In this document: positions 1 through 46,226 of the stretch, in pieces
Layout: the number at the start of each line of letters is the position of its first letter
Numbering within the stretch: position 1 is the stretch's first letter
The notes under the pieces: generated by a model
The model's input: only the letters and a program-made list of their open reading frames with translations
Told to the model about the DNA's origin: nothing
Databases searched by the model: none
Source of the DNA: an uncultured Phycisphaeraceae bacterium
GTDB taxonomy: Bacteria; Planctomycetota; B15-G4; JADJEK01
Assembly (NCBI GenBank): GCA_964580365.1
Contig: CAZOLL010000001.1
Coordinates: forward strand, 1-46,226
Direction: 5' to 3'
DNA length: 46,226 nucleotides
Made by a program: the position numbers and the translations under genes

Positions 1-55
1 GCCCGGACGACAGCGGTGACACGATGGAGGTTCACTGCCGCGTCGACCGCGTGCG
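1..55. repeat. Terminal direct repeat, copy 1 (circular-closure overlap)
   Basis: Bases 1-55 are identical letter for letter to 46172-46226. The frame of the edge gene is preserved across the junction. Confidence 0.95.
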
Positions 56-764
56 GCTGATCGGGGACGACACGGTCGAGGTCGACGACGACAAGACCGA
101 GCGCGACGTCGAGAAGGCCGCGTCGGCCGAGGACCACCTGCAACTGCTGTTCAACTGCGTGGCCGCGGCGAGCTTCTTCAACCGGCCGAACGTGGTGGGG
201 AACATCCTGTACGTGCGGCGGGGCGACCGCGGCTTCGACCCGGTCGAGATCAAGGGCGTCGACGAGATCAACGCGGTCATCGAGAAGGTGAAGGCGGTGT
301 GCTGGCGCGCGATCCGCGAGTCGCGCAAGCCGGCGGAGAAGCGCGAGTGCCGCGTGAACGACAAGTGCCGCTACTGCGGCGGGCGCTCAATCTGCCCGAT
401 CGCGGGGCAGGACTTGAAGCTCGCGCTCACCAGCTTGAACGGCGGGCCGCTCGTCGTCGACGAGAAGACGCTGCCGAAGATCGACGGGCTGATCAAGCTG
501 GCCGAGTCGTTCGTCGAGCAGGGCAAGGAGGCGAAGAAGGCGTTCCTGCGCGCGTACGGCAAGCCGGTGCCCGACGGCCTCGGCCGCGAGTTCGTGCTAC
601 GCGAGGAGTCGCGCGCGAAGAACATCAACGCCGAGGGCATCCGCGCCGCGGCGGTGAAGCTCAAGATCGACGATGCGGTCGTCGCCGAGCTGGTCGCGGA
701 AGTCGAGCGCACCCGCGGCCGGTCGGAGTTCGAGCAGGTGCGCCTCATCAACAAGAAGAGCTGA
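3..764 (+). CDS. Cas4/RecB-family PD-(D/E)XK exonuclease, C-terminal part (same gene as 45874..46226)
   Basis: Contains VDRV...VEVDDDKT (a D..D/ExK motif), a QLLF motif, and a Cys cluster C-x5-C-x2-C-x5-C (CRVNDKCRYCGGRSIC) plus an upstream Cys (WPCP). GC3 is high. Confidence 0.8.
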   Translation, partial: PDDSGDTMEVHCRVDRVRLIGDDTVEVDDDKTERDVEKAASAEDHLQLLFNCVAAASFFNRPNVVGNILYVRRGDRGFDPVEIKGVDEINAVIEKVKAVCWRAIRESRKPAEKRECRVNDKCRYCGGRSICPIAGQDLKLALTSLNGGPLVVDEKTLPKIDGLIKLAESFVEQGKEAKKAFLRAYGKPVPDGLGREFVLREESRAKNINAEGIRAAAVKLKIDDAVVAELVAEVERTRGRSEFEQVRLINKKS

Positions 765-773
765 GGAGCGACG

Positions 774-944
774 ATGTCCCCACGAGGATGCACGTGCCAC
801 ATGCTCGCGTTCGATGACCCGGACGTTTGCGCCCACTGCGAGCAGAGCGACGAGGAGCGCGAACGGGCCGAGGCTGCGCTCGCGGACAAGGCGGACGACG
901 AGTACGACGATGACGCGGCGCACGGCCGCACGGGAGACGAGTGA
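774..944 (+). CDS. Small Cys-rich (zinc-ribbon-like) acidic protein, 56 aa
   Basis: GAGGAG SD 5 nt upstream of the ATG. Product MSPRGCTCH...CAHCEQSDEE. High GC3. Its stop overlaps the next start (TGATG). Not in the ORF track, which starts at 60 aa. Confidence 0.6.
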   Translation: MSPRGCTCHMLAFDDPDVCAHCEQSDEERERAEAALADKADDEYDDDAAHGRTGDE

Positions 945-1966
945 TGGCTGCCACGAGCGGGCGCTCCGAGTCGATCGCTGTCGCGCTGTCGGACCGCGCC
1001 TTCGGCTCGCTGATGACCGAGTTGAAGTTCTCGAAGGAGGACGCCGAGAACATCTTCGGCACCATCGCGAGCGCGTGCAAAACGACGGGCGAGCGGTGGC
1101 TGTACCTCCAGACGGTGAAGGCGCTCGGCGCGAACCCGTTCAAGAAGGACGTGTACGCCGTCCGCACGCGCAAGCAGGAAAACGGGCAGTGGGTCGACGG
1201 CGTCGACTTCCGCGTGAGCTACCACTACGTCACCGGCGTCACGCGCGCGGCCGGCTACGTGGTCGTGTCGGCGCAGCACTGGTCCGCGGACACGTGGGGC
1301 GGATGGGACGCCGTTGCCGGACAGCCGGTGCAGCACGTCCAGAAGCCCGGCGCGCGCGGCGTGCTGCTCGGCGCGTGGGCGCGCGCGGTGCCGATCAAGC
1401 CGGGCTGCTCTCCGATCGGCGCCTACCTGCCGCTCGACGAGATCGTGCCCATGCCGCTGTTCAAGGACCGCGTGAAGGCGTCGGTGTTCGAGTCGATCCT
1501 GGCCGGCGCGTACGGCCCGTTCTGGCACCGGATGCCCGGCCGCATGGCGGAGAAGTGCGTCGTCGCGCACGTGGGTCGCCGCGTGTGCCCCGACCTCGGC
1601 GCCGCGTACGTGGCCGAGGAGTTCGGCGAGGTGATCGACGTCGAGGCGATCGACGTGACGAAGCGCCTGCCGGAGTCGACCGAGCCCGCGGCGCCTGAGA
1701 AGCCGGCGGTCGACGCTCCGATCGACGTGGTGGCGGAGGTGAAGACGGCCGAGCCCGTTGCGCCGCCGCCCGCGCCCTCGAGCAACGCCGAGCCGACGAC
1801 GGACCAGTTGATCCTCGCCGCGCTCGAGAAGTTGAAGAACAAGGTCGGCAGCGAGAAGACCCGCATCGCGATCGACCTCGCGAAGGCCAAGGACGGCACG
1901 CCGATGCGCGGGAAGGACCTGCTCGAGTACCTCGAAGACGCCGAACGCACGATGGAGGCAAGCTGA
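944..1966 (+). CDS. recT: RecT-like single-strand annealing protein
   Basis: 340 aa directly downstream of the exonuclease. LGANPFKKDVYAV and MAEKCVVAHVGRR resemble RecT family blocks. The assignment is by eye only. Confidence 0.6.
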   Translation: MAATSGRSESIAVALSDRAFGSLMTELKFSKEDAENIFGTIASACKTTGERWLYLQTVKALGANPFKKDVYAVRTRKQENGQWVDGVDFRVSYHYVTGVTRAAGYVVVSAQHWSADTWGGWDAVAGQPVQHVQKPGARGVLLGAWARAVPIKPGCSPIGAYLPLDEIVPMPLFKDRVKASVFESILAGAYGPFWHRMPGRMAEKCVVAHVGRRVCPDLGAAYVAEEFGEVIDVEAIDVTKRLPESTEPAAPEKPAVDAPIDVVAEVKTAEPVAPPPAPSSNAEPTTDQLILAALEKLKNKVGSEKTRIAIDLAKAKDGTPMRGKDLLEYLEDAERTMEAS

Positions 1967-2370
1967 TGAACCGTGACGACGTGATCCTCGCCCTCGCGAA
2001 AAACGTGAACCCTACAGGCGAGCTTGTCGCCCCCGGCGACGAACAGGAGCGGATCATCAAGCGGAGGGCGGTGGCCGCGTGCGTCGTCGCGGTCGCCGAT
2101 GCGATCGTGGCCGAGGCGAAGCGGACTGAGCCGCCGCCGTTCACAGAGGCCGATGCCCTGGGTGGAGTGGGCGCTCGTCCTGCGCGCTGGTTCCAGGGCG
2201 ACGCCGCAACGCGAACGGCGAAGCTCGAGCTGCACGTGCTGCGCTTCACGGCAGCGGTCGGCGCCCTACTGGGCGCCATCGCCACGTCGAAGACGATCGA
2301 CATACTCAGCGACCCAGAGGTTGCGAGACGCCTTACCGCCTTGCGCGAGGTCGCGACGGAGAAGTCATGA
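1966..2370 (+). CDS. Hypothetical protein
   Basis: 134-aa ORF with high GC3 and start/stop overlaps on both sides (TGATG upstream, ATGA downstream). Confidence 0.7.
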   Translation: MNRDDVILALAKNVNPTGELVAPGDEQERIIKRRAVAACVVAVADAIVAEAKRTEPPPFTEADALGGVGARPARWFQGDAATRTAKLELHVLRFTAAVGALLGAIATSKTIDILSDPEVARRLTALREVATEKS

Positions 2371-2774
2371 GCCAGCTCGGCTACATCGGATGCACGATGC
2401 TCGGGCGCCTCACGCGCGACCCGGGACACCGCGCGAAGGACGGGGCCGACCCGGTGAACGTCGGCTGCGCGGTCAACCACACGCGCGAGCGCGTCAGCTT
2501 CTTCGAGCTGCTGCTGTGGGGCGAGCACGCCAAGACCTTCCGCGCACACGCGAAGAAGGGCGATCAGGTGCTCTTCGTCACCGAGCCGTACGTCGATTCG
2601 TGGAAGGGACAGAACGGCGAGGCGCGCAAGGAGGTCCGGTTCAAGGTGCTGCGCTGGCAGTTCACCGGCGCCGGCGAGAGGCCGCGCGAGGAACAGCCGG
2701 CCGACGCGCCGCCCGACAACCCGGCCCCGGCCGACAGCGGCTTGGACGCCACGGACCTGCTGTCTAGGATCTGA
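2367..2774 (+). CDS. ssb: Single-stranded DNA-binding protein (OB fold)
   Basis: GRLTRDP...FFELLLWGEHA...KKGDQVLFVTEPYVDSWKGQNGEARKEVRFKVL pattern, followed by a Pro-rich acidic tail. Confidence 0.7.
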   Translation: MSQLGYIGCTMLGRLTRDPGHRAKDGADPVNVGCAVNHTRERVSFFELLLWGEHAKTFRAHAKKGDQVLFVTEPYVDSWKGQNGEARKEVRFKVLRWQFTGAGERPREEQPADAPPDNPAPADSGLDATDLLSRI

Positions 2775-2819
2775 TGCCACGGCGTACCGCTGTGGCGGCG
2801 GAACGCTCCTCAACGGGAG

Positions 2820-2860
2820 GGCGAGGCCGGTTCGTTCCGGCTTCGCCTTCCCGTGTTTCA
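2820..2860 (+). terminator. Candidate intrinsic terminator or attenuator hairpin
   Basis: GGCGAGGCCGG-TTCGTT-CCGGCTTCGCC (11-bp stem with one G-U pair) followed by the T-rich TTCCCGTGTTTC. Confidence 0.45.
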
Positions 2861-2873
2861 GACGGAGGGGCGC

Positions 2874-3356
2874 ATGGGCGAGGGCACCGCACCGAAGAGT
2901 GCTTTGGGCCGCATCCAAGACTGGGTTCGGGCCGGATCGACGGTGGTGCTTGTTGCCAGCGCGGTCGCGGCGTACTTCGTCTCGCGGCATGACGTCGAGA
3001 CGCTCGCCTCGAAGTGGGACGAGGCGCAGGCCGCGGCGCTCGAGAACCAGAAGGCGACGAACACCGGGCTCGAGAAGGTCCGCGAGGCCGTCGTCGAGCT
3101 CAAGGTCGAGAACGCCAAGTTCGGCGCGCGCATCGAGAGCGCGGCGACGAGCACGGCGGCGATCGCGGCGTCCGCGGTCACGCAGACGCAGATGCAGGAG
3201 CACATCCGCGCGGCCGACCTCGAGCACAGCGCGATGAAGAAGTCGATGCAGGACCTGATCGACGCGAACAGTGCGCGCATCGAGGAAGTGAAAGGTCGCG
3301 TGGACCGCCTCGAGCGCCAACAGGACGGAGTGCGCCCACCGGGGGGAAAGAACTGA
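2874..3356 (+). CDS. N-terminally membrane-anchored coiled-coil protein (i-spanin-like architecture)
   Basis: GGAGGGG SD before the ATG at 2874. TM segment STVVLVASAVAAYFV, then a long heptad-like region. Confidence 0.65.
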   Translation: MGEGTAPKSALGRIQDWVRAGSTVVLVASAVAAYFVSRHDVETLASKWDEAQAAALENQKATNTGLEKVREAVVELKVENAKFGARIESAATSTAAIAASAVTQTQMQEHIRAADLEHSAMKKSMQDLIDANSARIEEVKGRVDRLERQQDGVRPPGGKN

Positions 3357-3359
3357 GTC

Positions 3360-3695
3360 GTGACGAGCGAGGGAGGGGGTAGGCTCCACAAGACGACGTC
3401 GGCGCTCGGGAGCGTTGTGCTCGCGGTGCTGATGATCCTCGTGCTCGTCAACGGCACGAAGCAGTCCGCGATGCTCGAGGAGCTCGCAAAGGAGATGAAG
3501 ATCATGCCCACCGCAACGATCGAGCAGCCGCAGACGTTGATGACCTCGTGGACCGACACGCTCGGGCTCTACCAGGAGATCAAGACCGCGCGCCGCAAGC
3601 TCGTGAGCGGCGAGGACGAGGCGGTCGGGGACTGGACCGCGCGGCACGACGAGGCCGTGACCGCGTGGTTGGCACTGCACCCGCGCGCGCCGTGA
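3360..3695 (+). CDS. Small membrane protein (holin-like position)
   Basis: GTG start. TM segment LGSVVLAVLMILVLV. High GC3. Confidence 0.6.
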   Translation: MTSEGGGRLHKTTSALGSVVLAVLMILVLVNGTKQSAMLEELAKEMKIMPTATIEQPQTLMTSWTDTLGLYQEIKTARRKLVSGEDEAVGDWTARHDEAVTAWLALHPRAP

Positions 3696-4057
3696 CGAAG
3701 GACTGGTGCACGCTCTGCCCGGACGGGACGTGGGGCGGCTGCTGCAAGCACCACGACTTCGCGTACCAGCATCACCACATCTCCCGCTCGCGCGCCGACA
3801 TGGACCTCGCCCGGTGCATCTGGCGTGAGGGCTTGCCGATCTTCTCGATCGTCGTGTGGATCGGCGTGCGCCTCGCCGGCTGGTGGTGGTGGCGCCAGTG
3901 GAAGCCGAGCTGCGGGTTGATCCGGCGGCATCGGCGAGCGAAGATGCTGCGTATCCACGGGAGGGACCCCAATGCTCCGCTCGCTCCTCGTCCTGATCCT
4001 CGCGTTGAACGGCTGCGCGCTCGCGTCCCGCGACGTGACGGCGACGTACAACCCTGA
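3692..4057 (+). CDS. Phospholipase A2-like protein with a C-terminal hydrophobic segment
   Basis: GTGA overlap start. GGCCKHHDFAYQ resembles the PLA2 catalytic CCxxHDxxY motif. Hydrophobic segment IFSIVVWIGVRLAGWWWW. The last roughly 86 nt overlap the next gene out of frame with low GC3. Confidence 0.5.
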   Translation: MTKDWCTLCPDGTWGGCCKHHDFAYQHHHISRSRADMDLARCIWREGLPIFSIVVWIGVRLAGWWWWRQWKPSCGLIRRHRRAKMLRIHGRDPNAPLAPRPDPRVERLRARVPRRDGDVQP

Positions 4058-4397
4058 AACGAAGGCGTTCCAGTTCCACGGGCTCAACTCGTGGATGGGC
4101 GGCCCCGTCGACGCCGAGGTCGAGATGAAGAGCGCGGACGGCAGCACGTTCAAGGGCCGGTTCGGCGCGAACGCGAATCCCGAGTCGGCGGTCGCGGCGC
4201 GCGCGCTCGATCTCCAGGCGATCATCGGGTCGCTCGAGACGGTGCGCGCCCTGGCGGCGATGTACGCGGCGTCGCAGGGAGTCCCGGTGCCGACCGCGCC
4301 GGCCACCGCAGGGGCGGGAGCTACCGGAGCTCCGCCGGCTCCTGGGGGGCCGGCATCGGCGCCGGCGAGCCAGCCCGCGAGCGCGCCCGCACGATGA
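3972..4397 (+). CDS. Lipoprotein with a Pro/Ala-rich C-terminus (o-spanin-like)
   Basis: GGGAGGG SD. Signal peptide MLRSLLVLILALNGC with lipobox L-N-G-C. Confidence 0.75.
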   Translation: MLRSLLVLILALNGCALASRDVTATYNPETKAFQFHGLNSWMGGPVDAEVEMKSADGSTFKGRFGANANPESAVAARALDLQAIIGSLETVRALAAMYAASQGVPVPTAPATAGAGATGAPPAPGGPASAPASQPASAPAR

Positions 4398-4930
4398 CCA
4401 GCGATGTTCAGCTCCGCGCCGAGCCGCTTCCGCCGACCACGAGTGTCGGCGAGGAGGTGGCCGAGCTCCTGATCCGTGGCCTGCCCGAGGTTCCCGAGCA
4501 CACGGTCAAGAAGCTCGACCGCGCGTACCTGATGTGCGTGCGCGCGCTCCCGCGCGTGTACGGGCGGATGCGCAAGGTCGCGCTCGGCTTGGAGGGCGCC
4601 GAGGACATCGACTTCGAGACGCTGATCAAGTACGTCGACATCTTCGACTCGCGCATCGGGAAGCGTGCGCGCGGCGCGGCAAAGGTCGCCGGCAACTCGC
4701 TCGCGAAGACCGTCGAGCCGGGCAAGCTCGCCGCGGGTGCGGACGCGATCCCGACGGGACTCGTGATGCGGGCGCTCGAGAAAAGCGCGAAGGCCGGGAC
4801 GGACGCGGACCGCGCGATCGAGCAGAGCAACGCGCCGGGCCGCAAGCGGAAGATCGAGACGGCGCCGGCGTCACCGCTCGGAGCGGTCGAGGGCGACGAC
4901 GAGTACGGCTACGAGAACGCAGAGCAGTAG
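4394..4930 (+). CDS. Hypothetical protein
   Basis: ATGA overlap start (MTSDVQLRAEP...). Normal composition and high GC3. Confidence 0.65.
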   Translation: MTSDVQLRAEPLPPTTSVGEEVAELLIRGLPEVPEHTVKKLDRAYLMCVRALPRVYGRMRKVALGLEGAEDIDFETLIKYVDIFDSRIGKRARGAAKVAGNSLAKTVEPGKLAAGADAIPTGLVMRALEKSAKAGTDADRAIEQSNAPGRKRKIETAPASPLGAVEGDDEYGYENAEQ

Positions 4931-4951
4931 CACGCCGATCATTCGATCTCG

Positions 4952-5176
4952 TCAGCCATGTCGGTCGGGCGCGGCAGCTCGAGAACAGGGCTCGGCGGCC
5001 GCAGGGCGTCGATCAGGGCAAGCCGCCGTGAGAATTGCGAGCGCGTCGGTGATGGCAACGAACGTCTGGGTCCCCGTTGCCCGCTCGCTGGTCGAGCCGA
5101 TCCAGCCGCTCGCCATTTGCAGCGCGGCCTTGATCTTCTCCGCCTCTTCCGGCGTGAGCGTGAGTCCTTGGCTCAC
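4952..5176 (-). CDS. Hypothetical protein
   Basis: GTGA-coupled start at 5176 ((M)SQGLTLTPEEAEKIK...). Last gene of the leftward operon. Confidence 0.55.
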   Translation of the reverse strand: MSQGLTLTPEEAEKIKAALQMASGWIGSTSERATGTQTFVAITDALAILTAACPDRRPAAAEPCSRAAAPDRHG

Positions 5177-5310
5177 GACGCACACCAAGCAGCCACGACC
5201 ATCGCGGCTCCCAAGAAACCCACCACAAACACCCTTCGCCAGTTCACGGCGAGCCCGAGAGCAACGCGCTCACGGTGCAGATCGCGAGTCCAGTCTGTGT
5301 ATGCGCTCAC
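5173..5310 (-). CDS. Small single-pass membrane protein, 45 aa
   Basis: GTGA-coupled at both ends. TM segment VFVVGFLGAAMVVAAW. Below the ORF-track size cutoff as an independent ORF. Confidence 0.45.
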   Translation of the reverse strand: MSAYTDWTRDLHRERVALGLAVNWRRVFVVGFLGAAMVVAAWCAS

Positions 5311-5717
5311 TTCGTCTCTCCATCCTGTGCCGTGCCCATCTCGGCGGGTGGGCTGGTGGGGGTGAGGGTGCGGATCTCGTCCGCCAGCGTCTTCGCCGCG
5401 AACGCGAGTGATTCCGCTTTCATCGCGGCTTTCTGATCGAGGCCGGGCTTCATCGACGCGACGTAGGCGCTGTGCGCCATGTTCTCGGCGATCGCGAGCG
5501 CCGCCTCCCTCGCCGCCTCGAATCCGCGCTGGAAGGACTCGGATTCGGCGCTCGCTATGGCACCAGCGCACAGATCGCGAGCGTCGTCGCAGTTCCCGCC
5601 GGGCCATGTCGGCTCGTGTTTGCCGGGGTGTCGGCGCGAATAGTCCTCATGGCACCGGCAGGGGAACGCTTGCTCAGCCCTCTCCTCCGGCGTCATGCTG
5701 CTGCGCTTCGGGTTCAT
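5307..5717 (-). CDS. Hypothetical protein
   Basis: 136-aa ORF with ATGA coupling to the upstream gene and normal composition. Confidence 0.65.
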   Translation of the reverse strand: MNPKRSSMTPEERAEQAFPCRCHEDYSRRHPGKHEPTWPGGNCDDARDLCAGAIASAESESFQRGFEAAREAALAIAENMAHSAYVASMKPGLDQKAAMKAESLAFAAKTLADEIRTLTPTSPPAEMGTAQDGETK

Positions 5718-6373
5718 GGGGAAGTTCCTGCGATCGGACCCGCCGGAGCGCCATCAACGCGCGAGCGCGCTTCGGCAAGCTCCGTCGCAGTGAGCGATTC
5801 ACGAAGCACGCGCAGGTAGCGCGAGGTCAGCGCCGCGCTCATCAACTTCTTCGCGCGCTCCGTCTCGTGGTACCCGATGTCTTCACACAGGTTCTTCACG
5901 CGCTCCGCGCGCCAATCGTTGCCGCTCTGCGCGACCTCGGGGCCGCGCTCGCGGAAGGAGCAGTCGAAATCCTCGGCGATGGCGAGCTGCGACAACATGA
6001 ACTCACGGAGCGGGTGCAGTTCGATCGGCGGTTGCCACGCTTCGACGCGCTCGCGCATCGCGCGGTAGAGGTCGCGCGTTGCGATGGCCTGCGCGCGGGA
6101 CTGCGCCTCGCTCGCGTTCCTCTTGGCGCACGCGGTCGCGGCGCGCTGCGCGCACTCGTCATCCGACAGCTCGGAGAGCTCGAGCAGCGCGGCGCGCACC
6201 TCGCGCAGCCGTTCGTCGTCGTAGCTCGTGTCCGCTTCGACAGTCATCGGCAGGGGCGCATCGAGCGATTCGTCCCGGCACGAAATCAAGAACGCGCGCA
6301 CGCACACGTTGGCGAAGTCGCGCAAGGTGGTGACCTTCCCGTCCGCGACGCCTGCGGTGTATCCGGTTGGCAT
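5714..6373 (-). CDS. Hypothetical protein
   Basis: GGGAG SD before the ATG at 6373 (MPTGYTAGVADGK...). An in-frame alternative ATG at 6481 cannot be excluded. Confidence 0.6.
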   Translation of the reverse strand: MPTGYTAGVADGKVTTLRDFANVCVRAFLISCRDESLDAPLPMTVEADTSYDDERLREVRAALLELSELSDDECAQRAATACAKRNASEAQSRAQAIATRDLYRAMRERVEAWQPPIELHPLREFMLSQLAIAEDFDCSFRERGPEVAQSGNDWRAERVKNLCEDIGYHETERAKKLMSAALTSRYLRVLRESLTATELAEARSRVDGAPAGPIAGTSP

Positions 6374-6483
6374 GTTGACTCCCTGACCGACGCCACGCGC
6401 GACGAAGTGCCGCGCGCCCCGCTCTTCGCGGGCGGCTCGGACGCGGCCGGGGAAAGCGCCGCGCCTCGAGCCCGCACGCATGG

Positions 6484-7470
6484 TCAGGAGCCGGAGCGAC
6501 CCTCGCTCCCGGCGTGCTCGTTGGTTCTCGACGGATCGCACAACGCGCTTTCGCACTGGCAGGTTTCGTTGACGCGGGCGCGTTCCCTGAGCGCGGCGAG
6601 ATCACTCGCGTACATCTCGGACGCCGCGTGATGGGGCGGATACTTCTCGATCGCCAGCCGCAGCTCGCGCGCGGCCTCGCGGTGCCGCCCCTCGCGCTCG
6701 AGGTTGTATGCCGCGGTGCGGTGCTCGGCGGTCGTGCGCGCGTCCGCAGCGGCGCCGATTTCCGCCGGCAGCTTCGAGCGGTAACCGCGCCAACTCCCGC
6801 CGCTCCAGGTGAAGCCGGCGGCGCGGAGCGCGTCCAGAATCGCGCGCTCCGGCTTCTCCGCGAACGTGACGGCGACGTAGTCCCCGCCCTCGATCACGAA
6901 GCCGCCGGGCGCTTCGGCCGCTCGCGCCGCGACGCCCTGCTTGCGTCGGATCGTCTCGATCCGCTCTTTGTCCTTGCGGATCGTCGCGCCGAGGTTCGAG
7001 AGCTGGTACCCCTCGAACGGCGCTTTGACGAAGGACAGGCCGACCGACGCCACGCGAGCGCGTAGCCGCTCCAGATCGAGCCCGAGCGCCGCGAGCCCGG
7101 CCGCGTCGCCCTTGCGGTACAGCGTGTTGACCTGCTTCATGCGGTCGCGCTTCGCCTCGTTCTCGCGGATGCGCTCCTCGAGTCGTTCGACCGCGTCGGG
7201 GTCGTCGTCGAAGATGGTGCGGTCCAACTGATCGGCGAGCCCGCCCGCCTTCGCGCGGTGGTGGTCGGCCATCTTCGAGTGCTCGAAACCGCGCTCCTGC
7301 GCCGCGATCACACGCGCGCGCTCGGGGATGTGTCCGGGCTGCGTGTTGAAGGCGCAGTCGCCGCGGAACGGCTCGGCCACCTTGAAGCACGCGCCCGCCT
7401 TCGCGTCGCGGCCCTCCGCCCACTCCCTGCGCTTCTCCAGCTTGCGTTGCAGTCGTTCACGTCGCGTCAT
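6484..7470 (-). CDS. DUF3560-like protein
   Basis: AGGAG SD before the ATG at 7470. MTRRERLQRKLEKRREWAEGR...GHIPERAR...HSKMADHHRAKAGGL resembles the DUF3560 family by recall. An alternative ATG lies at 7500. Confidence 0.6.
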   Translation of the reverse strand: MTRRERLQRKLEKRREWAEGRDAKAGACFKVAEPFRGDCAFNTQPGHIPERARVIAAQERGFEHSKMADHHRAKAGGLADQLDRTIFDDDPDAVERLEERIRENEAKRDRMKQVNTLYRKGDAAGLAALGLDLERLRARVASVGLSFVKAPFEGYQLSNLGATIRKDKERIETIRRKQGVAARAAEAPGGFVIEGGDYVAVTFAEKPERAILDALRAAGFTWSGGSWRGYRSKLPAEIGAAADARTTAEHRTAAYNLEREGRHREAARELRLAIEKYPPHHAASEMYASDLAALRERARVNETCQCESALCDPSRTNEHAGSEGRSGS

Positions 7471-7559
7471 CGTTCGTCGCTCCTGTGGTGCCGTGCCCAT
7501 CTCGGCGTGAGGGCTGGTGACGGTCGGGAAAGCGCCGAGACCGTCGAGCGCGCTGCGTC

Positions 7560-7799
7560 CTACCGGACGCGAACCGCAGGGGGCGGGACCTTCGCCGGCG
7601 CGGCCTCGGGCACGATCACCAGCTCGGGACCGAACATCGTCGCGCGCGTCACGCGGCGAAAGCGCCAGCCGGCGAACGTGCGCGTGAGCGAGCCGCACGC
7701 CGCATCGAGCGCGTTTCTGCGCATGTGGTCGTTCTCGGTCGCCATCATCACCGTCGCCGTGACGATCGCGGAAAGGCTCTGTGCTTCGGTCGGCGTCAT
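7560..7799 (-). CDS. Hypothetical protein
   Basis: 79-aa ORF whose start lies 2 nt after the upstream stop. Confidence 0.55.
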   Translation of the reverse strand: MTPTEAQSLSAIVTATVMMATENDHMRRNALDAACGSLTRTFAGWRFRRVTRATMFGPELVIVPEAAPAKVPPPAVRVR

Positions 7800-7801
7800 G
7801 G

Positions 7802-8011
7802 TCAGAAGTCCAGGTAAACGTCGGCGGGGTGGATTGTGTCGGGCGGCATGTCGTCCTCAGCGAGAATGCACTCGGCGGTTTCCTCGTGCACGCACGGGCC
7901 GCACACCACGCCGCCGCCGTCCAACGCTTCGGCCTCGTCCGGGTCCACCGCTTCGCCGCACATCTCGCAGCAGACCTCCGGCTCGTCCTTGGGCATCGTG
8001 TCGGGGATCAT
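7802..8011 (-). CDS. Small zinc-ribbon protein
   Basis: AAGGAGG SD. Two Cys pairs: CCEMCGE...CGPC. Confidence 0.65.
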   Translation of the reverse strand: MIPDTMPKDEPEVCCEMCGEAVDPDEAEALDGGGVVCGPCVHEETAECILAEDDMPPDTIHPADVYLDF

Positions 8012-8370
8012 CGCGCCTCCTTGATCGCTCGCGCATCGCGGCGCGCCTGGACGCCCGGGATCTTCGCGCACAGCGGCTCGGTGCAGTTCTCGTCGTCGTG
8101 CTCGCGCTCGAACGTCGCGGGGTCTTCGGTGCCTTCCACCAGGATCGAAACCTCGTCCTGACAGGCCGAACAGAAGTAGACGCCGCGCCAGTCGCCGAAG
8201 ACCTCGAAGTTGAGCGACGTCGTCAGCTCGTCGACCACGTCGACGCAGCCGCAGTCCGCGCAGCGGTTCAGGTCGGACCGCTTCGCGGCCTCGGCGCGCC
8301 TGCGCACAGCGACCGCGAGTGCTTCGCGCAGGTCTTCGACGGCCTCGTCCAGCTCTTCGAAGGTGCTCAT
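8008..8370 (-). CDS. Hypothetical Cys-rich protein
   Basis: GGAGG SD before the ATG at 8370 (MSTFEELDEAVEDL...). CADCGC...CSAC. ATGA coupling downstream. Confidence 0.65.
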   Translation of the reverse strand: MSTFEELDEAVEDLREALAVAVRRRAEAAKRSDLNRCADCGCVDVVDELTTSLNFEVFGDWRGVYFCSACQDEVSILVEGTEDPATFEREHDDENCTEPLCAKIPGVQARRDARAIKEAR

Positions 8371-8633
8371 CAGCTCGCCTCCGGCAGCTCGGCCAAGTAG
8401 CTCTCGATTTCCGCGCGCGAGCTGACCATCTTCGAGACGATTGGGTGCGGCTCCGTCCCGCACGGGTAGCGGAACGTCACGCCGAAGATGGCGCGGCCCA
8501 TCCATCGGCCCTCGCTCAGCTCGATGTGCACCGTGCTGCCGCGGAGTGTGCCGCGCCGGTACTCGAAGACGTCGGGAGTCATGAAGTTCGACCCACGAAA
8601 CGCGCCGCTCGTCGGAATTGGTTCGGTCTTCAT
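8370..8633 (-). CDS. Hypothetical protein
   Basis: 87 aa (MKTEPIPTSGAFRGSNF...), ATGA/TGATG-coupled at both ends. Confidence 0.6.
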   Translation of the reverse strand: MKTEPIPTSGAFRGSNFMTPDVFEYRRGTLRGSTVHIELSEGRWMGRAIFGVTFRYPCGTEPHPIVSKMVSSRAEIESYLAELPEAS

Positions 8634-8923
8634 CGGCCGGACCCCTCGATCGGGGCGGGAGAGCCGCCGAACTGCGCGGCGAGCTCCCGGTAGCGGTTCA
8701 TGGTGTATTCGTGCTCCTCCGCGCGCTCGCGCCAGTCCCGCTTGCACTGGTCGCTGATCGCCGGCTGCTCGGCGAGGCCGGCCCAGTACCGCGCCCGCGT
8801 CTCGGCGTGGGTCGCCGCCATGATCAACGCGGTGTAGATCATCGCCCGATCGTCGGTCGCCCGGTCCTCGGCGCTCATCGCCGCCCGCGCCGCGTCCTTC
8901 ATCTCTGCCTGCGTCCTGGTCAT
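8630..8923 (-). CDS. Hypothetical protein, first gene of the leftward operon
   Basis: AGGAG SD before the ATG at 8923 (MTRTQAEMKD...). Confidence 0.65.
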   Translation of the reverse strand: MTRTQAEMKDAARAAMSAEDRATDDRAMIYTALIMAATHAETRARYWAGLAEQPAISDQCKRDWRERAEEHEYTMNRYRELAAQFGGSPAPIEGSGR

Positions 8924-8966
8924 CGTCGTCGCTCCTGTTCCAAGCCCCGGGACCATCCCCGAAGCT

Positions 8967-9004
8967 CATGCGGTACATTGTACCTCTACCTATACTGTGG
9001 TCAA
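8967..9004 (-). promoter_or_regulatory. Sigma70-type promoter with palindromic operator motif (leftward)
   Basis: The minus strand reads TTGACC-N16-TACAAT-GTACCGC-A. The motif TGCGGTACATTGTACC lies at 8969-8984. Confidence 0.6.
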
Positions 9005-9076
9005 ACCCCCATTCCGAAGGACCTGAATCCACTCCGTCCGCGTTCCGTCCCGAGCGCGGTCTCGAACCCCCACCCC

Positions 9077-9666
9077 CGTCCGACCCAAGCCCCTCCCGGT
9101 CTGACCCCGGCTTCGCTCCCGCGCATCCCCGTCCGACCGTAACTCCCTGGTGACGCCCAGACCTGCGGTCCCTCCCTTCGCCCTGGTCCGACCCGACCCC
9201 GGGCCTGCGGGGTTCTCCCTCCCCTCTCAGCTCTGGTCCGACCATGAACTCCGGTCCATACCCATGCCCTGGTCCGTCCTGAATCGAGACGGTCGGACCT
9301 CGGCCCTGGTCCGACCCCGGAGCGTGGGTTTCGACATGGACCCCGGTCGATGGGACCCGGGCCGGACGGATCTCTGGTCCATCCCCTTCGACAGGTCGGA
9401 CCGGAGCTCGGGCTCGGGGCTGGTTCTTGGAATTGGAAAGAGGACCCGAGGAGGGTGGAGGTACCGGAGCGGGGGTGGAAGGCGGGGAGGCAGAGGTTTC
9501 ACGTGGAACATCGGTCGAGAGTCGGGTGCGGGAGGTCGGACGGAGGTGCCGGTCGAGAGGAGAGCTCGAGGTCAGACCGGAGGGCAGGGTCGGGTCCTGC
9601 TTCGAAGAGGGGCGGATGTGGTCGGACGGGGGCGCGGGTGCGGAATCGAGGGCGTCGGGTTCGACC
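9077..9666. repeat. Array of about 14 copies of the 9-bp palindrome GGTC[C/G]GACC and near variants, in a gene-free region
   Basis: Copies at 9077, 9098, 9130, 9185, 9235, 9271, 9291, 9308, 9376, 9394, 9534, 9570, 9620 and 9658. CCCTGGTCCGACCC is repeated exactly at 9181 and 9304. Confidence 0.8.
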
Positions 9667-10296
9667 GGGGCTCGAGGTAGGGTCGAGAAGCGGCGGGCGG
9701 CGGTTGAAGGGGGACAGGTCTTCGACGGGTGGAGAGGCTTGGCGTTGGACGGCCGCTGCGCTCGCTCTCGAGCGGGGCGTCGCTCGCTTCGCGGCCGGGA
9801 TGGGATGATGGGGAGGTTGAGAAGAGTCGAAGGCGTGGCCGGGATCGGCAATTCCCCTAACCCCCCGGACCCCCCTTCCCCCATGACCGAAGCGTCACGA
9901 GGGGCGAGGTGCTGTACCGGCCTCAGCCGGAGCTTGGTCCGGGCGGAGCCGGCCCCCGAAGGGGCCGCTCCCCGGGGCGCATTCCTTTGACCTTCGGGCG
10001 CCCCCGCGAGCTTCTGATTCCGCCACCGACCGCGGTTCAGCCGGGCTCGCGCCGTGTCCGAAGGTTCCCGGTGGAGGTCTTGGATCGCCCTCCGTGAGCC
10101 GGTGCTCTTTCCGACCCCGTTTGCTTTTCAGCGCGCGGGGTGCGAGGCAGGTTGGCCGGCTTCCCGGTCCGCGCTGCCCTTGATGCGTTGGAATGCGCGG
10201 AACAGCCCAGGAGGGGCTTGACGTCGCGCAGGTGTGTGGGTGAAGTGCTCATGTCGGTCTGGACAATCGACACAGTCGCTTCTCGCGTCATGCGAG

Positions 10297-10500
10297 TCAA
10301 GAGCCGCTCCCCGTGGGCGGCTCTTTTCTTTTCACGAGCGCCGCGCGGATCTCGGCGAGCGTCAGCTCGCGGCCGGTGCGGCAGTCGAAGATGTACGTGA
10401 CGTTCGGCGGCACGCGCCCGATCTCCTGCATCACCTCGAACGCGCGCTCGAGCGCCTCGGCGTCCGGCTCCTCGCCGGGTTTCAGGCAGTAGGACTTCAT
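10297..10500 (-). CDS. Hypothetical protein
   Basis: 67 aa (MKSYCLKPGEEPDAEALERAFEVM...), ATGA-coupled. Confidence 0.6.
   Translation of the reverse strand: MKSYCLKPGEEPDAEALERAFEVMQEIGRVPPNVTYIFDCRTGRELTLAEIRAALVKRKEPPTGSGS
10299..10332 (+). terminator. Intrinsic terminator (plus-strand sense)
   Basis: AAGAGCCGC-loop-GCGGCTCTT followed by TTTTCTTTTC. It overlaps the 3' end of the convergent minus-strand gene. Confidence 0.6.
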
Positions 10501-10736
10501 GCGGCCCGCTCGCGGAGATCCGCGTCGAACAGTGCGACGTCCTCGCGCGACGACGTGCCGTGCCGCCACGTGATGTCGAGGCCGGCGAACGACGGATCGT
10601 TCTTGAGGTCGTGGACGAAGCACAACACCGCGATCTCCGTCTCGAAGTAGGCGGTCGGCGGGAACGGTTCGTCGAAGCGCGAGTGCGCCGTGAACTCGAT
10701 GACCCACCAGCGCGGCCACTGCGGCGCGCGCTTCAC
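10497..10736 (-). CDS. Hypothetical protein
   Basis: 79-aa ORF with a GTG start in a GTGA overlap with the upstream stop. Confidence 0.6.
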   Translation of the reverse strand: MKRAPQWPRWWVIEFTAHSRFDEPFPPTAYFETEIAVLCFVHDLKNDPSFAGLDITWRHGTSSREDVALFDADLRERAA

Positions 10737-11263
10737 ATTTCACCGCCGCCGAGCCACCGCTCGAGCGCGGCCGGGGCCGGGGTGTGGAACGTCCGCGGCC
10801 AGATGACCGGACCTTCGTCCGGCATTGTCTCGTCGGCGAGCGCGAGCTCGCCCTCTCGCTTCTCGATGAGCGCACGCGCCTGCCGCTTCGTGAGCTTCTG
10901 GAACCGGCACGTCGCGCGGATGACGTCGTCGGTGTTCCGCGCGCTCATCAGCTTCGAGAGCACCGAGTCCATCGGCTCGAGCACCTCGTCGCCCGGGACG
11001 AAGCACACGTCGATCGCGCCGTCGGCGGTGCGGCCCCATCCGATCGCGTCGCGCTTCCGCGGGTGCGTGTGGTCGGGATTCCTCAAGACCCACCGGCCCC
11101 ACCCGCGCTGTTTGTCCTTGACGATCAACCCAAACCGCTCGAGGTCGGAGCACTGCGCCGCACGCGACGCGAGGCTCTTGTGCTCGACGCGCAGCCGGTG
11201 CACGAACCGACTTGCGGACGCGGCACGAACCCGGTGCGCACGCTTCGTTCGTCGACGCTTCAT
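10733..11263 (-). CDS. Hypothetical protein
   Basis: 176 aa from the ATG at 11263 (MKRRRTKRAHRV...), TGATG-coupled. Confidence 0.6.
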   Translation of the reverse strand: MKRRRTKRAHRVRAASASRFVHRLRVEHKSLASRAAQCSDLERFGLIVKDKQRGWGRWVLRNPDHTHPRKRDAIGWGRTADGAIDVCFVPGDEVLEPMDSVLSKLMSARNTDDVIRATCRFQKLTKRQARALIEKREGELALADETMPDEGPVIWPRTFHTPAPAALERWLGGGEM

Positions 11264-11523
11264 CACCGCCTCCAGTTCAGAGCGTAGAGAGAAGCGCGCT
11301 CGCTCGCGCGCGTGAGCGACACGATGCCGATGCTCGTCTCGAGCTCGCCGCCGGTCCAGATGCGCGTCGGCCGCGTGTACGTGAACACCGCGTCGTCGGG
11401 AATCCGCCGAGTCGTGAGCCACCGCCACGCGCGAAGCCACCACGGCCGCGGCACGGTGAAGAACTCGAGGTGCGTCCCGACGGGGAACTTCGCTTCGTCG
11501 CTCTCGACGACGTTGATTTCCAT
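11263..11523 (-). CDS. Hypothetical protein (apparently leaderless start)
   Basis: The ATG at 11523 (MEINVVESDEAKF...) lies 7 nt downstream of the -10 box TAGCAT with no SD. Confidence 0.6.
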   Translation of the reverse strand: MEINVVESDEAKFPVGTHLEFFTVPRPWWLRAWRWLTTRRIPDDAVFTYTRPTRIWTGGELETSIGIVSLTRASERASLYALNWRR

Positions 11524-11558
11524 GCGGTACATGCTACCGTGCGGCCTTCCCGCGACAA
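11523..11558 (-). promoter_or_regulatory. Sigma70-type promoter with palindromic operator motif (leftward, leaderless)
   Basis: The minus strand reads TTGTCG-N16-TAGCAT-GTACCGC-ATG. The motif TGCGGTACATGCTACCGTGCGG lies at 11523-11544. Confidence 0.6.
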
Positions 11559-11568
11559 GGAGAAACCG

Positions 11569-11871
11569 ATGTCACGACACACGAGGGCGCATCCGACACC
11601 GAGGACGAAGCTCGCGAATGACCGCCGCGCGCGCCGGCGCAGCGAGCACCGCATCGACACGCCGTACACCGTGTCGCAGAACGGGTTCACCGAGAAGAAG
11701 AAGTCGCACCTGACGGGGAAGCACCGCGCGGCGAGCCGGCCGCACCACGGCATCCGCTCGATCCGCGCGCGGCAGCGCGAGGTGAAGCGCCGGTTCGACG
11801 AGCGGTGCAAGGGCATCCCGCGCTTCCTGCGCCGCGACCGCGAGTTCAGCCGCGAGTGCAACCACGCATGA
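11569..11871 (+). CDS. Highly basic small protein
   Basis: AAGGAGAAACCG-ATG. 100 aa rich in R/K/H. Confidence 0.55.
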   Translation: MSRHTRAHPTPRTKLANDRRARRRSEHRIDTPYTVSQNGFTEKKKSHLTGKHRAASRPHHGIRSIRARQREVKRRFDERCKGIPRFLRRDREFSRECNHA

Positions 11872-12086
11872 ACGGCCGCTGCGACTGCTGCGGCGCGCCG
11901 GTCGCGGACTGGGACCGCGAGAACTGCGCGAAGTGCGACGACGAGATCACGCGCGGCAAGCACCACCCGCTCGCGTGCGCCGAGCAGAAGCGCCACCGCG
12001 ACGGGATGCGCCGCGGCAAGGACGTCGTCGACAAGCCGCCGCCCGACCTGCCCGAGAAGTGGCGGGATTTCCTGGCCGGTAAGTGA
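11868..12086 (+). CDS. Small zinc-finger protein
   Basis: ATGA-coupled start (MNGRCDCCGAPVADWDRENCAKCDDE...). Confidence 0.6.
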   Translation: MNGRCDCCGAPVADWDRENCAKCDDEITRGKHHPLACAEQKRHRDGMRRGKDVVDKPPPDLPEKWRDFLAGK

Positions 12087-12096
12087 TACCGTGCGG
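12076..12096. promoter_or_regulatory. Orphan copy of the palindromic operator motif
   Basis: CCGGTAAGTGATACCGTGCGG matches CGGTA-N5-TACCGTGCGG of the 11523 and 14271 sites. It overlaps a stop codon and has no convincing -10 box. Confidence 0.4.
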
Positions 12097-12149
12097 CTCC
12101 CTGAAAGCAGGCGAGAGCAAGAACGCAGACGAACAGCATCCCTGAGTCG

Positions 12150-12203
12150 GTGAAAGCAGAAGGGCCGCGCTCGATGCCATGAGCGCGGCCCTTTCTTCGT
12201 TCA
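12150..12203. terminator. Bidirectional intrinsic terminator between convergent genes
   Basis: Perfect 12-bp stem AGGGCCGCGCTC/GAGCGCGGCCCT (12161-12192) with T-rich runs on both strands. Confidence 0.7.
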
Positions 12204-12416
12204 GACGTCGTCGGTGTCGTCCGACTCCTCGTCACGCCGGAGGTACGGCTCGAGCGGCGTCGTCGCCTCCGAGAACCGGGTCGGGTCCGGCAGGAGCGAC
12301 GGCTCCTCCTGCATCTCCTTGAGGATGTCCTGCAAGTTGATCACCGACAGGCGGATCGCCGCCTTGATCGCCTGCCGCTGCGCCGCCGTTCGGCGGTCCA
12401 CCTTCACGTCCGTCAT
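12201..12416 (-). CDS. Hypothetical protein with an acidic C-terminus
   Basis: GGGAG SD 8 nt before the ATG at 12416 (MTDVKVDRRTAAQRQ...). Confidence 0.6.
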   Translation of the reverse strand: MTDVKVDRRTAAQRQAIKAAIRLSVINLQDILKEMQEEPSLLPDPTRFSEATTPLEPYLRRDEESDDTDDV

Positions 12417-12780
12417 CGACTTCACTCCCGTTGTCGAGCGCGGCTGCGCGAGATGCCCATGATCCCGCGAAGAGGCGCTCGGGTTTGTCGTTGGTCGCGC
12501 TCGCCACGACTTCGGCGATGGCGCGGTGGAACACCTCGCTCGTGCGCAGCGTGAGGAACACCTGCAACGCGATGCCGCGGATGAACGCGAGGTCGGTCAC
12601 CGTCACGAGGTCGGAGAACAGGACCTTCTCCGCGTCGGTCGGCGACGTCGAGAGCTCCGGCGGCTTGATGCGCGAGAGCGCCCCGTCGATCGCGAGCGCG
12701 CGGACCGCGTTGTTGTCCCACTTCGGGTCGAGGAGGAGCGCGCGGTAGACCCCGACGACCTGCTCGTCTTGCGTGGTCAC
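12232..12780 (-). CDS. Hypothetical protein (3' boundary uncertain)
   Basis: GTGA-coupled GTG at 12780 ((M)TTQDEQVVGVYRALLLDPKW...). The frame stays open about 185 nt into the next gene with junk-like composition. Confidence 0.5.
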   Translation of the reverse strand: MTTQDEQVVGVYRALLLDPKWDNNAVRALAIDGALSRIKPPELSTSPTDAEKVLFSDLVTVTDLAFIRGIALQVFLTLRTSEVFHRAIAEVVASATNDKPERLFAGSWASRAAALDNGSEVDDGREGGPPNGGAAAGDQGGDPPVGDQLAGHPQGDAGGAVAPAGPDPVLGGDDAARAVPPA

Positions 12781-13067
12781 TTCGCCTCGTCCTTCGCCTT
12801 CGCCTCGAGCGGCTTCTCGATGTGGATGTCGCCCGTCTTCGGGTCGACCTTGCCGACTGGCGTGGGCGCGGCCTTCTCGCCCGGCGCCTTCGCGCGCACG
12901 AACCGCTCCTTGAACTTCTGCTCGCGCCACGCGCCGATCACGACGCCGTCCTTGTTCATCACGAGGACGTTGCCCGGATCGACGCCCGGCTTCGCCGTGA
13001 ACAGAGCCGGCGTCTCGGACTCGTCGTCGGCCGCTCGGAAAAACGCACCATCGAGTTTCAGTGTCAT
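12777..13067 (-). CDS. Hypothetical protein
   Basis: 96 aa from the ATG at 13067 (MTLKLDGAFFRAADDE...), ATGA-coupled. Confidence 0.6.
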   Translation of the reverse strand: MTLKLDGAFFRAADDESETPALFTAKPGVDPGNVLVMNKDGVVIGAWREQKFKERFVRAKAPGEKAAPTPVGKVDPKTGDIHIEKPLEAKAKDEAK

Positions 13068-13495
13068 GGATCGAACCTCTCGAATTGCCACACGCCGTTG
13101 ATTCGCTGAACGCCAACGAATCGGAACTTCGGGAACATACGCGCCGCGACCTTGATTCGCACGCGCGCAGCCTCGCGCCAGAAGCCCTTCGTCTCGTGGA
13201 ACTCGAGCACTCCGTCCATCGCGACGACGGGGAAGTCGGGCGTGAACCACGAGCCGTGCGCGAGCTCGAGCCGAATCGACTCGTGACTCCCGGCCCACGC
13301 GATCTCGCCGACCGCGACCTGGAGGAAGAGCCGCTCCTGGTACGACCGCTCGAGCCCGTTCATCTCGCGGGGTTTCTGGACCTTCGGCGGAGACGGCGCC
13401 GCGTGATGTCGCTGCACCTCAAGAACACGCCGCGCGCTGGCGCCGGGCGAACGTCGCAGGAGATCCTCGAGCTGCCGCGTGCTCATGTGCGGCAT
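13064..13495 (-). CDS. DUF1064-like PD-(D/E)XK endonuclease (resolvase-like)
   Basis: ERSYQERLFLQVAVGEI...WFTPDFPVV...LEFHETKG matches the S..E..L...G.I...Y.PDF...E.KG pattern by recall. Confidence 0.55.
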   Translation of the reverse strand: MPHMSTRQLEDLLRRSPGASARRVLEVQRHHAAPSPPKVQKPREMNGLERSYQERLFLQVAVGEIAWAGSHESIRLELAHGSWFTPDFPVVAMDGVLEFHETKGFWREAARVRIKVAARMFPKFRFVGVQRINGVWQFERFDP

Positions 13496-13497
13496 CG

Positions 13498-13845
13498 TCA
13501 GCCCTCGACGACCATCGGTTTCGGGAAGCCCTCGCGCGCGGGGAGCACCGCGTTCTCGATGCGCGACCACAGGCGGATCGTGTACCCCTGCTCGCTCGGC
13601 CGCGGCACGTACATCAACACCTCGGCGCCGTCGTTGAAGAAGCCCTGGCGGAACTCGAGGATGTCCTTCAACTCGATCACGACCGGCTGCGTGAGCTGAC
13701 GCGGGTTCACCGGCGGGATCTTGATGTTCAGGTGCCGCCACTCATTGCCGTCCGCGTCGCGGTGCGTGCATCCACTCGCGACGAGAGGGCCGAGCGTCCA
13801 CTGGTCGCCCTTCGGGTAATCCTTGAACCGCGTCAGGTACTTCAA
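13498..13845 (-). CDS. Hypothetical protein (start uncertain; TTG in a TTGA overlap proposed)
   Basis: The frame of ORF 13498..13905. Coding-like composition from KYLTRFKDYPKGDQW onward. Confidence 0.5.
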   Translation of the reverse strand: MKYLTRFKDYPKGDQWTLGPLVASGCTHRDADGNEWRHLNIKIPPVNPRQLTQPVVIELKDILEFRQGFFNDGAEVLMYVPRPSEQGYTIRLWSRIENAVLPAREGFPKPMVVEG

Positions 13846-14102
13846 GGGTCGATCACCTCCAGCTTCACGAAGAAGTCGCCGCGCTGCGGCTCGATGAGTC
13901 GCCACTGCTCCTGCGGAACCTCACCGTCGTTCTCGATGCACATGAACGGCGGGCAGATCGTCGGCGGGAAGTGACCGTGCTGACACGGCTCGCCCGGACC
14001 GATGCTCACGAGGCGGCGCAGGCGGAAGCGCACCACGCGATCGCCGCGCGCACGCGCGATGGCGCGGACGTCAGGCGGGGGAGCCACTGGCGAGCCTCGC
14101 AC
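13842..14102 (-). CDS. Hypothetical protein (start uncertain, GTG at 14102 or 14087)
   Basis: High GC3. The C-terminal part CIENDGEVPQEQWRLIEPQRGDFFVKLEVIDP looks like genuine protein. Confidence 0.5.
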   Translation of the reverse strand: MRGSPVAPPPDVRAIARARGDRVVRFRLRRLVSIGPGEPCQHGHFPPTICPPFMCIENDGEVPQEQWRLIEPQRGDFFVKLEVIDP

Positions 14103-14271
14103 CGCGCTCGTACTTCGCCGACACCTCGCGCGCCTTGTCGCGGATGCACAGCTCGAGCGCGGCGGTCTTGGAAAGGCCGAGCTGCTGCGCGATGATGGCG
14201 AGCAGCTTGGTCCCCTCGATCGACATGGAGTAAGACGTCTTCCGGTACCGACGACCTGGTGTTTTGCCCAT
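14071..14271 (-). CDS. Ribbon-helix-helix (Arc/CopG-like) DNA-binding protein, leaderless
   Basis: MGKTPGRRYRKTSYSMSIEGTKLLAIIAQQLGLSKTAALELCIRD shows a basic arm, beta strand and two helices. The ATG lies 7 nt after the -10 box TATGAT. Confidence 0.6.
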   Translation of the reverse strand: MGKTPGRRYRKTSYSMSIEGTKLLAIIAQQLGLSKTAALELCIRDKAREVSAKYERGARLASGSPA

Positions 14272-14307
14272 GCGGTACATCATACCGTGCCACTGACCGA
14301 CGATCAA
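14271..14307 (-). promoter_or_regulatory. Sigma70-type promoter with palindromic operator motif (leftward, leaderless)
   Basis: The minus strand reads TTGATC-N17-TATGAT-GTACCGC-ATG. The motif TGCGGTACATCATACCGTGCC lies at 14271-14291. Confidence 0.65.
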
Positions 14308-15861
14308 CTGGCTGCCGCTTTTCGCGCGGACCCGGGGCTTCGGAAGAAGTTCGAGGGGATCGTCGCCGCGCGCTCGCGGACGTTCGACGGCGACACGCAC
14401 CCGTTCTACACGTTCGAGCCGCAGCCCTATCAGCTCAAGGTGCTCCGCGGGAAGAAGCCGGTCATCGGCTTCTGCGCCGCGAACCAAGTCGGCAAGTCGA
14501 CGATCGGCGCGTTCTGGATCGCGTCGCGCCTCATGGGCTTCGACCCGACCAACGGGAACAAGGAGTTCCCCGGACCGGGCCGGTACTGGGCGTGCACGAA
14601 GGGCGACCTCATCGACGGGTTGAAGCGGAAGGTGATGGAGTTCCTCCCGCCGCACGAGATCAAGAAGGAGCTGAACGGGTACGGCCGGCAGTACATCGAG
14701 ATGAAGAACGGCCGGTGGGTGAAGTTCAAGTCCTACGACCAGCCGCGCTCCGCCTTCCAGCAAGAGTCGCTGAACGACCTGTGGAACGACGAGGAGCCGC
14801 CGCGGGAAATCTGGACCGAGCAGAAGACGCGCCTCCTGCGCTTCGGCGGTCAGATGCTCCTCTCGTTCACGCCCGTCGAGGGCTCGATCTGGATGCACGA
14901 GGTCTTGTTCGAGGAGGGTGCCGACAAGGTCGTCGACTTCGTGAAAGCGGGGATGCGCGACAACAAGTACCTCAAGACGGAGCACATCGAGGCGTACATC
15001 CGCGACTTCCGCGACGATCCCGACCAACTCGCGATCCGCGTGAACGGCGACTACCGCCTGATGAGCGGCGCCGACATCTTCGATCAGGAGCAGCTCGAGG
15101 CGTACTGGAAGAAGACCGTCGACCCGCAGCGCCTCGTGTACTTCGACGAGGAGGGCGCCGCGCAGACCGTCGACGACGTGAACGTGCGGCCGTACCACCT
15201 CTCGGTGTGGCGACCGCCGGAGACGGGACACCGCTATGCGATCGGCGGCGACGTCGCGGCCGGGCTCGCGAAGGGCGACTGGTCGGTCGCGTACGTGGGC
15301 GACGTCGATCGCAACGAGCTGGTCGCGCGCTTCCGCGGCAAGATCGACAGCTACGACTACGCCGACGAGCTCGCGGCGATGGGGTACTGGTACAACACCG
15401 CGAAGATCGGCGTCGAGACGAACTTCGGCTCCACCGCGGACCGGCTCTTCAAGCTCGACTACCCGAACCTCTTCCGCCGGCTCCGCTTCACCGGCGCGAC
15501 GCGCTCGACGACGAACAACATCGGCTGGCTCACGAACGCTCCGTCGAAGGAGCACATGGTCGGCGACTTCCGCGCCGCGTTCATGGACGGGATGATCGCG
15601 TTCCACGATGCGAAGCTCATCGACGAGATGCGCCGCTTCCGCTGGCTCGCGAAGGACCAGCCCGGCAAGCACGGCTGCGGCGCGATCACGGGGAACGACG
15701 ACTGCGCCATCGCCGCGATGATCACGTTGCAGGTGATGAACTCGGTCGATGAGCCGTCGCAGCGCGTCGGCCTCAGCTATGACGAGCGCCTCGTGACGAA
15801 GATCGAGGAGGCCGCGGAGAAGGGCTACGAGGAAGAAGAAAACGAAGCCCCCTGGGATTGA
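14287..15861 (+). CDS. terL: Terminase large subunit
   Basis: GTG at 14287. Walker A GFCAANQVGKST, Walker B-like LWNDEEPP, and a C-terminal nuclease-like region. The upstream part of ORF 14002.. overlaps the divergent RHH gene. Confidence 0.85.
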   Translation: MPLTDDQLAAAFRADPGLRKKFEGIVAARSRTFDGDTHPFYTFEPQPYQLKVLRGKKPVIGFCAANQVGKSTIGAFWIASRLMGFDPTNGNKEFPGPGRYWACTKGDLIDGLKRKVMEFLPPHEIKKELNGYGRQYIEMKNGRWVKFKSYDQPRSAFQQESLNDLWNDEEPPREIWTEQKTRLLRFGGQMLLSFTPVEGSIWMHEVLFEEGADKVVDFVKAGMRDNKYLKTEHIEAYIRDFRDDPDQLAIRVNGDYRLMSGADIFDQEQLEAYWKKTVDPQRLVYFDEEGAAQTVDDVNVRPYHLSVWRPPETGHRYAIGGDVAAGLAKGDWSVAYVGDVDRNELVARFRGKIDSYDYADELAAMGYWYNTAKIGVETNFGSTADRLFKLDYPNLFRRLRFTGATRSTTNNIGWLTNAPSKEHMVGDFRAAFMDGMIAFHDAKLIDEMRRFRWLAKDQPGKHGCGAITGNDDCAIAAMITLQVMNSVDEPSQRVGLSYDERLVTKIEEAAEKGYEEEENEAPWD

Positions 15862-15885
15862 TACGATCCCGCGCAGGAGAACTCG

Positions 15886-16293
15886 ATGCCCAAGTACCAG
15901 CTCCCGCACGACTCCGATGGCGTCCCGATGCAGGTCTTCGGGCTGATCCCGCACGACGGCGTCGACACCACCACCTTCCACAACCTCGGAACGGTGGCGG
16001 CCGGCGCGGTCGGCGTGTTTCCGACGAACGGATCGTTCCTCGAGAACGCGGCCTACGAGTTCTGCTTCTTCGACAACGCGGACCAGGAAGACGGCATCCC
16101 GCCGAACGTCGTGTACGCCGTTGGCGGATCGGCGCTCGCCGACGCGCCGCTCGTGAGCGAGCACCGACACCCAGCATCATCGGTGGCGATCCTGCGCCTG
16201 CGTTTCTTCGCGGGACAGACGAAGATCGCGTTCCGCAACCCCGCCGGAGGCGGCGGCAAGACGGTGCTGATCACGGCGAAGCGCATCGGCTGA
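15886..16293 (+). CDS. Hypothetical protein
   Basis: AGGAG SD. 135 aa with normal composition. Confidence 0.65.
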   Translation: MPKYQLPHDSDGVPMQVFGLIPHDGVDTTTFHNLGTVAAGAVGVFPTNGSFLENAAYEFCFFDNADQEDGIPPNVVYAVGGSALADAPLVSEHRHPASSVAILRLRFFAGQTKIAFRNPAGGGGKTVLITAKRIG

Positions 16294-16296
16294 TTC

Positions 16297-17007
16297 GTGT
16301 CGACGAGCATCTACCTGCCGAGCAGCTTCGCGGCGCCGATCACTCCCGCGTTTCAGGGCGCGTGGAACGAGACGACGGCAGCGACTCGCGTCGGTGCGCG
16401 CCGCTCGAAGGGCTCGAGTCCGATCGCGATTGGCTCGTCGATCCTCACGACGCAGACCCTCACCAACCGGCAGGGACTCGATCGGCAGTACATCCTCGTC
16501 GACCAGCTCGCGGCGCAGACTCTCTCGCCGGGCGGCGCGTGGACGGTTGGCGGGCAGCTCGCGACTGCGCAGAGCGCGACGAACGATCGCGTCGATCGCG
16601 TCTCGCTCGGCATGTATGTCGTCAGCGCGGACGGATCAACGTTGCGCGGCACGATGCTCGCGCTTGGCACCTACGCTGCGGCCCTCGCGTACTCCGTCGC
16701 GCCGACTTACACGAACCGGATCATCGCGAGCGCACAGGCGCTCTCGCAGGTCGTCGCGCAGGATTTCGACTGGCTCGTCATCGAGATCGGGCACCGCATC
16801 TCCGCGACCATCGCGGGCACCACAGTCAACGCGACCGCGAAGTACGGCGAAGACGCGGCTGACCTTCCCGCCGGCGACACCGCGCAGACCACCGAGGGCG
16901 CGCCGTGGCTGCTCATCAGCGGCGACATCTCGTTCGTGCGGCCGGCGCTCTCCCCGCTCGGAATCATCCGCACGCTGCCGGAATTCGCCGACCTCGACCC
17001 GCTCTGA
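16297..17007 (+). CDS. Hypothetical protein
   Basis: GTG start. 236 aa with high GC3. Confidence 0.65.
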   Translation: MSTSIYLPSSFAAPITPAFQGAWNETTAATRVGARRSKGSSPIAIGSSILTTQTLTNRQGLDRQYILVDQLAAQTLSPGGAWTVGGQLATAQSATNDRVDRVSLGMYVVSADGSTLRGTMLALGTYAAALAYSVAPTYTNRIIASAQALSQVVAQDFDWLVIEIGHRISATIAGTTVNATAKYGEDAADLPAGDTAQTTEGAPWLLISGDISFVRPALSPLGIIRTLPEFADLDPL

Positions 17008-17084
17008 TCCGCGTTCTTCTTGCCTTCGCGCGCGCAGAGGCCCATGATCCTCTGGTCGGCAATGGTGCCGAGTGGAGTCGAACC

Positions 17085-17207
17085 GTGGGTTACAAGACGA
17101 AGGTCGGCAAGGGCTGCAAGAACTCGTCCGGCGAGAACGCGCACAAGAAGGGCATGAGCGCGCCGTCGCCGTCGAAGGGCAAGGCCCCGAAGGGCAAGTG
17201 CCCGTGA
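17085..17207 (+). CDS. Small Lys/Gly-rich basic peptide, 40 aa
   Basis: GGAG SD then GTG. Product (M)GYKTKVGKGCKNSSGENAHKKGMSAPSPSKGKAPKGKCP. Near-uniform G/C at third positions. GTGA-coupled to the next gene. Confidence 0.55.
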   Translation: MGYKTKVGKGCKNSSGENAHKKGMSAPSPSKGKAPKGKCP

Positions 17208-17656
17208 CCGAGCTCGTCGTCCTCGGCGTCATCGCGGTCGCGGCGCTCGTCGTCGCGTACCTGATGGCCCGCCACGCGAACGAGGCGGCGAGCGAGCAGA
17301 TCGAGACGTACCTGCTGCACGTCGAGAAGCTCGAGAAGTGGATCGAGACGGAGCGCGGCGATCGCGCGGTCGCGATGAAGGACGAACGCGAGTCCTTCGA
17401 GCAGGCGAAGAAGGCGTTCTACGGCACGATCGAAGGGCTGCGACGCCGCGCGACCGACGCCGAGAACACCGTGCTCACGCAGAACCAGCAGATCCACGCG
17501 CTCCTCACCGAGCGCACGCAGTCGATTCAGGAAGTTCCGACCCAACCGCCACAGCCCCGGAATGGACTCGGCCGCGCGCGGCTCGCGAGGGAGCCCGTGC
17601 CGACGCCGATTCATGACGACAACGTCGAGGGCACCGGAGATGGTGGCACCGGGTAG
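17204..17656 (+). CDS. N-terminally membrane-anchored coiled-coil protein
   Basis: TM segment LVVLGVIAVAALVVAYLM, then a charged helical region. Confidence 0.6.
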   Translation: MTELVVLGVIAVAALVVAYLMARHANEAASEQIETYLLHVEKLEKWIETERGDRAVAMKDERESFEQAKKAFYGTIEGLRRRATDAENTVLTQNQQIHALLTERTQSIQEVPTQPPQPRNGLGRARLAREPVPTPIHDDNVEGTGDGGTG

Positions 17657-18506
17657 GTACTCGTCCGCGCCGGCTCCGTGGATGGTCGGCATGCAGCAAG
17701 GCATGGGCGGTCCGCCGTCGGGTGGTGGGTGGCCGTCGCCGCCGGACCCCGGGCTGGTGTCGCCGCAGCAGCCGGCGCCGATCCAGGGCGGCGGCGGTCC
17801 GCCTCCTCAGCCGCAGGAACCGCCCGGTGGCGCGGCCGGACAGATGGGCATGCAGGCCATGAACGGCCCGCTCGGCCAGTACGCCGCGAAGGGCGCGTAC
17901 GACTGGCTGTCGACGCCCATGACGCAGAACACGCCGAGCGCGCTGAACGGTCAGCCGGTGTCGGAGATGTTCGCGCAGCCGAGCTACGCTTCGCCCGGCC
18001 TCAGCCCGTCGTACACGCCGTTCGCGCCCGGCGGCGCGGCGACGCAGGGCCTCGATCTCTCGGGCTCGATGGCGCTGCCGAACATGCCGGGCACCGCGGG
18101 CTTCGGAGGTGGCGGCGCAATGGCTCCCGCAGCCGCTCCTGCCGCGGCGCCCGCTCTCGCTCCCGCCGCTGCCGCCGCGCCGGCCGCTGCTGCGCCTGCC
18201 GCCGGACTCGCGGGCGCCGCAGCTCCGGCGTTGACCGCCGCCGCGGGTCCCGCCGCCGCCGCACTGCCCGCCGCGGCGAGCGCCGCCGCTCCGATCGCGG
18301 CTGCCGCCGCTCCCGCGGCCGGCGCGCTGACCGCCGCCGCCGCACCGGCCGCGGCTGGTGCACTCACCGCGGGAGCCGGCGCTCTCGGCGCGGGCGCGCT
18401 CACGGCGGGAACCGCCGCCGCCGGCACCGCCGCCGCGGGCGCGGCGACCGCCGGACTCACGACCGCGCTGATGGCCGCGCTCCCGGCCGCGCTGGCGTTC
18501 ATCTGA
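17640..18506 (+). CDS. Low-complexity Pro/Gly/Gln-rich then extremely Ala-rich protein
   Basis: GGAG SD before the ATG at 17640. High GC3 throughout. The C-terminal roughly 130 aa are almost only A/P/G/L/T. Its stop overlaps the portal start (TGATG). Confidence 0.55.
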   Translation: MVAPGRYSSAPAPWMVGMQQGMGGPPSGGGWPSPPDPGLVSPQQPAPIQGGGGPPPQPQEPPGGAAGQMGMQAMNGPLGQYAAKGAYDWLSTPMTQNTPSALNGQPVSEMFAQPSYASPGLSPSYTPFAPGGAATQGLDLSGSMALPNMPGTAGFGGGGAMAPAAAPAAAPALAPAAAAAPAAAAPAAGLAGAAAPALTAAAGPAAAALPAAASAAAPIAAAAAPAAGALTAAAAPAAAGALTAGAGALGAGALTAGTAAAGTAAAGAATAGLTTALMAALPAALAFI

Positions 18507-20596
18507 TGGCGGAGACGCTCACGCTCTCGCGCGCGAAGGCGCGGCGCAATGACGACGAGGAGGCGCTCCTGCGTTTGCAGGAGGCGTACCGGCCGCAGCG
18601 ATCGTTCAAGTACAACCGCGAGGCGACGTGGTTCCAGACGATCCTGTTCTGCCACGACCTGCAATACACCTCGTTCAACATGAACGCGGGGAAACCCTTC
18701 TTCATCGGACAGGGCGACTCGCGCCGCGTGCGCATCACGTACAACGTGATGAAGCGAATGGCCGAGGACGCGAAGAGCGTCTACGTCCAGCAGCCCTATG
18801 ACTGGAACGTCGTCGCGATGACGCGCGACACGGCCGACATCGAGGGATCGCACCGCGCGGCCGACCTCGTCCGCATCTGGCACGAGAAGTTCCACATCCG
18901 CAAGAAGCAGCTCGCGCTCGCGGACTACCTCGTGAAGATGGGCAACGGCTTCATCCACGTCGACTGGGACGCGGAGGGCGGCGACGAGCTCGAACTCGCG
19001 ATGCCCGACGGCGAGGTCGTGACGGTGAAGACCGGCGATCTCACGATCGCGTGCGACAACCCGTACCGCTGGTTCTTCCATCCGAGCGCGACGCACGTGG
19101 AAGAGAGCCCGTTCGCGACGCGGCGCACCGCGGAGTCGCGCAACTGGGTGCGTCAGCACTTCCCGAAGGTCGACCTCGACGAGCTCGGCGACCTGACGCA
19201 GATGGACGCCTCGAGCATGTGGGAGCACCAGCTCCTCAACCTCTCGAGCACGAACTCGTTCGGCCTCGGCGCGCAGGAGGCTCCGCCGAAGGGCGGCTCG
19301 TTCGTCGAAGTGTTCCGCCACTGGGAGATGCCCGGCCCCGACTACAAGAAGGGCCTGCACATCGTCGCGCTCGGCACGGGCAACGGACCGAAGAAGGTCG
19401 TGCACGTCGGCGACATGCCGCACGATCGGCTGCCGGTCTTCCACTTCGGCATGATCCAGGTGCCGAACTGCCTCTGGCACGACACCTTCCTGACCTCGTG
19501 CGTGTCGCCGCAGCGCGAAGTGAACCGGCGCATCTCGCAGCTCGTCGAGTGCGGCAACCTCACGGCGAACCCGCAGGTCGTCGTGCCGTCGAACGGCTTC
19601 GCGCCGCAGGTGCTCACGAACCGCCCCGGCGGCGTGATGCGCCAGGACCCGAACGCGCCGTGGCGCCCGTACTACCTCCCCGGCCCGAATATGCCCGCGT
19701 ACGCGGTGCAGCAGATCGAGCGGTCGTTGCAGATGATGGACTCGATCGCGTCGCCGTTCGGTCCGTCGTCGTCTTCGCTGCCGAAGGGCGCGACGTCGGG
19801 CATTCACTTCTCGCTGCTCCAGAACATGGCGCAGCAGAAGACGTCGACGATGACCGAGAACTGGGAGTGCGGCTGGAAGGACGTGTGGTCGTTCGCGATC
19901 GACACGTACCGCAGCTACGGCATTCTCCCGCGGCACTACGAGTACGGCTTCGAGGGGAGCTGGCGCGACTTCTACCTCGCCGGCCGCGACCTGCCGAAGC
20001 GCATCCGCTTCGAGATCACGAAGGGCTCGAGCGCGCCGAAGTCGCGCGCGACGTCGTTCGCCGAGTGGATGGAGATTCTCAAGGTCGTGGGTCCGATGCT
20101 GATGCAGGACCCGCGCGCGATGAACCAGTTCTGGACCGACATCGGCTACGGCGACATGGTGCGCACGTACCGCGACCGCACCGAGGACGCGGACAAGGCG
20201 CAGCGCAACATTCAGGAGTGCCTCGAAGGCAACCAGCCGATCATCGACGACTGGGACGATCCCGACATCCACATGCCGATCTACGAGTCGGAGATGAACA
20301 CCGATGCGTACAAGAAGCAGTGGCCGGATCGCGCGCGGATCTCGCTGTTCGCGCTGCGCGAGATGTTCAAGGCGAAGAAGCTCGAGCAGCTCATGCAGGC
20401 CCAGGCCGCGCTCGCGATGGCGGGCGCGCCGAAGCAGCCCGGTGCCGGCGAACCTCCGATGAGCGCCGCGCAGGGACCGTTCGCCGCGGCGGAGCCGGGC
20501 GCGCCGGTCGGCGGCAACGAGCCGCACATGACCGACGGCTTCTCGCAGACGCCGAACCAGTTCGCCAATCGCGGCGGACGCGGGCACGAAGGCTGA
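18506..20596 (+). CDS. Portal protein (probable)
   Basis: 696 aa (MAETLTLSRAKARRNDDEEALLRL...). Called from size and position between terminase and scaffold/capsid. Confidence 0.65.
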   Translation: MAETLTLSRAKARRNDDEEALLRLQEAYRPQRSFKYNREATWFQTILFCHDLQYTSFNMNAGKPFFIGQGDSRRVRITYNVMKRMAEDAKSVYVQQPYDWNVVAMTRDTADIEGSHRAADLVRIWHEKFHIRKKQLALADYLVKMGNGFIHVDWDAEGGDELELAMPDGEVVTVKTGDLTIACDNPYRWFFHPSATHVEESPFATRRTAESRNWVRQHFPKVDLDELGDLTQMDASSMWEHQLLNLSSTNSFGLGAQEAPPKGGSFVEVFRHWEMPGPDYKKGLHIVALGTGNGPKKVVHVGDMPHDRLPVFHFGMIQVPNCLWHDTFLTSCVSPQREVNRRISQLVECGNLTANPQVVVPSNGFAPQVLTNRPGGVMRQDPNAPWRPYYLPGPNMPAYAVQQIERSLQMMDSIASPFGPSSSSLPKGATSGIHFSLLQNMAQQKTSTMTENWECGWKDVWSFAIDTYRSYGILPRHYEYGFEGSWRDFYLAGRDLPKRIRFEITKGSSAPKSRATSFAEWMEILKVVGPMLMQDPRAMNQFWTDIGYGDMVRTYRDRTEDADKAQRNIQECLEGNQPIIDDWDDPDIHMPIYESEMNTDAYKKQWPDRARISLFALREMFKAKKLEQLMQAQAALAMAGAPKQPGAGEPPMSAAQGPFAAAEPGAPVGGNEPHMTDGFSQTPNQFANRGGRGHEG

Positions 20597-20684
20597 ACGG
20601 AAACCGCTTGACTCTGTGAGTCAATGACGGGATGTTGACCGGAAGATCAGGGCGCCGCCACCGCCTCGCGATGGGAGCATGACG

Positions 20685-21140
20685 ATGGCGGACATCTCGG
20701 CTGCTGCGCTCGTCTCGCGTGACATCGACAACAGCGGGCCGAGCATCGGGCGGCTGTGGACGTCCATCTACTCGGTGCGCGTGCTGTGGGGTGCAGCGGA
20801 CACGTACCCCGCGGGCGGCATCCCGCTCCCCGCTCTCGGCGCGGTCGGGTTGCAGAAGGCGATCACGCGCGCCGGCGCCAACGATCAGGTCATCTACGAC
20901 GACGCGGGCGTGGGCATCCTCGCGAAGTACGACGGCGACCTGAACACGCTGCGCCTCTACAAGTCGGTGCAGACGGTCGCGGGCACCAACTTCTCGCTCA
21001 AAGAGCTCGCCGCCGGCGTCGCGATGAACAACGCGGCGAACGGCTACGGCGCGCGCACCGCCGCCGGTCAGGCCGCACTCTCGATCACCGGACTCACGAA
21101 TGCCGACGTGAAGCTCATCGTGCAGGGAGTCCTCGGGTAA
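20685..21140 (+). CDS. Hypothetical virion-module protein
   Basis: GGGAG SD with better spacing to the ATG at 20685 than to the one at 20679. Confidence 0.6.
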   Translation: MADISAAALVSRDIDNSGPSIGRLWTSIYSVRVLWGAADTYPAGGIPLPALGAVGLQKAITRAGANDQVIYDDAGVGILAKYDGDLNTLRLYKSVQTVAGTNFSLKELAAGVAMNNAANGYGARTAAGQAALSITGLTNADVKLIVQGVLG

Positions 21141-21155
21141 CCCGGGAAACGCCAC

Positions 21156-22412
21156 ATGGACGCACAAGAAGCGGCAGCCATCACGCAGAACGTGTCGGAG
21201 CGCGAGATCCCCGCGCGCGGTGACGATCCGCGCAGCGCGCTCGAGGCGATCCAGCAACAGGTCGAGAGGGAGTTCAAGGAGTCGGGCGGCGACATCCACG
21301 ACTTCGCTCGCCGGCTCGAGCGGATGCCGGGTGCGAACACCGACACCTCCGACTTCGCCGACCAGCCTCGCGCGAAGGACGGCACGTTCGCGCCGAAGGG
21401 CCGCAACTCGGCCGCGATCGAGGACGCCGAAGAGGCGTCGCAGAAGGGCGAGCAGCCGGAATCCCGGCAGCCGAGGGCGGAACGACCCGCGGCGCGCACG
21501 GCTCCTCCCGTTGCCGACGCGGCGGGCGATTCGTCCTCGGCGCCGACCAAGATCCGCACGACCGACGGCCGCGAGCTGACGCTCGAGCAGGTCGAAGCCG
21601 GCTTGAAGCTGGCCGACCGCGCGGTCCGTCTCGACAAGGCGTTCATCCAGCGGCGCGAGGAGCTCGAGCAGCGCGAGCGCGCTCTCGGCGTGCGCGAGCA
21701 GACGCTCCGCGACGTGTACGGCAACGAGCGCCGCGGTGCGCCGCAGGCGCGCGCGCAGGTGCAGGAAGACGTCGTCGACGACGTCCCGGCCGAGGACGAT
21801 GACGTCCCGATGACGCGCGCGCAGTTCCGTCGCGAGATGCAGGCGCAGGCCGCGCGCATCCGCGACGAGATGGCGACCGAGCAGATGCAGCGCGAGGAGT
21901 ACGCCGCGCGCGACACGTACGTGGCGAACTACCGGCAGGCCATCGACACGCTCGCGAAGCGCGTCGTGATGGAGCAGTTCCCCGAGTTGAAGGACGACGA
22001 GCAGGGCCGCGAGGACATGGAAGTCCTCATCGGCCGCGACCTCGGCCGGTCCGTGCGCGCGGGGCACATCAGCTTGCCGTGGTATCAGGACGAGCGAGGC
22101 AACGTGCAGTACCGCCCGCAGCACTCCTCGGTGGCCGACATCCACGAGGAGTTCAAGCTGCACGCCGGCGCGCGGGCTCGCGCGATCCGCGACGCTTACA
22201 ACAAGCGGTTCGCGACCGACCTCGCCGTCTCGTCCACCCAATCAAGGAAGACGACCCCGCCGTCTCGCGGGGCCGCCACCGTCGCTCCTGGTGCCCATCG
22301 AACGGCCGAGAACACGAAGGTCCACGAGAACATCGAGGACCTGATCAACGACATCGAGGCCATCGAGAAAGAGTACGAGCGCAGCGGCTCCGACTTCGGA
22401 TTCGCGCGCTGA
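21156..22412 (+). CDS. Scaffolding protein (probable)
   Basis: 418 aa, acidic/charged and helical, directly upstream of the capsid gene. Confidence 0.55.
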   Translation: MDAQEAAAITQNVSEREIPARGDDPRSALEAIQQQVEREFKESGGDIHDFARRLERMPGANTDTSDFADQPRAKDGTFAPKGRNSAAIEDAEEASQKGEQPESRQPRAERPAARTAPPVADAAGDSSSAPTKIRTTDGRELTLEQVEAGLKLADRAVRLDKAFIQRREELEQRERALGVREQTLRDVYGNERRGAPQARAQVQEDVVDDVPAEDDDVPMTRAQFRREMQAQAARIRDEMATEQMQREEYAARDTYVANYRQAIDTLAKRVVMEQFPELKDDEQGREDMEVLIGRDLGRSVRAGHISLPWYQDERGNVQYRPQHSSVADIHEEFKLHAGARARAIRDAYNKRFATDLAVSSTQSRKTTPPSRGAATVAPGAHRTAENTKVHENIEDLINDIEAIEKEYERSGSDFGFAR

Positions 22413-22422
22413 GGGGTAACCA

Positions 22423-23871
22423 ATGGCGATCACCAATCTCGACACCGCCGGCAACATCCTCCACATCTACTACACGCGCTACCTGACTTCGCAGAGCAAC
22501 GACCGCACGAACGTGCGCGACATGCTCTTGAAGGAGTCGAAGAAGTTCGACGGGTCGCACGCGCGCATCGGCCTCATGGACTCCTACCCGGTCACGGGTG
22601 GTCCGCGCGGCCCGAGCGCGACGATCCCCGACGCGGTCCCGACCGACGTCACGGTGTCGGACATCTTCCTCACGTACCACTACTACCCCATCGAGATCGC
22701 GTGGGACGTGGAGGAGCAGTCGAGCGGCGAGCACTCGTGGATTCGCGCGTCGGCGATGGAAGTCGACCGCGTCCGCAAGTGGTCGCTGATCAACTTCGAG
22801 ATGAACACCGTGCTCGACGGCACGGGCGTTCTCGCGGGCGGCGCTGCGACGGACGGCACGTACACGAACCTCGCGAAGTGCACGCGCACGAGCGAGACGC
22901 CGCTGACGTTCACGGTGTCGACGACCTACGGCGTGCGCTTCGTGAAGGGCATGCGCCTCGAGTTCTACGCGAACCCGACGGCGAACTGCATCGTGATCGG
23001 CAACGACGCGACGGTGTTCGTGAAGCGCGCCGGGCCGAGCGTGACGCAGAGCTACTTCACGATCGACACCGTCTCGCACTCCGGCGGCACGACCACGATC
23101 GTGTGCGTCGAGAACACGGCCGGCGGCGCGACCGACCCGTTCGACACGGGCAACGGCGACTTCGTCACGCAGGAAGGTGCGCTCTTCCTCGCGACGGCGC
23201 CGGCGCCCGACGAGTGGTGGACGAACTGGGAAATCGGCATCGAGGGCCTCGTCAACGTGGCGGGCACCGCGCCGAACCGTTCGAACCCGCTGCGGCCGAA
23301 CGCGAAGCCGTCGGGCATCCAGCCCTCGGCGTCGTTCCTCTGCCAGAACAAGGCGCAGTCCGGCTTCTGGCAGTCGCTCTACGTGGACGCGGCGAACGGC
23401 ATCCTCGGCCCCGGCATCTTCGAGCAGTCGAACGTCGAGCTCCAGCAGGTGGGCTCGAAGGGGATCGAGGACATCGACTTCTGCCTGACGCACCCGCGGC
23501 AGGTGTCGAAGTTCCGCCGGCAGCTCATGGCGGCGATCCGCTTCCAGGTGTCCGGCGGCGACTCGCCGGAGCTCCCCGGCGGCGCGGCGTCCTCGACGGC
23601 CGAGACGCGGAAGTACATCCACTGGGGTCACATCCCGCTGGTGCCGTCGCGCTTCGCGAACCCGATCCAGGCGCGCCTCATCAACAAGGACACGATCAAG
23701 GTCTTCGAGAACACGGCCTTCAAGTTCTACACGGGTGACGGCGCCATGTGGCACCGCAACCCCAACAGCCTCGCGGCGTCGCGCGCGGTCGCGTACAAGT
23801 ACGAGTGCCTGGGCATCCTGTCCCGCAACTCGAACCTGATGATCGACCACCTCGACAGCTCGAACAACTGA
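22423..23871 (+). CDS. Major capsid protein (probable)
   Basis: 482 aa with a strong SD. Called from its position after the scaffold gene. Confidence 0.65.
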   Translation: MAITNLDTAGNILHIYYTRYLTSQSNDRTNVRDMLLKESKKFDGSHARIGLMDSYPVTGGPRGPSATIPDAVPTDVTVSDIFLTYHYYPIEIAWDVEEQSSGEHSWIRASAMEVDRVRKWSLINFEMNTVLDGTGVLAGGAATDGTYTNLAKCTRTSETPLTFTVSTTYGVRFVKGMRLEFYANPTANCIVIGNDATVFVKRAGPSVTQSYFTIDTVSHSGGTTTIVCVENTAGGATDPFDTGNGDFVTQEGALFLATAPAPDEWWTNWEIGIEGLVNVAGTAPNRSNPLRPNAKPSGIQPSASFLCQNKAQSGFWQSLYVDAANGILGPGIFEQSNVELQQVGSKGIEDIDFCLTHPRQVSKFRRQLMAAIRFQVSGGDSPELPGGAASSTAETRKYIHWGHIPLVPSRFANPIQARLINKDTIKVFENTAFKFYTGDGAMWHRNPNSLAASRAVAYKYECLGILSRNSNLMIDHLDSSNN

Positions 23872-23874
23872 TCC

Positions 23875-24387
23875 GTGTCCGGCGTCCCGATCCTGCACGA
23901 GTGGATGATCCGGGGGATCAAGGCGTTCGATCCCCTCGGCGAGGTCTACTGGAACAAGCGGCTCGGGTCCTACGTGTACCTCCAGCGGTGCCCCGGGATG
24001 ATGTTCGTCGCTGACGAGCTCGTCCGGGGCACCCCGGTTCTCAAGAGCTCACCGCTGACGAACTACCGCGGGCTCTTCGAGTACAAGAGCAAGGACGGCG
24101 TGCGCATCGAGCCGACGCCGATCATGACGAAGTGCCTGCTCGACATGCTGAACTTCCGCAGGAACGACGATCCGCGCAACAAGGAGTTCGACGAGGCGGA
24201 GTACGAGAAGCCGCTCGACCTGGAGCCGCGGTCGTTCGACGAGCTGATCGAGACGGACGAGGTGCGCGAGTACGCGAAGGACATGCGCGACTACGGGTTC
24301 GGCCACAAGAAGCATTTCGTGATGGACCACTACCCGCACATGCCGCGCGCGGGAGCGCCGAAGAAACTGATCCTGCCCGTGGAGTGA
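23875..24387 (+). CDS. Hypothetical protein
   Basis: GTG start. 170 aa with normal composition. Confidence 0.6.
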   Translation: MSGVPILHEWMIRGIKAFDPLGEVYWNKRLGSYVYLQRCPGMMFVADELVRGTPVLKSSPLTNYRGLFEYKSKDGVRIEPTPIMTKCLLDMLNFRRNDDPRNKEFDEAEYEKPLDLEPRSFDELIETDEVREYAKDMRDYGFGHKKHFVMDHYPHMPRAGAPKKLILPVE

Positions 24388-24390
24388 CCC

Positions 24391-25098
24391 GTGGGGTACA
24401 CCTTCGACCTCTACGAGACGCGCGTGCGCGCGAACCTCATGGCGGACGCGACGGGCGCCGAGGATCACTGGCCGAACTCCCGCATCGACCCGATCATCAA
24501 CCGCTCGCGCCGCTGGCTGCAAGGCGAGCTGCTCGAGGCGTACGACTCCCAGTGGGACGTCGACGCGCAGCTCTCGGTCGCGAGCAGCGTGATCGCGCTG
24601 CCGACCGGCTTCATCACGGAGAAGGCGTTCTACCGCGGCGACCTCGCGGACCCGACGCGATGGGTCCAGTGCGAGATCCGTCACGCGACGTCGGCGCGCC
24701 GGCGCATCTTCCAGGCTGCGGTCACGTGGGCGGACAACCCGAACCCGTCGATCGAGACGTGGGTGCTCGTCGGCACCGACTTGAAGCCGCGCATGGCGCC
24801 GCCGACCGACGGGACGACGTACGTGCTCACGTACGCGAAGGAGCTCGTCGACCTCACCGGCACCGACGCCGAGACGATGCCCGACCGCTTCGCCGACATC
24901 GCGCTCCTCAAGGCGACGGCGGAGGCGGCGAAGATCGGCGGCGACGATCGCATGGCGCAGGACTTCGAGTCGCGCGCGCTGCGTGAGGTGCAGAAGCTGC
25001 GCGATCAGGCCGCGCACCGCTCGCTGTCCCGCGTCGAGGCCATCGAAGACGTGATGGGCTACGGCGGCGAGGACGACATGCAGACCTGGATGAGCTGA
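24391..25098 (+). CDS. Hypothetical head-tail joining candidate
   Basis: 235 aa. The call rests on position after the capsid gene only. Confidence 0.45.
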   Translation: MGYTFDLYETRVRANLMADATGAEDHWPNSRIDPIINRSRRWLQGELLEAYDSQWDVDAQLSVASSVIALPTGFITEKAFYRGDLADPTRWVQCEIRHATSARRRIFQAAVTWADNPNPSIETWVLVGTDLKPRMAPPTDGTTYVLTYAKELVDLTGTDAETMPDRFADIALLKATAEAAKIGGDDRMAQDFESRALREVQKLRDQAAHRSLSRVEAIEDVMGYGGEDDMQTWMS

Positions 25099-28000
25099 TG
25101 CCGAGCCAGACGAACTTCAAGCCGTTCGAGATCGGCGGTCTGCGCTACGGGCTGAACACGAAGGACCGGCCCGAGGACCTGCCGCCGGGCGCCGCGCAGC
25201 TCGCGTACAACGCCTGGCACTACCGCTCGCTCCGGCAGATGCCGGGCTTCAACCGCGTGATCAGCAAGCGGCCGTGGCTCGCGAACCTCATGCTGAACGG
25301 CGTGACACAGTACCTCGCGGCGCGGCTGTCGACGCCGAACACGCCGGCGAGCCTGAACCACGCTTCGATGCTCGCGAGCAACATCTTCTCGGCCGACATT
25401 CCGTTCGAGATCCAGGGCTTGCAGGAGAAGCAGACGCTCCTTTGGAAGGGGCAGAGCGGCGGCAGTACGTTCCTCACGCTCGGAAACAACGACGCCTACA
25501 TGCTCGGTCTGCGCTGGAACGCGACGATCGGCGGCTTCGAGCTGGTGTGGACGTGGCGCGATCCCACCGTCACGCAGCGCACGCTCACGTTCAACGCGAC
25601 CGCGCTCCTCCCGAACACGCCGTACTACGTGCGCGTGAGCGGCAACCGCACGACCGGGCAGGTGACGCTCGCGGTGTACACCACCGACGTCGAAACCTCG
25701 ACGGTCACGCTCGTCGGCACCGCGAGCGTGGTGATGGGTGTCGCGACGAATGCGTTCCCGCAGGAGCTCGGGTTCAAGAACTGGCTGTTCGTGGGCGCGA
25801 TGCGAATGGTGTCGCAGACGCGCGAGGTGAACGTCGCGCAGTTCAAGTTCCGCGGCAAGCTGCAAGAGCTGCGCTTCTGGTCGGGCGACATCAGCGCCGC
25901 GCCGAGCACGTACGGCTCGACCGAAATCTCGCACACGACGCCCGGCCTCGAGACGGTGTATCACCTCACCGACGTCGGGCCGACGATCTTCGTCGACTCG
26001 AAGGGCGCGACGCCGAACCTCTTCATTCAGCCGGTCGACGCGACGTGGAACGCTTCGCCGCTCATCGGAACCGGATCGTCGATCGAGCTCCAGGGCAACG
26101 TGCAGTACCTGCGCGTGAACGAGCCGGTGCTCTACCGCAAGCGCGACGTCGACACCGACAGCCGCTACCAGATGCTCGACGCATGGTCGGCGAGCGTGAT
26201 CGTGCGACTGAACGAGGTGCGCGAGTGCGCGATCCTTCACTCGGTCCACGCCTCGCAGAGCCGCGTTGATGCGTACGGCGGAAACGGCGCGTTCTCATTC
26301 TGGTCGGGCGAGGACGCCGCGGCGGCGACGCAGGCGCAGTGGGAGCTGCAAATCGCCGCGAACCCTGGCGGCGTCGACTACCAGTTCCGCGCGATCTTCT
26401 GGGTCTTCGACACCGCATGGCGCCGCTACGCGCTCGTGTCGACGCTGCCGGGCGCCGGCGTCGCGGCGAACACGACGTACGCGATTCTCTTCGGCCGCGA
26501 CAACGTCACCGGCGACCTGAACATGTGGATCAACGGGACGAACTACACGTTCGCCGCGTGGCGCGCGGGTGCGGTGCCGGCCGCGACGGACAACAACCCG
26601 CTCAACTCGTCGCGCCAGTACGGGCTCTTCATCGGCCGCGAGGTCGAGAAGATCATCAAGGCGAACAACAACCCCAACGACCCGGACGACATCGACGTCA
26701 CCTCCGGGTACGACGACCCGGGCCTCGTCGCGGCGAACACGGTCCTGCCGTTCTGCGGGCGCGTCGGGCACGTCGGGCTGTTCTCGGTCGCGCCGAGCCA
26801 GTTCCTGCACAACTACCTGCGCGTGAACCCGCTGACGAAGGCGACCGCGAAGTCGCTCCAGGGGATCTTGCTCTCGGCGTGGCCGATGAGCGCCGGCATC
26901 GGCAGCGTGCTCACCGACTACGGCAACGAGAACAACACGATCTCCTTCCGCGACGACGCCGACCACCTGCGCGGGCGCTCGCTGATCAAGACGCTGTCGC
27001 GCGGGCGCGTGACGTCGATCTTCCAGCACTCGTGGCGCGGCGACTCCGCGGACGAGACGAAACTGCTCGCCGCGCACGCCGGCGGGTGCGACGAGATCGA
27101 CACGACGAACAACAAGCTCGTGAAGTTCGTCGAGGGCTTCCGCAACGACGAGAACCGGCGCCTGTCGGTGGTGAAGTCGCAGGACACGCTCGTGCTGTGC
27201 TCCGGCTCGGGCCCGCTGATGCAACTCGCGAAGGACCAGCTCGTGCGCCTCGGGATGGAGGAGCCGATCGGTCCGTTCGCGTGGGGATTCACGCAGCAGA
27301 ACGAGCGCGCCGCGGTGCTCACCGAGGGCGAGTACGTCTACTACTGGGTCTTCTACAACAGCGTGCTCGACAAGGAGTCGCCACCGTCGAAGCCGATCCA
27401 CGTGCCGGTGCGGTTCAAGAAGACGAACGTGAGCTTCGGCTACGGCATCGAGGCGTTCCAGACCTACCCGTCGGTGCCGGGCACGGGCGCCTTCGGTTGG
27501 AGCAAGGACTCGCAGGCGGAGCCGTGGGATCTCACCGGCAACAACCGGCTGCTCAAGATCGCGGCTTGGGTGCAGCCGAAGGAGAGCGCGCCGGGTGGCG
27601 CGGCGCCGGCGGCGAAGTACAAGACCGCGCGCTTCACGAGCGGGGCCGGCGTGAAGGACAACCTGATCCGCAACGTCGACGACGTGAAGGTCGACGAGGT
27701 GCGCGCGATCGTCGAGGCGGACTGTCCGCGCGTCACGGTCGTCACCGCGCCCGACGGATCGTTCTCGCTCGAGGGCTGCTTCGCCGGCTCGAACGGGAAG
27801 ATCCGGCTGAACAACGACGCGAACACCACGGCGACGGCCGCGATCTTCGGCCTCACGATCAACACGACCTACTCCGGCACCGGCGTGACTAGCGACCTTC
27901 CGCTCCCGCCGTGCGGCGACACGCAGGCGACGCACCTCCGCCTGTACCGCACGCTCGCGAACGACGCCGACGCGCGCCTCGTGCTCGAGCTCCCGCTCGC

Positions 28001-29408
28001 GGCGCAGAACAAGGTCACGGACCGGCTGCCCGACTCGCTGAACATCGACCAAGTGCTCGACCTCGACGTCACGGGTCCGCCGCGCGACTTCCGGCAGATC
28101 ATCGGGCAGTTCGGCCGCCTGCTCCTACTCGACCACAAGACGGCGCCGGCGCGCATGGCGTGGTCGGAGCAGGGCTTCCCGTGGCAGTTCATCCCGAGCG
28201 ACCAGATCGACTTCAACGACGGCCGCATCGGGACGCGGCTGCGCATCACCGGCGCCGCGGCGACCGAGGGGCTCGCGCTGATCACGCGCTCCGACTACTC
28301 GCTCGTGCTCACCGAGCCGCGCAGCTCGCAGGTGCCGTTCATCGTCGACCCGAAGTCGCAGGACACCGGCGGGTCCTCGTTCTTCGGCTTCGTGAACGTG
28401 AACGGCAACCTGATCTACCCGGCCGCGCGCGGCTTCCACCACTTCGACGGCAGCTCGCCGGAGTACATCAGCCAGGTCATTCAGCCGACGTGGCGCGCGA
28501 CGCGAAACCGCGAGCTGATCCACGGCGAGCACTGGCGCGACCAGGAAGCGGCGATGTGGGCGGTGTCGAGCGGCGGCTCGTTCGACACGGACGGCGTCAC
28601 GCCGATCAACGACGGCCTGTTCTCGTTCGCGTACAACGCGGGAACGGACCGGGCCGGCCGGCGCATCGGGTGGGGTGTGTCGACCGGCCTCTACCTGCGC
28701 GCGCTGTACCTGATCCCGAACGCGAGCGACGTCGAAGAGCTTTGGGCGATCGACCCGTTCGGGTTCATCTATAAGTTCAGCGAGAGCGCGTACAGCTACG
28801 GCATCCCCTCGCACACGGTCACGCTCGCGACGACCGGCACGTTCGGCGTCGCGCAGGCGACGATGCAGATCGGGCTCCCGATCAACGCGGACTCCACGAA
28901 CCTGCCGGAGAAGTACCTCGGCTTCGGAGTCACGGTGCAGCGCGCGAGCGACGGCCTCCGCGAGACGCGGCTGATCGTGGCGTGCGCGACCGGCGGCGGC
29001 TTCGACGTGTGCGGGCTCGACCACAACCTCTCGTGGGCGCCGCAAGCCGGCGACACGTGGGAGCTCTGCACCATCGAGTTCGACTGGATCTCCGGCAAGA
29101 TGGCGCTCGCGGGCGAGGCGTTCACGAGCGAGAGCTTCGACCTGCACATCGACCAGACGGTGCAGGCGATCTCGTCGGCGACCGAGCTGCGCTGGCGGTG
29201 GAGCGGCGGCATGACGGTGATCCCGCCGTTCAAGTCGCGGCCGGGCGGCTTCACGAACCAGAAGGGCGACGACAGCTACGCGCTCGAGGGCCGCGGCCGA
29301 CGGCTCGAGCTCGAGCTGCGCGCGCGCGGGATCAACAAGCCGCTCGAGATCGGGTCGATGACGGTGCTGACGAAGCCGCAGCAGGCGGCGAAGAGGCCGG
29401 CGCCGTGA
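25098..29408 (+). CDS. Large (1436 aa) tail/nozzle-like structural protein with possible LamG/ConA-like jelly-roll inserts
   Basis: TGATG-coupled. The call rests on size and position. LRFWSGDISAAPSTYGS-type segments suggest lectin-like domains (weak evidence). Confidence 0.5.
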   Translation: MPSQTNFKPFEIGGLRYGLNTKDRPEDLPPGAAQLAYNAWHYRSLRQMPGFNRVISKRPWLANLMLNGVTQYLAARLSTPNTPASLNHASMLASNIFSADIPFEIQGLQEKQTLLWKGQSGGSTFLTLGNNDAYMLGLRWNATIGGFELVWTWRDPTVTQRTLTFNATALLPNTPYYVRVSGNRTTGQVTLAVYTTDVETSTVTLVGTASVVMGVATNAFPQELGFKNWLFVGAMRMVSQTREVNVAQFKFRGKLQELRFWSGDISAAPSTYGSTEISHTTPGLETVYHLTDVGPTIFVDSKGATPNLFIQPVDATWNASPLIGTGSSIELQGNVQYLRVNEPVLYRKRDVDTDSRYQMLDAWSASVIVRLNEVRECAILHSVHASQSRVDAYGGNGAFSFWSGEDAAAATQAQWELQIAANPGGVDYQFRAIFWVFDTAWRRYALVSTLPGAGVAANTTYAILFGRDNVTGDLNMWINGTNYTFAAWRAGAVPAATDNNPLNSSRQYGLFIGREVEKIIKANNNPNDPDDIDVTSGYDDPGLVAANTVLPFCGRVGHVGLFSVAPSQFLHNYLRVNPLTKATAKSLQGILLSAWPMSAGIGSVLTDYGNENNTISFRDDADHLRGRSLIKTLSRGRVTSIFQHSWRGDSADETKLLAAHAGGCDEIDTTNNKLVKFVEGFRNDENRRLSVVKSQDTLVLCSGSGPLMQLAKDQLVRLGMEEPIGPFAWGFTQQNERAAVLTEGEYVYYWVFYNSVLDKESPPSKPIHVPVRFKKTNVSFGYGIEAFQTYPSVPGTGAFGWSKDSQAEPWDLTGNNRLLKIAAWVQPKESAPGGAAPAAKYKTARFTSGAGVKDNLIRNVDDVKVDEVRAIVEADCPRVTVVTAPDGSFSLEGCFAGSNGKIRLNNDANTTATAAIFGLTINTTYSGTGVTSDLPLPPCGDTQATHLRLYRTLANDADARLVLELPLAAQNKVTDRLPDSLNIDQVLDLDVTGPPRDFRQIIGQFGRLLLLDHKTAPARMAWSEQGFPWQFIPSDQIDFNDGRIGTRLRITGAAATEGLALITRSDYSLVLTEPRSSQVPFIVDPKSQDTGGSSFFGFVNVNGNLIYPAARGFHHFDGSSPEYISQVIQPTWRATRNRELIHGEHWRDQEAAMWAVSSGGSFDTDGVTPINDGLFSFAYNAGTDRAGRRIGWGVSTGLYLRALYLIPNASDVEELWAIDPFGFIYKFSESAYSYGIPSHTVTLATTGTFGVAQATMQIGLPINADSTNLPEKYLGFGVTVQRASDGLRETRLIVACATGGGFDVCGLDHNLSWAPQAGDTWELCTIEFDWISGKMALAGEAFTSESFDLHIDQTVQAISSATELRWRWSGGMTVIPPFKSRPGGFTNQKGDDSYALEGRGRRLELELRARGINKPLEIGSMTVLTKPQQAAKRPAP

Positions 29409-29788
29409 CTCTCCGCGTTCCCAAGTTCGCCGTGCGTCGGTGGGGCGGTCCGAGGCCGGACGGCAGCATCGACAGCAAGGAGCTGCACCGGCACACGGAG
29501 CGATTCGCGACCGAGTTCGAGCGCATCACTGGCGAGATCGCGGATTCGGTTCCGGGCGACAAGCGGGACACCGTCACAGTCGTGTCGCGCGGCCCCGGCA
29601 CGAAGATCCGCGCCGCGCTTCCGAAGAAGATCCTCGAGCGGAAGCCGGACAGCTACATCGTCGTGCACCAGAACGGCGCGGGCGCGGTGTGGCCGGACCA
29701 GAGCTTGACCGACGGCAAGAACGTCGTGCTCAACACCGACGCCGCCGCGGGCGTGAAGTTCCGTCTGCTCGTGTACAGGGAACGGTAG
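29405..29788 (+). CDS. Hypothetical protein
   Basis: GTGA-coupled GTG at 29405. 127 aa. Confidence 0.6.
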   Translation: MTLRVPKFAVRRWGGPRPDGSIDSKELHRHTERFATEFERITGEIADSVPGDKRDTVTVVSRGPGTKIRAALPKKILERKPDSYIVVHQNGAGAVWPDQSLTDGKNVVLNTDAAAGVKFRLLVYRER

Positions 29789-29811
29789 ACTTCCGAGTCG
29801 GAGGCAAGGTC

Positions 29812-30267
29812 GTGGGCGATCATCAACGCGACAACGATTACCCGTTCGACCTGCAAGGTCCGCCGTTCGGCAAGTTCGCGTCGAAGAGTCAGCGGCCGAT
29901 CCAGAAGGACTTTTGGGCGCTCCAGCGGCAGGGCGTCCAGTACGCGCCGCAGTACGCCGTCGCCGGCCGGCAGGAGATGGCGAACGCGCGCGGCATCCGC
30001 AGCCAGATGGGCTCCGCGCTCGGGTGGAACAACGCCACGCCGGCGACGGGCGCCGCGGTCGCGTCGATGCGCGCGGGGATGGACTACCCGGGCATGTACA
30101 CGCAGGCGCAGCAGGCGTTCCAGGGTCAGCGCGCGTCGCTCCGCGACCAGTGGGCCGCGATGCAGCAGCGCAAGCGGAACTGGGACTTGCAGCTCCAACA
30201 GCTCCAGGTGTCGGCGGAGAACATCGCCGCGGCGAACGCGCAGGCGAAGGCGACGGCGGGGCTCTGA
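29812..30267 (+). CDS. Hypothetical internal-virion candidate
   Basis: GGAGG SD before the GTG at 29812. 151 aa, Gln/Ala-rich. Confidence 0.55.
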   Translation: MGDHQRDNDYPFDLQGPPFGKFASKSQRPIQKDFWALQRQGVQYAPQYAVAGRQEMANARGIRSQMGSALGWNNATPATGAAVASMRAGMDYPGMYTQAQQAFQGQRASLRDQWAAMQQRKRNWDLQLQQLQVSAENIAAANAQAKATAGL

Positions 30268-30268
30268 G

Positions 30269-31690
30269 ATGGCAACCGGACTCAAGCACGCGAACAAGCG
30301 GTGGTCGAAGTACTGGAAGGGCGTGAAGCGCCCGGCCAGCGAGACGGTCCGCGACTGGGCGCCGATCGGCCTCGGGGTGCTGAACCTCGGCGCCGGACTG
30401 TACACCAGCTCGAAGAACCGCGAGGCCGACGAGAAGGCGCGGCAGGAGTCGCGCGAGGACCTCGCGAAGTACCGCGGCGACCAGCTCCAACTCCAGCGCG
30501 AGGAACAGGGCTTCCGCGAGAGCGAGGCGCTCAAGGATCACGCGCGCGAGCAGCGGCTCGACTTCCAGCGTCAGCGTGATTCCGACCTCGAGCGCGACTT
30601 CCGCGAGGAGCAGGCGCGGTACGCGCGCGAGGGGACGCCGTGGGAGAGGGAGCGGGCGAAGCAGGAGGCGTTCAAGGACTTCTCCGAGCGCGCGCGGCGC
30701 GACTTCGAGTTCAAGGAGACGATGAACCGCTACGACGAGGATCGTGCGGAACGCGACGAGCGGTACGACGAGGACCGCGCCGAGCGCGAGCGGCACAACA
30801 AGGCGCTCGAGGAGGAGCAGCGCGTCGAGAACGAGATCCGCGCGCAGGAGGCGGAGCAGAAGAAGCGCACCGCCCGCGGCGACGACAAGATCGACGACGC
30901 GGTTCGCGCCGCTCGGCTCGAGCGCGTGAAGGTGCACAACGACTTCGACACGCGCGCGCGCAGGCTCGCCGCGCACTTGAACGCCGCCGAGAAGGCCGGT
31001 TTCATCCGCCGGAACGACGCAGGAGAGCTCGAGGGCACGAACGACCCGATCCCCGGCTACATCGTCAACGACAAGACGCGCGAGGCGGGTACCGGCGCGA
31101 TGCTGGCGAACGAGGCGAAGGCGCTCGAGGCCGATCGCGCGTCGCTGCCGTCGCTCGACGACAACGAGATCCGCCGGCAGGTCGACCCGCGGATCGAGGA
31201 GCACGAGCAGATGCTCCAGCACTACGCCGGCCTCGCGTCGCGCGCCGAGGGATGGGAGCAGCACGACCAGATCGCGCAGGAGGCGATGAGCCGCGGCATC
31301 CATCCCGAGGAGCTGATGCAGGCGTCGCAGCGGCAGATCGACGACGACTACCAGCGGCTCCTCGATCAGCACAAGGCGCAGCAGCAGGCGCCCGCGCCGC
31401 GCGGACCCGCGCAGCCGCAGGCATCGTCCGGCCCCGGTGCGTACGGCCCGTCGGGAAACCTCATGAACTCGATCGGCTCGATCGTCGGCGAGGCGGTCGG
31501 TCGCGCGTGGCAGGCGGGACAGCAGGCGGTCCAGGGCGGGCGGCAGTTCCTCCATGCCGGAATGACCGGAACCCTCGGTGGCGGGCGGCAGCCGGCTCCG
31601 TCCATGCAGATCAACCCGGCCCAGGACTACGGCGGCGCCGGCGTGCGCCCCGAGGAGTACATCTACGGGCCTCCGGCCCCGCGGCGGTGA
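30269..31690 (+). CDS. Highly charged coiled-coil internal-virion candidate
   Basis: 473 aa. N-terminal hydrophobic segment followed by R/E/D-rich helical repeats. Confidence 0.6.
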   Translation: MATGLKHANKRWSKYWKGVKRPASETVRDWAPIGLGVLNLGAGLYTSSKNREADEKARQESREDLAKYRGDQLQLQREEQGFRESEALKDHAREQRLDFQRQRDSDLERDFREEQARYAREGTPWERERAKQEAFKDFSERARRDFEFKETMNRYDEDRAERDERYDEDRAERERHNKALEEEQRVENEIRAQEAEQKKRTARGDDKIDDAVRAARLERVKVHNDFDTRARRLAAHLNAAEKAGFIRRNDAGELEGTNDPIPGYIVNDKTREAGTGAMLANEAKALEADRASLPSLDDNEIRRQVDPRIEEHEQMLQHYAGLASRAEGWEQHDQIAQEAMSRGIHPEELMQASQRQIDDDYQRLLDQHKAQQQAPAPRGPAQPQASSGPGAYGPSGNLMNSIGSIVGEAVGRAWQAGQQAVQGGRQFLHAGMTGTLGGGRQPAPSMQINPAQDYGGAGVRPEEYIYGPPAPRR

Positions 31691-31693
31691 TCC

Positions 31694-34600
31694 GTGCCGG
31701 GCATCGGCGACCAGTGGTACCAGCAGGGGTTGAAGCAGCAGCAGTGGCGCGCGCGACACGGCGACGAGCCGATGCCGCGCCCGTTGGACCCGCAGGCGAT
31801 CGGGCGCGCCGCCGCGCTCGAGGAGATGCGCCGCGAGGTCGAGGGGTGGGACCCGATCAGCCGCTCGCTCCTCGCGGGCTCGACGTCCTTCGCTGAAACC
31901 GCGAGCTTCGGGCTCCTCCCGCGGGAACGCATCTACCGCATGGCCGGCGGCGACCCCGAAATGGCGGCGCTCGCCGGGCAGGCGATCCGCGAGGACGAGG
32001 CGGCGCACCCGTGGACGGCCGGGCTCGCGTCGACGGCGGGCGGGCTGTACGGGATGACGACGGGCGCGGGCCTGATCTCGAAGGGCCTGTCGCGCACGGC
32101 GCTCCCGCTGGTGGGCCGGTACGCGCCGGAAGGCATCGCGAAGGGCCTTGCCGAGCCGATGACGCGGCAGCTCGCGCGCTCGGCGACGTCGTTCAGCGTC
32201 CAGCAGGCGGTGACGCGGGGCGGCGGGCAGATCGCCTACCGCTCGGCGACTGGGCAGCCGCAGGACTACCTCGAGTCCGCCGGAGAGGCGGTCCGCGGGG
32301 GCGCGCGCGGCGCGGTCGAGGGCGCGGTCTTCCCGATCGCGGGACAGGTGGCGCGGAACATCGCCGGCCGGGTGGTGCGGATCAAGCCGGGCATGCAGCC
32401 GACCCGGCTCCAGTCGATCGGGCGGGACGTGATCGGCGAGTCGGCGTTCTTCGCCGGTCTGTCCGCGGCGACCGCCGAACCCGGGCACCGGCTCGAGGCG
32501 GCGGGGCAGGGTGCGATCGCAGGCCCGCTCGCGTCGATCGGTTCGTGGGGCAAGAAGATCCGTGGTGAGGTGCCGCACGAGGGCCTGACGCCCGACGAGG
32601 TCGCCACGCTCGGCCCGCAGGTCGCCGAGGCCGAGGTCGCCGGCCGCGGGCTCCAGGGCGCGAACGACTTCCTGAACTCGACGGCCGCGCTCAAGAAGTA
32701 CGGGCCGGTGACGCCGGCGGCGCGCGCCGCGCTCCAGGCGGACCCGCAGCGGTTCGCCCGGCTCGACCCTTCGATGGACCGGGCGAAGGCGCCGGTGTTC
32801 CGGCCGGAGCGGGTCGCAGCCGCGCCGAACCCGAAGGTGCTCGCGGACGATCCGGTGGTGGGCTCGATCTACCGCGCCGAGACGACGCCGGCGGACTTCC
32901 GCGCGTTCGTGGATCGGCAGATCCCGTCGTTCCTGATGCCCTCCGAGCCGGACACGGTGCTGACGCCGAAGGAGAAGGCGACGCAGGCGGCGTTCGGCGA
33001 GCTCCCGCAGGAGGCGCTCCGCCGCGCCGGCGCCGACGTCATTCAAACGAAGCGCGGCACGATCGCGTTCTGGCCGGACCTCGTGTCCGAGGTGTTCCGC
33101 CACAAGGACAGCTCGAGCCGCGTCTACCTCGAAGGGCTGTTGAAGCGGCCGATCACGGGCAAGACGAAGTTCACGCACGGCGCGCTCGCGATGTCGATGA
33201 CCCGGCTCGCGAACAACGACGCGCTCGGCGAAGTGCTCGGGTACGGCGTCGGCCACGCGACGAAGACCGGAAAGGACGTCGCCATCACCGGCCGCGACGA
33301 GCAGGGGTACGAGGTCCGCACCGTCCTCACGACGCAGGAGAAGAAGCCCGAGGCGATCAAGGGCCTCATGCGCGCGGGGGCGAAGCGGATCGAGGTGCGC
33401 GACCCGACGCAAACGCCGGAGATCATCGGCGAGCGCGTGTCGACGGAGATCACGCCCGAGGGGCCGAAGCTGACCGGCGCGCCGGCGATCCCCGAGACGA
33501 CGACGCGGACCGAGCCCGGCCCGTCGCGAGAACTTCCTGGCAGGTTGATGTCTCGTCGTGCGGAAGATGCGCAGGAGATGCGCCGCCAGGAGCCGATGGC
33601 CGTCGACTCGAAGGGGCGCGTGTTCACGGTCGGGTTCGTCGCCTCCGGCCCGTCGCCCGGGCGCATGATCGAGGAGGTCTTCGGACGCCACGACACGCGC
33701 GAGGCGGCGCTCGCCGAGGTGGAGCGCGAGAACCAGACCAGCGCCACGAAGGCGCCGCTGACGGTGAAGCCCGGCCGCAACCCGCGGGAGTGGCTCACGG
33801 TCCGGCAGATCCCGTTCGGCGAGGTGGGCGGGTTGCACCAGCAAAAGGCGCTCGCGGACCGCGGCATGTGGGAGATCCAAAGTCGCGCCGCCGAGCAGCA
33901 GCAACGCGCGCTCGAGCGCGAGCTCGACCTCGCCCGCGAGCAGCAGCGACGCGCGCTCGAGCGCGAGCAGCAGATGGCGGAGATGCTCCCGCAGCCGGCC
34001 GGGCCGGGGCTTCCCGCGCCGCCGGAAATGAAGGCGCTGCCGCGCCCGAAGGGCGCGCTGATCCAGCACCCCGCGCATTTCATCGCCGGTGAAACCGGAC
34101 CCGCGCAGGTGACTGGGTCGCGGTCCCAGCCGCCCCGCGGCGCTGGCACGTCGCGCCGACGGCCGGCTCCCGAGGTCGCGAAGGCGCTCGGACGGCTCGA
34201 CGAGATCAAGGCGGGGCTGCGCGGCGGCACCATGAAGGCCGCGGACGTCCAGGGCGAGGCCCGGCAGCTCATGGGGCGCATCGACGAGATCGAGCGCGGC
34301 CAGCGGCTCGAGCGCGAGCCGGAGCGCATCGCGAAGCTGACGCACGCCGCGCCCGAGGCGGTGCAGGAGGGCGAGAAGTCGGTCCTGTACCCGAACGAGT
34401 TCGAGCAGGGCGGCGAGCGGTTCGGCGTCACCTACGCGGTCGTGCGCGACAAGGACATCGCCGTCTCGCACGACGACAAGACGCTGGCACGCAACCCGAA
34501 CTACCCGCGCGAGCTCCAGAACCGGAACCGCGAGCAGGACGGCCCGAAGATCGACGTGCAGGTGGCGGGGCTCCGCGAGGACCCCGGCCGCTATGCGCTG

Positions 34601-37600
34601 CCGTCGACGAGCGGCGACCAGGGACCGCCGGTGGTCTGGCGCGACGCCGAGGGCAAGATCGGCAAGCCGGGCGCGCTCTACGTGCTCGCCGGCAACGGCC
34701 GCATGATCGCGCTGCGCCGCTTCGCGCGGAAGTCGTTCGCCTACTCGACCGCGATGGCGGAGCAGGCGAAGAAGCTCGGCATCGACGTGAAGGAGCCGAA
34801 GGGCAAGGTGCTCGTCCGCATCCTCGACGACATGCCGTTCAAGGATGCGGCGAAGCTCGTCGGCAAGTTCCAGGGCGGCTCGAGCGCCCCCGAGGGTCGG
34901 TTCGAGCGCAGCCGCGGCGCGGCCGGAAAGGTCGGCCTCGAGAAGATGGGCGACGTCGTCGTGAAGTGGGCGCCGGATGGGCCGCTGAACGCGACGAACC
35001 TCGAGACGTTCGAGAAGAACAACCCCGACCTCGTGCGCAAGGTGTTCCCGGGCGCAGAGTCGGGCGTCGGTGTGGACGCCGAGGCGCGCGCGCAGCGGTA
35101 CAAGGACGTGCTGACCGGGATGCTGCCGCTCGACCTGCTCGACGCCGCGGCGCGGCTGCCGGAGCAGGTGCAGCAGGACATCTACGAGATGGCGCCGCAG
35201 CTCCACCGCTTCGCGGCTCTCGTGGTCGAGGGCAAGATCGACGATCGGTGGGACTTCATCCCCGACATGGCGCGCGCGATCACGGTGCTGCCGGAGATCC
35301 GCGAGCAGTTGAAGAACCTGAACCGCGCCGCGATGGGCGCGCTCCAGATCGAGCTCTTCAAGGGCGGCGGCGGGTCGTCGCTGCGCGACGTGGTGAGGGC
35401 GCTCGAGGGGCTCGGCGACGATCGCGCGCGCATGACGCTCGGCATCGCGATCGGGTGGAGCAAGGACCGCGACTCGGTCGGCTACATGGCGCGCCGCATC
35501 GCGGCGTACACGCAGCTCGCGCTCGACGGGTCGGCGAAGGCGCCGGCGACGATGTTCAAGATGTCGCACGAGACGAAGACCGGCGCGGTCGACTACGTCG
35601 CGGACTTGTTCAACAAGACGGTCAGCGAGCAGGCCACCGCTTTCCTCGAGCGCGTGCGCGCGAACCGCCGTACCCTCGATGCGGGCGTCGCGCTCGGAAA
35701 GCTCCAGAACAAGCTCTTCCCCGGCGTCGAGACGCTGAGTCCGAAGAACAAGCAGCACGCGGCCTACATCAAGTTCTACGACGAGATGATGGGCAAGGTT
35801 CGCGCGGGCGGCACGCTGGAGGAGCACGTCACGAACGCACTCGCCACCAAACCGACGAAGAACGCCGACTGGCTCGAGCTGCTCGAGGGATTCCTCCGCG
35901 GCGAGGCCAGCGAGGGAGAACTCCATGACATCGCAGCCCGGCACGAACCGTCTCGACCGACTCGCGAGCGCGGCGAGCGAAGCGAACCTGAACCCGAACG
36001 AGCTCCCGCTGGCGATGACGCCGCGGCGCGAGAGCCTGAACGACCTGTCGAGGATCGCGGCGAGCGAGAGCCCGGACATCGAGGAGCTGACGCAGGAGGC
36101 GCTGATGGACCTCGAGCGGAGCGGGCAAAGCGAATCAAGCACACCTACGTCCCCGCGCGAGCAGCAAGTGCTGAACGAATCCCTTCTGACCTTGTCCGAC
36201 ACCTAGACCAGCACCAGGTCGACGCGATCTCGCACGCTCTCGAGGCGCTGGACGCGGCCGACCCCGGGGCGCGCGGCTTCGTGATCGCGGACGGCACCGG
36301 CGTCGGGAAGACGCGCGAGATGCTCGCGGTCGCGGAGAAGTTCCGCCGCGAGGGCAAGGTGGTGGTGCTCGTTGGCCCGGCGAAGATCGGCCCGAAGGGC
36401 AAGCCGATCTACAAGAGCTCGCTGGCGAGCGAGGCGGAAGAGCTCGGCATCGCGCTCAACTGGGTGGCCGGCGGCACCGCCGCGCCCGGCCGCGTCAACA
36501 CGACTTCGTACTTCTGGCTCGACAAGGTCAAGGTGCCGAGCGGGGCGATCCTCCTGTTCGACGAGGCGCACGCGCTCAAGAACGCCGACTCCGGCCAGAC
36601 GAAGGCGGCGCTCGAGCTGATCAGCAAGGCCGACGCCGTCCTGTTCGCGTCCGCGACGATCATGGACAAGGCGGTGCACCTGCCGTACTTGGCGCGCGCT
36701 GGCGCGCTCGAGGGGCGCACCGTCGCCGAGCAGCTCGCGCACCTCGGGATGCGCCTCGAGGTCGAGCACCGCATCAACAAGAAGACGGGCAAGCCGTTCA
36801 AGCTCGAGCGGTGGATTCCCGACCCGAGGGCGCGAAGCCCGGACGGGAACCTGCGCGGCAGCCTCGAAGTGACGCGCCGCCAGGGAGAGCTCGTGCGGCG
36901 CATGGTCGCCAACGGCCGCGTGATCAAGCGCGAGATCGGCATGGAAGGCGTCTCGGTCACCGTCGACAACATCAAGCTCGGCGAGGCGTGGCAGGCCGTC
37001 GAGAACAAGCTGCGCGAGAAGTTCGACGGCAAGGTCTTGCAGATGCACGAGAGCATCCAGCAGGAGCCGTTCAAGATCCCGCACGTCGTCAAGATGGTGT
37101 CGGAGGAGCGCGCCGCCGGCCGCTCGGTGATCATCTTCGCCGCCCGCGTGAATGAGTCGGCCGCGGTGAAGCGCCGCTACACGAAGGAAGGCGAGGTCAT
37201 CGAAGAGGTCGTCCACCAGACCGAAGGCACGTTGAAGACGTTGCGCGAGAAGTTGATCGAGGCCGGCATCCCCGAGGCAGAGATCGGAGAGATTCACGGT
37301 GGCGTGAAGGCCGATGTGCAGGAGCGGAGTCGGGTCGAGTTCCAGAGCAACAAGCGCAAGGTGATCATCGCGACGGCCGAGTCTGGCGGGGCCGGCATCA
37401 ACCTCGACGACACGACGGGCAAGTTCCCGCGCACGATGATCGTGATGACGGCGCCGTACTCCGGCGTGACGAACGCGCAGGCGTGGGGCCGCATCTGGCG
37501 CCTCAACACGAAGGGCGACGCGCGGATTCGGTACGTCTACTCGGACAGCGCGACCGACGTGCGACGCGCGGCGATCGTCACCAAGAAGATGCTCCACCTC

Positions 37601-38191
37601 GGCGCGGCGCTCCAGGGCGAGCACAAGCGGCTGATGGAGGTCGTCGACGGGATGACCGACATCTCCGACGCGGCGATCGACCAAGTCCTCGGCGAAACCG
37701 TCGCGCACTCGAGCAAGCCGGACACGGTCGGCAAGCTGCCGGTCGCGCCGCTCGACACCGCCGCGGAGCGGGGCCTGATGAACGAGCTGCGCTACAAGTG
37801 GGCGAAGGGCGACAAGAACGCCCCGGTCCGCGTGAAGGCGCGCGTGCTCGACGCGGCAAAGGTCGTGGTCGAGAAGCTGCGCGGCATGGGCATCGACGCC
37901 ACGCTGCGCGAGTCGGACGGCATGGTCACGCTGAACCGCAAGTTCGCGAAGGAAGCCGAGCCGAGGGCGCAGGACATGATCCGAACCGAGAGCGTCGAAA
38001 CCGCGTCGGCCGAGTCGCTGCGCGAGATGGTGAAGCGGTCCGAGGAGATCAGCCCGCTCGAGCAGATCCAGGCGAAGCTCGCGATTCGGCTCGCCGAGCG
38101 GCCGGATGACGCCGAGTCGATCGCGCCGGTGCTCGACGAGCTGTCGGCGAAGATCGAGTCGCTGTACCGGAAGGGCAAGAAGCCGTGCTGA
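31694..38191 (+). CDS. Giant (2165 aa) polyvalent protein: glycine-zipper N-terminus, ParB/DdrB-like domain, SF2 (SNF2/strawberry-notch-like) helicase
   Basis: A single open frame. YPRELQNRNRE...VLAGNGRMIALRR is ParB-like. ADGTGVGKT (motif I), DEAHALKN (motif II) and QAWGRIWR (motif VI) mark the helicase. Codon bias drops between 35925 and 36206. Confidence 0.6.
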   Translation: MPGIGDQWYQQGLKQQQWRARHGDEPMPRPLDPQAIGRAAALEEMRREVEGWDPISRSLLAGSTSFAETASFGLLPRERIYRMAGGDPEMAALAGQAIREDEAAHPWTAGLASTAGGLYGMTTGAGLISKGLSRTALPLVGRYAPEGIAKGLAEPMTRQLARSATSFSVQQAVTRGGGQIAYRSATGQPQDYLESAGEAVRGGARGAVEGAVFPIAGQVARNIAGRVVRIKPGMQPTRLQSIGRDVIGESAFFAGLSAATAEPGHRLEAAGQGAIAGPLASIGSWGKKIRGEVPHEGLTPDEVATLGPQVAEAEVAGRGLQGANDFLNSTAALKKYGPVTPAARAALQADPQRFARLDPSMDRAKAPVFRPERVAAAPNPKVLADDPVVGSIYRAETTPADFRAFVDRQIPSFLMPSEPDTVLTPKEKATQAAFGELPQEALRRAGADVIQTKRGTIAFWPDLVSEVFRHKDSSSRVYLEGLLKRPITGKTKFTHGALAMSMTRLANNDALGEVLGYGVGHATKTGKDVAITGRDEQGYEVRTVLTTQEKKPEAIKGLMRAGAKRIEVRDPTQTPEIIGERVSTEITPEGPKLTGAPAIPETTTRTEPGPSRELPGRLMSRRAEDAQEMRRQEPMAVDSKGRVFTVGFVASGPSPGRMIEEVFGRHDTREAALAEVERENQTSATKAPLTVKPGRNPREWLTVRQIPFGEVGGLHQQKALADRGMWEIQSRAAEQQQRALERELDLAREQQRRALEREQQMAEMLPQPAGPGLPAPPEMKALPRPKGALIQHPAHFIAGETGPAQVTGSRSQPPRGAGTSRRRPAPEVAKALGRLDEIKAGLRGGTMKAADVQGEARQLMGRIDEIERGQRLEREPERIAKLTHAAPEAVQEGEKSVLYPNEFEQGGERFGVTYAVVRDKDIAVSHDDKTLARNPNYPRELQNRNREQDGPKIDVQVAGLREDPGRYALPSTSGDQGPPVVWRDAEGKIGKPGALYVLAGNGRMIALRRFARKSFAYSTAMAEQAKKLGIDVKEPKGKVLVRILDDMPFKDAAKLVGKFQGGSSAPEGRFERSRGAAGKVGLEKMGDVVVKWAPDGPLNATNLETFEKNNPDLVRKVFPGAESGVGVDAEARAQRYKDVLTGMLPLDLLDAAARLPEQVQQDIYEMAPQLHRFAALVVEGKIDDRWDFIPDMARAITVLPEIREQLKNLNRAAMGALQIELFKGGGGSSLRDVVRALEGLGDDRARMTLGIAIGWSKDRDSVGYMARRIAAYTQLALDGSAKAPATMFKMSHETKTGAVDYVADLFNKTVSEQATAFLERVRANRRTLDAGVALGKLQNKLFPGVETLSPKNKQHAAYIKFYDEMMGKVRAGGTLEEHVTNALATKPTKNADWLELLEGFLRGEASEGELHDIAARHEPSRPTRERGERSEPEPERAPAGDDAAAREPERPVEDRGEREPGHRGADAGGADGPRAERAKRIKHTYVPARAASAERIPSDLVRHLDQHQVDAISHALEALDAADPGARGFVIADGTGVGKTREMLAVAEKFRREGKVVVLVGPAKIGPKGKPIYKSSLASEAEELGIALNWVAGGTAAPGRVNTTSYFWLDKVKVPSGAILLFDEAHALKNADSGQTKAALELISKADAVLFASATIMDKAVHLPYLARAGALEGRTVAEQLAHLGMRLEVEHRINKKTGKPFKLERWIPDPRARSPDGNLRGSLEVTRRQGELVRRMVANGRVIKREIGMEGVSVTVDNIKLGEAWQAVENKLREKFDGKVLQMHESIQQEPFKIPHVVKMVSEERAAGRSVIIFAARVNESAAVKRRYTKEGEVIEEVVHQTEGTLKTLREKLIEAGIPEAEIGEIHGGVKADVQERSRVEFQSNKRKVIIATAESGGAGINLDDTTGKFPRTMIVMTAPYSGVTNAQAWGRIWRLNTKGDARIRYVYSDSATDVRRAAIVTKKMLHLGAALQGEHKRLMEVVDGMTDISDAAIDQVLGETVAHSSKPDTVGKLPVAPLDTAAERGLMNELRYKWAKGDKNAPVRVKARVLDAAKVVVEKLRGMGIDATLRESDGMVTLNRKFAKEAEPRAQDMIRTESVETASAESLREMVKRSEEISPLEQIQAKLAIRLAERPDDAESIAPVLDELSAKIESLYRKGKKPC
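35925..36206 (+). CDS. Embedded +1-frame ORF (93 aa) inside the linker of the giant ORF
   Basis: GGGAGA SD 5 nt before the ATG. Third positions are almost all G/C in this frame but only about half G/C in the giant-ORF frame over the same bases. Confidence 0.5.
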   Translation: MTSQPGTNRLDRLASAASEANLNPNELPLAMTPRRESLNDLSRIAASESPDIEELTQEALMDLERSGQSESSTPTSPREQQVLNESLLTLSDT

Positions 38192-40770
38192 AAGACCCTT
38201 GCGGATACGGCGAGCTGCTCGAGCCGGACGAGACGCGAATCTTGAAGCGTCTCAAGAAGAACGGCGTGAACGCCACGGCCGAGGAAGTCTTCCACGCGAT
38301 GAAGAACCGCGGCTCGTCGCTGTGGGAGATGAAGCTCAAGGACCCGAACGCCTTCGAGCGGCGCATGGACGCGGCGCACGAGAACCGGCTCGAGGCGCTG
38401 TCGCGGTTGCTCCACGACGTCCCGGTGATGCAGCCGTTCTTCCGCGGCCTCTCGCGCTGGCTCGGGCTCGGCCCCGCCGACCCGCAGTTCCGCGCGGAGA
38501 TGAAGAACTACGAGGGCCTCCAGCGCGAGCACGACGCCTTCATCAGCCGGCTCGAGCAGTTCGCGAAGACGACGCCGGCGAAGGAAGCCGAGCGCGTGTT
38601 CCTGGCTCTGCACTACCGCACCGAGCTCGCGGAGTCCGACCCGCTCGCGGAGACGAAGCGCGACATCGAGCACGCCTTCGAGCGGTACGCGGACACGTTC
38701 GTGCGCTCGGGGATGCTCTCGAGGAAGACGGTCGAGCAGTTCCAGAAGGAGGGCGCCGGCTACGTCCCGTTCACCTTCCCGCAACAGAAGGCGGAGATGG
38801 TCGGTGCGTGGGCGTCGCGGTTCTTCAAGACGCTCGGCGATCTCGCGCGTGGCAAGGCCGCGGCCGAGCAGAGCAAGGAGCCGGGCGGCGGGCGCATTCA
38901 CGTCCCCGGAGTCGGCGTCGTCGGCCGGCACGTCGTCCACGCGCAGGGCCGGTTCAAGGAGCGCACGATCCGCGATCTCCGCGAGGCCATCGCGAAGGGC
39001 CTCGACACGAGCGCGCGGCCGATCGTCGCCGGCGTCGCGCAGGAAGGGAAGGCGGCGGCGGCGCTCGAGTTCTTGCTCCGCGTCGCCGGCAAGAAGGAGT
39101 GGACCTGGAAGCCGAAGAAGAACGACGCGCCGCCGGCCGGCTTCATCGAGGTCAAGGGCCGCGAGTTCGGCCCGCTGAACGGCAAGTGGATCAGGAAGGA
39201 CATCGCCGGGTACGTGGTCGACATCGCGCAGCCGCGCAAGACCGGGCTGACCGAGGCGCTGTTCGCGCTGAACGCGCTGTTCAAGAAGTGGTCGGTGCTC
39301 GGGCGCCCGACGTCGTTCGTCACCGGCAACATCCTCGGCAACATCTTCATGTCGCGGATGCTCACGCCGTTCCACCGGCAGCCGGAGTACCTCAAGAAGG
39401 CGTTCGAGGCGATCCGCGAGTACCGCAAGACGAAGAAGGCGCCGCAGGCGATCGAGGATCTCGGCGACCTGTTCACGCCGCTCGGCGCGCGGTTCCTCGA
39501 AGACCTCGGCGACGTGGAAGAGACGTCGATCATGCGCGACGTCGCGGGCACCGGGAAGGAGTACGCGAAGAACTTCGCCGGCCGCTTCCTGATGCTGCTC
39601 GAGCACGAGTCGAACCGGACGCCGGACGGCACGATCAGCTTCGCGGGCGTGATCCGCGCGGTCGGCAACGCCGTCGGCTCCGTCGACCTGTCGGCCGGCT
39701 ACCTGCGGCGCGCGACCGGCGCCCGCGACGCGGTCCTGAGCGGGCAGCTCGCCGAGGAAGCGTGGACGCTGACCGACAACCTGTTCAAGGTCGCGAACTA
39801 CATGTACCTGCGCGAGCACGGGTCGTCGGACCTGTTCATCGGTGCGTTGCGCCGCGCGAAGGGGCTCGCGCCGAACGTCCCGTACGAGAAGGACGTCGCG
39901 CTCCAGAAGATCCGCGACCTGTGGGATCTCCGCGCGGTGCCGAAGGTCATCCGCGACTGGCGGCGCGCGCCGCTCGGCTACGCCTTCGTCACGTACCCGT
40001 ACATCGCGACGCGGCAGTTGCTCTTCAAGGGCGAGGTCTTCCGCAACCCGGTCGGCTCGTTCTTCTGGCTGATGCCCGCGGCGCTGATGCACGCGGCCTA
40101 TCAGGCGATCACGGGCGACGACGACGACGAGGTCAAGAAGAACCAGCTCCTCGCGGCCGGCGGGAACGAGTCGCTCGCGAGGCTGCTGACGCCGATCTTC
40201 AAGGATGCCGACGGGCGCGTGTGGCACTGGAACGTCGCGGGCGCCGGCGCGGCCGATCTCGTGCGCGGCGTGCTCGCGCCGACCGGCGGGATGATGGAGA
40301 CGGGCGCGGGCAACGACCTGATGCGCTGGCTGTTCTCGTCGAACCCGATGATGTCGACGGCGCTGCGCACCGCGGGCTGGTCGCCGTACACCGGGCGCCC
40401 CGATCCCGATTACCGCTGGTGGAACATGATGCTCGCCGCGTCGCCGGCGGGCGGGATTCAGGACCTCGTGCGCAAGGAAGCGTGGGCCGCGGAGGACGAG
40501 GCGAAGGGTCTGCCGCCACTGCGCACGGACACGGAGCGCGCGCTCGAGTGGGGCGGCTTGAAGACCGCGACGTCGGCGCCGCCGGGCACGCCGAGCTTCC
40601 GCCGGCAGGAGAAGCGCGCGAACCGCCGCCTCGCGGAGCAGGAGTTCTACAGCGAGGGCGGGCGCTCGATGGACATTCGCGTGCCGGAGAAGCCGGACGC
40701 CGAGGACGAGACGCTCATGGAGCGGTACCGGCGGTTGAGGTCGCGCACCTCGATCGGCGGCATGTCGTAG
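38185..40770 (+). CDS. Large (861 aa) internal-virion/ejection candidate
   Basis: The GTG start overlaps the preceding stop by 7 nt. Normal composition. Hydrophobic segments near the C-terminus. Confidence 0.6.
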   Translation: MLKDPCGYGELLEPDETRILKRLKKNGVNATAEEVFHAMKNRGSSLWEMKLKDPNAFERRMDAAHENRLEALSRLLHDVPVMQPFFRGLSRWLGLGPADPQFRAEMKNYEGLQREHDAFISRLEQFAKTTPAKEAERVFLALHYRTELAESDPLAETKRDIEHAFERYADTFVRSGMLSRKTVEQFQKEGAGYVPFTFPQQKAEMVGAWASRFFKTLGDLARGKAAAEQSKEPGGGRIHVPGVGVVGRHVVHAQGRFKERTIRDLREAIAKGLDTSARPIVAGVAQEGKAAAALEFLLRVAGKKEWTWKPKKNDAPPAGFIEVKGREFGPLNGKWIRKDIAGYVVDIAQPRKTGLTEALFALNALFKKWSVLGRPTSFVTGNILGNIFMSRMLTPFHRQPEYLKKAFEAIREYRKTKKAPQAIEDLGDLFTPLGARFLEDLGDVEETSIMRDVAGTGKEYAKNFAGRFLMLLEHESNRTPDGTISFAGVIRAVGNAVGSVDLSAGYLRRATGARDAVLSGQLAEEAWTLTDNLFKVANYMYLREHGSSDLFIGALRRAKGLAPNVPYEKDVALQKIRDLWDLRAVPKVIRDWRRAPLGYAFVTYPYIATRQLLFKGEVFRNPVGSFFWLMPAALMHAAYQAITGDDDDEVKKNQLLAAGGNESLARLLTPIFKDADGRVWHWNVAGAGAADLVRGVLAPTGGMMETGAGNDLMRWLFSSNPMMSTALRTAGWSPYTGRPDPDYRWWNMMLAASPAGGIQDLVRKEAWAAEDEAKGLPPLRTDTERALEWGGLKTATSAPPGTPSFRRQEKRANRRLAEQEFYSEGGRSMDIRVPEKPDAEDETLMERYRRLRSRTSIGGMS

Positions 40771-41021
40771 CGCTTGATCCTGATGCGGGTCCCGCCCGGA
40801 AACTCGATGAAGCTCCGGTCGCGGTGCGACGGGCAGAAGAACTCCGAGCGCGAGTAGCCCGCGTCGCCATCATCTGAGAACACGTCGGTGCGGCAGCCAC
40901 ACCGAAGGCTGAACGACCAAAGCGGCTTGAGGGGCGTGACCAACCCGAGCGCCTCCGCCTTGCGGTGCAGCAGCGAGGCCGCGGTGAGCACGACGGACGC
41001 GAGGAAGCCGCGGCGGTTCAT
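40647..41021 (-). CDS. Secreted protein with a twin-arginine (Tat) signal peptide
   Basis: MNRRGFLASVVLTAASLLHRKAEA, ATGA-coupled. The 3' end overlaps the convergent gene by 124 nt, so the true stop is uncertain. Confidence 0.5.
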   Translation of the reverse strand: MNRRGFLASVVLTAASLLHRKAEALGLVTPLKPLWSFSLRCGCRTDVFSDDGDAGYSRSEFFCPSHRDRSFIEFPGGTRIRIKRYDMPPIEVRDLNRRYRSMSVSSSASGFSGTRMSIERPPSL

Positions 41022-41323
41022 CGCTTCGGAATCTCGATCAGCGGGCACTCCGCGATCTCGTTCGGGATGAACAAGCACGCCCACCAGCGATCGTTGTACA
41101 CCCGCGCGCTCGCGATCGTGCGGTTCCAGTCGACGGCCTGCCCCATCACGTCCTCGGCCTCGTTGGGGTCGACGCGCTGAACCGCCGCGCGGACCTCCTC
41201 GATCTGCGCGACCGTCGCGGGGGCCGCGAGCTTCTCGGTGAGGGCGGCGATCGGCCCGGCGATGAGAAACAGGGCGGCGAGTCCGGCGACCACGAAACCG
41301 ACGAACAGCAATGCGTCTTTCAT
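41018..41323 (-). CDS. N-terminally membrane-anchored protein
   Basis: GGAGG SD. MKDALLFVGFVVAGLAALFLIAGPIAAL. Confidence 0.6.
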   Translation of the reverse strand: MKDALLFVGFVVAGLAALFLIAGPIAALTEKLAAPATVAQIEEVRAAVQRVDPNEAEDVMGQAVDWNRTIASARVYNDRWWACLFIPNEIAECPLIEIPKR

Positions 41324-41340
41324 CCGATCCTCCGAAGTGG

Positions 41341-41386
41341 TGCGGTATATTGTACCACACCGCGCGCGCCGTGCTAGGCTGAATCC
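41341..41386. promoter_or_regulatory. Divergent promoter/operator region
   Basis: The motif TGCGGTATATTGTACCAC lies at 41341-41358 (TACAAT on the minus strand). On the plus strand, TAGGCT-N6-ATG precedes the HTH gene, which would be leaderless. Confidence 0.5.
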
Positions 41387-41791
41387 ATGCCCCGCCCGTT
41401 CACGAAGATCGACACGCTCCTCGGCACCGCGCCGCTGCGCGGACGTGCTGGCGCGCGCGCGTTCGCCCGCGGCCGGTACGACCTCGAGTGGCTGTCGATG
41501 AAGACCGGGATGTCGTGCTGGACACTGCGCGAGATGCAAACCGGCCTTCGCCGGCGCCCGCGCTGGCCCTCGATCGAGATGGCGCGCATCATCGCCGCTG
41601 CGATGAAGTGCACCGAGGTCGAGCTCGTCGAGGAGCTGGCGGCGATGCGCGTGCGGTGGCACCTCCACTGCTACACCGTCCACCAGTCGACGGGCGTGGA
41701 CGACCAGATGAAGTGCGGCACGCCGGCGAACCCTCGTCAGCCGCCGGTGATCGCTGCGATGCAAGCTCTCGCTGACCACAAGGAGGAGTGA
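41387..41791 (+). CDS. XRE-like helix-turn-helix regulator
   Basis: LEWLSMKTGMSCWTLREMQTGLRRRPRWPSIEMARIIAAAM fits an HTH_XRE helix pattern. Confidence 0.5.
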   Translation: MPRPFTKIDTLLGTAPLRGRAGARAFARGRYDLEWLSMKTGMSCWTLREMQTGLRRRPRWPSIEMARIIAAAMKCTEVELVEELAAMRVRWHLHCYTVHQSTGVDDQMKCGTPANPRQPPVIAAMQALADHKEE

Positions 41792-42114
41792 TGTACGTCG
41801 TGTCCCAGGTCGAGCCGCTCCACGACAACGTGCTCGTGAAGCCGGAGATGGAGCCCGAGAAGGTCGGGGTGATCATCATGCCCGAGCAGTCGCGGCGCGA
41901 GCGCGCCGAGGGCGTCGTCATCGCGTGCGGCCCCGGTCGTCGCGGCGTGAACGGCGAGCTGATCCCGATGTCGGTGAAGGTCGGAGACAACGTGCTCTTC
42001 GGGAAGTACAGCGGCGCCGAGCAGGAAATCGGCGGAGAGAGCTACCGCATGATCCAAGACACCGAGATCATCGCGATCATCAAGGCGGTTCCGAGCGAGG
42101 AGGTTACGGTCTGA
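41791..42114 (+). CDS. groES: GroES/Cpn10 co-chaperonin homologue
   Basis: VEPLHDNVLVKPEMEPEKVGVIIMPE...GVVIACGPGRRGVNGELIPMSVKVGDNVLFGKYSGAE matches the Cpn10 pattern. AAGGAGGAG SD. Confidence 0.75.
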   Translation: MYVVSQVEPLHDNVLVKPEMEPEKVGVIIMPEQSRRERAEGVVIACGPGRRGVNGELIPMSVKVGDNVLFGKYSGAEQEIGGESYRMIQDTEIIAIIKAVPSEEVTV

Positions 42115-43580
42115 TGTTCCTCTCCACACGTGAAGGTGCGGCGTTCGCGGCGGGACTCGCCAGCGGCGCGCGCGAGAACATCCTCGTCGACAACGTCCCG
42201 GTGCGGCCGATGCTCGCCGGCGGATGGAAGAAGCACCCGTTCTGCCCCGGCTGGATGACGGCGAACGGCTACCTCGCGGACGAGAAGGCGTGGAGCTCGA
42301 CCGTCGCGAAGCTCGTCGCGTTCGAGGTGCACCAGCACGACTCCGGCCTCACGCTCGCGGACTTGTACCACACGAGCGGACCGGCACAGACCAACGCTTG
42401 CGTGGTCGAGCTGCTCGACATCGCGCTGCGCTTCGAGCTGTACCCGGGCGCCGGCTACGCGCTCACGTGGGGCACACCGCTCCCGATCGAGGAGTACGCG
42501 ACCGGCGTTCCGCCGCAGGTCACCGACGAAGACAGGAACGGGAGGTGGTATCCCGACGTCATCTACACGGGGCAGGCCGGCTCGCCGCGCAACCTCTTCG
42601 TGCCCGCGTTCTTCGACTGCGCCAAAGACCTCCGCCGCCTCGCCCACGGGACGCTGTTCGGTGCGTTCCAGGTGATGCGTCCGATTCAGCGCGTGAACTC
42701 GATCGGCGAGCTGGCGATCGGCGTGTGGTGGGACCCGAGCAAGACGTGGACGAAGCGCGCGTTCCCGGTGTACGACCGGAAGTACGGAGAGCGCGACGTC
42801 GTGCTCGACGGGTACAGCACGAACCACGTCGAGGTCGCCGAGCTTGCGTGCCTCTTCCTCGCGCTCCGCGACCCGCGCAGCTACCGGCAGCTCAAGGCGC
42901 TCGCGCTCGCCTTCCTCCGGTGGGACTGGTACTGCGGCGACGGCGGCGACGAGAGCAAGATCGGCCGCGGCTCGATTCCGTACGACAACAACTCCCGCAT
43001 GAAGGGCCGCTCGCTGATCCTGTGTGCGTGGGCGTTCCTCGCCGCACACGCGGCCGGTGACCAGGAGTTCAAGGACTACGTCGCTCTGCGCGCTGCGGCG
43101 CACGTGGCGAAGATCGCGGCGCTGTGGGACGGCAAGTTCACGCCGTCCGCGACCGCGCCGGACGGGCGGCACCTGTCCGTGCCGTGGGACGCGACGTGGA
43201 TGGTGTCGCTCATCGGGTGGGGCGCCGCGCTGTGCTCTCGCTGGATGGACACGCCGGGCGCCAGCCCGCTCGCGAACCGCGTCGCGGACTGGCTCGAGCG
43301 CCTGTTCGACGCCGGCCCGACGTTCGGGAAGCCCGGCGCGCTGCCGATCGACGTGCCGGCCTCCGGCATCGCCGACCTCGGCGGGGCGACGTGGTACTAC
43401 CCGCCGGGCGCGCCCGAGGCGAAGAACGAGAACATCCTGATCGGGACGGCGTCGTGGTGCTCGCACGTGCTCCGCGCCGTCGGGGGTCCCTCGCCGCTGC
43501 TCGACGCGCTCCGCGCTGCCGGCGAGCACTACCACTACCCGCTCGTGGACAGCACCCCCGTCATTGAGTTCGGCGGCTGA
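42114..43580 (+). CDS. Hypothetical 488-aa protein (possible tail-associated enzyme)
   Basis: TGATG-coupled to groES. Trp/Cys-containing globular composition. Confidence 0.6.
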   Translation: MFLSTREGAAFAAGLASGARENILVDNVPVRPMLAGGWKKHPFCPGWMTANGYLADEKAWSSTVAKLVAFEVHQHDSGLTLADLYHTSGPAQTNACVVELLDIALRFELYPGAGYALTWGTPLPIEEYATGVPPQVTDEDRNGRWYPDVIYTGQAGSPRNLFVPAFFDCAKDLRRLAHGTLFGAFQVMRPIQRVNSIGELAIGVWWDPSKTWTKRAFPVYDRKYGERDVVLDGYSTNHVEVAELACLFLALRDPRSYRQLKALALAFLRWDWYCGDGGDESKIGRGSIPYDNNSRMKGRSLILCAWAFLAAHAAGDQEFKDYVALRAAAHVAKIAALWDGKFTPSATAPDGRHLSVPWDATWMVSLIGWGAALCSRWMDTPGASPLANRVADWLERLFDAGPTFGKPGALPIDVPASGIADLGGATWYYPPGAPEAKNENILIGTASWCSHVLRAVGGPSPLLDALRAAGEHYHYPLVDSTPVIEFGG

Positions 43581-43607
43581 TGAGTTCGGACAAACGCGCT
43601 GGCGCAC

Positions 43608-43681
43608 GTCGCGCGAGTAGTTCAGCGGCAGAACCCCGCAAACCGCGGGATGTCGTCGGTTCGAATCCGACCCGCGCGACC
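43608..43681 (+). tRNA. tRNA-like element (probably degenerate or pseudo-tRNA)
   Basis: Canonical T-arm GTCGG-TTCGAAT-CCGAC. D-arm GTTC-AGCGGCA-GAAC. 8-bp acceptor-like stem GTCGCGCG/CGCGCGAC. The anticodon arm is CCCGC-AAACC-GCGGG with only a 5-nt loop, and the junction spacings are non-canonical. Confidence 0.4.
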
Positions 43682-43818
43682 TCTGCGCCGGCGCCCTTCT
43701 TCGTGCCGTGGAACCCGTTCGAACCGCCATCGGTTCCGCCGGGAACCGTGCTCGTCGATCGCCACGAGTCCCTCGCGGGCTGGTGGTTCGTCAAGGAGAG
43801 GCGCAAGAAGCCGCGCCA

Positions 43819-43845
43819 TTGATCCCCGTTCCGGGCCTGTAGAAT
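43819..43845 (+). promoter_or_regulatory. Candidate sigma70-type promoter upstream of the tailspike gene
   Basis: TTGATC-N15-TAGAAT. The spacer is short. Confidence 0.35.
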
Positions 43846-43881
43846 CCCTCCGCGGCGTCGCCACCGCCCGGAGGGATTCGC

Positions 43882-45828
43882 ATGGCCGGTGCTGCGCGGG
43901 GCATGTTCTACGGGCGGCGACAGGTCACAGGGGATGCGACGGACCCGGTCGAGTCCGGGTACTCGGTGGGGCCGGGCGGACAGTTCGAGGGGATCACGGC
44001 CGCGGCGATTCAGGCCGCGCACGACGCGCTCCCCTCCTCCGGCGGCATCATTCAGCTCTCGCCGGCGACGTACACGCTCGAAGCGAACGTCACCATCACT
44101 AAGCCGAACGTGTGGATTCGCGGCTCGCGCGGCGCGAAGCTCGTCCCCACCGGCTCCGGCTCGATCGGCGCGTTCCAGTTCAGCGCCGAGGACTGCCGCC
44201 TCTCCGGCATCAAGGTCAGCGTCGAGAGCGCGGTCAACGACCAGCGCATGATCTCCGCCGGCTCCGGCGCGAACAACTTCGTGTGCGAGGACGTGCTGAT
44301 CGACTGCGTGACTGCGGCCGGCTCGGGGTCGAACCCGATGCACGGCATCGACATCCGCAACACCTTCGGCGCGCGCATCCGCGGCTGCGACATCTACCCC
44401 GCGAAGGGCTTCCGCCCGTCGTACACGCTGCTCAACAGCGACATCCGCATGAGCGACGTCCAGATCCGCACGCCGTCCGCGACGTTCGGCGGGACGCAGC
44501 GCGGGTGCTACGAGGCGATCCGGTGGGAAGGCAACCGCTACCAGCGCCTCACGAGCGTCTCGGTCCTCGGCCTCGGCACGCTCACGACGGACGAGTGCAA
44601 TGAGGTCGTCGTCATCAAGGGCGACGTCACGAAGACGGTGTCGGGCGGCGACTACGCCGGCCTCAAGATCAAGGATCTCACGATCGCGAAGTGCGCGTCG
44701 CCGAAGCTGCTCTCGCTGTACGGCGTGGTCGGCTTCCAGATGACCGAGGTGCACCTCGAGGACCCGCTCGGTGCCATTGCGGCGGCGGGAGAAGCGGCGC
44801 TGTTCATCACGTCGGAGGACGACACCTCGACCGTCGGCGACGAGAGCAAAATCTGCGGCGTCGGCGAGATCAACGACATCGTGTTCGAGAACGCGGCGAC
44901 CGGCGCCGGCGTGTGCGGGTACTTCAAGGACGGAAAGAAGATCGGTGTCGCGAACGTCCAGGTGCACGCGCCGACGAACGGCCCGACGAACATGTTCATG
45001 GTGAACATCGACCGCGTGCGCATCCTCACGGTCGGGAAGAACATCCTGAACGGCGACGAAACGAACACGATGATGGGATGGGAGTTCGAGTGCGCCGCCG
45101 CGCCGCAGGCGAAGGGCCTCTACTTGCGCGGCCCGTGGGAGCACAGCTCGCTGCTCGTCGCGCCCTACCCGCCGCGCGAGCCGGCGATCCTGTGGGCCGG
45201 CGGCGCCGGCTCGATCTACGAGGATGGGTCGGAGTTCTACGGCCACAACCTCGGCAACGGCACGATCCCGTTCGCCGCGCGGCCGCGCCCGCTGATCGAC
45301 AGCTCCGGGCTCGGCGTGACCGTCGCTGGCAACGTCGTGAACGTGCCGACGGTGACGACGCTCGTCGGCACCGCGAGCGGCTCGGCGAACTACGCGACGA
45401 AGATCGTCGCGAACAAGCTGAACCGCCTGCTGTGCGGCTTCGGCTACTCGCAGCCGCTTCTCGCGCACAACGGTGGAACGCCCGCGGGCGACGGCTCGGT
45501 CGCGGCGGTGGTGACGGCGGCGAACTTCAACACCGAGATCCAAGAGATCGAGAAGAAGATCAACGAGTTCATCGACATGCCGAAGTCGGCCGCGGGCGTG
45601 CGGAAGTTCCACGCGACGCGCATGAACGGCGTCGGCGGCGCGGGCGCGGTGGCGGCGTTCACCAACCTCACCGGCGGCACCGCGGTCGCGACCGGCGTGC
45701 TCGTGGCGATCTCGGACGCGACGACCGCGAACAACGTGCTCGCGACGTTCATCTCGCTCATCGAGGCGATGGGCGGATACCTCGCCATCTCGAACCAGAG
45801 TGGGCACCCGAGCGGCGGCAACGCCTGA
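43882..45828 (+). CDS. Tailspike/depolymerase with a right-handed beta-helix (pectate-lyase-like) fold
   Basis: GGIIQLSPATYTL...VTITKPNVWIRG and repeated G-x-N/D-x-hydrophobic rungs. 648 aa. Last gene before the junction. Confidence 0.6.
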   Translation: MAGAARGMFYGRRQVTGDATDPVESGYSVGPGGQFEGITAAAIQAAHDALPSSGGIIQLSPATYTLEANVTITKPNVWIRGSRGAKLVPTGSGSIGAFQFSAEDCRLSGIKVSVESAVNDQRMISAGSGANNFVCEDVLIDCVTAAGSGSNPMHGIDIRNTFGARIRGCDIYPAKGFRPSYTLLNSDIRMSDVQIRTPSATFGGTQRGCYEAIRWEGNRYQRLTSVSVLGLGTLTTDECNEVVVIKGDVTKTVSGGDYAGLKIKDLTIAKCASPKLLSLYGVVGFQMTEVHLEDPLGAIAAAGEAALFITSEDDTSTVGDESKICGVGEINDIVFENAATGAGVCGYFKDGKKIGVANVQVHAPTNGPTNMFMVNIDRVRILTVGKNILNGDETNTMMGWEFECAAAPQAKGLYLRGPWEHSSLLVAPYPPREPAILWAGGAGSIYEDGSEFYGHNLGNGTIPFAARPRPLIDSSGLGVTVAGNVVNVPTVTTLVGTASGSANYATKIVANKLNRLLCGFGYSQPLLAHNGGTPAGDGSVAAVVTAANFNTEIQEIEKKINEFIDMPKSAAGVRKFHATRMNGVGGAGAVAAFTNLTGGTAVATGVLVAISDATTANNVLATFISLIEAMGGYLAISNQSGHPSGGNA

Positions 45829-45838
45829 GAAATCGCTC

Positions 45839-45873
45839 TTGACCGGCTGCGCCGATGCGGTATTATGTACCGC
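45839..45873 (+). promoter_or_regulatory. Sigma70-type promoter with palindromic operator motif (rightward early operon, leaderless)
   Basis: TTGACC-N16-TATTAT-GTACCGC-ATG. The motif TGCGGTATTATGTACCGCA lies at 45856-45874. Confidence 0.65.
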
Positions 45874-46226
45874 ATGGCGACAACCCACATCTTCCACGCG
45901 AGCGAGCTGCCGCTCATCGCGACGAACCCGGCCGCGTGGTCGCTCAAGCGCGAGGCCGGCGTCTTCTCCGACTCGGAGCCGGCCGCGCTCGGCCGCGCGT
46001 TCGCGCGCGCGATGGAGCTGGCGTGCAAGGTCGGCCGCGCGAAGGTCGACCTCGAGAAGGTGCGCGAGGAGTTCCAGGTCCCGATGGAGGACCTGCGCGA
46101 GCTGTGGGACCTCGTGAGCTACGACCCGGCGGGCTGGACGGCGGAGATGCCGTTCCACATGCGCTGGCCCTGCCCGGACGACAGCGGTGACACGATGGAG
46201 GTTCACTGCCGCGTCGACCGCGTGCG
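45874..46226 (+). CDS. Cas4/RecB-family PD-(D/E)XK exonuclease, N-terminal part; wraps the junction and continues in 3..764
   Basis: ATG at 45874 lies 7 nt after the -10 box TATTAT. The frame runs off the window end (MATTHIFHASELPL...WPCPDDSGDTMEVHCRVDRV) and matches the frame of ORF 24..764 once the 55-bp overlap is removed, giving about 353 aa in total. Confidence 0.8.
   Translation, partial: MATTHIFHASELPLIATNPAAWSLKREAGVFSDSEPAALGRAFARAMELACKVGRAKVDLEKVREEFQVPMEDLRELWDLVSYDPAGWTAEMPFHMRWPCPDDSGDTMEVHCRVDRV
46172..46226. repeat. Terminal direct repeat, copy 2 (circular-closure overlap)
   Basis: Identical to bases 1-55. Confidence 0.95.

Follow-up and report, generated by a model that had tools for sequence, protein, structure and literature searches.

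The window analysed here is a phage-like contig of 46,226 bp with a GC content of 68.7%. Its genes include those for a large terminase, an SU10-type portal and adaptor, and a major head protein (22423-23871), and it also encodes RecT, a PD-(D/E)XK nuclease, SSB and a GroES homologue; a resolvase and an exonuclease are present alongside RecT and SSB. A polyvalent protein of 2165 residues combines a DdrB-type ParB domain (residues 907-1043) with an SNF2-like helicase domain. The majority of the remaining proteins have no known relatives, and comparison of the GroES homologue yielded no host assignment. Pfam revealed neither Rep nor integrase in any ORF of the window that was scanned, no recognisable initiator or polymerase was found, and lysogeny functions were not detected among the window's proteins with Pfam; the phage may be strictly lytic. 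Between two minus-strand operons lies a gene-free stretch of ~1.3 kb (8957-10296), the subject of this report. Its features and flanks are listed below, where L042 denotes a relative introduced further on.

8923 to 5307, minus strand: operon on the left flank of the gene-free stretch.
8967-8984: operator-like element, comprising the 12-mer ATGTACCGCATG and the inverted repeat GGTA-N5-TACC; this repeat and the -10 hexamer overlap.
8977-9004, minus strand: sigma-70-type promoter (TTGACC, 16 nt, TACAAT) at the head of the leftward operon 8923 to 5307; left boundary.
9005-9330: left arm, C-rich on the plus strand with GC skew down to -0.41; the minus strand holds 26 runs of at least three G.
9078-9316, minus strand: seven left-arm copies of the unit GGTCGGAC[C/G]NGRG, with plus-strand ends at 9085, 9106, 9138, 9193, 9243, 9279 and 9316.
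9262-9375: conserved central block, located at the skew switch; it shares 75% identity with positions 1265-1377 of L042 over 116 nt.
9291: additional left-arm copy of GGTCGGAC, in the opposite orientation to the other seven.
9394-9666, plus strand: five right-arm motif copies, at 9394, 9534, 9570, 9620 and 9658.
9420-9850: right arm, G-rich on the plus strand with GC skew up to +0.51 and 23 runs of at least three G on that strand.
9495-9510: parS-like palindrome GGTTTCACGTGGAACA, at the start of the G-rich arm.
9742-9804: conserved hairpin with closing stem GGCCGC/GCGGCC (CCGCTGC/GCAGCGG in L042), 78% identical over 65 nt.
9842-10200: distal structured segment made up of successive local hairpins; identity to L042 is 69% over 323 nt.
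9851-9885: C-rich block TTCCCCTAACCCCCCGGACCCCCCTTCCCCC, a canonical G-quadruplex motif on the minus strand.
9917-9930: distal hairpin, CCGGC-ctca-GCCGG.
9945-9972: distal helix, whose loop reads UUCG on the minus strand.
10113-10141: distal hairpin, ACCCCG-loop-CGGGGT.
10299-10332, plus strand: intrinsic-terminator-like hairpin of 11 pairs followed by a T-run; right boundary.
11532 to 10297, minus strand: operon on the right flank of the gene-free stretch.

A preliminary description of this DNA had reported ~1.3 kb without a credible gene, and codon-position composition, codon usage and independent annotation all bear this out. Genes of the window display a GC3 of at least 0.9, a level that no codon position reaches across ~8960-10300. 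A codon log-odds model trained on the long genes of the window itself gave no ORF scoring 15 bits or more within 8924-10296, and in the public contig identical to the window an independent gene caller leaves the same gap. The long ORFs present (9884-8370 on the minus strand; 9150-9680, 9350-9808 and 9427-9990 on the plus strand) were rejected as genes, having low-complexity, non-protein-like translations and no coding signal. A conserved ORF in homologues, which the preliminary description had named as the observation that would count against a noncoding region, was searched for in L042 and is absent: the 322-aa ORF of L042 has a GC3 of 0.67 and matches the window in short blocks lying in different frames. 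BLAST searches of the region against phage and plasmid collections returned no match.

The most conspicuous property of the region is its strand composition. GC skew falls to -0.41 at 8975-9124 and rises to +0.51 at 9425-9574, against a genome mean of 0.017 (SD 0.078) in 300-nt windows, and the two most extreme 300-nt windows of the entire genome (-0.37 and +0.48) adjoin here; the C-rich to G-rich strand flip reported earlier is thus real, with both genome-wide extremes placed back to back. The polarity is that of a bidirectional replication origin, the G-rich strands leading away from the centre. Six of the 11 G3 quadruplex motifs of the genome fall in the region, on the G-rich strand of each arm, and the block TTCCCCTAACCCCCCGGACCCCCCTTCCCCC, nearly identical in L042, is one of just two loop-7 quadruplex motifs on the genome's minus strand. 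Used as a relative finder in a metagenome scan, this block retrieved 19 unrelated contigs in which it occupied short intergenic spacers, and was set aside as a generic intergenic hairpin motif. The arms had also been described as carrying inverted modules able to form a very long imperfect hairpin. The pair of modules quoted is genuine (17 nt, 88% complementary), and a single local complementary match of ~60 nt between the arms stands out (z = 4.6), but the left arm and the reverse complement of the right arm are not collinear in semi-global alignment (z = 1.6), and neither a collinear inverted repeat, a cruciform nor the long hairpin as a specific structure is supported. The arms do pair with each other in the minimum-energy fold (z = -2.5), because one is C-rich and the other G-rich.

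The palindrome GGTTTCACGTGGAACA, with which the G-rich arm starts, agrees with TGTTNCACGTGNAACA, the consensus for chromosomal centromeres, at 13 of the 14 specified positions, with one mismatch, and with TGTTTCACGTGGAACA at 15 of 16. It is the sole parS match in the 46-kb window, where 0.03 would be expected at up to three mismatches. The consensus parS of chromosomal ParABS systems is TGTTNCACGTGAAACA (Livny et al. 2007, cited in PMC5512222), and these systems are reviewed in PMC7333895. Relatives in which this site could be compared were recovered through the large terminase, and four lineages were counted: the window, L042, L044/L046 and L048. L042, with a terminase 80% identical to that of the window, has a 1.7-kb gap that is homologous and identically placed. 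In L044/L046 and L048 (terminases 42-44% identical) the gaps exceed 1.5 kb and the gene order is rearranged; the gap persists although neighbouring genes differ between lineages, and the left-flank proteins of the window and L042 are unrelated. Exactly one parS-like site occurs in the gap of each lineage, reading TGTTACACGTGGAACA, TGTGCCACGTGAAACA or TGTCCCACGTGAAACA in the relatives, with 0-1 mismatch to the consensus across the four lineages and no further site elsewhere in 94 kb. Resampling these 94 kb 60 times gave no site (analytic expectation ~0.015). The palindrome both matches the chromosomal type and is conserved beyond chance.

Other routes to relatives were unproductive. Scanning reference genomes with the large terminase recovered none, nor did searches by the region, by flank proteins or by several motifs. 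In IMG/VR, neither the flank protein nor the DUF3560 protein nor the major head protein had a match, and the operator motif and a hairpin word of L044/L048 gave matches at chance level only. A search of 5.8 billion proteins found no homologue of the 97-aa protein on the left flank. DUF3560 homologues proved unusable as an anchor, since the 543 found lie in unrelated neighbourhoods that contain no gap.

Around parS the four lineages have the same skew profile: the DNA is C-rich at 300-600 nt on the left of the site, the skew passes through zero at 100-200 nt on that side, and the 300 nt on the right are G-rich. The C-rich arm at 300-600 nt left is thus also found in L042, L044 and L048. The word GTGGGTT(T)CG lies upstream of parS in all four lineages, where in the window it is part of the central block, and GGGGGTGGGTTCGGCC is found upstream of parS in L044 and L048. 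Between the window and L042 the best-kept parts are 9262-9375, parS, the hairpin 9742-9804 and the distal 9842-10146, while between the window and L044 no nucleotides can be aligned outside parS and the short GTGGGTT(T)CG word. The independent assemblies L046 and L048 both break 450-480 nt upstream of parS. As judged from these sequences, a gene-free gap, one parS and the same skew profile are kept in the four lineages; that the site belongs to a long noncoding locus shared by lineages whose sequences elsewhere defy alignment strengthens the case for a phage that uses the segregation machinery of its host.

The repeated motif that first drew attention to the region behaves differently. The gap contains nine occurrences of the 8-mer GGTCGGAC/GTCCGACC and the other 44.9 kb two (Poisson P ~2e-16); four near copies complete the array. 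The preliminary description had taken the palindrome GGTCSGACC as the repeated element; its coordinates and the clustering are correct, while exact 9-bp palindromes number only five, and alignment of the copies shows the unit to be asymmetric, GGTCGGAC[C/G]NGRG, with G-rich sequence after it. Allowing one mismatch, GGTCSGACC is found 30 times in the whole window against 28.5 expected, which is chance level; the signal is its clustering and not its whole-window count. Likewise, 11 of the 19 GTCNGAC sites of the window lie within 9078-9621 (544 bp) and eight in the other 45.7 kb. The orientation of the unit flips between arms, left-arm copies pointing leftward and right-arm copies rightward. Neighbouring copies are irregularly spaced (17-140 bp), and no array was reported by Tandem Repeats Finder. 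The array is not shared by the relatives: the gaps of L042, L044 and L048 contain no GGTCGGAC copy, that of L042 displaying degenerate remnants of the array and three copies of a different repeated word, CTGGTGAAACC. On this comparison the array appears to be a lineage-specific addition outside the conserved core, and its copies would probably be binding sites for some protein of this phage. The proposal of a centromere had earlier been attached to GGTCSGACC; it now finds support in the canonical parS at 9495-9510, which the preliminary description lacked, and not in an array absent from the relatives. An origin of the array as a decayed collagen gene was discarded for want of triplet periodicity, and a motif-pair scan of viral contigs retrieved only collagen-like Gly-Pro-Thr repeats in tail-fibre genes, which are irrelevant here.

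The strong promoter at 9004-8977, which bounds the region on the left, is the only promoter-like site in 8600-10700, matching at 10 of 12 positions where 0.1 such sites are expected, and three further promoters likewise have the 12-mer ATGTACCGCATG downstream. This element has four exact copies in the genome, each heading an operon (1.15 expected at up to two mismatches). The TATACT box noted earlier at 8991 is present, but the promoter-like element located there is on the minus strand; the plus-sense terminator proposed at 10299-10332 was recovered. This hairpin extends over the final codons of the gene 10297-10500, which is on the minus strand. The gene-free region yielded no internal promoter, so that no start for a primer or noncoding RNA is identified.

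Evidence for a structured element is concentrated in the distal part. Consensus folds of the window and L042 over 9842-10200 contain 20-23 pairs that changed on both sides and still pair. In the structure described here, which derives from the same two sequences that alone provide the covariation, 23 of 93 pairs are compensatory, compared with 1-3 in slid controls and 11.5 +/- 2.5 in shuffles. In the helix 9945-9972, seven of 10 pairs are kept through double changes and the tetraloop is conserved. These compensatory changes constitute good but limited evidence for selection on the hairpins, which could act as RNA or as single-stranded DNA and on either strand. The fold z-score is -3.1 for the plus and -2.5 for the minus strand, and a comparison of fold energies did not assign a putative RNA to one of them. 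The structured noncoding RNA suggested in the preliminary description is thereby narrowed to 9842-10200, where compensatory change against one relative was observed, and it resembles no family described in Rfam, which gave no match at gathering thresholds and only chance-level matches at E up to 5.

Several properties bear directly on replication and partition. Within the arms GC content drops no lower than 50%, the promoter being the one segment of 40% GC, and no AT-rich unwinding element was found in the region. Near-consensus DnaA boxes number two in the gap of the window, three in that of L044 and none in those of L042 and L048, and are thus inconsistent among relatives. Tested as an iteron-type origin, the region contains motif copies, but no adjacent Rep gene was found and the iterons are missing in L042, L044 and L048. 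The flanking proteins gave no Pfam or PHROG replication match, except that the DUF3560 protein, 1.5 kb away, weakly matched a 'primase' PHROG, and no DNA-binding domain was detected in neighbouring proteins with Pfam. No Pfam match to ParA, CbiA or AAA_31 was obtained in any ORF scanned, nor one to a centromere-binding ParB (HTH) or ParR/ParG (RHH). On these scans the locus is not a self-contained parABS partition cassette of plasmid or prophage type, neither parA nor a centromere-binding parB having been found. The sole ParB-type match in the window is the DdrB-type domain inside the 2165-aa polyvalent protein, and in injected polyvalent proteins such domains are predicted to function in NTP binding or sensing, or as a DNase, and not as centromere binders (PMC5512222). 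The array binders put forward earlier find no support in these results: the phage ParB-like domain is this DdrB-type domain with its predicted non-centromere function, and Pfam detected neither RHH nor XRE regulators in the window.

Taken together, the region is best explained, tentatively and at a little less than an even chance, as a maintenance locus, noncoding and conserved, that has an orphan host-type centromere at its core. The presence of parS in a phage that has no partition genes makes recruitment of host ParB probable. The host chromosomal ParB, a CTP-dependent clamp, would load at parS and spread over the adjacent DNA, and this loading would link phage genomes to the ParA/SMC positioning machinery of the host; through such a link the phage would need no partition genes of its own. 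A replication-origin role is consistent with the evidence, and the locus probably comprises a replication origin and a noncoding RNA. RNA transcribed outward would be G-rich and prone to form R-loops; given this, the origin-type skew and no recognisable initiator, the companion function would most likely be a protein-independent replication origin primed by RNA or an R-loop, and the covarying distal hairpins would belong to the origin-associated noncoding RNA. The most detailed version of this explanation is less likely still. It proposes that a family of high-GC podophages places an orphan host centromere at the centre of a bidirectional, strand-asymmetric, R-loop-type origin and, with neither partition nor initiator protein of its own, hijacks the host ParB-CTP clamp and ParA/SMC to position, segregate or protect its genome. 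If true, a phage that keeps the host-type site alone would reveal that viruses can plug directly into the segregation and condensation machinery of the host, and the locus might provide a protein-independent replication origin in a phage group without recognisable replication genes. parS centromeres are known on chromosomes, and on plasmids and prophages that possess their own ParAB. The publications searched contained no direct precedent for a host-type parS on lytic phages, or for one kept alone on a phage.

Each of the alternatives considered accounts for less of the conserved architecture than a maintenance locus served by host ParB. Were the ~13 GGTCGGAC sites the core of the region, they would form an iteron-type origin or regulatory array bound by a phage initiator or regulator, perhaps the orphan 97-aa protein, which would fire replication or control the adjacent promoter. 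The extreme enrichment and ordered orientation of the sites suit this view, as does the start of the array ~70 bp upstream of the promoter 9004-8977, and both the adjacent gene and the repeat content differ between the window and L042, as co-evolving sites and binder would. The array is, however, missing from the L042, L044 and L048 gaps, which keep the other architecture, and its irregular spacing, the missing AT-rich element and neighbours with no detected DNA-binding domain fit it poorly; this possibility is judged unlikely. The skew could also be read as a transcription insulator, in which the C-rich, G-poor RNA entering from either side would resemble Rho-loading sequence and, with boundary hairpins acting as terminators or processing sites, would stop read-through between the two minus-strand operons and shield the centre. 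Arm polarity does give C-rich RNA for transcripts converging on the centre, a terminator hairpin is located at the end of the right operon, and L044 has two minus-strand T-run hairpins in the equivalent place. Against this, no transcription unit aims into the left arm, which is equally skewed, 1.3 kb far exceeds what a terminator needs, and the conserved parS and central block are left unexplained, so that an insulator appears quite improbable.

The remaining alternatives are rated slightly lower. A ParB decoy, in which replicating copies of parS soak up host ParB and disturb chromosome segregation, SMC loading or division to the benefit of the phage, draws on the same parS evidence as the maintenance locus and would suit a phage in which no lysogeny functions were detected; but one site per genome makes a weak sponge, the conserved skew and structured segment have no place in it, and we regard it as very unlikely. 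SU10-type podophages have their terminal repeats in noncoding DNA, and the portal and adaptor of the window are of this class. The gap might accordingly hold physical genome ends, a direct terminal repeat or a pac/cos site, with the opposed motif clusters serving as terminase or end-processing sites, and the breaks of two independent assemblies (L046 and L048) at similar distances upstream of parS point in this direction. However, 4 kb and genes of the opposite strand separate the gap from the large terminase gene, the motif clusters lack conservation and parS is given no role, which makes a terminus the least probable of the readings considered.

Comparison with described systems places the favoured maintenance locus among several partly similar elements. 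With the parS sites of chromosomal ParABS it shares a 16-bp palindrome in noncoding DNA, present as a single site in each phage gap; it differs in residing on a phage without parA or parB and at a strong C-rich to G-rich switch, and it is a candidate site recognised from sequence alone. Like F sopC (12 x 43 bp), P1 incC/incA and RK2 oriV, the region repeats a short motif many times at intervals of tens of bp, in oppositely oriented clusters; the array of the window is irregularly spaced, no partner protein gene or AT-rich element was found, and the closest relative does not conserve the array. ColE1 RNA II, as summarised in PMC7157519, has in common with it a G-rich non-template strand, structured RNA-like hairpins and no initiator protein, a likeness that we infer; here the G-rich arrangement is bidirectional and no promoter was found. 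The closest documented analogue is provided by the non-RepA parABS mycobacteriophages, whose plasmid replication proceeds from a noncoding, RNA-expressing region of ~600 bp adjoining parS (PMC7157519). Phages of this group, such as RedRock, Alma and LadyBird, encode their own ParA and ParB and carry phage-specific clusters of parS repeats, and their origin RNA and autonomous replication were proven by experiment (PMC7157519), while the present locus is described from sequence and its centromere is host-type. In common with these phages (PMC7157519), it presents a noncoding region of several hundred bp without a conserved ORF beside a centromere, no integrase or Rep protein, and fast sequence divergence among relatives.

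Exact copies of ATGTACCGCATG occur four times in the window:

8967-8978, minus strand, ATGTACCGCATG
11521-11532, minus strand, ATGTACCGCATG
14269-14280, minus strand, ATGTACCGCATG
45865-45876, plus strand, ATGTACCGCATG

All four are preceded by a TTGNNN hexamer, a spacing of 16-17 nt and a TAnnAT hexamer, and at these sites the -10 hexamer is enclosed by the inverted repeat (C)GGTA-N5-TACC(G). As judged from sequence, they look like four promoters, each at the head of an operon, that have one operator in common. At three of the four promoters, transcription would be expected to begin on the A of a second ATG, the second one at the site, and this points to leaderless mRNAs. A variant of the ATGTACCGCATG element, at about 2880-2900, heads the right-hand operon of L042, the closest related contig.

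The gene-free gap of L042 contains three copies of the word CTGGTGAAACC, two of them 22 bp apart, which is absent from the remainder of the contig:

1207-1217, CTGGTGAAACC
1229-1239, CTGGTGAAACC
1601-1611, CTGGTGAAACC

The word includes the parS half-site GTGAAAC and shares the flanks CTGGT...ACC with the CTGGTCCGACC motif, the unit of the lineage-specific array in the window's gap. Among more distant relatives, position 1 of both L046 and L048, which are independent assemblies, falls 450-480 nt upstream of their own parS, within the C-rich arm; the extreme composition may have interrupted assembly or coverage at this shared start, or the genome may physically end there. In L044, the part of the gap adjoining the right-hand gene (3020-3270) displays two minus-strand hairpins with T-runs, separated by a long inverted repeat (3121-3196), an arrangement resembling a small RNA gene, ~200 nt long, on the minus strand.

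Outside the gap, the following genes were identified:

31694-38191, plus strand, 2165-aa polyvalent protein with a DdrB-like ParB domain (residues 907-1043) and a Strawberry-notch/SNF2-like helicase (residues 1493-2001)
6484-7470, minus strand, DUF3560 protein, a weak match to a 'primase' PHROG
41788-42114, plus strand, GroES (Cpn10) homologue (L044, 4323-4637; L048, 4796-5152)
43610-43681, plus strand, tRNA-Val, anticodon AAC

The polyvalent protein gene sits amid virion genes, and its product presumably enters the cell by injection together with the DNA. The DUF3560 protein has >500 metagenome homologues (50-67% identity), found in unrelated phage or mobile-element neighbourhoods; by this distribution, the gene is therefore predicted to move between elements. 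The GroES homologue is kept across the phage group, at varying genome positions. The anticodon AAC is unusual for tRNA-Val in bacteria and phages.

The word CCCTAACCCCCC-NNN-CCCCCCTTCCCC, part of the conserved C-rich block at 9851-9885 of the window, is also present in 19 unrelated metagenome contigs (L096-L114) of 44-74% GC. In 10 of 20 occurrences it is followed by GGGGAAGGGGGG, which completes a hairpin, and at least four of the longer metagenome contigs carry the word within a short intergenic spacer. The word resembles a widespread element of the REP or terminator type.

Follow-up and report, generated by a model that had tools for sequence, protein, structure and literature searches.

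A giant gene in a late phage operon

The window (the whole stretch of DNA analysed, 46,226 nucleotides) is a complete phage genome of ~46.2 kb, podovirus-like and with a 55-bp terminal repeat. Within a long co-directional late operon, downstream of TerL, an SU10-type portal and the major capsid protein, it encodes a giant protein (hereafter called the giant; Table 1). Between 29000 and 45839 there is neither a promoter-like site nor, on the + strand, a terminator-like one, and a promoter-like site at 45839-45866 divides the operon from the early and recombination genes.

Because the DNA is 69% GC, the length of an ORF is by itself weak proof of a gene. Indeed, such stop-poor DNA does yield very long spurious ORFs: an antisense ORF of 2308 aa (29276..36202) overlaps the giant ORF, but its codon-position GC (GC1/2/3 = 0.90/0.52/0.71) and 35% Arg+Leu identify it as a shadow ORF, and we rejected it as a gene. 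The giant ORF has values of 0.70/0.48/0.93, starts only 3 nt downstream of the preceding gene's stop and carries three profile-supported domains. Moreover, a collinear, full-length ortholog of 2050 aa (P0004), 30-35% identical in its N-terminus, ParB, helicase and C-terminus, is encoded on an independent contig among the same neighbouring genes. The giant ORF is thus confirmed as a real gene; that it arose by chance in GC-rich DNA or from a chimeric assembly is already refuted.

Two sister phages (L097 and L098) share the gene order of tail protein, small ORFs, giant and 861-aa partner. In both, the tail protein is 35-36% identical over its full length and the partner 48-50% identical. The sequence-only reading had placed the giant among late virion genes, and the upstream TerL, portal and capsid genes and this conserved synteny bear it out. 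The 473-aa protein upstream of the giant is a candidate internal or ejection protein; its position is taken in L097 and L098 by proteins of 607 and 594 aa, to which it has no similarity (tblastn E <= 1e-4). Neither it nor the tail protein has a family match in profile searches. The giant is translationally coupled to the partner, the two genes overlapping. The partner has no match in Pfam, PHROGs, NCBIfam, PADLOC or the PDB, and shows remote homology to the module at the C-terminus of L026, another giant with a helicase (hhalign probability 92%, E 5.7e-7, 286 columns).

Table 1. The giant gene, the parts of its product and its neighbours in the window.
Feature	Residues	Position	Strand	Remarks
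Beta-rich tail protein	1436 aa	25098..29408	+	opens the conserved block that ends with giant and partner
Highly charged, coiled-coil-like protein	473 aa	30269..31690	+	hydrophobic N-terminal segment; upstream of giant
Giant ORF (phage polyvalent protein)	2165 aa	31694..38191	+	GTG start; GC3 0.93; full-length ortholog P0004
N-terminal lineage-specific module	aa ~29-709	31778..33820	+	predicted mostly helical at aa 1-355, then small alpha/beta domains; alignment A4
Gly/Ala-rich, charge-poor stretch	aa ~84-300	31943..32593	+	contains the 'glycine-zipper' motif of the sequence-only reading; not transmembrane-like
DdrB-like ParB block	aa 808-1423	34115..35962	+	Pfam, phrog_5143, alignment A5, BLASTP, AF2, BFVD
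Pfam ddrB-ParB core (PF18763)	aa 907-1043	34412-34822	+	followed by ~330-aa helical extension
Charged, Pro-rich, low-complexity linker	aa ~1400-1490	35891..36163	+	aa 1401-1500: 42% charged, 11 Pro
Strawberry-notch-type SWI2/SNF2 (SF2) ATPase	aa ~1490-1980	36161..37633	+	AAA_34, Helicase_C_4, ResIII, Helicase_C; phrog_62, phrog_16
C-terminal tail	aa 1981-2165	37634..38188	+	conserved with P0004 to terminal Gly-Lys-(Lys/Arg)-Pro-Cys
Conserved partner gene	861 aa	38185..40770	+	start overlaps stop of giant by 7 nt (GTGCTGA)

Domains of the giant

The N-terminal module has homologs only in P0004 and P0005 among 1.84 billion representatives. Its AF2 model has a mean pLDDT of 47.7 and no significant fold match in BFVD. 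The stretches in this region that had been read as glycine-zipper-like and hydrophobic, among them GLASTAGGLYGMTTGAGLISKG (aa 110-131), are actually Gly/Ala-rich (G+A = 32-34% over aa 101-300), poor in charged residues and not membrane-like: all 19-aa Kyte-Doolittle windows before aa 1639 stay at or below 0.9. Most unrelated giants of > 2000 aa have a similar stretch within their first 5-15%.

In the middle of the protein, ParB is the core of a block of ~600 aa whose homolog in P1 DdrB is the first 430 aa of that protein. The Pfam ddrB-ParB match reaches 43.4 bits (cut-off 27.6; E 4.5e-11), the block HMM (alignment A5) matches P1 DdrB aa 32-429 with 278 bits, and BLASTP against DdrB gives E 2e-4. 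In BFVD the fold matches are to entries for DdrB-like and large polyvalent proteins, with E values as low as 3.7e-9, and the ParB core has a pLDDT of 70-86 in the AF2 model. The invariant motifs of the block in alignment A5 are YAVV..SH, NPxYPxxLQxRxR, GPP, GNGR and LVR; the active-site Arg of the superfamily, within GNGR, is intact. A ParB/DdrB-like signature had been suspected here from YPRELQNRNRE (aa 937-947) and VLAGNGRMIALRR (aa 997-1009), and the Pfam match, phrog_5143 and the DdrB homology agree with it.

Beyond the linker lies the ATPase, with motifs I (GTGVGKT), II (DEAH), III (SAT) and VI (QAWGRIWR) all intact and a helical insert between its two RecA-like lobes. Every motif quoted in the sequence-only reading is found in the giant, the helicase ones being ADGTGVGKT (aa 1532-1540), DEAHALKN (aa 1623-1630) and QAWGRIWR (aa 1929-1936). 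That reading had proposed a Pfam profile check, in which ddrB-ParB, AAA_34 (37 bits, cut-off 27) and ResIII (22.6 bits, cut-off 22.5) pass and Helicase_C_4 falls slightly under its cut-off (29.0 against 30.5 bits). In profile comparison with the PDB, SsoRad54, SNF2h and CHD4 match best. With the PHROGs matches, these results uphold an SF2 helicase in SNF2/strawberry-notch style. The reading was also right that a methyltransferase is missing: no Pfam methyltransferase family matches the giant at E <= 1. The peptidase motif HExxH is absent from the giant as well.

Relatives and known systems

A tblastn search gave no match in 50,697 phage records. The helicase family of the giant occurs within proteins of 660-6000 aa on > 50 viral or MAG contigs (giant proteins at 43 IMG/VR loci and > 10 MAG contigs), where it is mixed with ParB, lytic transglycosylase, ART, RadC, LPD38, DarA_C and Mu-portal domains. 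Identity to helicases in other giants is 34-41%. Among 14 helicase-bearing giants, the fusions include those to SLT lytic transglycosylase, LPD38 and ART-PolyVal (two each) and to Portal_Mu and DarA_C (one each); N6_Mtase was found in 0 of the 14 scanned. ParB precedes the helicase in some giants and comes after it in others. The L098 ortholog has no helicase but keeps the N-terminal module, ParB block, partner gene and terminal Pro-Cys; the helicase thus behaves as an exchangeable module. Two relatives, P0002 and P0003, close SU10-like structural modules, ahead of an integrase or endolysin.

These features are those of the phage-type polyvalent proteins described by Iyer, Burroughs, Anand, de Souza and Aravind (2017, J Bacteriol; PMC5512222), whose domains, adjoining virion genes, include DdrB-ParB, SNF2 and LPD38, with a strawberry-notch-like ATPase in a few. 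Like them, the giant is a single polypeptide of unrelated enzymatic modules encoded among late virion genes and has a mosaic architecture; its DdrB-like ParB and SWI2/SNF2-clan ATPase are hub domains of the class network. It differs in having neither the zincin MPTase that many polyvalent proteins carry nor an N6-adenine methylase, against the methylase-helicase dyad that is the rule among them (PMC5512222). Furthermore, its N-terminal 700 aa and the 861-aa partner fall outside every described LPD or other family. The fusion of a DdrB-type ParB to a strawberry-notch SNF2 ATPase adds to an already described class and is not a new kind of thing. Nor is a helicase/ParB fusion as unusual as had been supposed, given the class described in 2017 (PMC5512222), the many loci of the helicase family and the Bcep22-like giants (PMC9144972).

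The Dar proteins of P1, DdrB and DarB included, are internal head proteins ejected with the DNA (PMC12810830). DdrB is, like the giant, the product of a late gene; the ParB blocks are homologous over about 400 aa and share NPxYPxELQxRxR, GNGR and LVR. However, in DdrB (995 aa) the ParB block is N-terminal, a metallopeptidase is predicted at the C-terminus and processing precedes packaging, whereas the block of the giant is internal and helicase-fused, with no peptidase. P1 is, moreover, a myovirus in which DarA, Hdf, DdrA and Ulx are separate partners; the proteins scanned showed similarity to no Dar protein but DdrB.

Another giant protein that carries an SF2/SNF2-clan ATPase is DarB, a packaged methyltransferase-helicase of 2255 aa. 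As a co-injected helicase guarding DNA in cis against type I restriction, it sets the functional precedent, and it is the only experimentally studied packaged helicase. The helicase of the giant is not orthologous to it: DarB has N6_Mtase/Eco57I and SNF2-rel_dom, whereas the giant has AAA_34/Helicase_C_4 and no methylase. Given this differing Pfam signature, a BLASTP E of 0.09 and a helicase-family HMM score of 16.8 bits, we therefore reject membership of the DarB family. In terms of family membership, the parallel drawn earlier with P1 holds for the ParB block and fails for the helicase. The one part of the giant with true homology to a P1 Dar protein (DdrB) is the ParB block.

Bcep22-like podoviruses encode giant DarB-like virion proteins, Bcep22 gp75 (4602 aa) and JC1 gp69 (4515 aa), the latter detected in purified virions by mass spectrometry with 51 unique peptides (PMC9144972). 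These phages also have high-GC podovirus genomes with RecT-type recombination genes, and in their morphogenesis module the final large gene encodes a giant helicase-containing protein. Their proteins are twice as long as the window protein, however, and a sequence relationship is not detectable (helicase HMM 1.2 bits; ParB block not significant), the only link being a marginal 146-residue BLASTP match between helicase C-terminal lobes (E 0.01).

Proposed role

We favour, as reasonably probable, the reading that the giant is a late phage polyvalent protein, packaged and ejected with the DNA, that counters host defence through its ParB and ATPase modules. Made late as a single polypeptide with several unrelated effector modules, it would most likely be packaged inside the capsid and leave it for the cell along with the leading DNA; genome context and relatives point to this. 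The N-terminal module, probably with the 861-aa partner, would serve virion incorporation and tail passage. The ParB block may bind NTP and/or DNA, and the ATPase may translocate along the incoming double-stranded DNA, displacing or outrunning host restriction or other DNA-targeting defence complexes. The outcome would be protection of the genome in cis, without methylation. The earlier concept of a polyvalent, virion-delivered counter-defence protein therefore supplies the right frame as regards domains and late context, with packaging suggested by context and relatives.

Could the giant instead be mainly a structural component of an ejectosome or internal core? The helical N-terminal region and the partner would then form a conduit or plug for DNA exit through the short tail, and ParB and helicase would be dispensable passengers of marginal role. 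The helicase-less L098 ortholog would suit this idea, as would a partner better conserved than the giant itself, the Gly/Ala-rich stretch of unrelated giants and a position after the tail protein and the charged internal-protein candidate. However, the giant has no transmembrane-like segment, matches ejection or tape-measure proteins only non-significantly by fold (E >= 0.04) and shares no detectable homology with characterised ejection proteins. Moreover, the ATPase catalytic motifs and the ParB Arg are all kept across orthologs only 30-35% identical, which argues for selection on enzymatic function. We consider a mainly structural role unlikely.

We give about the same low credence to an unpackaged intracellular enzyme, expressed late or in the middle phase. 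Its helicase would act in replication, recombination (with the exonuclease/RecT/SSB module present in this genome) or transcription, and its ParB-fold domain would nick or degrade host DNA or aid phage genome segregation. ParB-fold domains may indeed be nucleases or NTPases (PMC5512222), and among the ORFs scanned we recognised no replicative helicase, only a primase-like DUF3560 protein. Against this, the giant is embedded, and translationally coupled, in a structural operon that a promoter-like site separates from the early and recombination genes. SNF2/Sno ATPases translocate on double-stranded DNA and are not replicative helicases. The ParB is of DdrB type; a ParBc/HTH partition architecture was not detected in the Pfam scan of the giant, nor ParA among the ORFs scanned. 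Finally, relatives carry portal, SLT and DarA_C fusions.

The giant is still less likely, indeed very improbably, a factor that the phage carries for defence or superinfection exclusion, acting as a helicase-nuclease against competing phage or plasmid DNA in the manner of DISARM, Zorya or Hma. Defence systems do include ParB-like nucleases (PMC5512222), and the helicase cores of HmaA, ZorD and DrmD give weak PADLOC and NCBIfam matches. These reach no more than 14-21 bits, however, the level of a generic SWI2/SNF2 (SF2) core and far under family thresholds (610 bits for NCBIfam DrmD). The partner genes of these systems are absent, as is any integrase or lysogeny module among the ORFs scanned. 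DISARM, Zorya and Hma use bacterial defence helicases, whereas the giant is encoded by a phage, in a virion operon and not in a moron or defence island.

The giant belongs to the polyvalent class

The 2165-residue giant is an expected new case in the described class of phage polyvalent proteins, and it comes from a previously unsampled phage lineage. The domains catalogued for this class include DdrB-ParB, the SWI2/SNF2 ATPase and LPD38, a strawberry-notch-like ATPase is found in a few of its members, and a zincin-like MPTase is a frequent though not obligatory hub (Iyer et al. 2017, PMC5512222). Packaging and injection of polyvalent proteins were argued from late-gene context in the same study. 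The giant is like them in architecture, context and mosaicism. It joins disparate activities in one chain, namely a ddrB-ParB block, a strawberry-notch (Sno) type SF2 ATPase and an N-terminal module of about 700 residues (the N-module). Moreover, it adjoins late and virion genes, and this synteny is kept in two sister phages (contigs L097 and L098). However, it differs from them in having no processing MPTase. The sequence-only reading, which had likened the giant to polyvalent, virion-delivered counter-defence proteins, was right in kind but overstated how unusual such a device would be.

A genuine gene in a complete phage genome

The window has a GC content of 69%, and length alone is no proof that an ORF in such DNA is coding. 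On the opposite strand, a 2308-residue ORF overlaps the giant. Codon-position composition tells the two apart: the giant (GC1/GC2/GC3 of 0.70/0.48/0.93) resembles the other genes of the window, whereas the antisense frame (0.90/0.52/0.71, with 35% Arg+Leu) is on these grounds a high-GC shadow ORF. The giant ORF described from the sequence is thus real, and each motif quoted for it lies at its expected place.

An exact 55-bp direct repeat (positions 1-55 and 46172-46226) ends the window on both sides, so the contig represents a complete genome, assembled as a circle, of some 46,171 bp. The giant's operon is co-directional, with TerL, portal and major capsid protein upstream; the SU10-type portal call is borderline (29.9 versus 30 bits). 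After the major capsid gene come a 1436-aa beta-rich tail protein, small ORFs, a charged 473-aa protein, the giant and its 861-aa partner, and these are followed by GroES, a 551-aa protein, tRNA-Val and a 648-aa beta-helix-like protein. No sigma-70-like promoter and no plus-strand terminator-like site was found from 29000 to 45839. Sheath, tube and tape-measure families were not detected, which is compatible with a podovirus. The tail protein and the portal had only chance-level matches in the PDB. Searches of 50,697 phage records by tblastn and megablast found no match for the giant, its helicase alone, the partner, the major capsid protein or 24 kb of DNA; with its structural block unmatched among these deposited genomes, the lineage is an uncultivated one.

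Features of the phage genome and of one sister contig (window positions unless stated otherwise)
Feature	Position	Strand	Remarks
PD-(D/E)XK exonuclease	45865-46171 joined to 1-764		357 aa; spans contig junction; single stop, at end
RecT	941-1966		after exonuclease
SSB-like gene	2367-2774		after RecT
Early block	5.3-13.9 kb	minus	contains primase-like DUF3560 protein
Late block (single)	14.0-45.8 kb	plus	TerL, portal, major capsid protein onward to 648-aa protein
Antisense ORF	29276-36202	minus	2308 aa; overlaps giant
Giant ORF	31694-38191	plus	2165 aa; GTG start 3 bases past stop of upstream gene
Partner	38185-40770	plus	861 aa; start overlaps giant stop by 7 nt
GroES-like co-chaperonin	41788-42114		phrog_3188, E 2.5e-17; inside late operon
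tRNA-Val	43610-43681		anticodon AAC; between 551-aa and 648-aa ORFs
Promoter-like site	45839-45866		just before exonuclease gene
P0005, giant ortholog	L098 7002-11990		1662 aa; N-module and ParB block, without helicase

The ParB block is homologous to P1 DdrB

Residues 907-1043 of the giant score 43.4 bits (E 4.5e-11) with the Pfam family ddrB-ParB (PF18763), whose cut-off is 27.6, and align with positions 3-119 of the 121 in its profile; the ParB part also matches phrog_5143, to which PHROGs assigns no function. This domain is the core of a larger conserved block (residues ~808-1423). Eleven aligned block sequences share the motifs YAVV..SH, NPxYPxxLQxRxR, GPP, GN(G/H)R and LVR, and carry a helical extension of ~330 residues. 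The active-site arginine of the ParB/Srx pocket is kept in the giant as part of GNGR (residues 1000-1003), in which G, N and R are invariant in all 11 sequences. In alignment numbering, N135 is nearly invariant, and Y138 and Y218 are nearly so or fully invariant; they are candidates for two lineage-specific marks of the family, an Asp/Asn that ends strand 2 and a Tyr kept in the extra helix.

The block is homologous to DdrB of phage P1. An HMM built from the ParB-block alignment (A5) matches DdrB residues 32-429 with 278 bits, and BLASTP of the giant against DdrB gives E 2e-4 across the motif region. Together with the PF18763 score, the HMM match bears out the ParB/DdrB-like domain that had been spotted by eye. 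The comparison of P1 ddrB (24542-27529 of the P1 record L099) with window 34115-35962 outlines a conserved unit of ~400-600 residues. The DdrB-type ParB unit is therefore several times longer than the 121-position PF18763.

An AF2 model of the block, from seven sequences, has a core of pLDDT 70-86 with the pattern beta-beta-alpha-beta-beta-alpha-alpha-beta. Foldseek matched it to models of viral proteins that are DdrB-like or annotated 'large polyvalent protein associated', the best at E 3.7e-9 over ~580 columns. Against the PDB it found no solved ParB structure and no match better than E 0.78, since the model is dominated by floppy helices. We rejected a partition ParB, as no ParBc or HTH family of Pfam occurs in the giant at E <= 1; nor was a ParA found among the window ORFs scanned, which took in part of the small ORFs.

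The helicase is of the SWI2/SNF2 clan

Two Pfam families cover the lobes of the helicase region: AAA_34, the N-terminal P-loop lobe, scores 37 bits against a cut-off of 27, and Helicase_C_4, the C-terminal lobe, falls just under its cut-off (29.0 versus 30.5 bits). ResIII scores at its threshold and Helicase_C just under. The giant also matches phrog_62 and phrog_16, both annotated 'DNA helicase'. Since the solved structures nearest to the helicase-region profile are SsoRad54 (E 2e-6), SNF2h and CHD4, we place the region in the SWI2/SNF2 clan. The SF2 motifs are intact (I, GTGVGKT; II, DEAH; III, SAT; VI, QAWGRIWR) and invariant across three aligned sequences. AAA_34, the SNF2-clan profile matches and the intact motifs confirm the initial call of an SF2 helicase in SNF2/strawberry-notch style. 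The C-terminal tail beyond it (residues 1981-2165) has no family match.

The helicase is not that of a known anti-phage defence system. PADLOC and NCBIfam scores are far under family level (HmaA 20.7 bits, ZorD 19.4, DrmD 14-18 against a cut-off of 610), and likeness to these defence helicases, at 14-21 bits, is generic only.

No methyltransferase, no peptidase motif and a novel N-module

No further Pfam family, those of methyltransferases included, is found in the giant at E <= 1. At the level of the genome, the amino-methyltransferase motif IV ([DNS]PP[YFWH]) and the C5-methyltransferase PCQ motif are absent from all six frames of the whole window, and by this motif-level test a canonical DNA methyltransferase seems to be lacking from the phage. 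The claim that no methyltransferase was recognisable holds on both tests. HExxH is absent from the giant and from the partner, so neither has a zincin/MPTase motif, and no peptidase family of Pfam is found in the giant at E <= 1. HExxH is present in two relatives that share the helicase family, P0002 and P0003.

The N-terminal stretches described as glycine-zipper-like and hydrophobic proved half right. A Gly/Ala-rich, charge-poor region is indeed there, but hydropathy rules out membrane helices: no 19-residue window before residue 1639 has a Kyte-Doolittle mean above 0.9. The N-terminal ~700 residues have just two homologs among 1.84 billion representative proteins. An AF2 model of the first 760 residues, from three sequences, reached a pLDDT of 47.7, and Foldseek found nothing below E 0.04 for it in BFVD. 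The whole giant has no match among PDB sequences. Low-complexity words swamped a word-indexed search for similar proteins, which gave only 3, 0 and 2 matches.

Sister phages share the chassis and vary the helicase

L097 and L098 share with the window the block from the tail protein through the partner. In L097 (47.8 kb) the order is major capsid protein/153/240/1453/173/179/607/giant (2050 aa)/843/128/exonuclease/RecT/SSB. The L097 giant (P0004) is collinear with ours, at 30-35% identity over the N-module, ParB block, helicase and C-terminus. The L098 ortholog (P0005) is followed directly by a partner homolog, 50% identical to ours. The helicase, which the window and L097 have and L098 lacks, thus behaves as a module that is gained or lost on a conserved chassis.

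The partner is the best-conserved protein of the shared block, 48-50% identical to its counterparts in L097 and L098. Pfam, PHROGs, NCBIfam and PADLOC gave no match for it, and the PDB only chance-level ones. Its only link is to the C-terminal module of L026, an unrelated helicase-bearing giant, with which its profile aligns over 286 columns (hhalign probability 92%, E 5.7e-7). This alignment is a Rosetta-stone hint that giant and partner may form one functional unit. We rejected the partner as the LPD38-type C-terminal module of P0002 and P0003, given hhalign probabilities of at most 17%.

The junction of the two genes is itself conserved. The sequence CC(A/G)TGCTGA occurs in all three phages (window 38180-38191, L097 16145-16153, L098 11982-11990); the last codons of every giant, helicase-less P0005 included, read Pro-Cys-stop, and the next gene begins at the GTG or ATG of the overlap. 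Pro-Cys also lies within the first nine residues of the protein after the giant. Translational coupling and a Cys-dependent contact are both possibilities that this conservation may reflect.

The helicase family in other giants

Relatives in IMG/VR escaped a scan with one sequence and came to light only with a profile query. A three-sequence helicase profile matched 43 loci in IMG/VR and another 51 on genome and MAG contigs; some 50 of these matches are full-length, and the strongest (40-41% identity) are on contigs of high GC that had been binned with Chloroflexota. The open frames that hold this helicase range from 660 to 5986 residues. In a Pfam census of 14 giants, AAA_34 was found in 12, Helicase_C_4 in nine (E <= 1e-4) and ddrB-ParB in five; SLT, LPD38, RadC and ART-PolyVal occurred in two each, InPase, Portal_Mu, DarA_C and Methyltransf_23 in one each, and N6_Mtase in none. 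The ParB block lies upstream or downstream of the helicase in 13 of 53 giants, a count that leaves out A5 HMM hits confined to model positions 2-94, since the first ~95 positions of the model include the helicase C-terminal tail and hits there are not ParB.

Two large members end structural modules: P0002 (3712 aa) in one with an SU10-type adaptor, before an integrase, and P0003 (3649 aa) before an M15 endolysin. In most giants above 2000 residues the most Gly/Ala-rich, charge-poor 100-residue window falls within the first 5-15% of the chain. Many helicase giants also have one strongly hydrophobic segment (Kyte-Doolittle mean >1.6) some 200-400 residues before the C-terminus, for example at about residue 3418 in P0002, 4306 in L015, 3384 in L017 and 3270 in L047. 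Among the relatives L001-L060, this segment and the N-terminal Gly/Ala stretch are a recurrent composition without detectable sequence homology.

DarB and the Bcep22-type proteins are not close relatives

The Dar proteins of P1, DdrB and DarB included, are internal head proteins that are ejected with the DNA and guard it against type I restriction (PMC12810830). A kinship of our helicase with DarB, implied in the sequence-only reading, was not upheld. BLASTP of the giant against DarB gives E 0.09 and the helicase-family HMM scores 16.8 bits on DarB, whose Pfam signature differs: DarB has N6_Mtase/Eco57I with SNF2-rel_dom, whereas the giant has no methyltransferase family. We therefore rejected the giant's helicase as a DarB ortholog. 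In Bcep22-like podoviruses the final large gene in the morphogenesis module encodes a DarB-like protein of 4500-4600 residues, and purified virions yielded 51 unique peptides of JC1 gp69 (PMC9144972). The giant's helicase is not like that of Bcep22 gp75 either (helicase-family HMM, 1.2 bits).

Proposed role of the giant

Domain identity and genomic context are observed, and from them we think it probable that the giant is a late-expressed multi-effector protein that would be packaged in the capsid, injected with the DNA and directed against host defences. Delivery into the cell is indirectly supported by the domain fusions in the 14 censused giants, by JC1 gp69 in virions and by the ejected P1 Dar proteins. 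Incorporation into the virion and passage would be the task of the N-module with the partner, and binding of NTP and/or DNA that of the DdrB-type ParB block. On double-stranded DNA as it enters, the Sno-type translocase would displace or outrun host defences that target DNA, and would do so without methylation.

A more specific version is tentative and, as it stands, rather unlikely: the ParB domain and Sno ATPase may constitute a distinct, methylase-independent, virion-delivered device made of a ParB clamp or nickase, a translocase and swappable effectors. The ParB block would load on the incoming DNA end as an NTP-dependent clamp or nickase, after which the translocase would clear the genome of restriction or defence complexes, or actively pull it into the cell. 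The novel N-module and the partner would carry the two as a separate, conserved scaffold for delivery, on which effectors would be swapped between sister phages, as the helicase may have been (present in the window and L097, absent from L098).

It is improbable that the giant is mainly structural, with a role in the ejectosome, and just as improbable that it is an unpackaged enzyme of replication, recombination or host takeover. A phage-borne exclusion system is very improbable.

If packaging of the multi-effector protein is confirmed, the giant would be a compact injected ATP-driven DNA translocase, 2165 residues in a 46-kb genome, with neither methylase nor processing peptidase. The helicase-plus/minus pair that it forms with its natural sister in L098 would then be cleaner than P1 DarB or the Bcep22-type proteins of 4500 aa as a system in which to ask what a DdrB-type ParB domain and a helicase injected with the DNA do. 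Furthermore, a Sno-type helicase of phage giants that is uncoupled from methylases refines the published picture of a "methylase-helicase dyad".

Flanking genes

Downstream of the partner, the block 40965-45828 comprises small ORFs, GroES, the 551-aa protein, tRNA-Val and the 648-aa beta-helix-like (tailspike-like) protein. We rejected the 551-aa ORF after GroES as a GroEL, for it has no Pfam or NCBIfam match. The four largest ORFs of this block have no similarity in syntenic L097, where the partner is followed by a 128-aa ORF and then the exonuclease; the block is therefore a variable insertion. Upstream of the giant, the N-terminal ~115 residues of ORF 29440-30267, rich in Arg and His, seem to be translated in the wrong frame. 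Conservation of this ORF in L097 and L098 is limited to its C-terminal half (from about residue 131), and its true start probably lies downstream of 29440.

Follow-up and report, generated by a model that had tools for sequence, protein, structure and literature searches.

A candidate out-of-frame gene nested in the linker of a giant phage polyvalent protein gene

Introduction

The DNA analysed here, a stretch of 46,226 nucleotides that we call the window, raises the question of which reading frame is translated between positions 35925 and 36206. A 2165-aa ORF runs through this region in one frame (frame 0), and the +1 frame over the same bases holds a 93-aa ORF with a start signal of its own. 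The original prediction offered three explanations: a small gene overprinted in a linker, genes joined through programmed frameshifting, or a pair of compensating assembly indels. It also implied some doubt about the continuity of the giant ORF. The reading that we favour is that the overlap probably contains an out-of-frame nested gene for a 10-kDa acidic protein, placed in the linker of a giant gene that would itself be translated through in frame 0. The candidate gene has so far gone unannotated and looks real.

Results

The giant ORF and its domains

The 46-kb window is a complete phage genome, circularly assembled, and the genes for terminase, portal and major head protein in the same genome provide the phage context of the giant ORF. 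The features of this ORF are as follows.

31694 to 38191, plus strand: giant ORF of 2165 aa (ORF list, translation and Pfam), a phage polyvalent protein consisting of an N-terminal region, a ddrB-ParB domain, a linker and an Sbno-like SNF2 helicase
34412 to 34822, plus strand: ddrB-like ParB superfamily domain, aa 907-1043 (Pfam PF18763)
36170 to 37696, plus strand: Sbno-like SWI2/SNF2 helicase module, aa 1493-2001 (Pfam)
36290 to 36313, plus strand: Walker A motif DGTGVGKT, the positional anchor for all comparisons

Pfam matches in the giant ORF are to ddrB-ParB, AAA_34, Helicase_C_4, ResIII and Helicase_C. The match to PF18763 has an E value of 4.5e-11 and scores 43.4 bits against a cut-off of 27.6, and within the helicase module AAA_34 covers aa 1493-1553 and Helicase_C_4 covers aa 1879-2001. 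The presence of ddrB-ParB together with AAA_34, Helicase_C_4 and ResIII in one 2165-aa ORF, in a phage context, identifies the product as a polyvalent protein. The first 424 aa of the helicase are 37-66% identical to four relatives, and the gene-wide GC3 is 0.93. Frame 0 contains no ATG, GTG or TTG between 35789 and 36281; the helicase thus has no start codon of its own, as had been predicted for the region near 36206.

Anatomy of the nested ORF

The overlap itself contains the following features.

35914 to 35919, plus strand: Shine-Dalgarno-like GGGAGA, 5 nt before the nested ATG (from the sequence)
35925 to 36206, plus strand: nested +1-frame ORF of 93 aa plus TAG, ~10.1 kDa, pI 4.2
35924 to 36127, plus strand: frame-0 reading of the overlap, a 68-aa R/E/P/G/A/D-rich low-complexity linker, aa 1411-1478
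36128 to 36206, plus strand: stretch that looks doubly constrained, with frame 0, KRIKHTYVPARAASAERIPSDLVRHL, forming the conserved start of the helicase module, and the +1 reading forming the tail of the nested protein, ...REQQVLNESLLTLSDT and the stop
36203 to 36205, plus strand: CTA Leu codon of frame 0, A-ending in a gene with GC3 of 0.93

The +1 frame is open from 35790, and ATG 35925 is its first start codon. Other genes of this phage carry GGAG or GGGAG 5-8 nt before the start, for example the gene at 15886 with caggagaactcgATG, so GGGAGA with a 5-nt spacing is consistent with the ribosome-binding sites of the phage. The 93-aa ORF with its own GGGAGA and ATG is present as originally described. 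No RNA structure, promoter or terminator was found for the nested ORF region.

In frame 0, just 2 of the 68 residues of the linker (aa 1411-1478) are aliphatic. Over 36128-36206 the frame-0 reading can be aligned to five relatives, all of which keep R, P, L and L, and GC3 is intermediate in both frames. The CTA codon together with the G that follows it makes the nested TAG stop (36204-36206), and in relatives the nested stop falls at the same place as ACC TGA, ATC TGA or TCC TGA.

The nested protein is predicted to be acidic and mostly disordered, with one amphipathic helix modelled with more confidence: AF2 gave a mean pLDDT of 66 and a more confident helix at residues 52-68. Searches of the nested peptide against Pfam, PHROGs and PDB sequences gave no significant match. 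The nested protein is not TnpV: PF14198 had no match at E <= 5 among ten nested peptides; it also had none in a six-frame search of the window's genome, a result of little weight as control genomes gave none either.

Codon composition of the two frames

A per-frame GC3 profile, an analysis that the original prediction had suggested, shows a frame-0 dip and a +1 rise over 35900-36200. Here GC3 falls to 0.42-0.57 in frame 0, and the third base of the +1 frame rises to 0.88-0.95 G/C. In the linker-coding part (35924-36127) the counts are 33/68 for frame 0 (binomial P = 1e-22 at p=0.93) and 63/68 for the +1 frame, in agreement with the earlier description of an R/E/P/G-rich giant frame with about half G/C third positions and a +1 frame in which almost all are G/C. 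In 45-nt windows the +1 GC3 stays at 1.00 over 35982-36125, and for the nested ORF as a whole it is 81/93. Over 35865-35920 both frames are GC3-high. In the overlap, frame 0 uses CGA, GAA, CCT, GCT, GGA and CTA, codons whose third-position A or T is unusual at a gene GC3 of 0.93.

Across 10,052 sliding windows in the 21 GC3-supported genes of the window, the overlap was the sole internal stretch with GC3 < 0.65. The other four low-GC3 stretches are 5' ends of over-extended ORF calls. Those in the portal and terminase calls had been considered as additional frame switches and were rejected on this account; in the portal stretch the coding signal sits in another frame.

A close relative and two distant giant genes

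No DNA match to the window was found in GenBank phages, and pattern and protein scans with the window's own sequences against viral, metagenome and genome contigs returned nothing. Sixty related genomes gave weak helicase matches only, and tblastn with the helicase against phages and plasmids gave none. No cultured relative was present in the phage or plasmid collections searched; members of the family described below match cultured phages and plasmids distantly only.

A close relative is L010, a Logan contig from another sample, with a helicase 69% identical to that of the window (mean column identity 76%). Both frames are open in L010, GGAG lies 7 nt before the ATG, and the nested stop is at the same place. 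The nested peptides (homolog P0007) are 57-59% identical (E = 6.5e-14) and share the C-terminus. A 34-nt block within 36128-36206 differs by 1 base between the two. Substitutions between the window and L010 are evenly spread over codon positions (30/25/29). The dN/dS of this pair gives no clear preference for the nested frame, being 0.81 for the nested frame versus 1.48 for frame 0 over 85 codons, and 1.35 versus 0.85 over the last 60.

Two more distant giant genes, L014 and L015, encode 3434 and 3557 aa. The sole sustained low-GC3 stretch in each lies directly upstream of the helicase; in L015 one further low-GC3 window was flagged besides this dip. Their +1 ORFs have AAGGAGG, 6 nt, and a GTG or TTG start, with the same end site, and L026 has the same start arrangement. 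The dN/dS of the L014-L015 pair favours frame 0.

Family-wide comparison

We fetched 65 viral loci, of which 52 carried the Walker A anchor, and at each locus the nested ORF was picked as the longest +1 stretch ending <=200 nt from the anchor. About 40 of the 52 metagenomic phage loci have the same two-frame layout just upstream of an Sbno-like SNF2 helicase module. These loci span 26-73% GC and include lineages with helicases no more than 24-40% identical, and the nested ORFs are 60-120 codons long. The comparison with homologous phages that had been proposed thus finds both frames open in L010, L014, L015 and about 40 viral loci. At a GC content >=47%, almost every locus has a frame-0 GC3 in the overlap far under the helicase norm (for example 0.24 versus 0.59, 0.27 versus 0.62 and 0.50 versus 0.93), and three loci without a nested ORF (L072-74) have no GC3 dip.

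The openness of the two frames was evaluated by synonymous-codon resampling, which gives the chance of one frame staying open given the protein encoded by the other. For the +1 frame given the frame-0 protein, P was 0.0003-0.0125 in ten AT-rich or mid-GC lineages; the Fisher-combined value over 36 lineages was p = 4.7e-14, which is optimistic because the loci are not fully independent and the longest +1 stretch was chosen. For frame 0 given the +1 protein, P was < 0.01 in most low- and mid-GC loci. On these sequence grounds the giant fusion protein is real, frame 0 being kept open in relatives as well, and the earlier doubt about the continuity of the giant ORF is not borne out.

In the window itself the resampling has no power (P=0.98 for the +1 frame given frame 0 and P=0.50 for the reverse), and for GC-rich members generally the openness of the +1 frame is uninformative. 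The original remark that a frame one step behind a GC3-rich frame is almost stop-free by construction is correct here, as such a frame cannot start a codon with T and frame 0 is almost automatically open. The +1 frame is left open by an aliphatic-poor linker at any GC content. A statistic based on the longest +1 open stretch in the gene was striking, but it was down-weighted and replaced by resampling because an aliphatic-poor linker alone keeps the +1 frame open.

The start signal gives a further comparison. A Shine-Dalgarno match of at least 5 nt lies 4-10 nt before the first nested ATG in 13 of 35 loci, versus 36 of 1623 control +1-frame ATGs (2.2%; binomial p = 3e-13 for this sequence signal). 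In AT-rich relatives the nested ATG follows 0-10 codons after the upstream +1 stop.

Selection was assessed in nine close pairs. In five of them dN/dS is 0.16-0.63 for the nested frame and 0.9-1.5 for frame 0, and the nested frame has a higher pS than pN in two further pairs; an off-frame helicase control gave 1.08-1.94. Substitution counts by codon position in the overlap are largely flat. Among distant peptides the nested products are no more alike than those of the other frames, with mean identities of 0.25 for the nested frame, 0.26 for frame 0 and 0.29 for the +2 frame. HMMs built from the window and L010 in either frame recovered no further loci, and homology between the two sequence groups of nested peptides was not demonstrable (hhalign probability 0.14%). 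An E-E-L-T-x-x-A motif spotted by eye was discarded as lacking statistical support in view of these negative identity, HMM and hhalign results. An all-versus-all phmmer comparison by frame over 150 codons was also set aside, being confounded by the flanking frame-0 domains.

Taken with the lower nested dN/dS in most close pairs and the openness of the +1 frame in AT-rich relatives, the SD and ATG, the match to L010, the recurrence in about 40 loci and the SD enrichment favour the first of the original explanations, an overprinted small gene in the linker, and we infer that the nested ORF is translated.

Alternative explanations

We consider it improbable that the +1 ORF is untranslated and that the A/T-ending codons and the SD-like motif form a pausing cluster at a domain boundary. 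Slowing of the ribosomes would then give the upstream domains time to fold ahead of the helicase, and the +1 ORF would be a by-product of a hydrophilic linker. Consistent with this, the aliphatic-poor linker opens the +1 frame automatically (P = 0.98 in the window), A/T-ending codons are out of the ordinary for frame 0 at GC3 0.93, and distant nested peptides are not detectably better conserved than the other frames. Pausing does not, however, explain an ATG correctly spaced after the SD (13/35 loci against 2.2% of controls), the excess openness of the +1 frame in AT-rich lineages, or pairs in which dN/dS is 0.16-0.63 for the nested frame and at least about 1 for frame 0. A sustained dip is also absent from the remaining low-complexity stretches of the 3400-aa genes, one other window in L015 having been flagged.

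Frameshifting is, on the present evidence, quite improbable in both of the forms considered. In the first, a +1 slip near 35900-35925 followed by termination at TAG 36204 would yield, alongside the full-length product, an N-terminal protein that lacks the helicase and ends in an acidic tail; in the second, ribosomes would slip back -1 into the helicase frame. Programmed -1 frameshift pairs include dnaX, the phage tail chaperone G/GT and IS3 orfAB. The present locus is like them in that the long downstream frame is -1 to the short frame, the classical geometry, and has no nearby start of its own. The +1 frame is moreover open from 35790, before the ATG, and GC3 is high in both frames over 35865-35920. 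Unlike these pairs, the locus has no conserved slippery heptamer or stimulatory structure, its short frame has an SD and ATG, and its long frame is open for >1400 codons upstream with real domains. Within the final 45 nested codons, the window, L010, L014 and L015 lack an X XXY YYZ heptamer, which occurs in 8/39 loci overall at no conserved position. The RNA folds worse than shuffled sequence (z = +2.08), and neither a frame-0 stop nor a recognisable +1 shift site is present near 35900-35930. Nested ORFs with their own SD and start are found far above chance, and the short distance between the +1 stop and the ATG in AT-rich relatives leaves no room for an upstream shift. A frameshift is also unnecessary since the +1 ORF has its own start, and we do not retain the originally suggested joining of genes by this route.

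A very improbable alternative is that ancestral compensating indels shifted a formerly in-frame segment, the +1 signal being a memory of the old frame that is now untranslated. The codon composition does look older in the +1 frame, and the substitution pattern between the window and L010 is flat over codon positions. Against such a relic, the layout is common to lineages with helicases 24-40% identical and genomes of 26-73% GC, and frame-0 third positions free of constraint would have reached the genomic GC3 over such distance. The SD enrichment and the excess of +1 ORFs would be unexplained, and in no relative seen was the +1 peptide encoded in the frame of its two flanking domains.

Two compensating indel errors ~200-280 nt apart, the original assembly explanation, have nothing in their favour beyond the frame change itself and can be dismissed, as the same architecture is present in L010, an independent diverged contig, and in dozens of IMG/VR contigs. 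The window contig has a 55-nt terminal repeat, which presumably reflects a k=55 short-read de Bruijn assembly, a type in which we take indel errors to be rare.

Discussion

Under the nested-gene reading, the giant ORF would be translated straight through in frame 0 and the second gene in the linker-coding DNA would initiate independently, from the GGGAGA SD and ATG 35925, and end at TAG 36204-36206. Selection on the overlap DNA would act mainly on the nested frame, which retains normal codon composition, and frame 0 would need only to remain free of stops and hydrophilic. For its final 25 codons the nested ORF runs over DNA that encodes the conserved beginning of the helicase module, and both readings are apparently constrained there.

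Whether the helicase module has a gene to itself or is part of a giant fusion gene, the nested ORF accompanies it, which suggests that the nested product works with this module. Its role might be, for example, that of a regulator or of an adaptor in assembly or packaging. A broader proposal, which we regard as possible but rather unlikely, is that the linkers of polyvalent anti-defence proteins are systematic hosts of nested genes, the 'linker' being the alternative-frame reading of a small gene for a helicase partner. If so, the partner could be a packaging adaptor, chaperone or inhibitor, and the giant fusion protein and its small partner would be inherited and expressed as one unit.

Several known systems offer comparisons. 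In phage lambda, Rz1 lies wholly inside Rz in the +1 frame of the same strand and is initiated from a ribosome-binding site and start of its own; the two spanins are made from one mRNA and form one complex of known function. Similar to Rz/Rz1, the candidate gene is a small same-strand +1 gene inside a larger phage gene, with a putative start signal of its own. Rz1 overlaps a structured part of Rz, whereas the host frame here is a low-complexity inter-domain linker in a 2165-aa virion/anti-defence protein, and the dominant coding signal, unlike in Rz/Rz1, is in the nested frame. The comS gene of the Bacillus subtilis chromosome, of 46 codons, occupies a different frame of srfA-B, in a part of this synthetase gene that encodes a domain. 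There, too, a giant multi-domain gene holds a short ORF of regulatory size in another frame; the ORFs described here differ in their length of 60-120 codons, their location in a linker, their carriage by phages and their conservation across a helicase family.

DdrB-ParB and SWI2/SNF2 are hub domains of polyvalent proteins, for which Strawberry-notch-like versions are mentioned (Iyer et al. 2017; PMC5512222). The giant ORF is like these proteins, including P1 DarB, in its very large size, its DdrB-ParB domain and SWI2/SNF2 ATPase, and its place among virion genes (PMC5512222). The words 'overlap', 'frameshift' and 'linker' are absent from the main text of that paper (PMC5512222), so nested genes in polyvalent proteins are not described there.

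Should the nested gene be real, a small protein missing from annotation would be encoded at a constant place by the helicase module in about 40 of the 52 phage polyvalent/helicase loci examined, and it would give a handle on the assembly or control of the poorly understood injected anti-defence proteins. The GC extremes of the family aid the reading of such overlaps, the GC-rich members revealing constraint on the nested frame and the AT-rich members constraint on both frames. In phages and bacteria, few long out-of-frame nested genes are supported across a family, and gene-calling programs deal poorly with them. The public record of the window's genome has the giant ORF alone annotated in this region, and in L010 the gene caller divided the corresponding DNA between a gene of 119 aa and a truncated helicase.

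The phage genome and its giant gene

The window is one entire contig of 46,226 bases from an assembly of 887 contigs and, from its genes for the large terminase subunit, portal protein and major head protein, is a phage genome. Terminal repeats of length k are the signature of a circular molecule in a k=55 short-read assembly. Because an exact 55-base direct repeat lies at both ends (1-55 and 46172-46226), the window is probably a complete circular genome of ~46.17 kb from a k=55 assembly. The features considered here are as follows.

31694..38191, + strand: giant ORF (frame 0), 2165 aa
aa 907-1043 of the giant ORF, + strand: ddrB-like ParB domain (Pfam match)
aa 1493-2001 of the giant ORF, + strand: Strawberry-notch-like (Sbno-like) SNF2 helicase (AAA_34, ResIII, Helicase_C and Helicase_C_4 matches)
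35925..36206, + strand: nested +1-frame ORF, 93 aa, beginning at the first start codon of the open +1 frame

In combining a ddrB-ParB domain with an SNF2 helicase, the giant ORF has the domain layout of the ‘polyvalent proteins’ (Iyer et al. 2017, PMC5512222). Start-type codons are missing from frame 0 across 35789-36281, and the helicase therefore lacks a start of its own, as the original prediction had stated.

The longest ORF carrying the portal match (17678-20596) has low GC3 (the G/C share at third codon positions) over approximately its first 270 codons. At ~17810-18050 the coding signal falls in the frame of an ORF overlapping its 5′ part (17562-18506), and at 18080-18350 two codon positions are both ~0.9 GC. 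The true portal start is probably near 18.5 kb, not at the longest-ORF start. Low GC3 is also seen at the 5′ ends of the terminase ORF (14002-14380) and of ORF 41925-43580 (41925-42054), the true starts of which probably lie downstream of the longest-ORF starts.

A G/C-ending +1 frame within the linker

The giant ORF has a GC3 of 0.93 gene-wide but of 0.42-0.57 across about 35900-36200, where third positions of the +1 frame reach 0.88-0.95 G/C (1.00 throughout 35982-36125 in 45-nt windows). Over 35924-36127, 63/68 third positions are G or C in the +1 frame and 33/68 in frame 0 (P = 1e-22 for the frame-0 count). The per-frame plot proposed earlier, with its frame-0 dip and +1 rise, thus bears out the description of giant-frame third positions as only about half G/C and of +1 third positions as almost uniformly so. 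This is the only internal low-GC3 stretch of its kind among 21 GC3-supported window genes. The start signal claimed for the 93-aa ORF was also located, as an SD-like GGGAGA 5 nt before ATG 35925, an arrangement matching other ribosome-binding sites of the same phage, e.g. caggagaactcgATG at 15886. The original observation thus holds on all points.

When the 93-aa peptide was run through a full HMMER search, a single clear homolog emerged: P0007 (119 aa; 57% identical, E = 6.5e-14), whose alignment reaches the very end of the query. P0007 is encoded in the +1 frame of L010, a 1.9-kb contig from another sample. From the start of that contig, its helicase frame runs open via an R/E/P/G-rich segment to a helicase sharing 69% identity with that of the window. 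The L010 +1 frame has GGAG, 7 nt, then ATG, and ends LNESLLTLSDT followed by a stop, as in the window. Indels between the two are all multiples of three, and three blocks of ~25-34 nt carry 0, 1 or 2 changes each. The pair of compensating assembly indels offered as one option in the original prediction is ruled out by these triplet indels, the near-identical blocks and the same two open frames in an independent contig. Differences fall 30/25/29 by nested codon position. Nested and frame-0 dN/dS are 0.81 and 1.48 when 85 codons are compared, but 1.35 and 0.85 for the final 60, a segment taking in the stretch where frame 0 is conserved; the substitution pattern of this pair is ambiguous.

The public gene call for L010 has a 119-aa +1 ORF (14-373) and a helicase (394-1881) starting at an internal GTG, which removes the conserved N-terminus, while the public record of the window genome has the 2165-aa ORF alone for the region. 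The two records are an example of annotation pipelines mishandling an overlapping pair.

The nested layout recurs with the helicase

L014 and L015 are distantly related giant polyvalent genes (3434 and 3557 aa; 69% GC) whose helicases share 37-38% identity with that of the window. The sole sustained low-GC3 stretch in each sits just upstream of the helicase; their +1 ORFs have AAGGAGG, 6 nt, then GTG or TTG, and stop at the same site, within the conserved H/F-L-T of the helicase N-terminus. The short contig L011 (helicase 40% identical) has this layout as well. An alignment of five helicase N-termini, used to scan IMG/VR, retrieved 65 loci (26-73% GC), and the Walker A anchor (DGTGVGKT, window 36290..36313) is present in 52 of them. 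Comparison with homologous phages, which had been suggested earlier, revealed that the layout recurs: about 40 of the 52 have a +1 ORF of 56-120 codons whose end precedes the Walker A codon by about 40-170 nt (by only about 5 nt in L062/L063). A +1 signal left as a relic of compensating indels could not outlast so much divergence (helicases 24-40% identical, 26-73% genomic GC).

The nested ORF is found in giant fusions and in stand-alone helicase genes alike, in the latter inside a 117-148-codon N-terminal extension, which indicates that the predicted gene travels with the helicase module. In L012, a 54% GC phage contig, the Sbno-like helicase is stand-alone (6310-8983, 627 aa) and comes after three small genes downstream of the portal gene. 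Helicase homologues without a nested ORF are L072-L074 (contigs of 97-420 kb), L069, L048, L058 and L053.

Tests for selection on the +1 frame

At almost every locus of 47% GC or more, frame-0 GC3 in the overlap is far under the helicase norm; values are 0.49 vs 0.95 in the window, 0.50 vs 0.93 in L021, 0.24 vs 0.59 in L040 and 0.27 vs 0.62 in L042. The dip is absent (0.72 vs 0.72) from L072-74, three loci lacking the nested ORF that served as informal negative controls. Frame-0 third positions are nested-frame second positions; across the 26-73% range of genomic GC their own GC is 0.14-0.72, in every case well under the local GC3 norm where that norm is high, as would be expected if nested-frame amino acids hold those bases. 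In AT-rich loci frame-0 first positions exceed the norm in GC (0.56 vs 0.43 in L043); frame-0 composition, too, is thus under constraint.

The +1 stretch at the nested site is the longest of the whole gene in many loci. Since a linker without F/L/I/M/V cannot create +1 stops, this measure was replaced by resampling of synonymous codons, given one frame's protein and local codon usage. In the window the +1 frame was open with P = 0.98 given the frame-0 protein; the test therefore has no power there. The earlier caution, that the frame one step behind a GC3-rich frame is nearly free of stops, is correct for this GC-rich sequence. In ten AT-rich or mid-GC lineages P was 0.0003-0.0125, and 4.7e-14 when Fisher-combined over 36 lineages, values made optimistic by non-independence among the loci and by the choice of the longest stretch close to the anchor. 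In the reciprocal resampling, frame 0 was open contrary to expectation in most loci of low or mid GC, so frame 0 encodes a genuine fusion or extension.

The first nested ATG is preceded at 4-10 nt by an SD of 5 nt or more in 13/35 loci, compared with 36/1623 other +1-frame ATGs of the same genes (p = 3e-13, optimistic for the same reasons). Several are the full AGGAGG hexamer at 5-6 nt, and in AT-rich loci the nested ATG comes 0-10 codons after the upstream +1 stop. Five of nine close pairs have dN/dS of 0.16-0.63 in the nested frame vs 0.9-1.5 in frame 0, and two more have nested pS > pN; the off-frame helicase control gave 1.08-1.94. For the L014-L015 pair, dN/dS favours frame 0. Among distant loci, nested peptides show no greater similarity than the readings of other frames, an HMM from the window and L010 matches no other locus, and homology was not demonstrable between peptide groups A3 and A4. 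Conservation is thus clearer for the nested position and signals than for the nested sequence.

Programmed frameshifting, also among the original options, would join frame 0 and the +1 segment. Against this, a slippery heptamer is absent from the window and its nearest relatives and occurs in 8/39 loci at no conserved position, and the RNA has less structure than shuffled versions of itself (z = +2.08). No promoter or terminator was found. An untranslated +1 ORF over a rare-codon or pausing cluster in frame 0 would account for the A/T-ending codons and the SD-like motif, but would leave the ATG spacing, the ORF excess and the dN/dS pattern unexplained.

The feature is real. The start signals, the excess of +1 openness and the recurrence in about 40 loci favor the first option of the original prediction, an overprinted small gene inside a disordered linker, and the feature is most likely a new, family-wide nested gene. 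An out-of-frame nested gene is an established kind of arrangement in phages and bacteria, with lambda Rz/Rz1 and comS in srfA-B as examples. Full-text literature searches found no account of a gene nested within a polyvalent protein or an Sbno-like helicase, and the polyvalent-protein reference paper makes no mention of overlap, frameshift or linker (PMC5512222).

The predicted product and other nested ORFs

The predicted 93-aa protein has a mass of 10.1 kDa and a pI of 4.2 (16 D+E, 7 K+R). AF2 with 12 aligned peptides gave a mean pLDDT of 66 and one more confident helix at residues 52-68 (IEELTQEALMDLERSGQ). The protein has no match in Pfam, PHROG or PDB; assignment as TnpV was rejected, as no TnpV family match was found. 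The constant linkage suggests a role tied to the helicase module.

A second peptide group (L036, L039, L044, L046, L047, L057, L060, L062, L067 and L079; 37-65% GC) shares the motif D-R-P-F-L-E-Q-L-E-E ... I-Y-x-N-P, and hhalign gave no link between it and the window's group (probability 0.14%). Four viral contigs of 33-34% GC (L049, L050, L051 and L054) have a 72-codon +1 ORF that is basic rather than acidic; it lies about 170-390 nt before the Walker A codon, with its end at 170 nt and not at 74-104 nt. Frame 0 of this overlap resembles ordinary protein, not a low-complexity linker, and the +1 ORF may be a different nested gene.

Follow-up and report, generated by a model that had tools for sequence, protein, structure and literature searches.

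A short near-palindromic sequence recurs at the operon heads of a 46,226-nucleotide stretch of DNA assembled from an uncultured Phycisphaeraceae bacterium (contig CAZOLL010000001.1; the whole stretch is called the window below). Is it the shared binding site of one regulator, a form of strong promoter, or a signal of another kind? A preliminary description had proposed that one DNA-binding protein recognising this sequence could shut all early promoters at once, as a dispersed immunity regulon. Our analysis favours, with a probability that we put at roughly 0.6, a predicted operator for a phage-encoded regulator that lies on the -10 box and discriminator of early promoters, with a small ribbon-helix-helix (RHH) protein as the favoured binder.

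The ends of the contig join into a free 46.2-kb circle, and the window thus holds the complete genome of a podovirus-like phage. Among 50,697 isolated phage genomes we found no nucleotide match to it and no protein match to its capsid protein or RecT; in the same set its terminase reached at most 35% identity over partial stretches, and its portal showed a 20.6% match to that of Microbacterium phage Shocker. In IMG/VR, the JGI metagenomes and the GTDB genomes, a search with the terminase returned only terminases 25-33% identical, or fragments of 39-70 residues at 43-51%, which are so distant that their promoters are not comparable. The comparative set is small, consisting of one close lineage and four distant ones, all of them fragmentary metagenome contigs (source runs SRR14932555 and SRR14932628 for the L001/L059 phage; SRR28520291 and others for the L003 phage).

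Six copies of an inverted repeat in the phage genome

The core GGTA-N5-TACC matches exactly 6 times in the window, against 0.01 +/- 0.10 matches expected from 100 dinucleotide-preserving shuffles. All six copies are those given in the preliminary description, whose proposed comparison with shuffled sequence shows strong enrichment, and there is no further copy in the window (Table 1). TGCGGTA-N5-TACC is exact at 8969, 11523, 14271, 41341 and 45856. The strict dyad comprises only CGGTA/TACCG, positions 3-7 from the centre, and the core of the predicted operator is the inverted repeat CGGTA-N5-TACCG rather than an asymmetric site of the P1 C1 or L5 gp71 type. The outer positions are asymmetric, with the same plus-strand polarity at all sites and a plus-strand consensus of (CA)TGCGGTA-N5-TACCG(TGCGG). 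The promoter-proximal half (GTACCGCA) is always the better conserved of the two, and positions -14 to -20 (CCGCACGG) are conserved as well.

The element had been placed at every operon boundary. It does lie at every operon start and at one convergent junction (12076), but the other convergent junctions (~4930/5307, 10300 and 40770/41018) hold no copy. As expected of a regulon, the six copies are far above chance, and at five operon heads the copy falls on a -10 region. The arms persist with or without a promoter, while the five central bases vary and set which strand or strands carry a TANNNT box, in agreement with gene orientation at every site: the plus strand only at 45856, where the gene is on the plus strand; the minus strand only at 14271 and 11523; both strands at 8969 and 41341, which are divergent regions; and neither strand at the convergent 12076.

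Table 1. Elements, promoters and associated genes in the window and in relatives
Feature	Coordinates	Strand	Description
Promoter and predicted operator, nuclease operon	45839..45876	+	TTGACC, 16 nt, TATTAT, GTACCGC, ATG; SD absent; heads PD-(D/E)XK nuclease / RecT / SSB operon, gene product a PDDEXK_1 nuclease
Perfect 19-bp palindrome	45856-45874		TGCGGTATTATGTACCGCA; within nuclease-operon promoter
Promoter and predicted operator, RHH gene	14269..14307	-	TTGATC, 17 nt, TATGAT, GTACCGC, ATG (14271)
Palindrome of RHH promoter	14271-14289		TGCGGTA-CATCA-TACCGTG; right arm adjoins terminase GTG start at 14287
RHH protein, 66 aa	14071..14271	-	First gene behind palindrome promoter
Promoter and predicted operator, minus operon 10297-11523	11521..11566	-	TTGTCG, 16 nt, TAGCAT, GTACCGC, ATG (11523)
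Palindrome of 11523 site			TGCGGTA-CATGC-TACCGTGCGG; divergent + gene at 11569 has AAGGAG SD
Promoter and predicted operator, minus operon 5307-8923	8967..9004	-	TTGACC, 16 nt, TACAAT, GTACCGC, ATG (8969); centre CATTG; + strand TACATT box toward iteron region
Minus operon	5307-8923	-	Includes primase-like gene (PHROG match)
Divergent intergenic copy	41341..41359		TGCGGTA-TATTG-TACCACA; minus TACAAT, plus TATATT; centre 37 bp upstream of XRE-like ATG (41387), copy ends 27 nt from ATG
Membrane-protein gene, SD-led	41018-41323	-	Downstream of 41341 TACAAT; no good -35
XRE-like gene's own box	6 nt before ATG 41387	+	TAGGCT
XRE-like HTH protein, 134 aa	41387..41791	+	Cpn10 (GroES) gene follows, 41788-42114
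Promoter-less copy (12076)	12075..12096		GCCGGTA-AGTGA-TACCGTGCGG; no TANNNT on either strand, no -35; overlaps stop codon of + gene 11868-12086; convergent junction, hairpin terminator just beyond
Ortholog of 14271 (RHH promoter) site	L001 5466-5480		
Ortholog of 11523 site	L001 2885-2899		Element kept; SD leader follows instead of ATG
Ortholog of 41341 copy	L059 4135-4147		No divergent gene, no TANNNT box

A palindrome in such positions could also work as RNA or single-stranded nucleic acid, forming a hairpin between transcription units that serves in termination, processing or the stabilisation of mRNA. Two copies fold strongly (45856, -20.0 kcal/mol, z -4.9; 41341, -15.6 kcal/mol, z -3.0), and three (45856, 12076 and the L059 copy at 4135) lie just past the stop codon of an upstream co-directional gene. 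However, the other four of the six have weak hairpin potential, folding no better than shuffled sequence (z -0.4 to -1.6), which makes an RNA hairpin unlikely as the common function and favours a double-stranded DNA site. Moreover, a downstream T-run is absent at all copies, the element would be untranscribed at leaderless promoters, where it lies upstream of the start, and promoter direction is tracked by the loop bases and not by those of the stem, such that we regard a role in RNA as extremely improbable.

Several other kinds of site were considered and rejected. None of the host regulator boxes considered (LexA variants, CIRCE, HAIR, RecA-NDp) fits GGTA-N5-TACC. Restriction or type I target sites are depleted by phages, and the copies here are confined to promoters; a recombination site would call for a recombinase, and none was found. 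A ParB/parS centromere would have the ddrB-ParB domain as its partner, and this domain sits in a helicase-type protein of 2165 aa encoded within the plus-strand structural operon. Promoters of a phage-encoded RNA polymerase were set aside as well, since no RNA polymerase gene was found in the phage genome and the promoters look like the host sigma-70 type.

Promoter overlap and probable leaderless gene starts

The -10 boxes TACAAT, TAGCAT, TATGAT and TATTAT are present as first listed, and the -35 boxes TTGACC, TTGTCG, TTGATC and TTGACC were confirmed 16, 16, 17 and 16 nt upstream. When the entire window was scanned independently with a promoter consensus, just three stringent hits of the sigma-70 type emerged (9004..8977 on the minus strand, 14307..14279 on the minus strand and 45839..45866 on the plus strand), all of them on the motif and with 9-10 of 12 matches, where 0.2-0.7 hits are expected per region. 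These three copies thus combine a -35 box, a spacer within the 16-18 nt range and a -10 box with A2 and T6, as in sigma-70/sigma-A promoters; the promoter at 11523 (-), TTGTCG-16-TAGCAT, has 8 of 12 matches. Upstream of 14287 no recognisable promoter was found for the structural operon. The terminase N-terminus is conserved from the GTG start at 14287, and a leaderless terminase message from the other strand of the 14271 palindrome was rejected, there being no TANNNT box on that strand and the geometry being wrong.

At 45874, 14271 (-) and 11523 (-) the -10 box is followed by 7 nt and then an ATG with no Shine-Dalgarno (SD) sequence, in line with the preliminary description and with leaderless-mRNA geometry, in which the start codon lies 6-8 nt past the -10. 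The same layout precedes the RHH gene in L001, L002, L003, L007, L062 and L063, and the XRE-like gene is preceded by TAGGCT-6 nt-ATG in the window and by TACCAT-8 nt-GTG in L059. Judging by this spacing, the first cistrons at 45874, 14271 (-) and 11523 (-) are probably leaderless, with transcripts that begin at the A of the ATG or within 1-2 nt of it. The canonical +1, 7 nt past the hexamer, would be the C before the ATG, and a start at G-2 or A+1 is equally possible. We also note that the ORFs called for the RHH and nuclease genes reach upstream into the -10 box.

Two details of the earlier account had to be amended. GTACCGC followed by ATG had been counted three times, but GTACCGCATG occurs exactly four times (8967-, 11521-, 14269-, 45867+). 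The ATG at 8969 (-) opens a frame without coding signal, and the likely gene start is the ATG at 8923 behind AGGAG; the CATG at 8969 may be part of the DNA element itself, its ATG probably not being a gene start. Strong GGAGG sites, said to precede internal genes, were only partly borne out, an SD-like word being found at 23 of 49 starts and the full GGAGG at 7 of 49, on approximate start calls.

This close fit between element and promoter raises the alternative of a strong early-promoter consensus with no regulator, in which an extended -10 (CGG-TANNNT) and a fixed discriminator, GTACCGC, would set the start at the A of the ATG. Such a consensus could have spread by duplication, or be kept for RNA polymerase or leaderless-start efficiency, with the dyad a by-product of overlapping divergent -10 boxes. 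It would account for the facts that every stringent promoter hit carries the element, that the promoter-proximal half is the invariant one, and that GT(A/G)CC(G/A)C-ATG recurs past the -10 in L001 and L002, as expected of a discriminator or start-site signal. Accounts of symmetric bidirectional bacterial promoters (Warman et al. 2021, via PMC10268837; PMC12825309) describe near-symmetric -10 regions that fire both ways, with starts 18 bp apart (PMC10268837). The elements studied here likewise form pseudo-symmetric cores with the potential to fire both ways, in divergent intergenic regions of a mobile genome, and the outer T and A of the 19-bp palindrome, the putative starts, are also 18 bp apart. 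However, the reciprocal -7T/-11A pairing of those promoters is absent (at 45856, counting from the A of the ATG, G occupies position -7 and T position -11). The two hexamers are shifted by 3 bp against each other, with the -10 at -13..-8 from the ATG, and the arms persist where there is no -10. Nor would a host promoter require the conserved positions -14 to -20.

Conservation in related phages

In a relative that is ~70-80% identical (L001/L061, L059), the element takes the form GCGGCA-N5-TACC at three orthologous sites, identical at 13-15 of the 19 core positions and at 8-9 of the 10 in the arms, amid poorly conserved flanks. The conservation at equivalent promoters of related phages that the preliminary description anticipated is thus observed at three sites. 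The centre of the L059 copy at 4135 retains its exact 37-bp distance to the XRE gene start. Both this copy and the one at 12076 in the window keep both arms and the outer GTGCGG/GCGCGG with no TANNNT box and no -35; the orthologous place of the latter in L001 holds no copy. Since the arms persist where no -10 exists, the element behaves as an entity distinct from the promoter, and a common DNA-binding regulator is the best explanation. Separability from the promoter and conservation at three orthologous sites are both features of a regulon. A wider scan of IMG/VR for CGGTA-N5-TACCGCATG returned isolated chance matches and no multi-copy contig.

At each of the three sites in L001/L059 the change affects one arm alone, which reads GGCA in place of GGTA; the opposite arm is still TACC. 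This identical break of the dyad is awkward for a strictly symmetric dimer and also speaks for the promoter-only alternative; it suggests that the promoter-proximal arm has a role of its own.

The more distant lineages have their own dispersed elements that overlap the -10 in either orientation, which were found by reading intergenic regions, generic repeat finding having been uninformative in the relatives. In the L003-L008 lineage, the element GTCGGTGTYGTATK stands at three operon heads and overlaps the -10 both ways (TTGACG-17-TGTATT and TTGACT-17-TACAAC-ACCGAC-ATG), an arrangement that is possible for a binding site and that rules out a promoter consensus for this element. Given these two-way overlaps and the arms and outer bases retained at 12076 and L059 4135, we consider a promoter consensus without a regulator unlikely. 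The claim that one protein could shut all early promoters is upheld insofar as enrichment, promoter overlap and ortholog conservation favour a common regulator, but not in its immunity part, which is addressed below.

Candidate DNA-binding proteins

The preliminary description had named an RHH and an XRE-like protein, and for both the claimed folds were matched at the level of structure prediction. The 66-aa RHH protein has no Pfam match, and a PDB sequence search returned nothing. Its AF2 monomer model (pLDDT 83) has two helices and finds CopG, MazE6-N, Arc and TacA as best PDB folds (E = 0.3-3, probability 0.9-0.97), and its sequence, TSYSMSIEG...LLAIIAQQLGLSKTAALELCIRDKA, fits an N-terminal strand in which polar and hydrophobic residues alternate, and two helices with a G-x-S/T turn pattern. 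The strand reads TSYSMSI in the window and TSFSLTF in the L001 protein. Searched against the PDB, the profile of the RHH family matched chain 3h87_C (E = 0.001), which we take to be a mycobacterial RHH antitoxin. The XRE-like protein, with no Pfam match and no PDB sequence match, has a single homologue among 5.8 billion proteins (P0010, 71% identity). Its model (pLDDT 68 overall, ~83 in the HTH part) places helices at residues 19-27, 33-40, 44-53, 63-73 and 77-102 and resembles Stl, ClgR, CapH, DdrO, SinR, 434 Cro and C.BclI (E = 0.17-1, probability <=0.99). With domains as small as these, the fold searches give weak E-values (0.17-3).

In all six lineages examined, the RHH gene lies head-to-head with the terminase gene, directly behind that lineage's element, and this position is kept whether the RHH homologue is single or tandem. 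A single RHH is encoded where the element is a palindrome (the window and L001); asymmetric or direct-repeat elements go with a tandem double RHH (L002, L003, L007, L062 and L063). The L003 element that is the candidate partner of the tandem RHH reads GTCGGTGTTGTATT. Being the constant partner of -10-overlapping elements in all six lineages, the RHH protein is the favoured candidate binder, on gene context and predicted fold, with the XRE-like protein as second candidate.

Were the XRE-like protein (41387-41791) the binder instead, it would control its own gene through the copy centred at -37 of that gene's leaderless promoter, and the other copies in trans. The palindromic form GCGG(T/C)A-N5-TACC is found only in the two lineages that have the XRE-like gene, the exact 37-bp distance from copy to start is kept in both despite the loss of the divergent gene and the -10, and the predicted fold resembles dimeric XRE repressors and C-proteins, whose binding boxes are likewise palindromic and whose own mRNAs are leaderless (PMC2632904). 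On the other hand, distant lineages carry a -10-overlapping element at the head of the Cpn10 operon with no XRE-like gene there, the RHH gene and not the XRE gene is the constant partner of the elements, and 27 nt separate site and ATG here as opposed to 17-18 nt for C-boxes (PMC2632904). We therefore judge this assignment to be improbable.

Phage life style and the immunity proposal

Multiple dispersed copies on early promoters, together with an encoded repressor-like XRE protein, would also be expected if a prophage repressor held all early promoters off in the manner of P1 C1 operators or L5 stoperators. However, no integrase, excisionase, partition gene or other lysogeny function emerged when the ORFs were scanned with Pfam and PHROGs, the contig is a free 46.2-kb circle, and no prophage-like relative was found among 185,579 species genomes, where the sole match was a 39-residue fragment in a Pirellulales MAG. 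The features of a temperate life style on which a prophage immunity system depends are thus not seen, although the lack of a detectable lysogeny family is no proof of a virulent life style. The operators of P1 and L5, moreover, are asymmetric. We found no support for a dispersed immunity regulon, which we regard as very unlikely; the analogy with P1 C1 fares no better, the element being an inverted repeat and the P1 operators asymmetric monomer sites.

A model for early gene control

These results suggest a model in which a dimeric or dimer-of-dimers phage protein would recognise two inverted CGGTA arms, their centres 10 bp apart, in a predicted operator placed directly on the -10 hexamer and discriminator of host-RNA-polymerase (sigma-70/sigma-A type) promoters that stand in front of the replication, recombination and regulator operons. 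In each arm, the TA would serve as the first two bases of the -10 hexamer on its own strand, and the five central bases would set whether the promoter fires rightward (TTATG, plus only), leftward (CATCA, minus only), both ways (TATTG) or not at all (AGTGA). Occupancy would block the -10 region and turn all these promoters off together, and at 41341 the bound protein would extend over the -35 region of the promoter that serves the XRE-like gene itself. As the first product of such a promoter, the 66-aa RHH protein would exert negative feedback, allowing a timed shut-off of early transcription. We infer the binding itself, the identity of the binder, the repression and the transcription start sites from this arrangement.

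A bolder form of this model, which we advance tentatively and consider rather doubtful, treats the element as a programmable promoter-operator cassette. The invariant inverted arms would bind one small RHH protein while supplying the TA of a -10 on each strand, the centre would set direction, and the outer C-A-T-G would put start codons at the two possible start sites, allowing leaderless genes on either side. Operator and RHH would co-evolve, a single-domain RHH homodimer pairing with a palindrome and a fused tandem RHH, as a single-chain pseudo-dimer, with an asymmetric element that works in either orientation. The copy that separates the RHH gene from the terminase start codon 15 bp away would in addition act as an early-to-late switch.

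If confirmed, the predicted operator would reveal a compact early programme in a very divergent uncultured phage, run by one ~19-bp site and one tiny repressor, using host RNA polymerase and leaderless first genes. The pairing of single and tandem RHH proteins with palindromic and asymmetric elements would offer a natural experiment on operator-repressor co-evolution. In the annotation of related metagenomic contigs, the element would help to locate operon heads, the correct start codons and regulators, and a short cassette with five bases to set its direction and one small protein to set its activity would be of use in engineering.

Comparison with known systems

Multi-operator regulons and leaderless regulator genes are well known, and what we describe is familiar control logic in a new phage lineage, not a new category of biology. 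The P1 C1 operators and L5 gp71 stoperators are asymmetric, monomer-bound and serve prophage immunity, the L5 stoperators lying inside transcription units in fixed orientation. A report on phage L1, related to L5, likewise describes multiple asymmetric operators (PMC1934351). The element resembles the P1 and L5 systems in that one site recurs at many scattered places in a phage genome, some of which are promoters; it differs in its dyad, in its position on -10 boxes and in the absence of a detectable lysogeny module.

The C-proteins of restriction-modification systems have an XRE fold, palindromic C-boxes by their own promoter and a leaderless message of their own, thought to delay timing; the distance from C-box to start codon is 17-18 nt, and no clear -10 boxes are seen there (PMC2632904). 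By comparison, 27 nt lie between the end of the copy that precedes the XRE-like gene and the ATG of this gene, clear TANNNT boxes are present, and the element, unlike C-boxes, is dispersed over a genome.

A likeness in protein type is offered by Arc and Mnt at Pant/Pmnt of the P22 immI region, each of them a small phage RHH protein that represses the promoter of its own gene. Their operator is a dyad of ~17-21 bp within a divergent core promoter, its two short inverted boxes spaced by roughly one turn of the helix. Here too a small predicted RHH protein is encoded behind its own promoter, with a dyad inside divergent core promoters as its predicted operator. The P22 proteins, however, show no sequence similarity to the window's protein (no Pfam or PDB sequence hit), each has a single operator region as opposed to the six dispersed copies found here, and they control an antirepressor in a temperate phage.

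Global regulons of mobile elements are formed by KorA and its OA operators in the IncP plasmid RK2 and by omega in inc18 plasmids. The predicted phage regulon would resemble these in combining a small dimeric repressor with one palindrome that overlaps the -10 at several operon heads, and the coordinated, autoregulated shut-down that follows cell entry in those systems is what we propose for the phage element. The setting differs, a phage as opposed to plasmids, as do the protein family and the operator sequence, and the arms of the phage element additionally supply the TA of the -10 hexamers.

A palindromic element over the −10 region

The sequence GGTA-N5-TACC occurs six times in the window, against 0.01 copies expected by chance, with no further copy; all six lie where the preliminary description had placed them (Table). 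Its reading as a near-palindrome holds for the CGGTA/TACCG arms, which form a strict dyad, but not for the outer bases, which are asymmetric and keep the same + strand polarity at every site. When the whole genome was scanned blind with a promoter consensus, just three stringent sigma-70-type promoters emerged, each located on a copy of the element. No promoter was recognisable for the 26-kb structural operon.

With sites written as TA-n1n2n3n4n5-TA, a TANNNT −10 box requires n4 = T on the + strand and n2 = A on the − strand. Across the six sites the arms are constant regardless of promoter status, whereas the centre follows the direction of transcription, which is how a protein-binding site lying over the −10 box behaves, rather than a promoter consensus. 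We therefore predict, from sequence, that the element is a protein-binding site superimposed on the −10 region. Its outer T and A lie 18 bp apart, as in published symmetric bidirectional promoters (PMC10268837), but the −7T/−11A pairing that defines those promoters is absent from the element, placing it outside that class. Function as an RNA hairpin is unlikely, since only two of the six copies fold more stably than shuffled sequence does. A different hairpin, conserved, G+C-rich and flanked by T-runs (…AAGGGCCGCGCTC…GAGCGCGGCCCTTTCTTCGTT), lies between convergent gene ends in the window (12160-12200) and in the related contig L001 (about 3385-3425). In the window it closely follows the promoter-less copy, and it probably terminates transcription from both directions.

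Table. Element copies, transcription units and regulator loci in the window and in related contigs
Feature	Position	Strand	Details
Element	45856	gene on +	centre TTATG; TANNNT + only; TTGACC-16-TATTAT on + (stringent scan)
Element	14271	gene on −	centre CATCA; TANNNT − only; TTGATC-17-TATGAT on − (stringent scan)
Element	11523	gene on −	centre CATGC; TANNNT − only; TTGTCG-16-TAGCAT on −
Element	8969	divergent region	centre CATTG; TANNNT both strands; TTGACC-16-TACAAT on − (stringent scan)
Element	41341	divergent region	centre TATTG; TANNNT both strands
Element	12076	+ gene stop codon, convergent junction	centre AGTGA; TANNNT neither strand
Structural operon	14287-40770	+	single long unit: T4-type large terminase; SU10-type portal and adaptor; major capsid protein; 1436-aa and 861-aa proteins, function unassigned by scans
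ddrB-type ParB and Strawberry-notch/SNF2-type helicase	31694-38191	+	one 2165-aa protein, within structural operon
Non-structural unit	45874 wrapping to 4930	+	PD-(D/E)XK nuclease, RecT, SSB
Non-structural unit	8923 to 5307	−	primase-like gene
Non-structural unit	11523 to 10297	−	
Non-structural unit	11569 to 12086	+	
Non-structural unit	14271 to 12201	−	RHH protein, RusA-like resolvase
Non-structural unit	41323 to 41018	−	membrane protein
Non-structural unit	41387 to 45828	+	XRE-like protein, Cpn10, tRNA, two large proteins without assigned function
Tandem RHH gene	L002 5429-5737		
Tandem RHH gene	L003 8991-9323		
Tandem RHH gene	L007 9455-9769		
Tandem RHH gene	L062 1101-1403		
Tandem RHH gene	L063 349-660		
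Terminase/RHH start-codon gap	window 14271-14289		
Terminase/RHH start-codon gap	L001 5466-5483		
Terminase/RHH start-codon gap	L062 1401-1418		
Terminase/RHH start-codon gap	L002 5735-5760		
Terminase/RHH start-codon gap	L007 9767-9807		

Genome organization

Bases 1-55 are identical to 46172-46226, so the assembly is a closed circle of about 46,171 bp (68.7% G+C) in which the nuclease gene from 45874 runs on into 3-764. Genes were mapped by codon-bias calling with Pfam and PHROGs scans. No close relative was found among isolated phages, IMG/VR or species genomes, and only seven homologues of the terminase among 5.8 billion proteins. Rfam gave no match anywhere in the window; ARAGORN placed a tRNA-Val with anticodon AAC, unusual for bacteria, at 43610-43681, in the gap separating two + genes. 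A Cpn10 (GroES) co-chaperonin is common to the group (window 41788-42114; L003 4323-4637; L007 4796-5152; L059 4586-4906), and its leader of ~90 nt in L003 and L007 contains a long hairpin ahead of a T-run, which may be an attenuator.

A stretch without coding signal, given as 1.3 kb and entered as 9060-9700, carries about 13 copies of GGTCCGACC, in one orientation at 9077-9316 and as the complement at 9291-9666, and is situated between the 8969 palindrome, whose centre also yields a + strand TACATT box, and a strong terminator (10299-10325). The stretch is a candidate iteron-bearing replication origin, possibly activated by transcription. A counterpart of this iteron/8969 region may be the non-coding 883-1240 of L001, where GGTTTCACCAGTG occurs three times and another palindrome, GGCAACTGTTGCC, adjoins a TATATAT stretch; the palindromic element itself is not recognisable there.

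Conservation in related phages

Relatives were metagenome contigs with terminase homologues, plus one with the sole homologue of the XRE-like protein. The nearest lineage (L001/L061 and L059, whose two source runs have accession numbers close to each other; identities of 80% for terminase, 71% for the XRE-like protein and 65% for the ribbon-helix-helix (RHH) protein) retains the element as GCGGCA-N5-TACC(GYGCGG) at three orthologous places, among them upstream of the XRE-like gene. Ungapped identity to the window is 13-15/19 over the 19-bp core and 8-9/10 in the arms, and the flanks are far less conserved. The RHH/terminase intergenic copy reads TACTAT-GTGCCGC-ATG, the 11523 equivalent is followed by a Shine-Dalgarno (SD) leader rather than an ATG, and nothing in L001 corresponds to the 12076 copy. 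L059 lacks the divergent membrane-protein gene, and the centre of its copy, TCTAG, provides TANNNT on neither strand; the element nevertheless persists there, and the distance from its centre to the XRE start codon is exactly the 37 bp measured in the window.

The palindrome is absent from more distant lineages (terminase identity 42-51%), which show the same design. L003-L008 carry GTCGGTGTYGTATK at three operon heads, in one orientation upstream of the Cpn10 operon (TTGACG-17-TGTATT) and in the opposite one upstream of the RHH gene (TTGACT-17-TACAAC-ACCGAC-ATG); the others have TACCTT-GTGCCAC-ATG and TACGTT-GTACGTTC-ATG (L002), TACGCT-GTAGGGC-ATG (L062) and TTGACC-17-TAAACA-CTCGGC-ATG (L063). 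A promoter signal lacking any dedicated regulator would account for the better-conserved promoter-proximal half and for the change of one arm only, GGTA to GGCA, in L001/L059, but does not explain the promoter-less copies or why L003 uses its element in both orientations, making this explanation improbable.

Leaderless starts

GTACCGC-ATG had been noted three times; these are present, and a fourth lies at 8969 (−), GTACCGCATG occurring four times in the window. The reading frame from this fourth ATG shows no coding signal; the downstream gene most likely begins at 8923 behind AGGAG, and CATG is retained despite the lack of a gene start. Elsewhere, three features suggest that the first cistrons are leaderless: the hexamer and the ATG are always separated by the 7 nt GTACCGC, no SD sequence is present, and every lineage repeats this layout for the RHH gene. 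Transcription would then start at the A of the ATG or, equally, 1-2 nt upstream. The strong SD sites ascribed to internal genes were borne out in part, SD-like words preceding only about half of the (approximate) start calls. The terminase, also without SD, starts at a GTG immediately after the right arm of the 14271 palindrome, 15 bp from the RHH ATG; the two divergent starts lie 12-36 bp apart in every lineage.

Automatic callers extend the RHH (14071-14293), 11523 (11263-11532) and nuclease (45865-46224) frames to in-frame ATG or GTG codons that lie within the −10 box or past it (for example the TATTATG start at 45865, whose ATG falls in the box, the ATG at 11532 and an L001 gene called from 5474), and the database RHH protein is instead shortened to 51 aa. 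Annotation of this phage group probably misplaces start codons.

Candidate regulators

A gene for a predicted RHH-type protein stands head-to-head with terminase, directly behind the lineage's element, in six of six lineages. It encodes a single RHH domain in both palindrome lineages (66 and 61 aa) and a fused tandem pair (100-110 aa) in lineages with an asymmetric or direct-repeat element, so regulator architecture and operator symmetry may have co-evolved. The modelled window protein (pLDDT 83) best matches CopG, MazE6-N, Arc, TacA and other RHH folds, with E-values that are weak because only 40 residues are involved; its family profile matches PDB chain 3h87_C (E = 0.001), which we take to be a mycobacterial RHH antitoxin. 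The XRE-like protein (134 aa) is modelled as a five-helix domain resembling Stl, ClgR, CapH, DdrO, SinR, 434 Cro and C.BclI. Pfam matched neither protein. The conserved −37 placement upstream of its gene speaks for the XRE-like protein as binder; we favour the RHH protein, at roughly 60:40, because all lineages with a dispersed −10-overlapping element share its gene and no other regulator, and because its domain architecture varies in step with element symmetry.

During infection, host RNA polymerase would recognise the strong −35/−10 promoters, and the RHH protein, translated leaderlessly from the 14271 promoter, would be among the first products. As it accumulates, it would bind the inverted CGGTA arms, whose centres lie 10 bp apart, a spacing well matched to either a dimer of RHH dimers or an HTH dimer. 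Once bound, the protein would occlude the −10/discriminator at all five promoter copies and, at 41341, additionally cover the −35 region of the XRE/Cpn10 operon, such that the early units shut down together under autoregulation. The immunity regulon proposed in the preliminary description, read as lysogenic control, is very unlikely, as Pfam and PHROGs scans of the window ORFs detected no integrase or other lysogeny function to support it.

Comparison with known systems

The predicted control logic is a known one, arguably in a neat variant; what is new is a phage lineage without cultured relatives. Were the XRE-like protein the binder, the circuit could be likened to C-protein circuits, which have leaderless messages (PMC2632904). 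By analogy, the predicted system appears closest in logic to P22 Arc/Mnt and to the global plasmid regulons of KorA and omega, and bears a looser likeness to P1 C1 operators and L5 stoperators.
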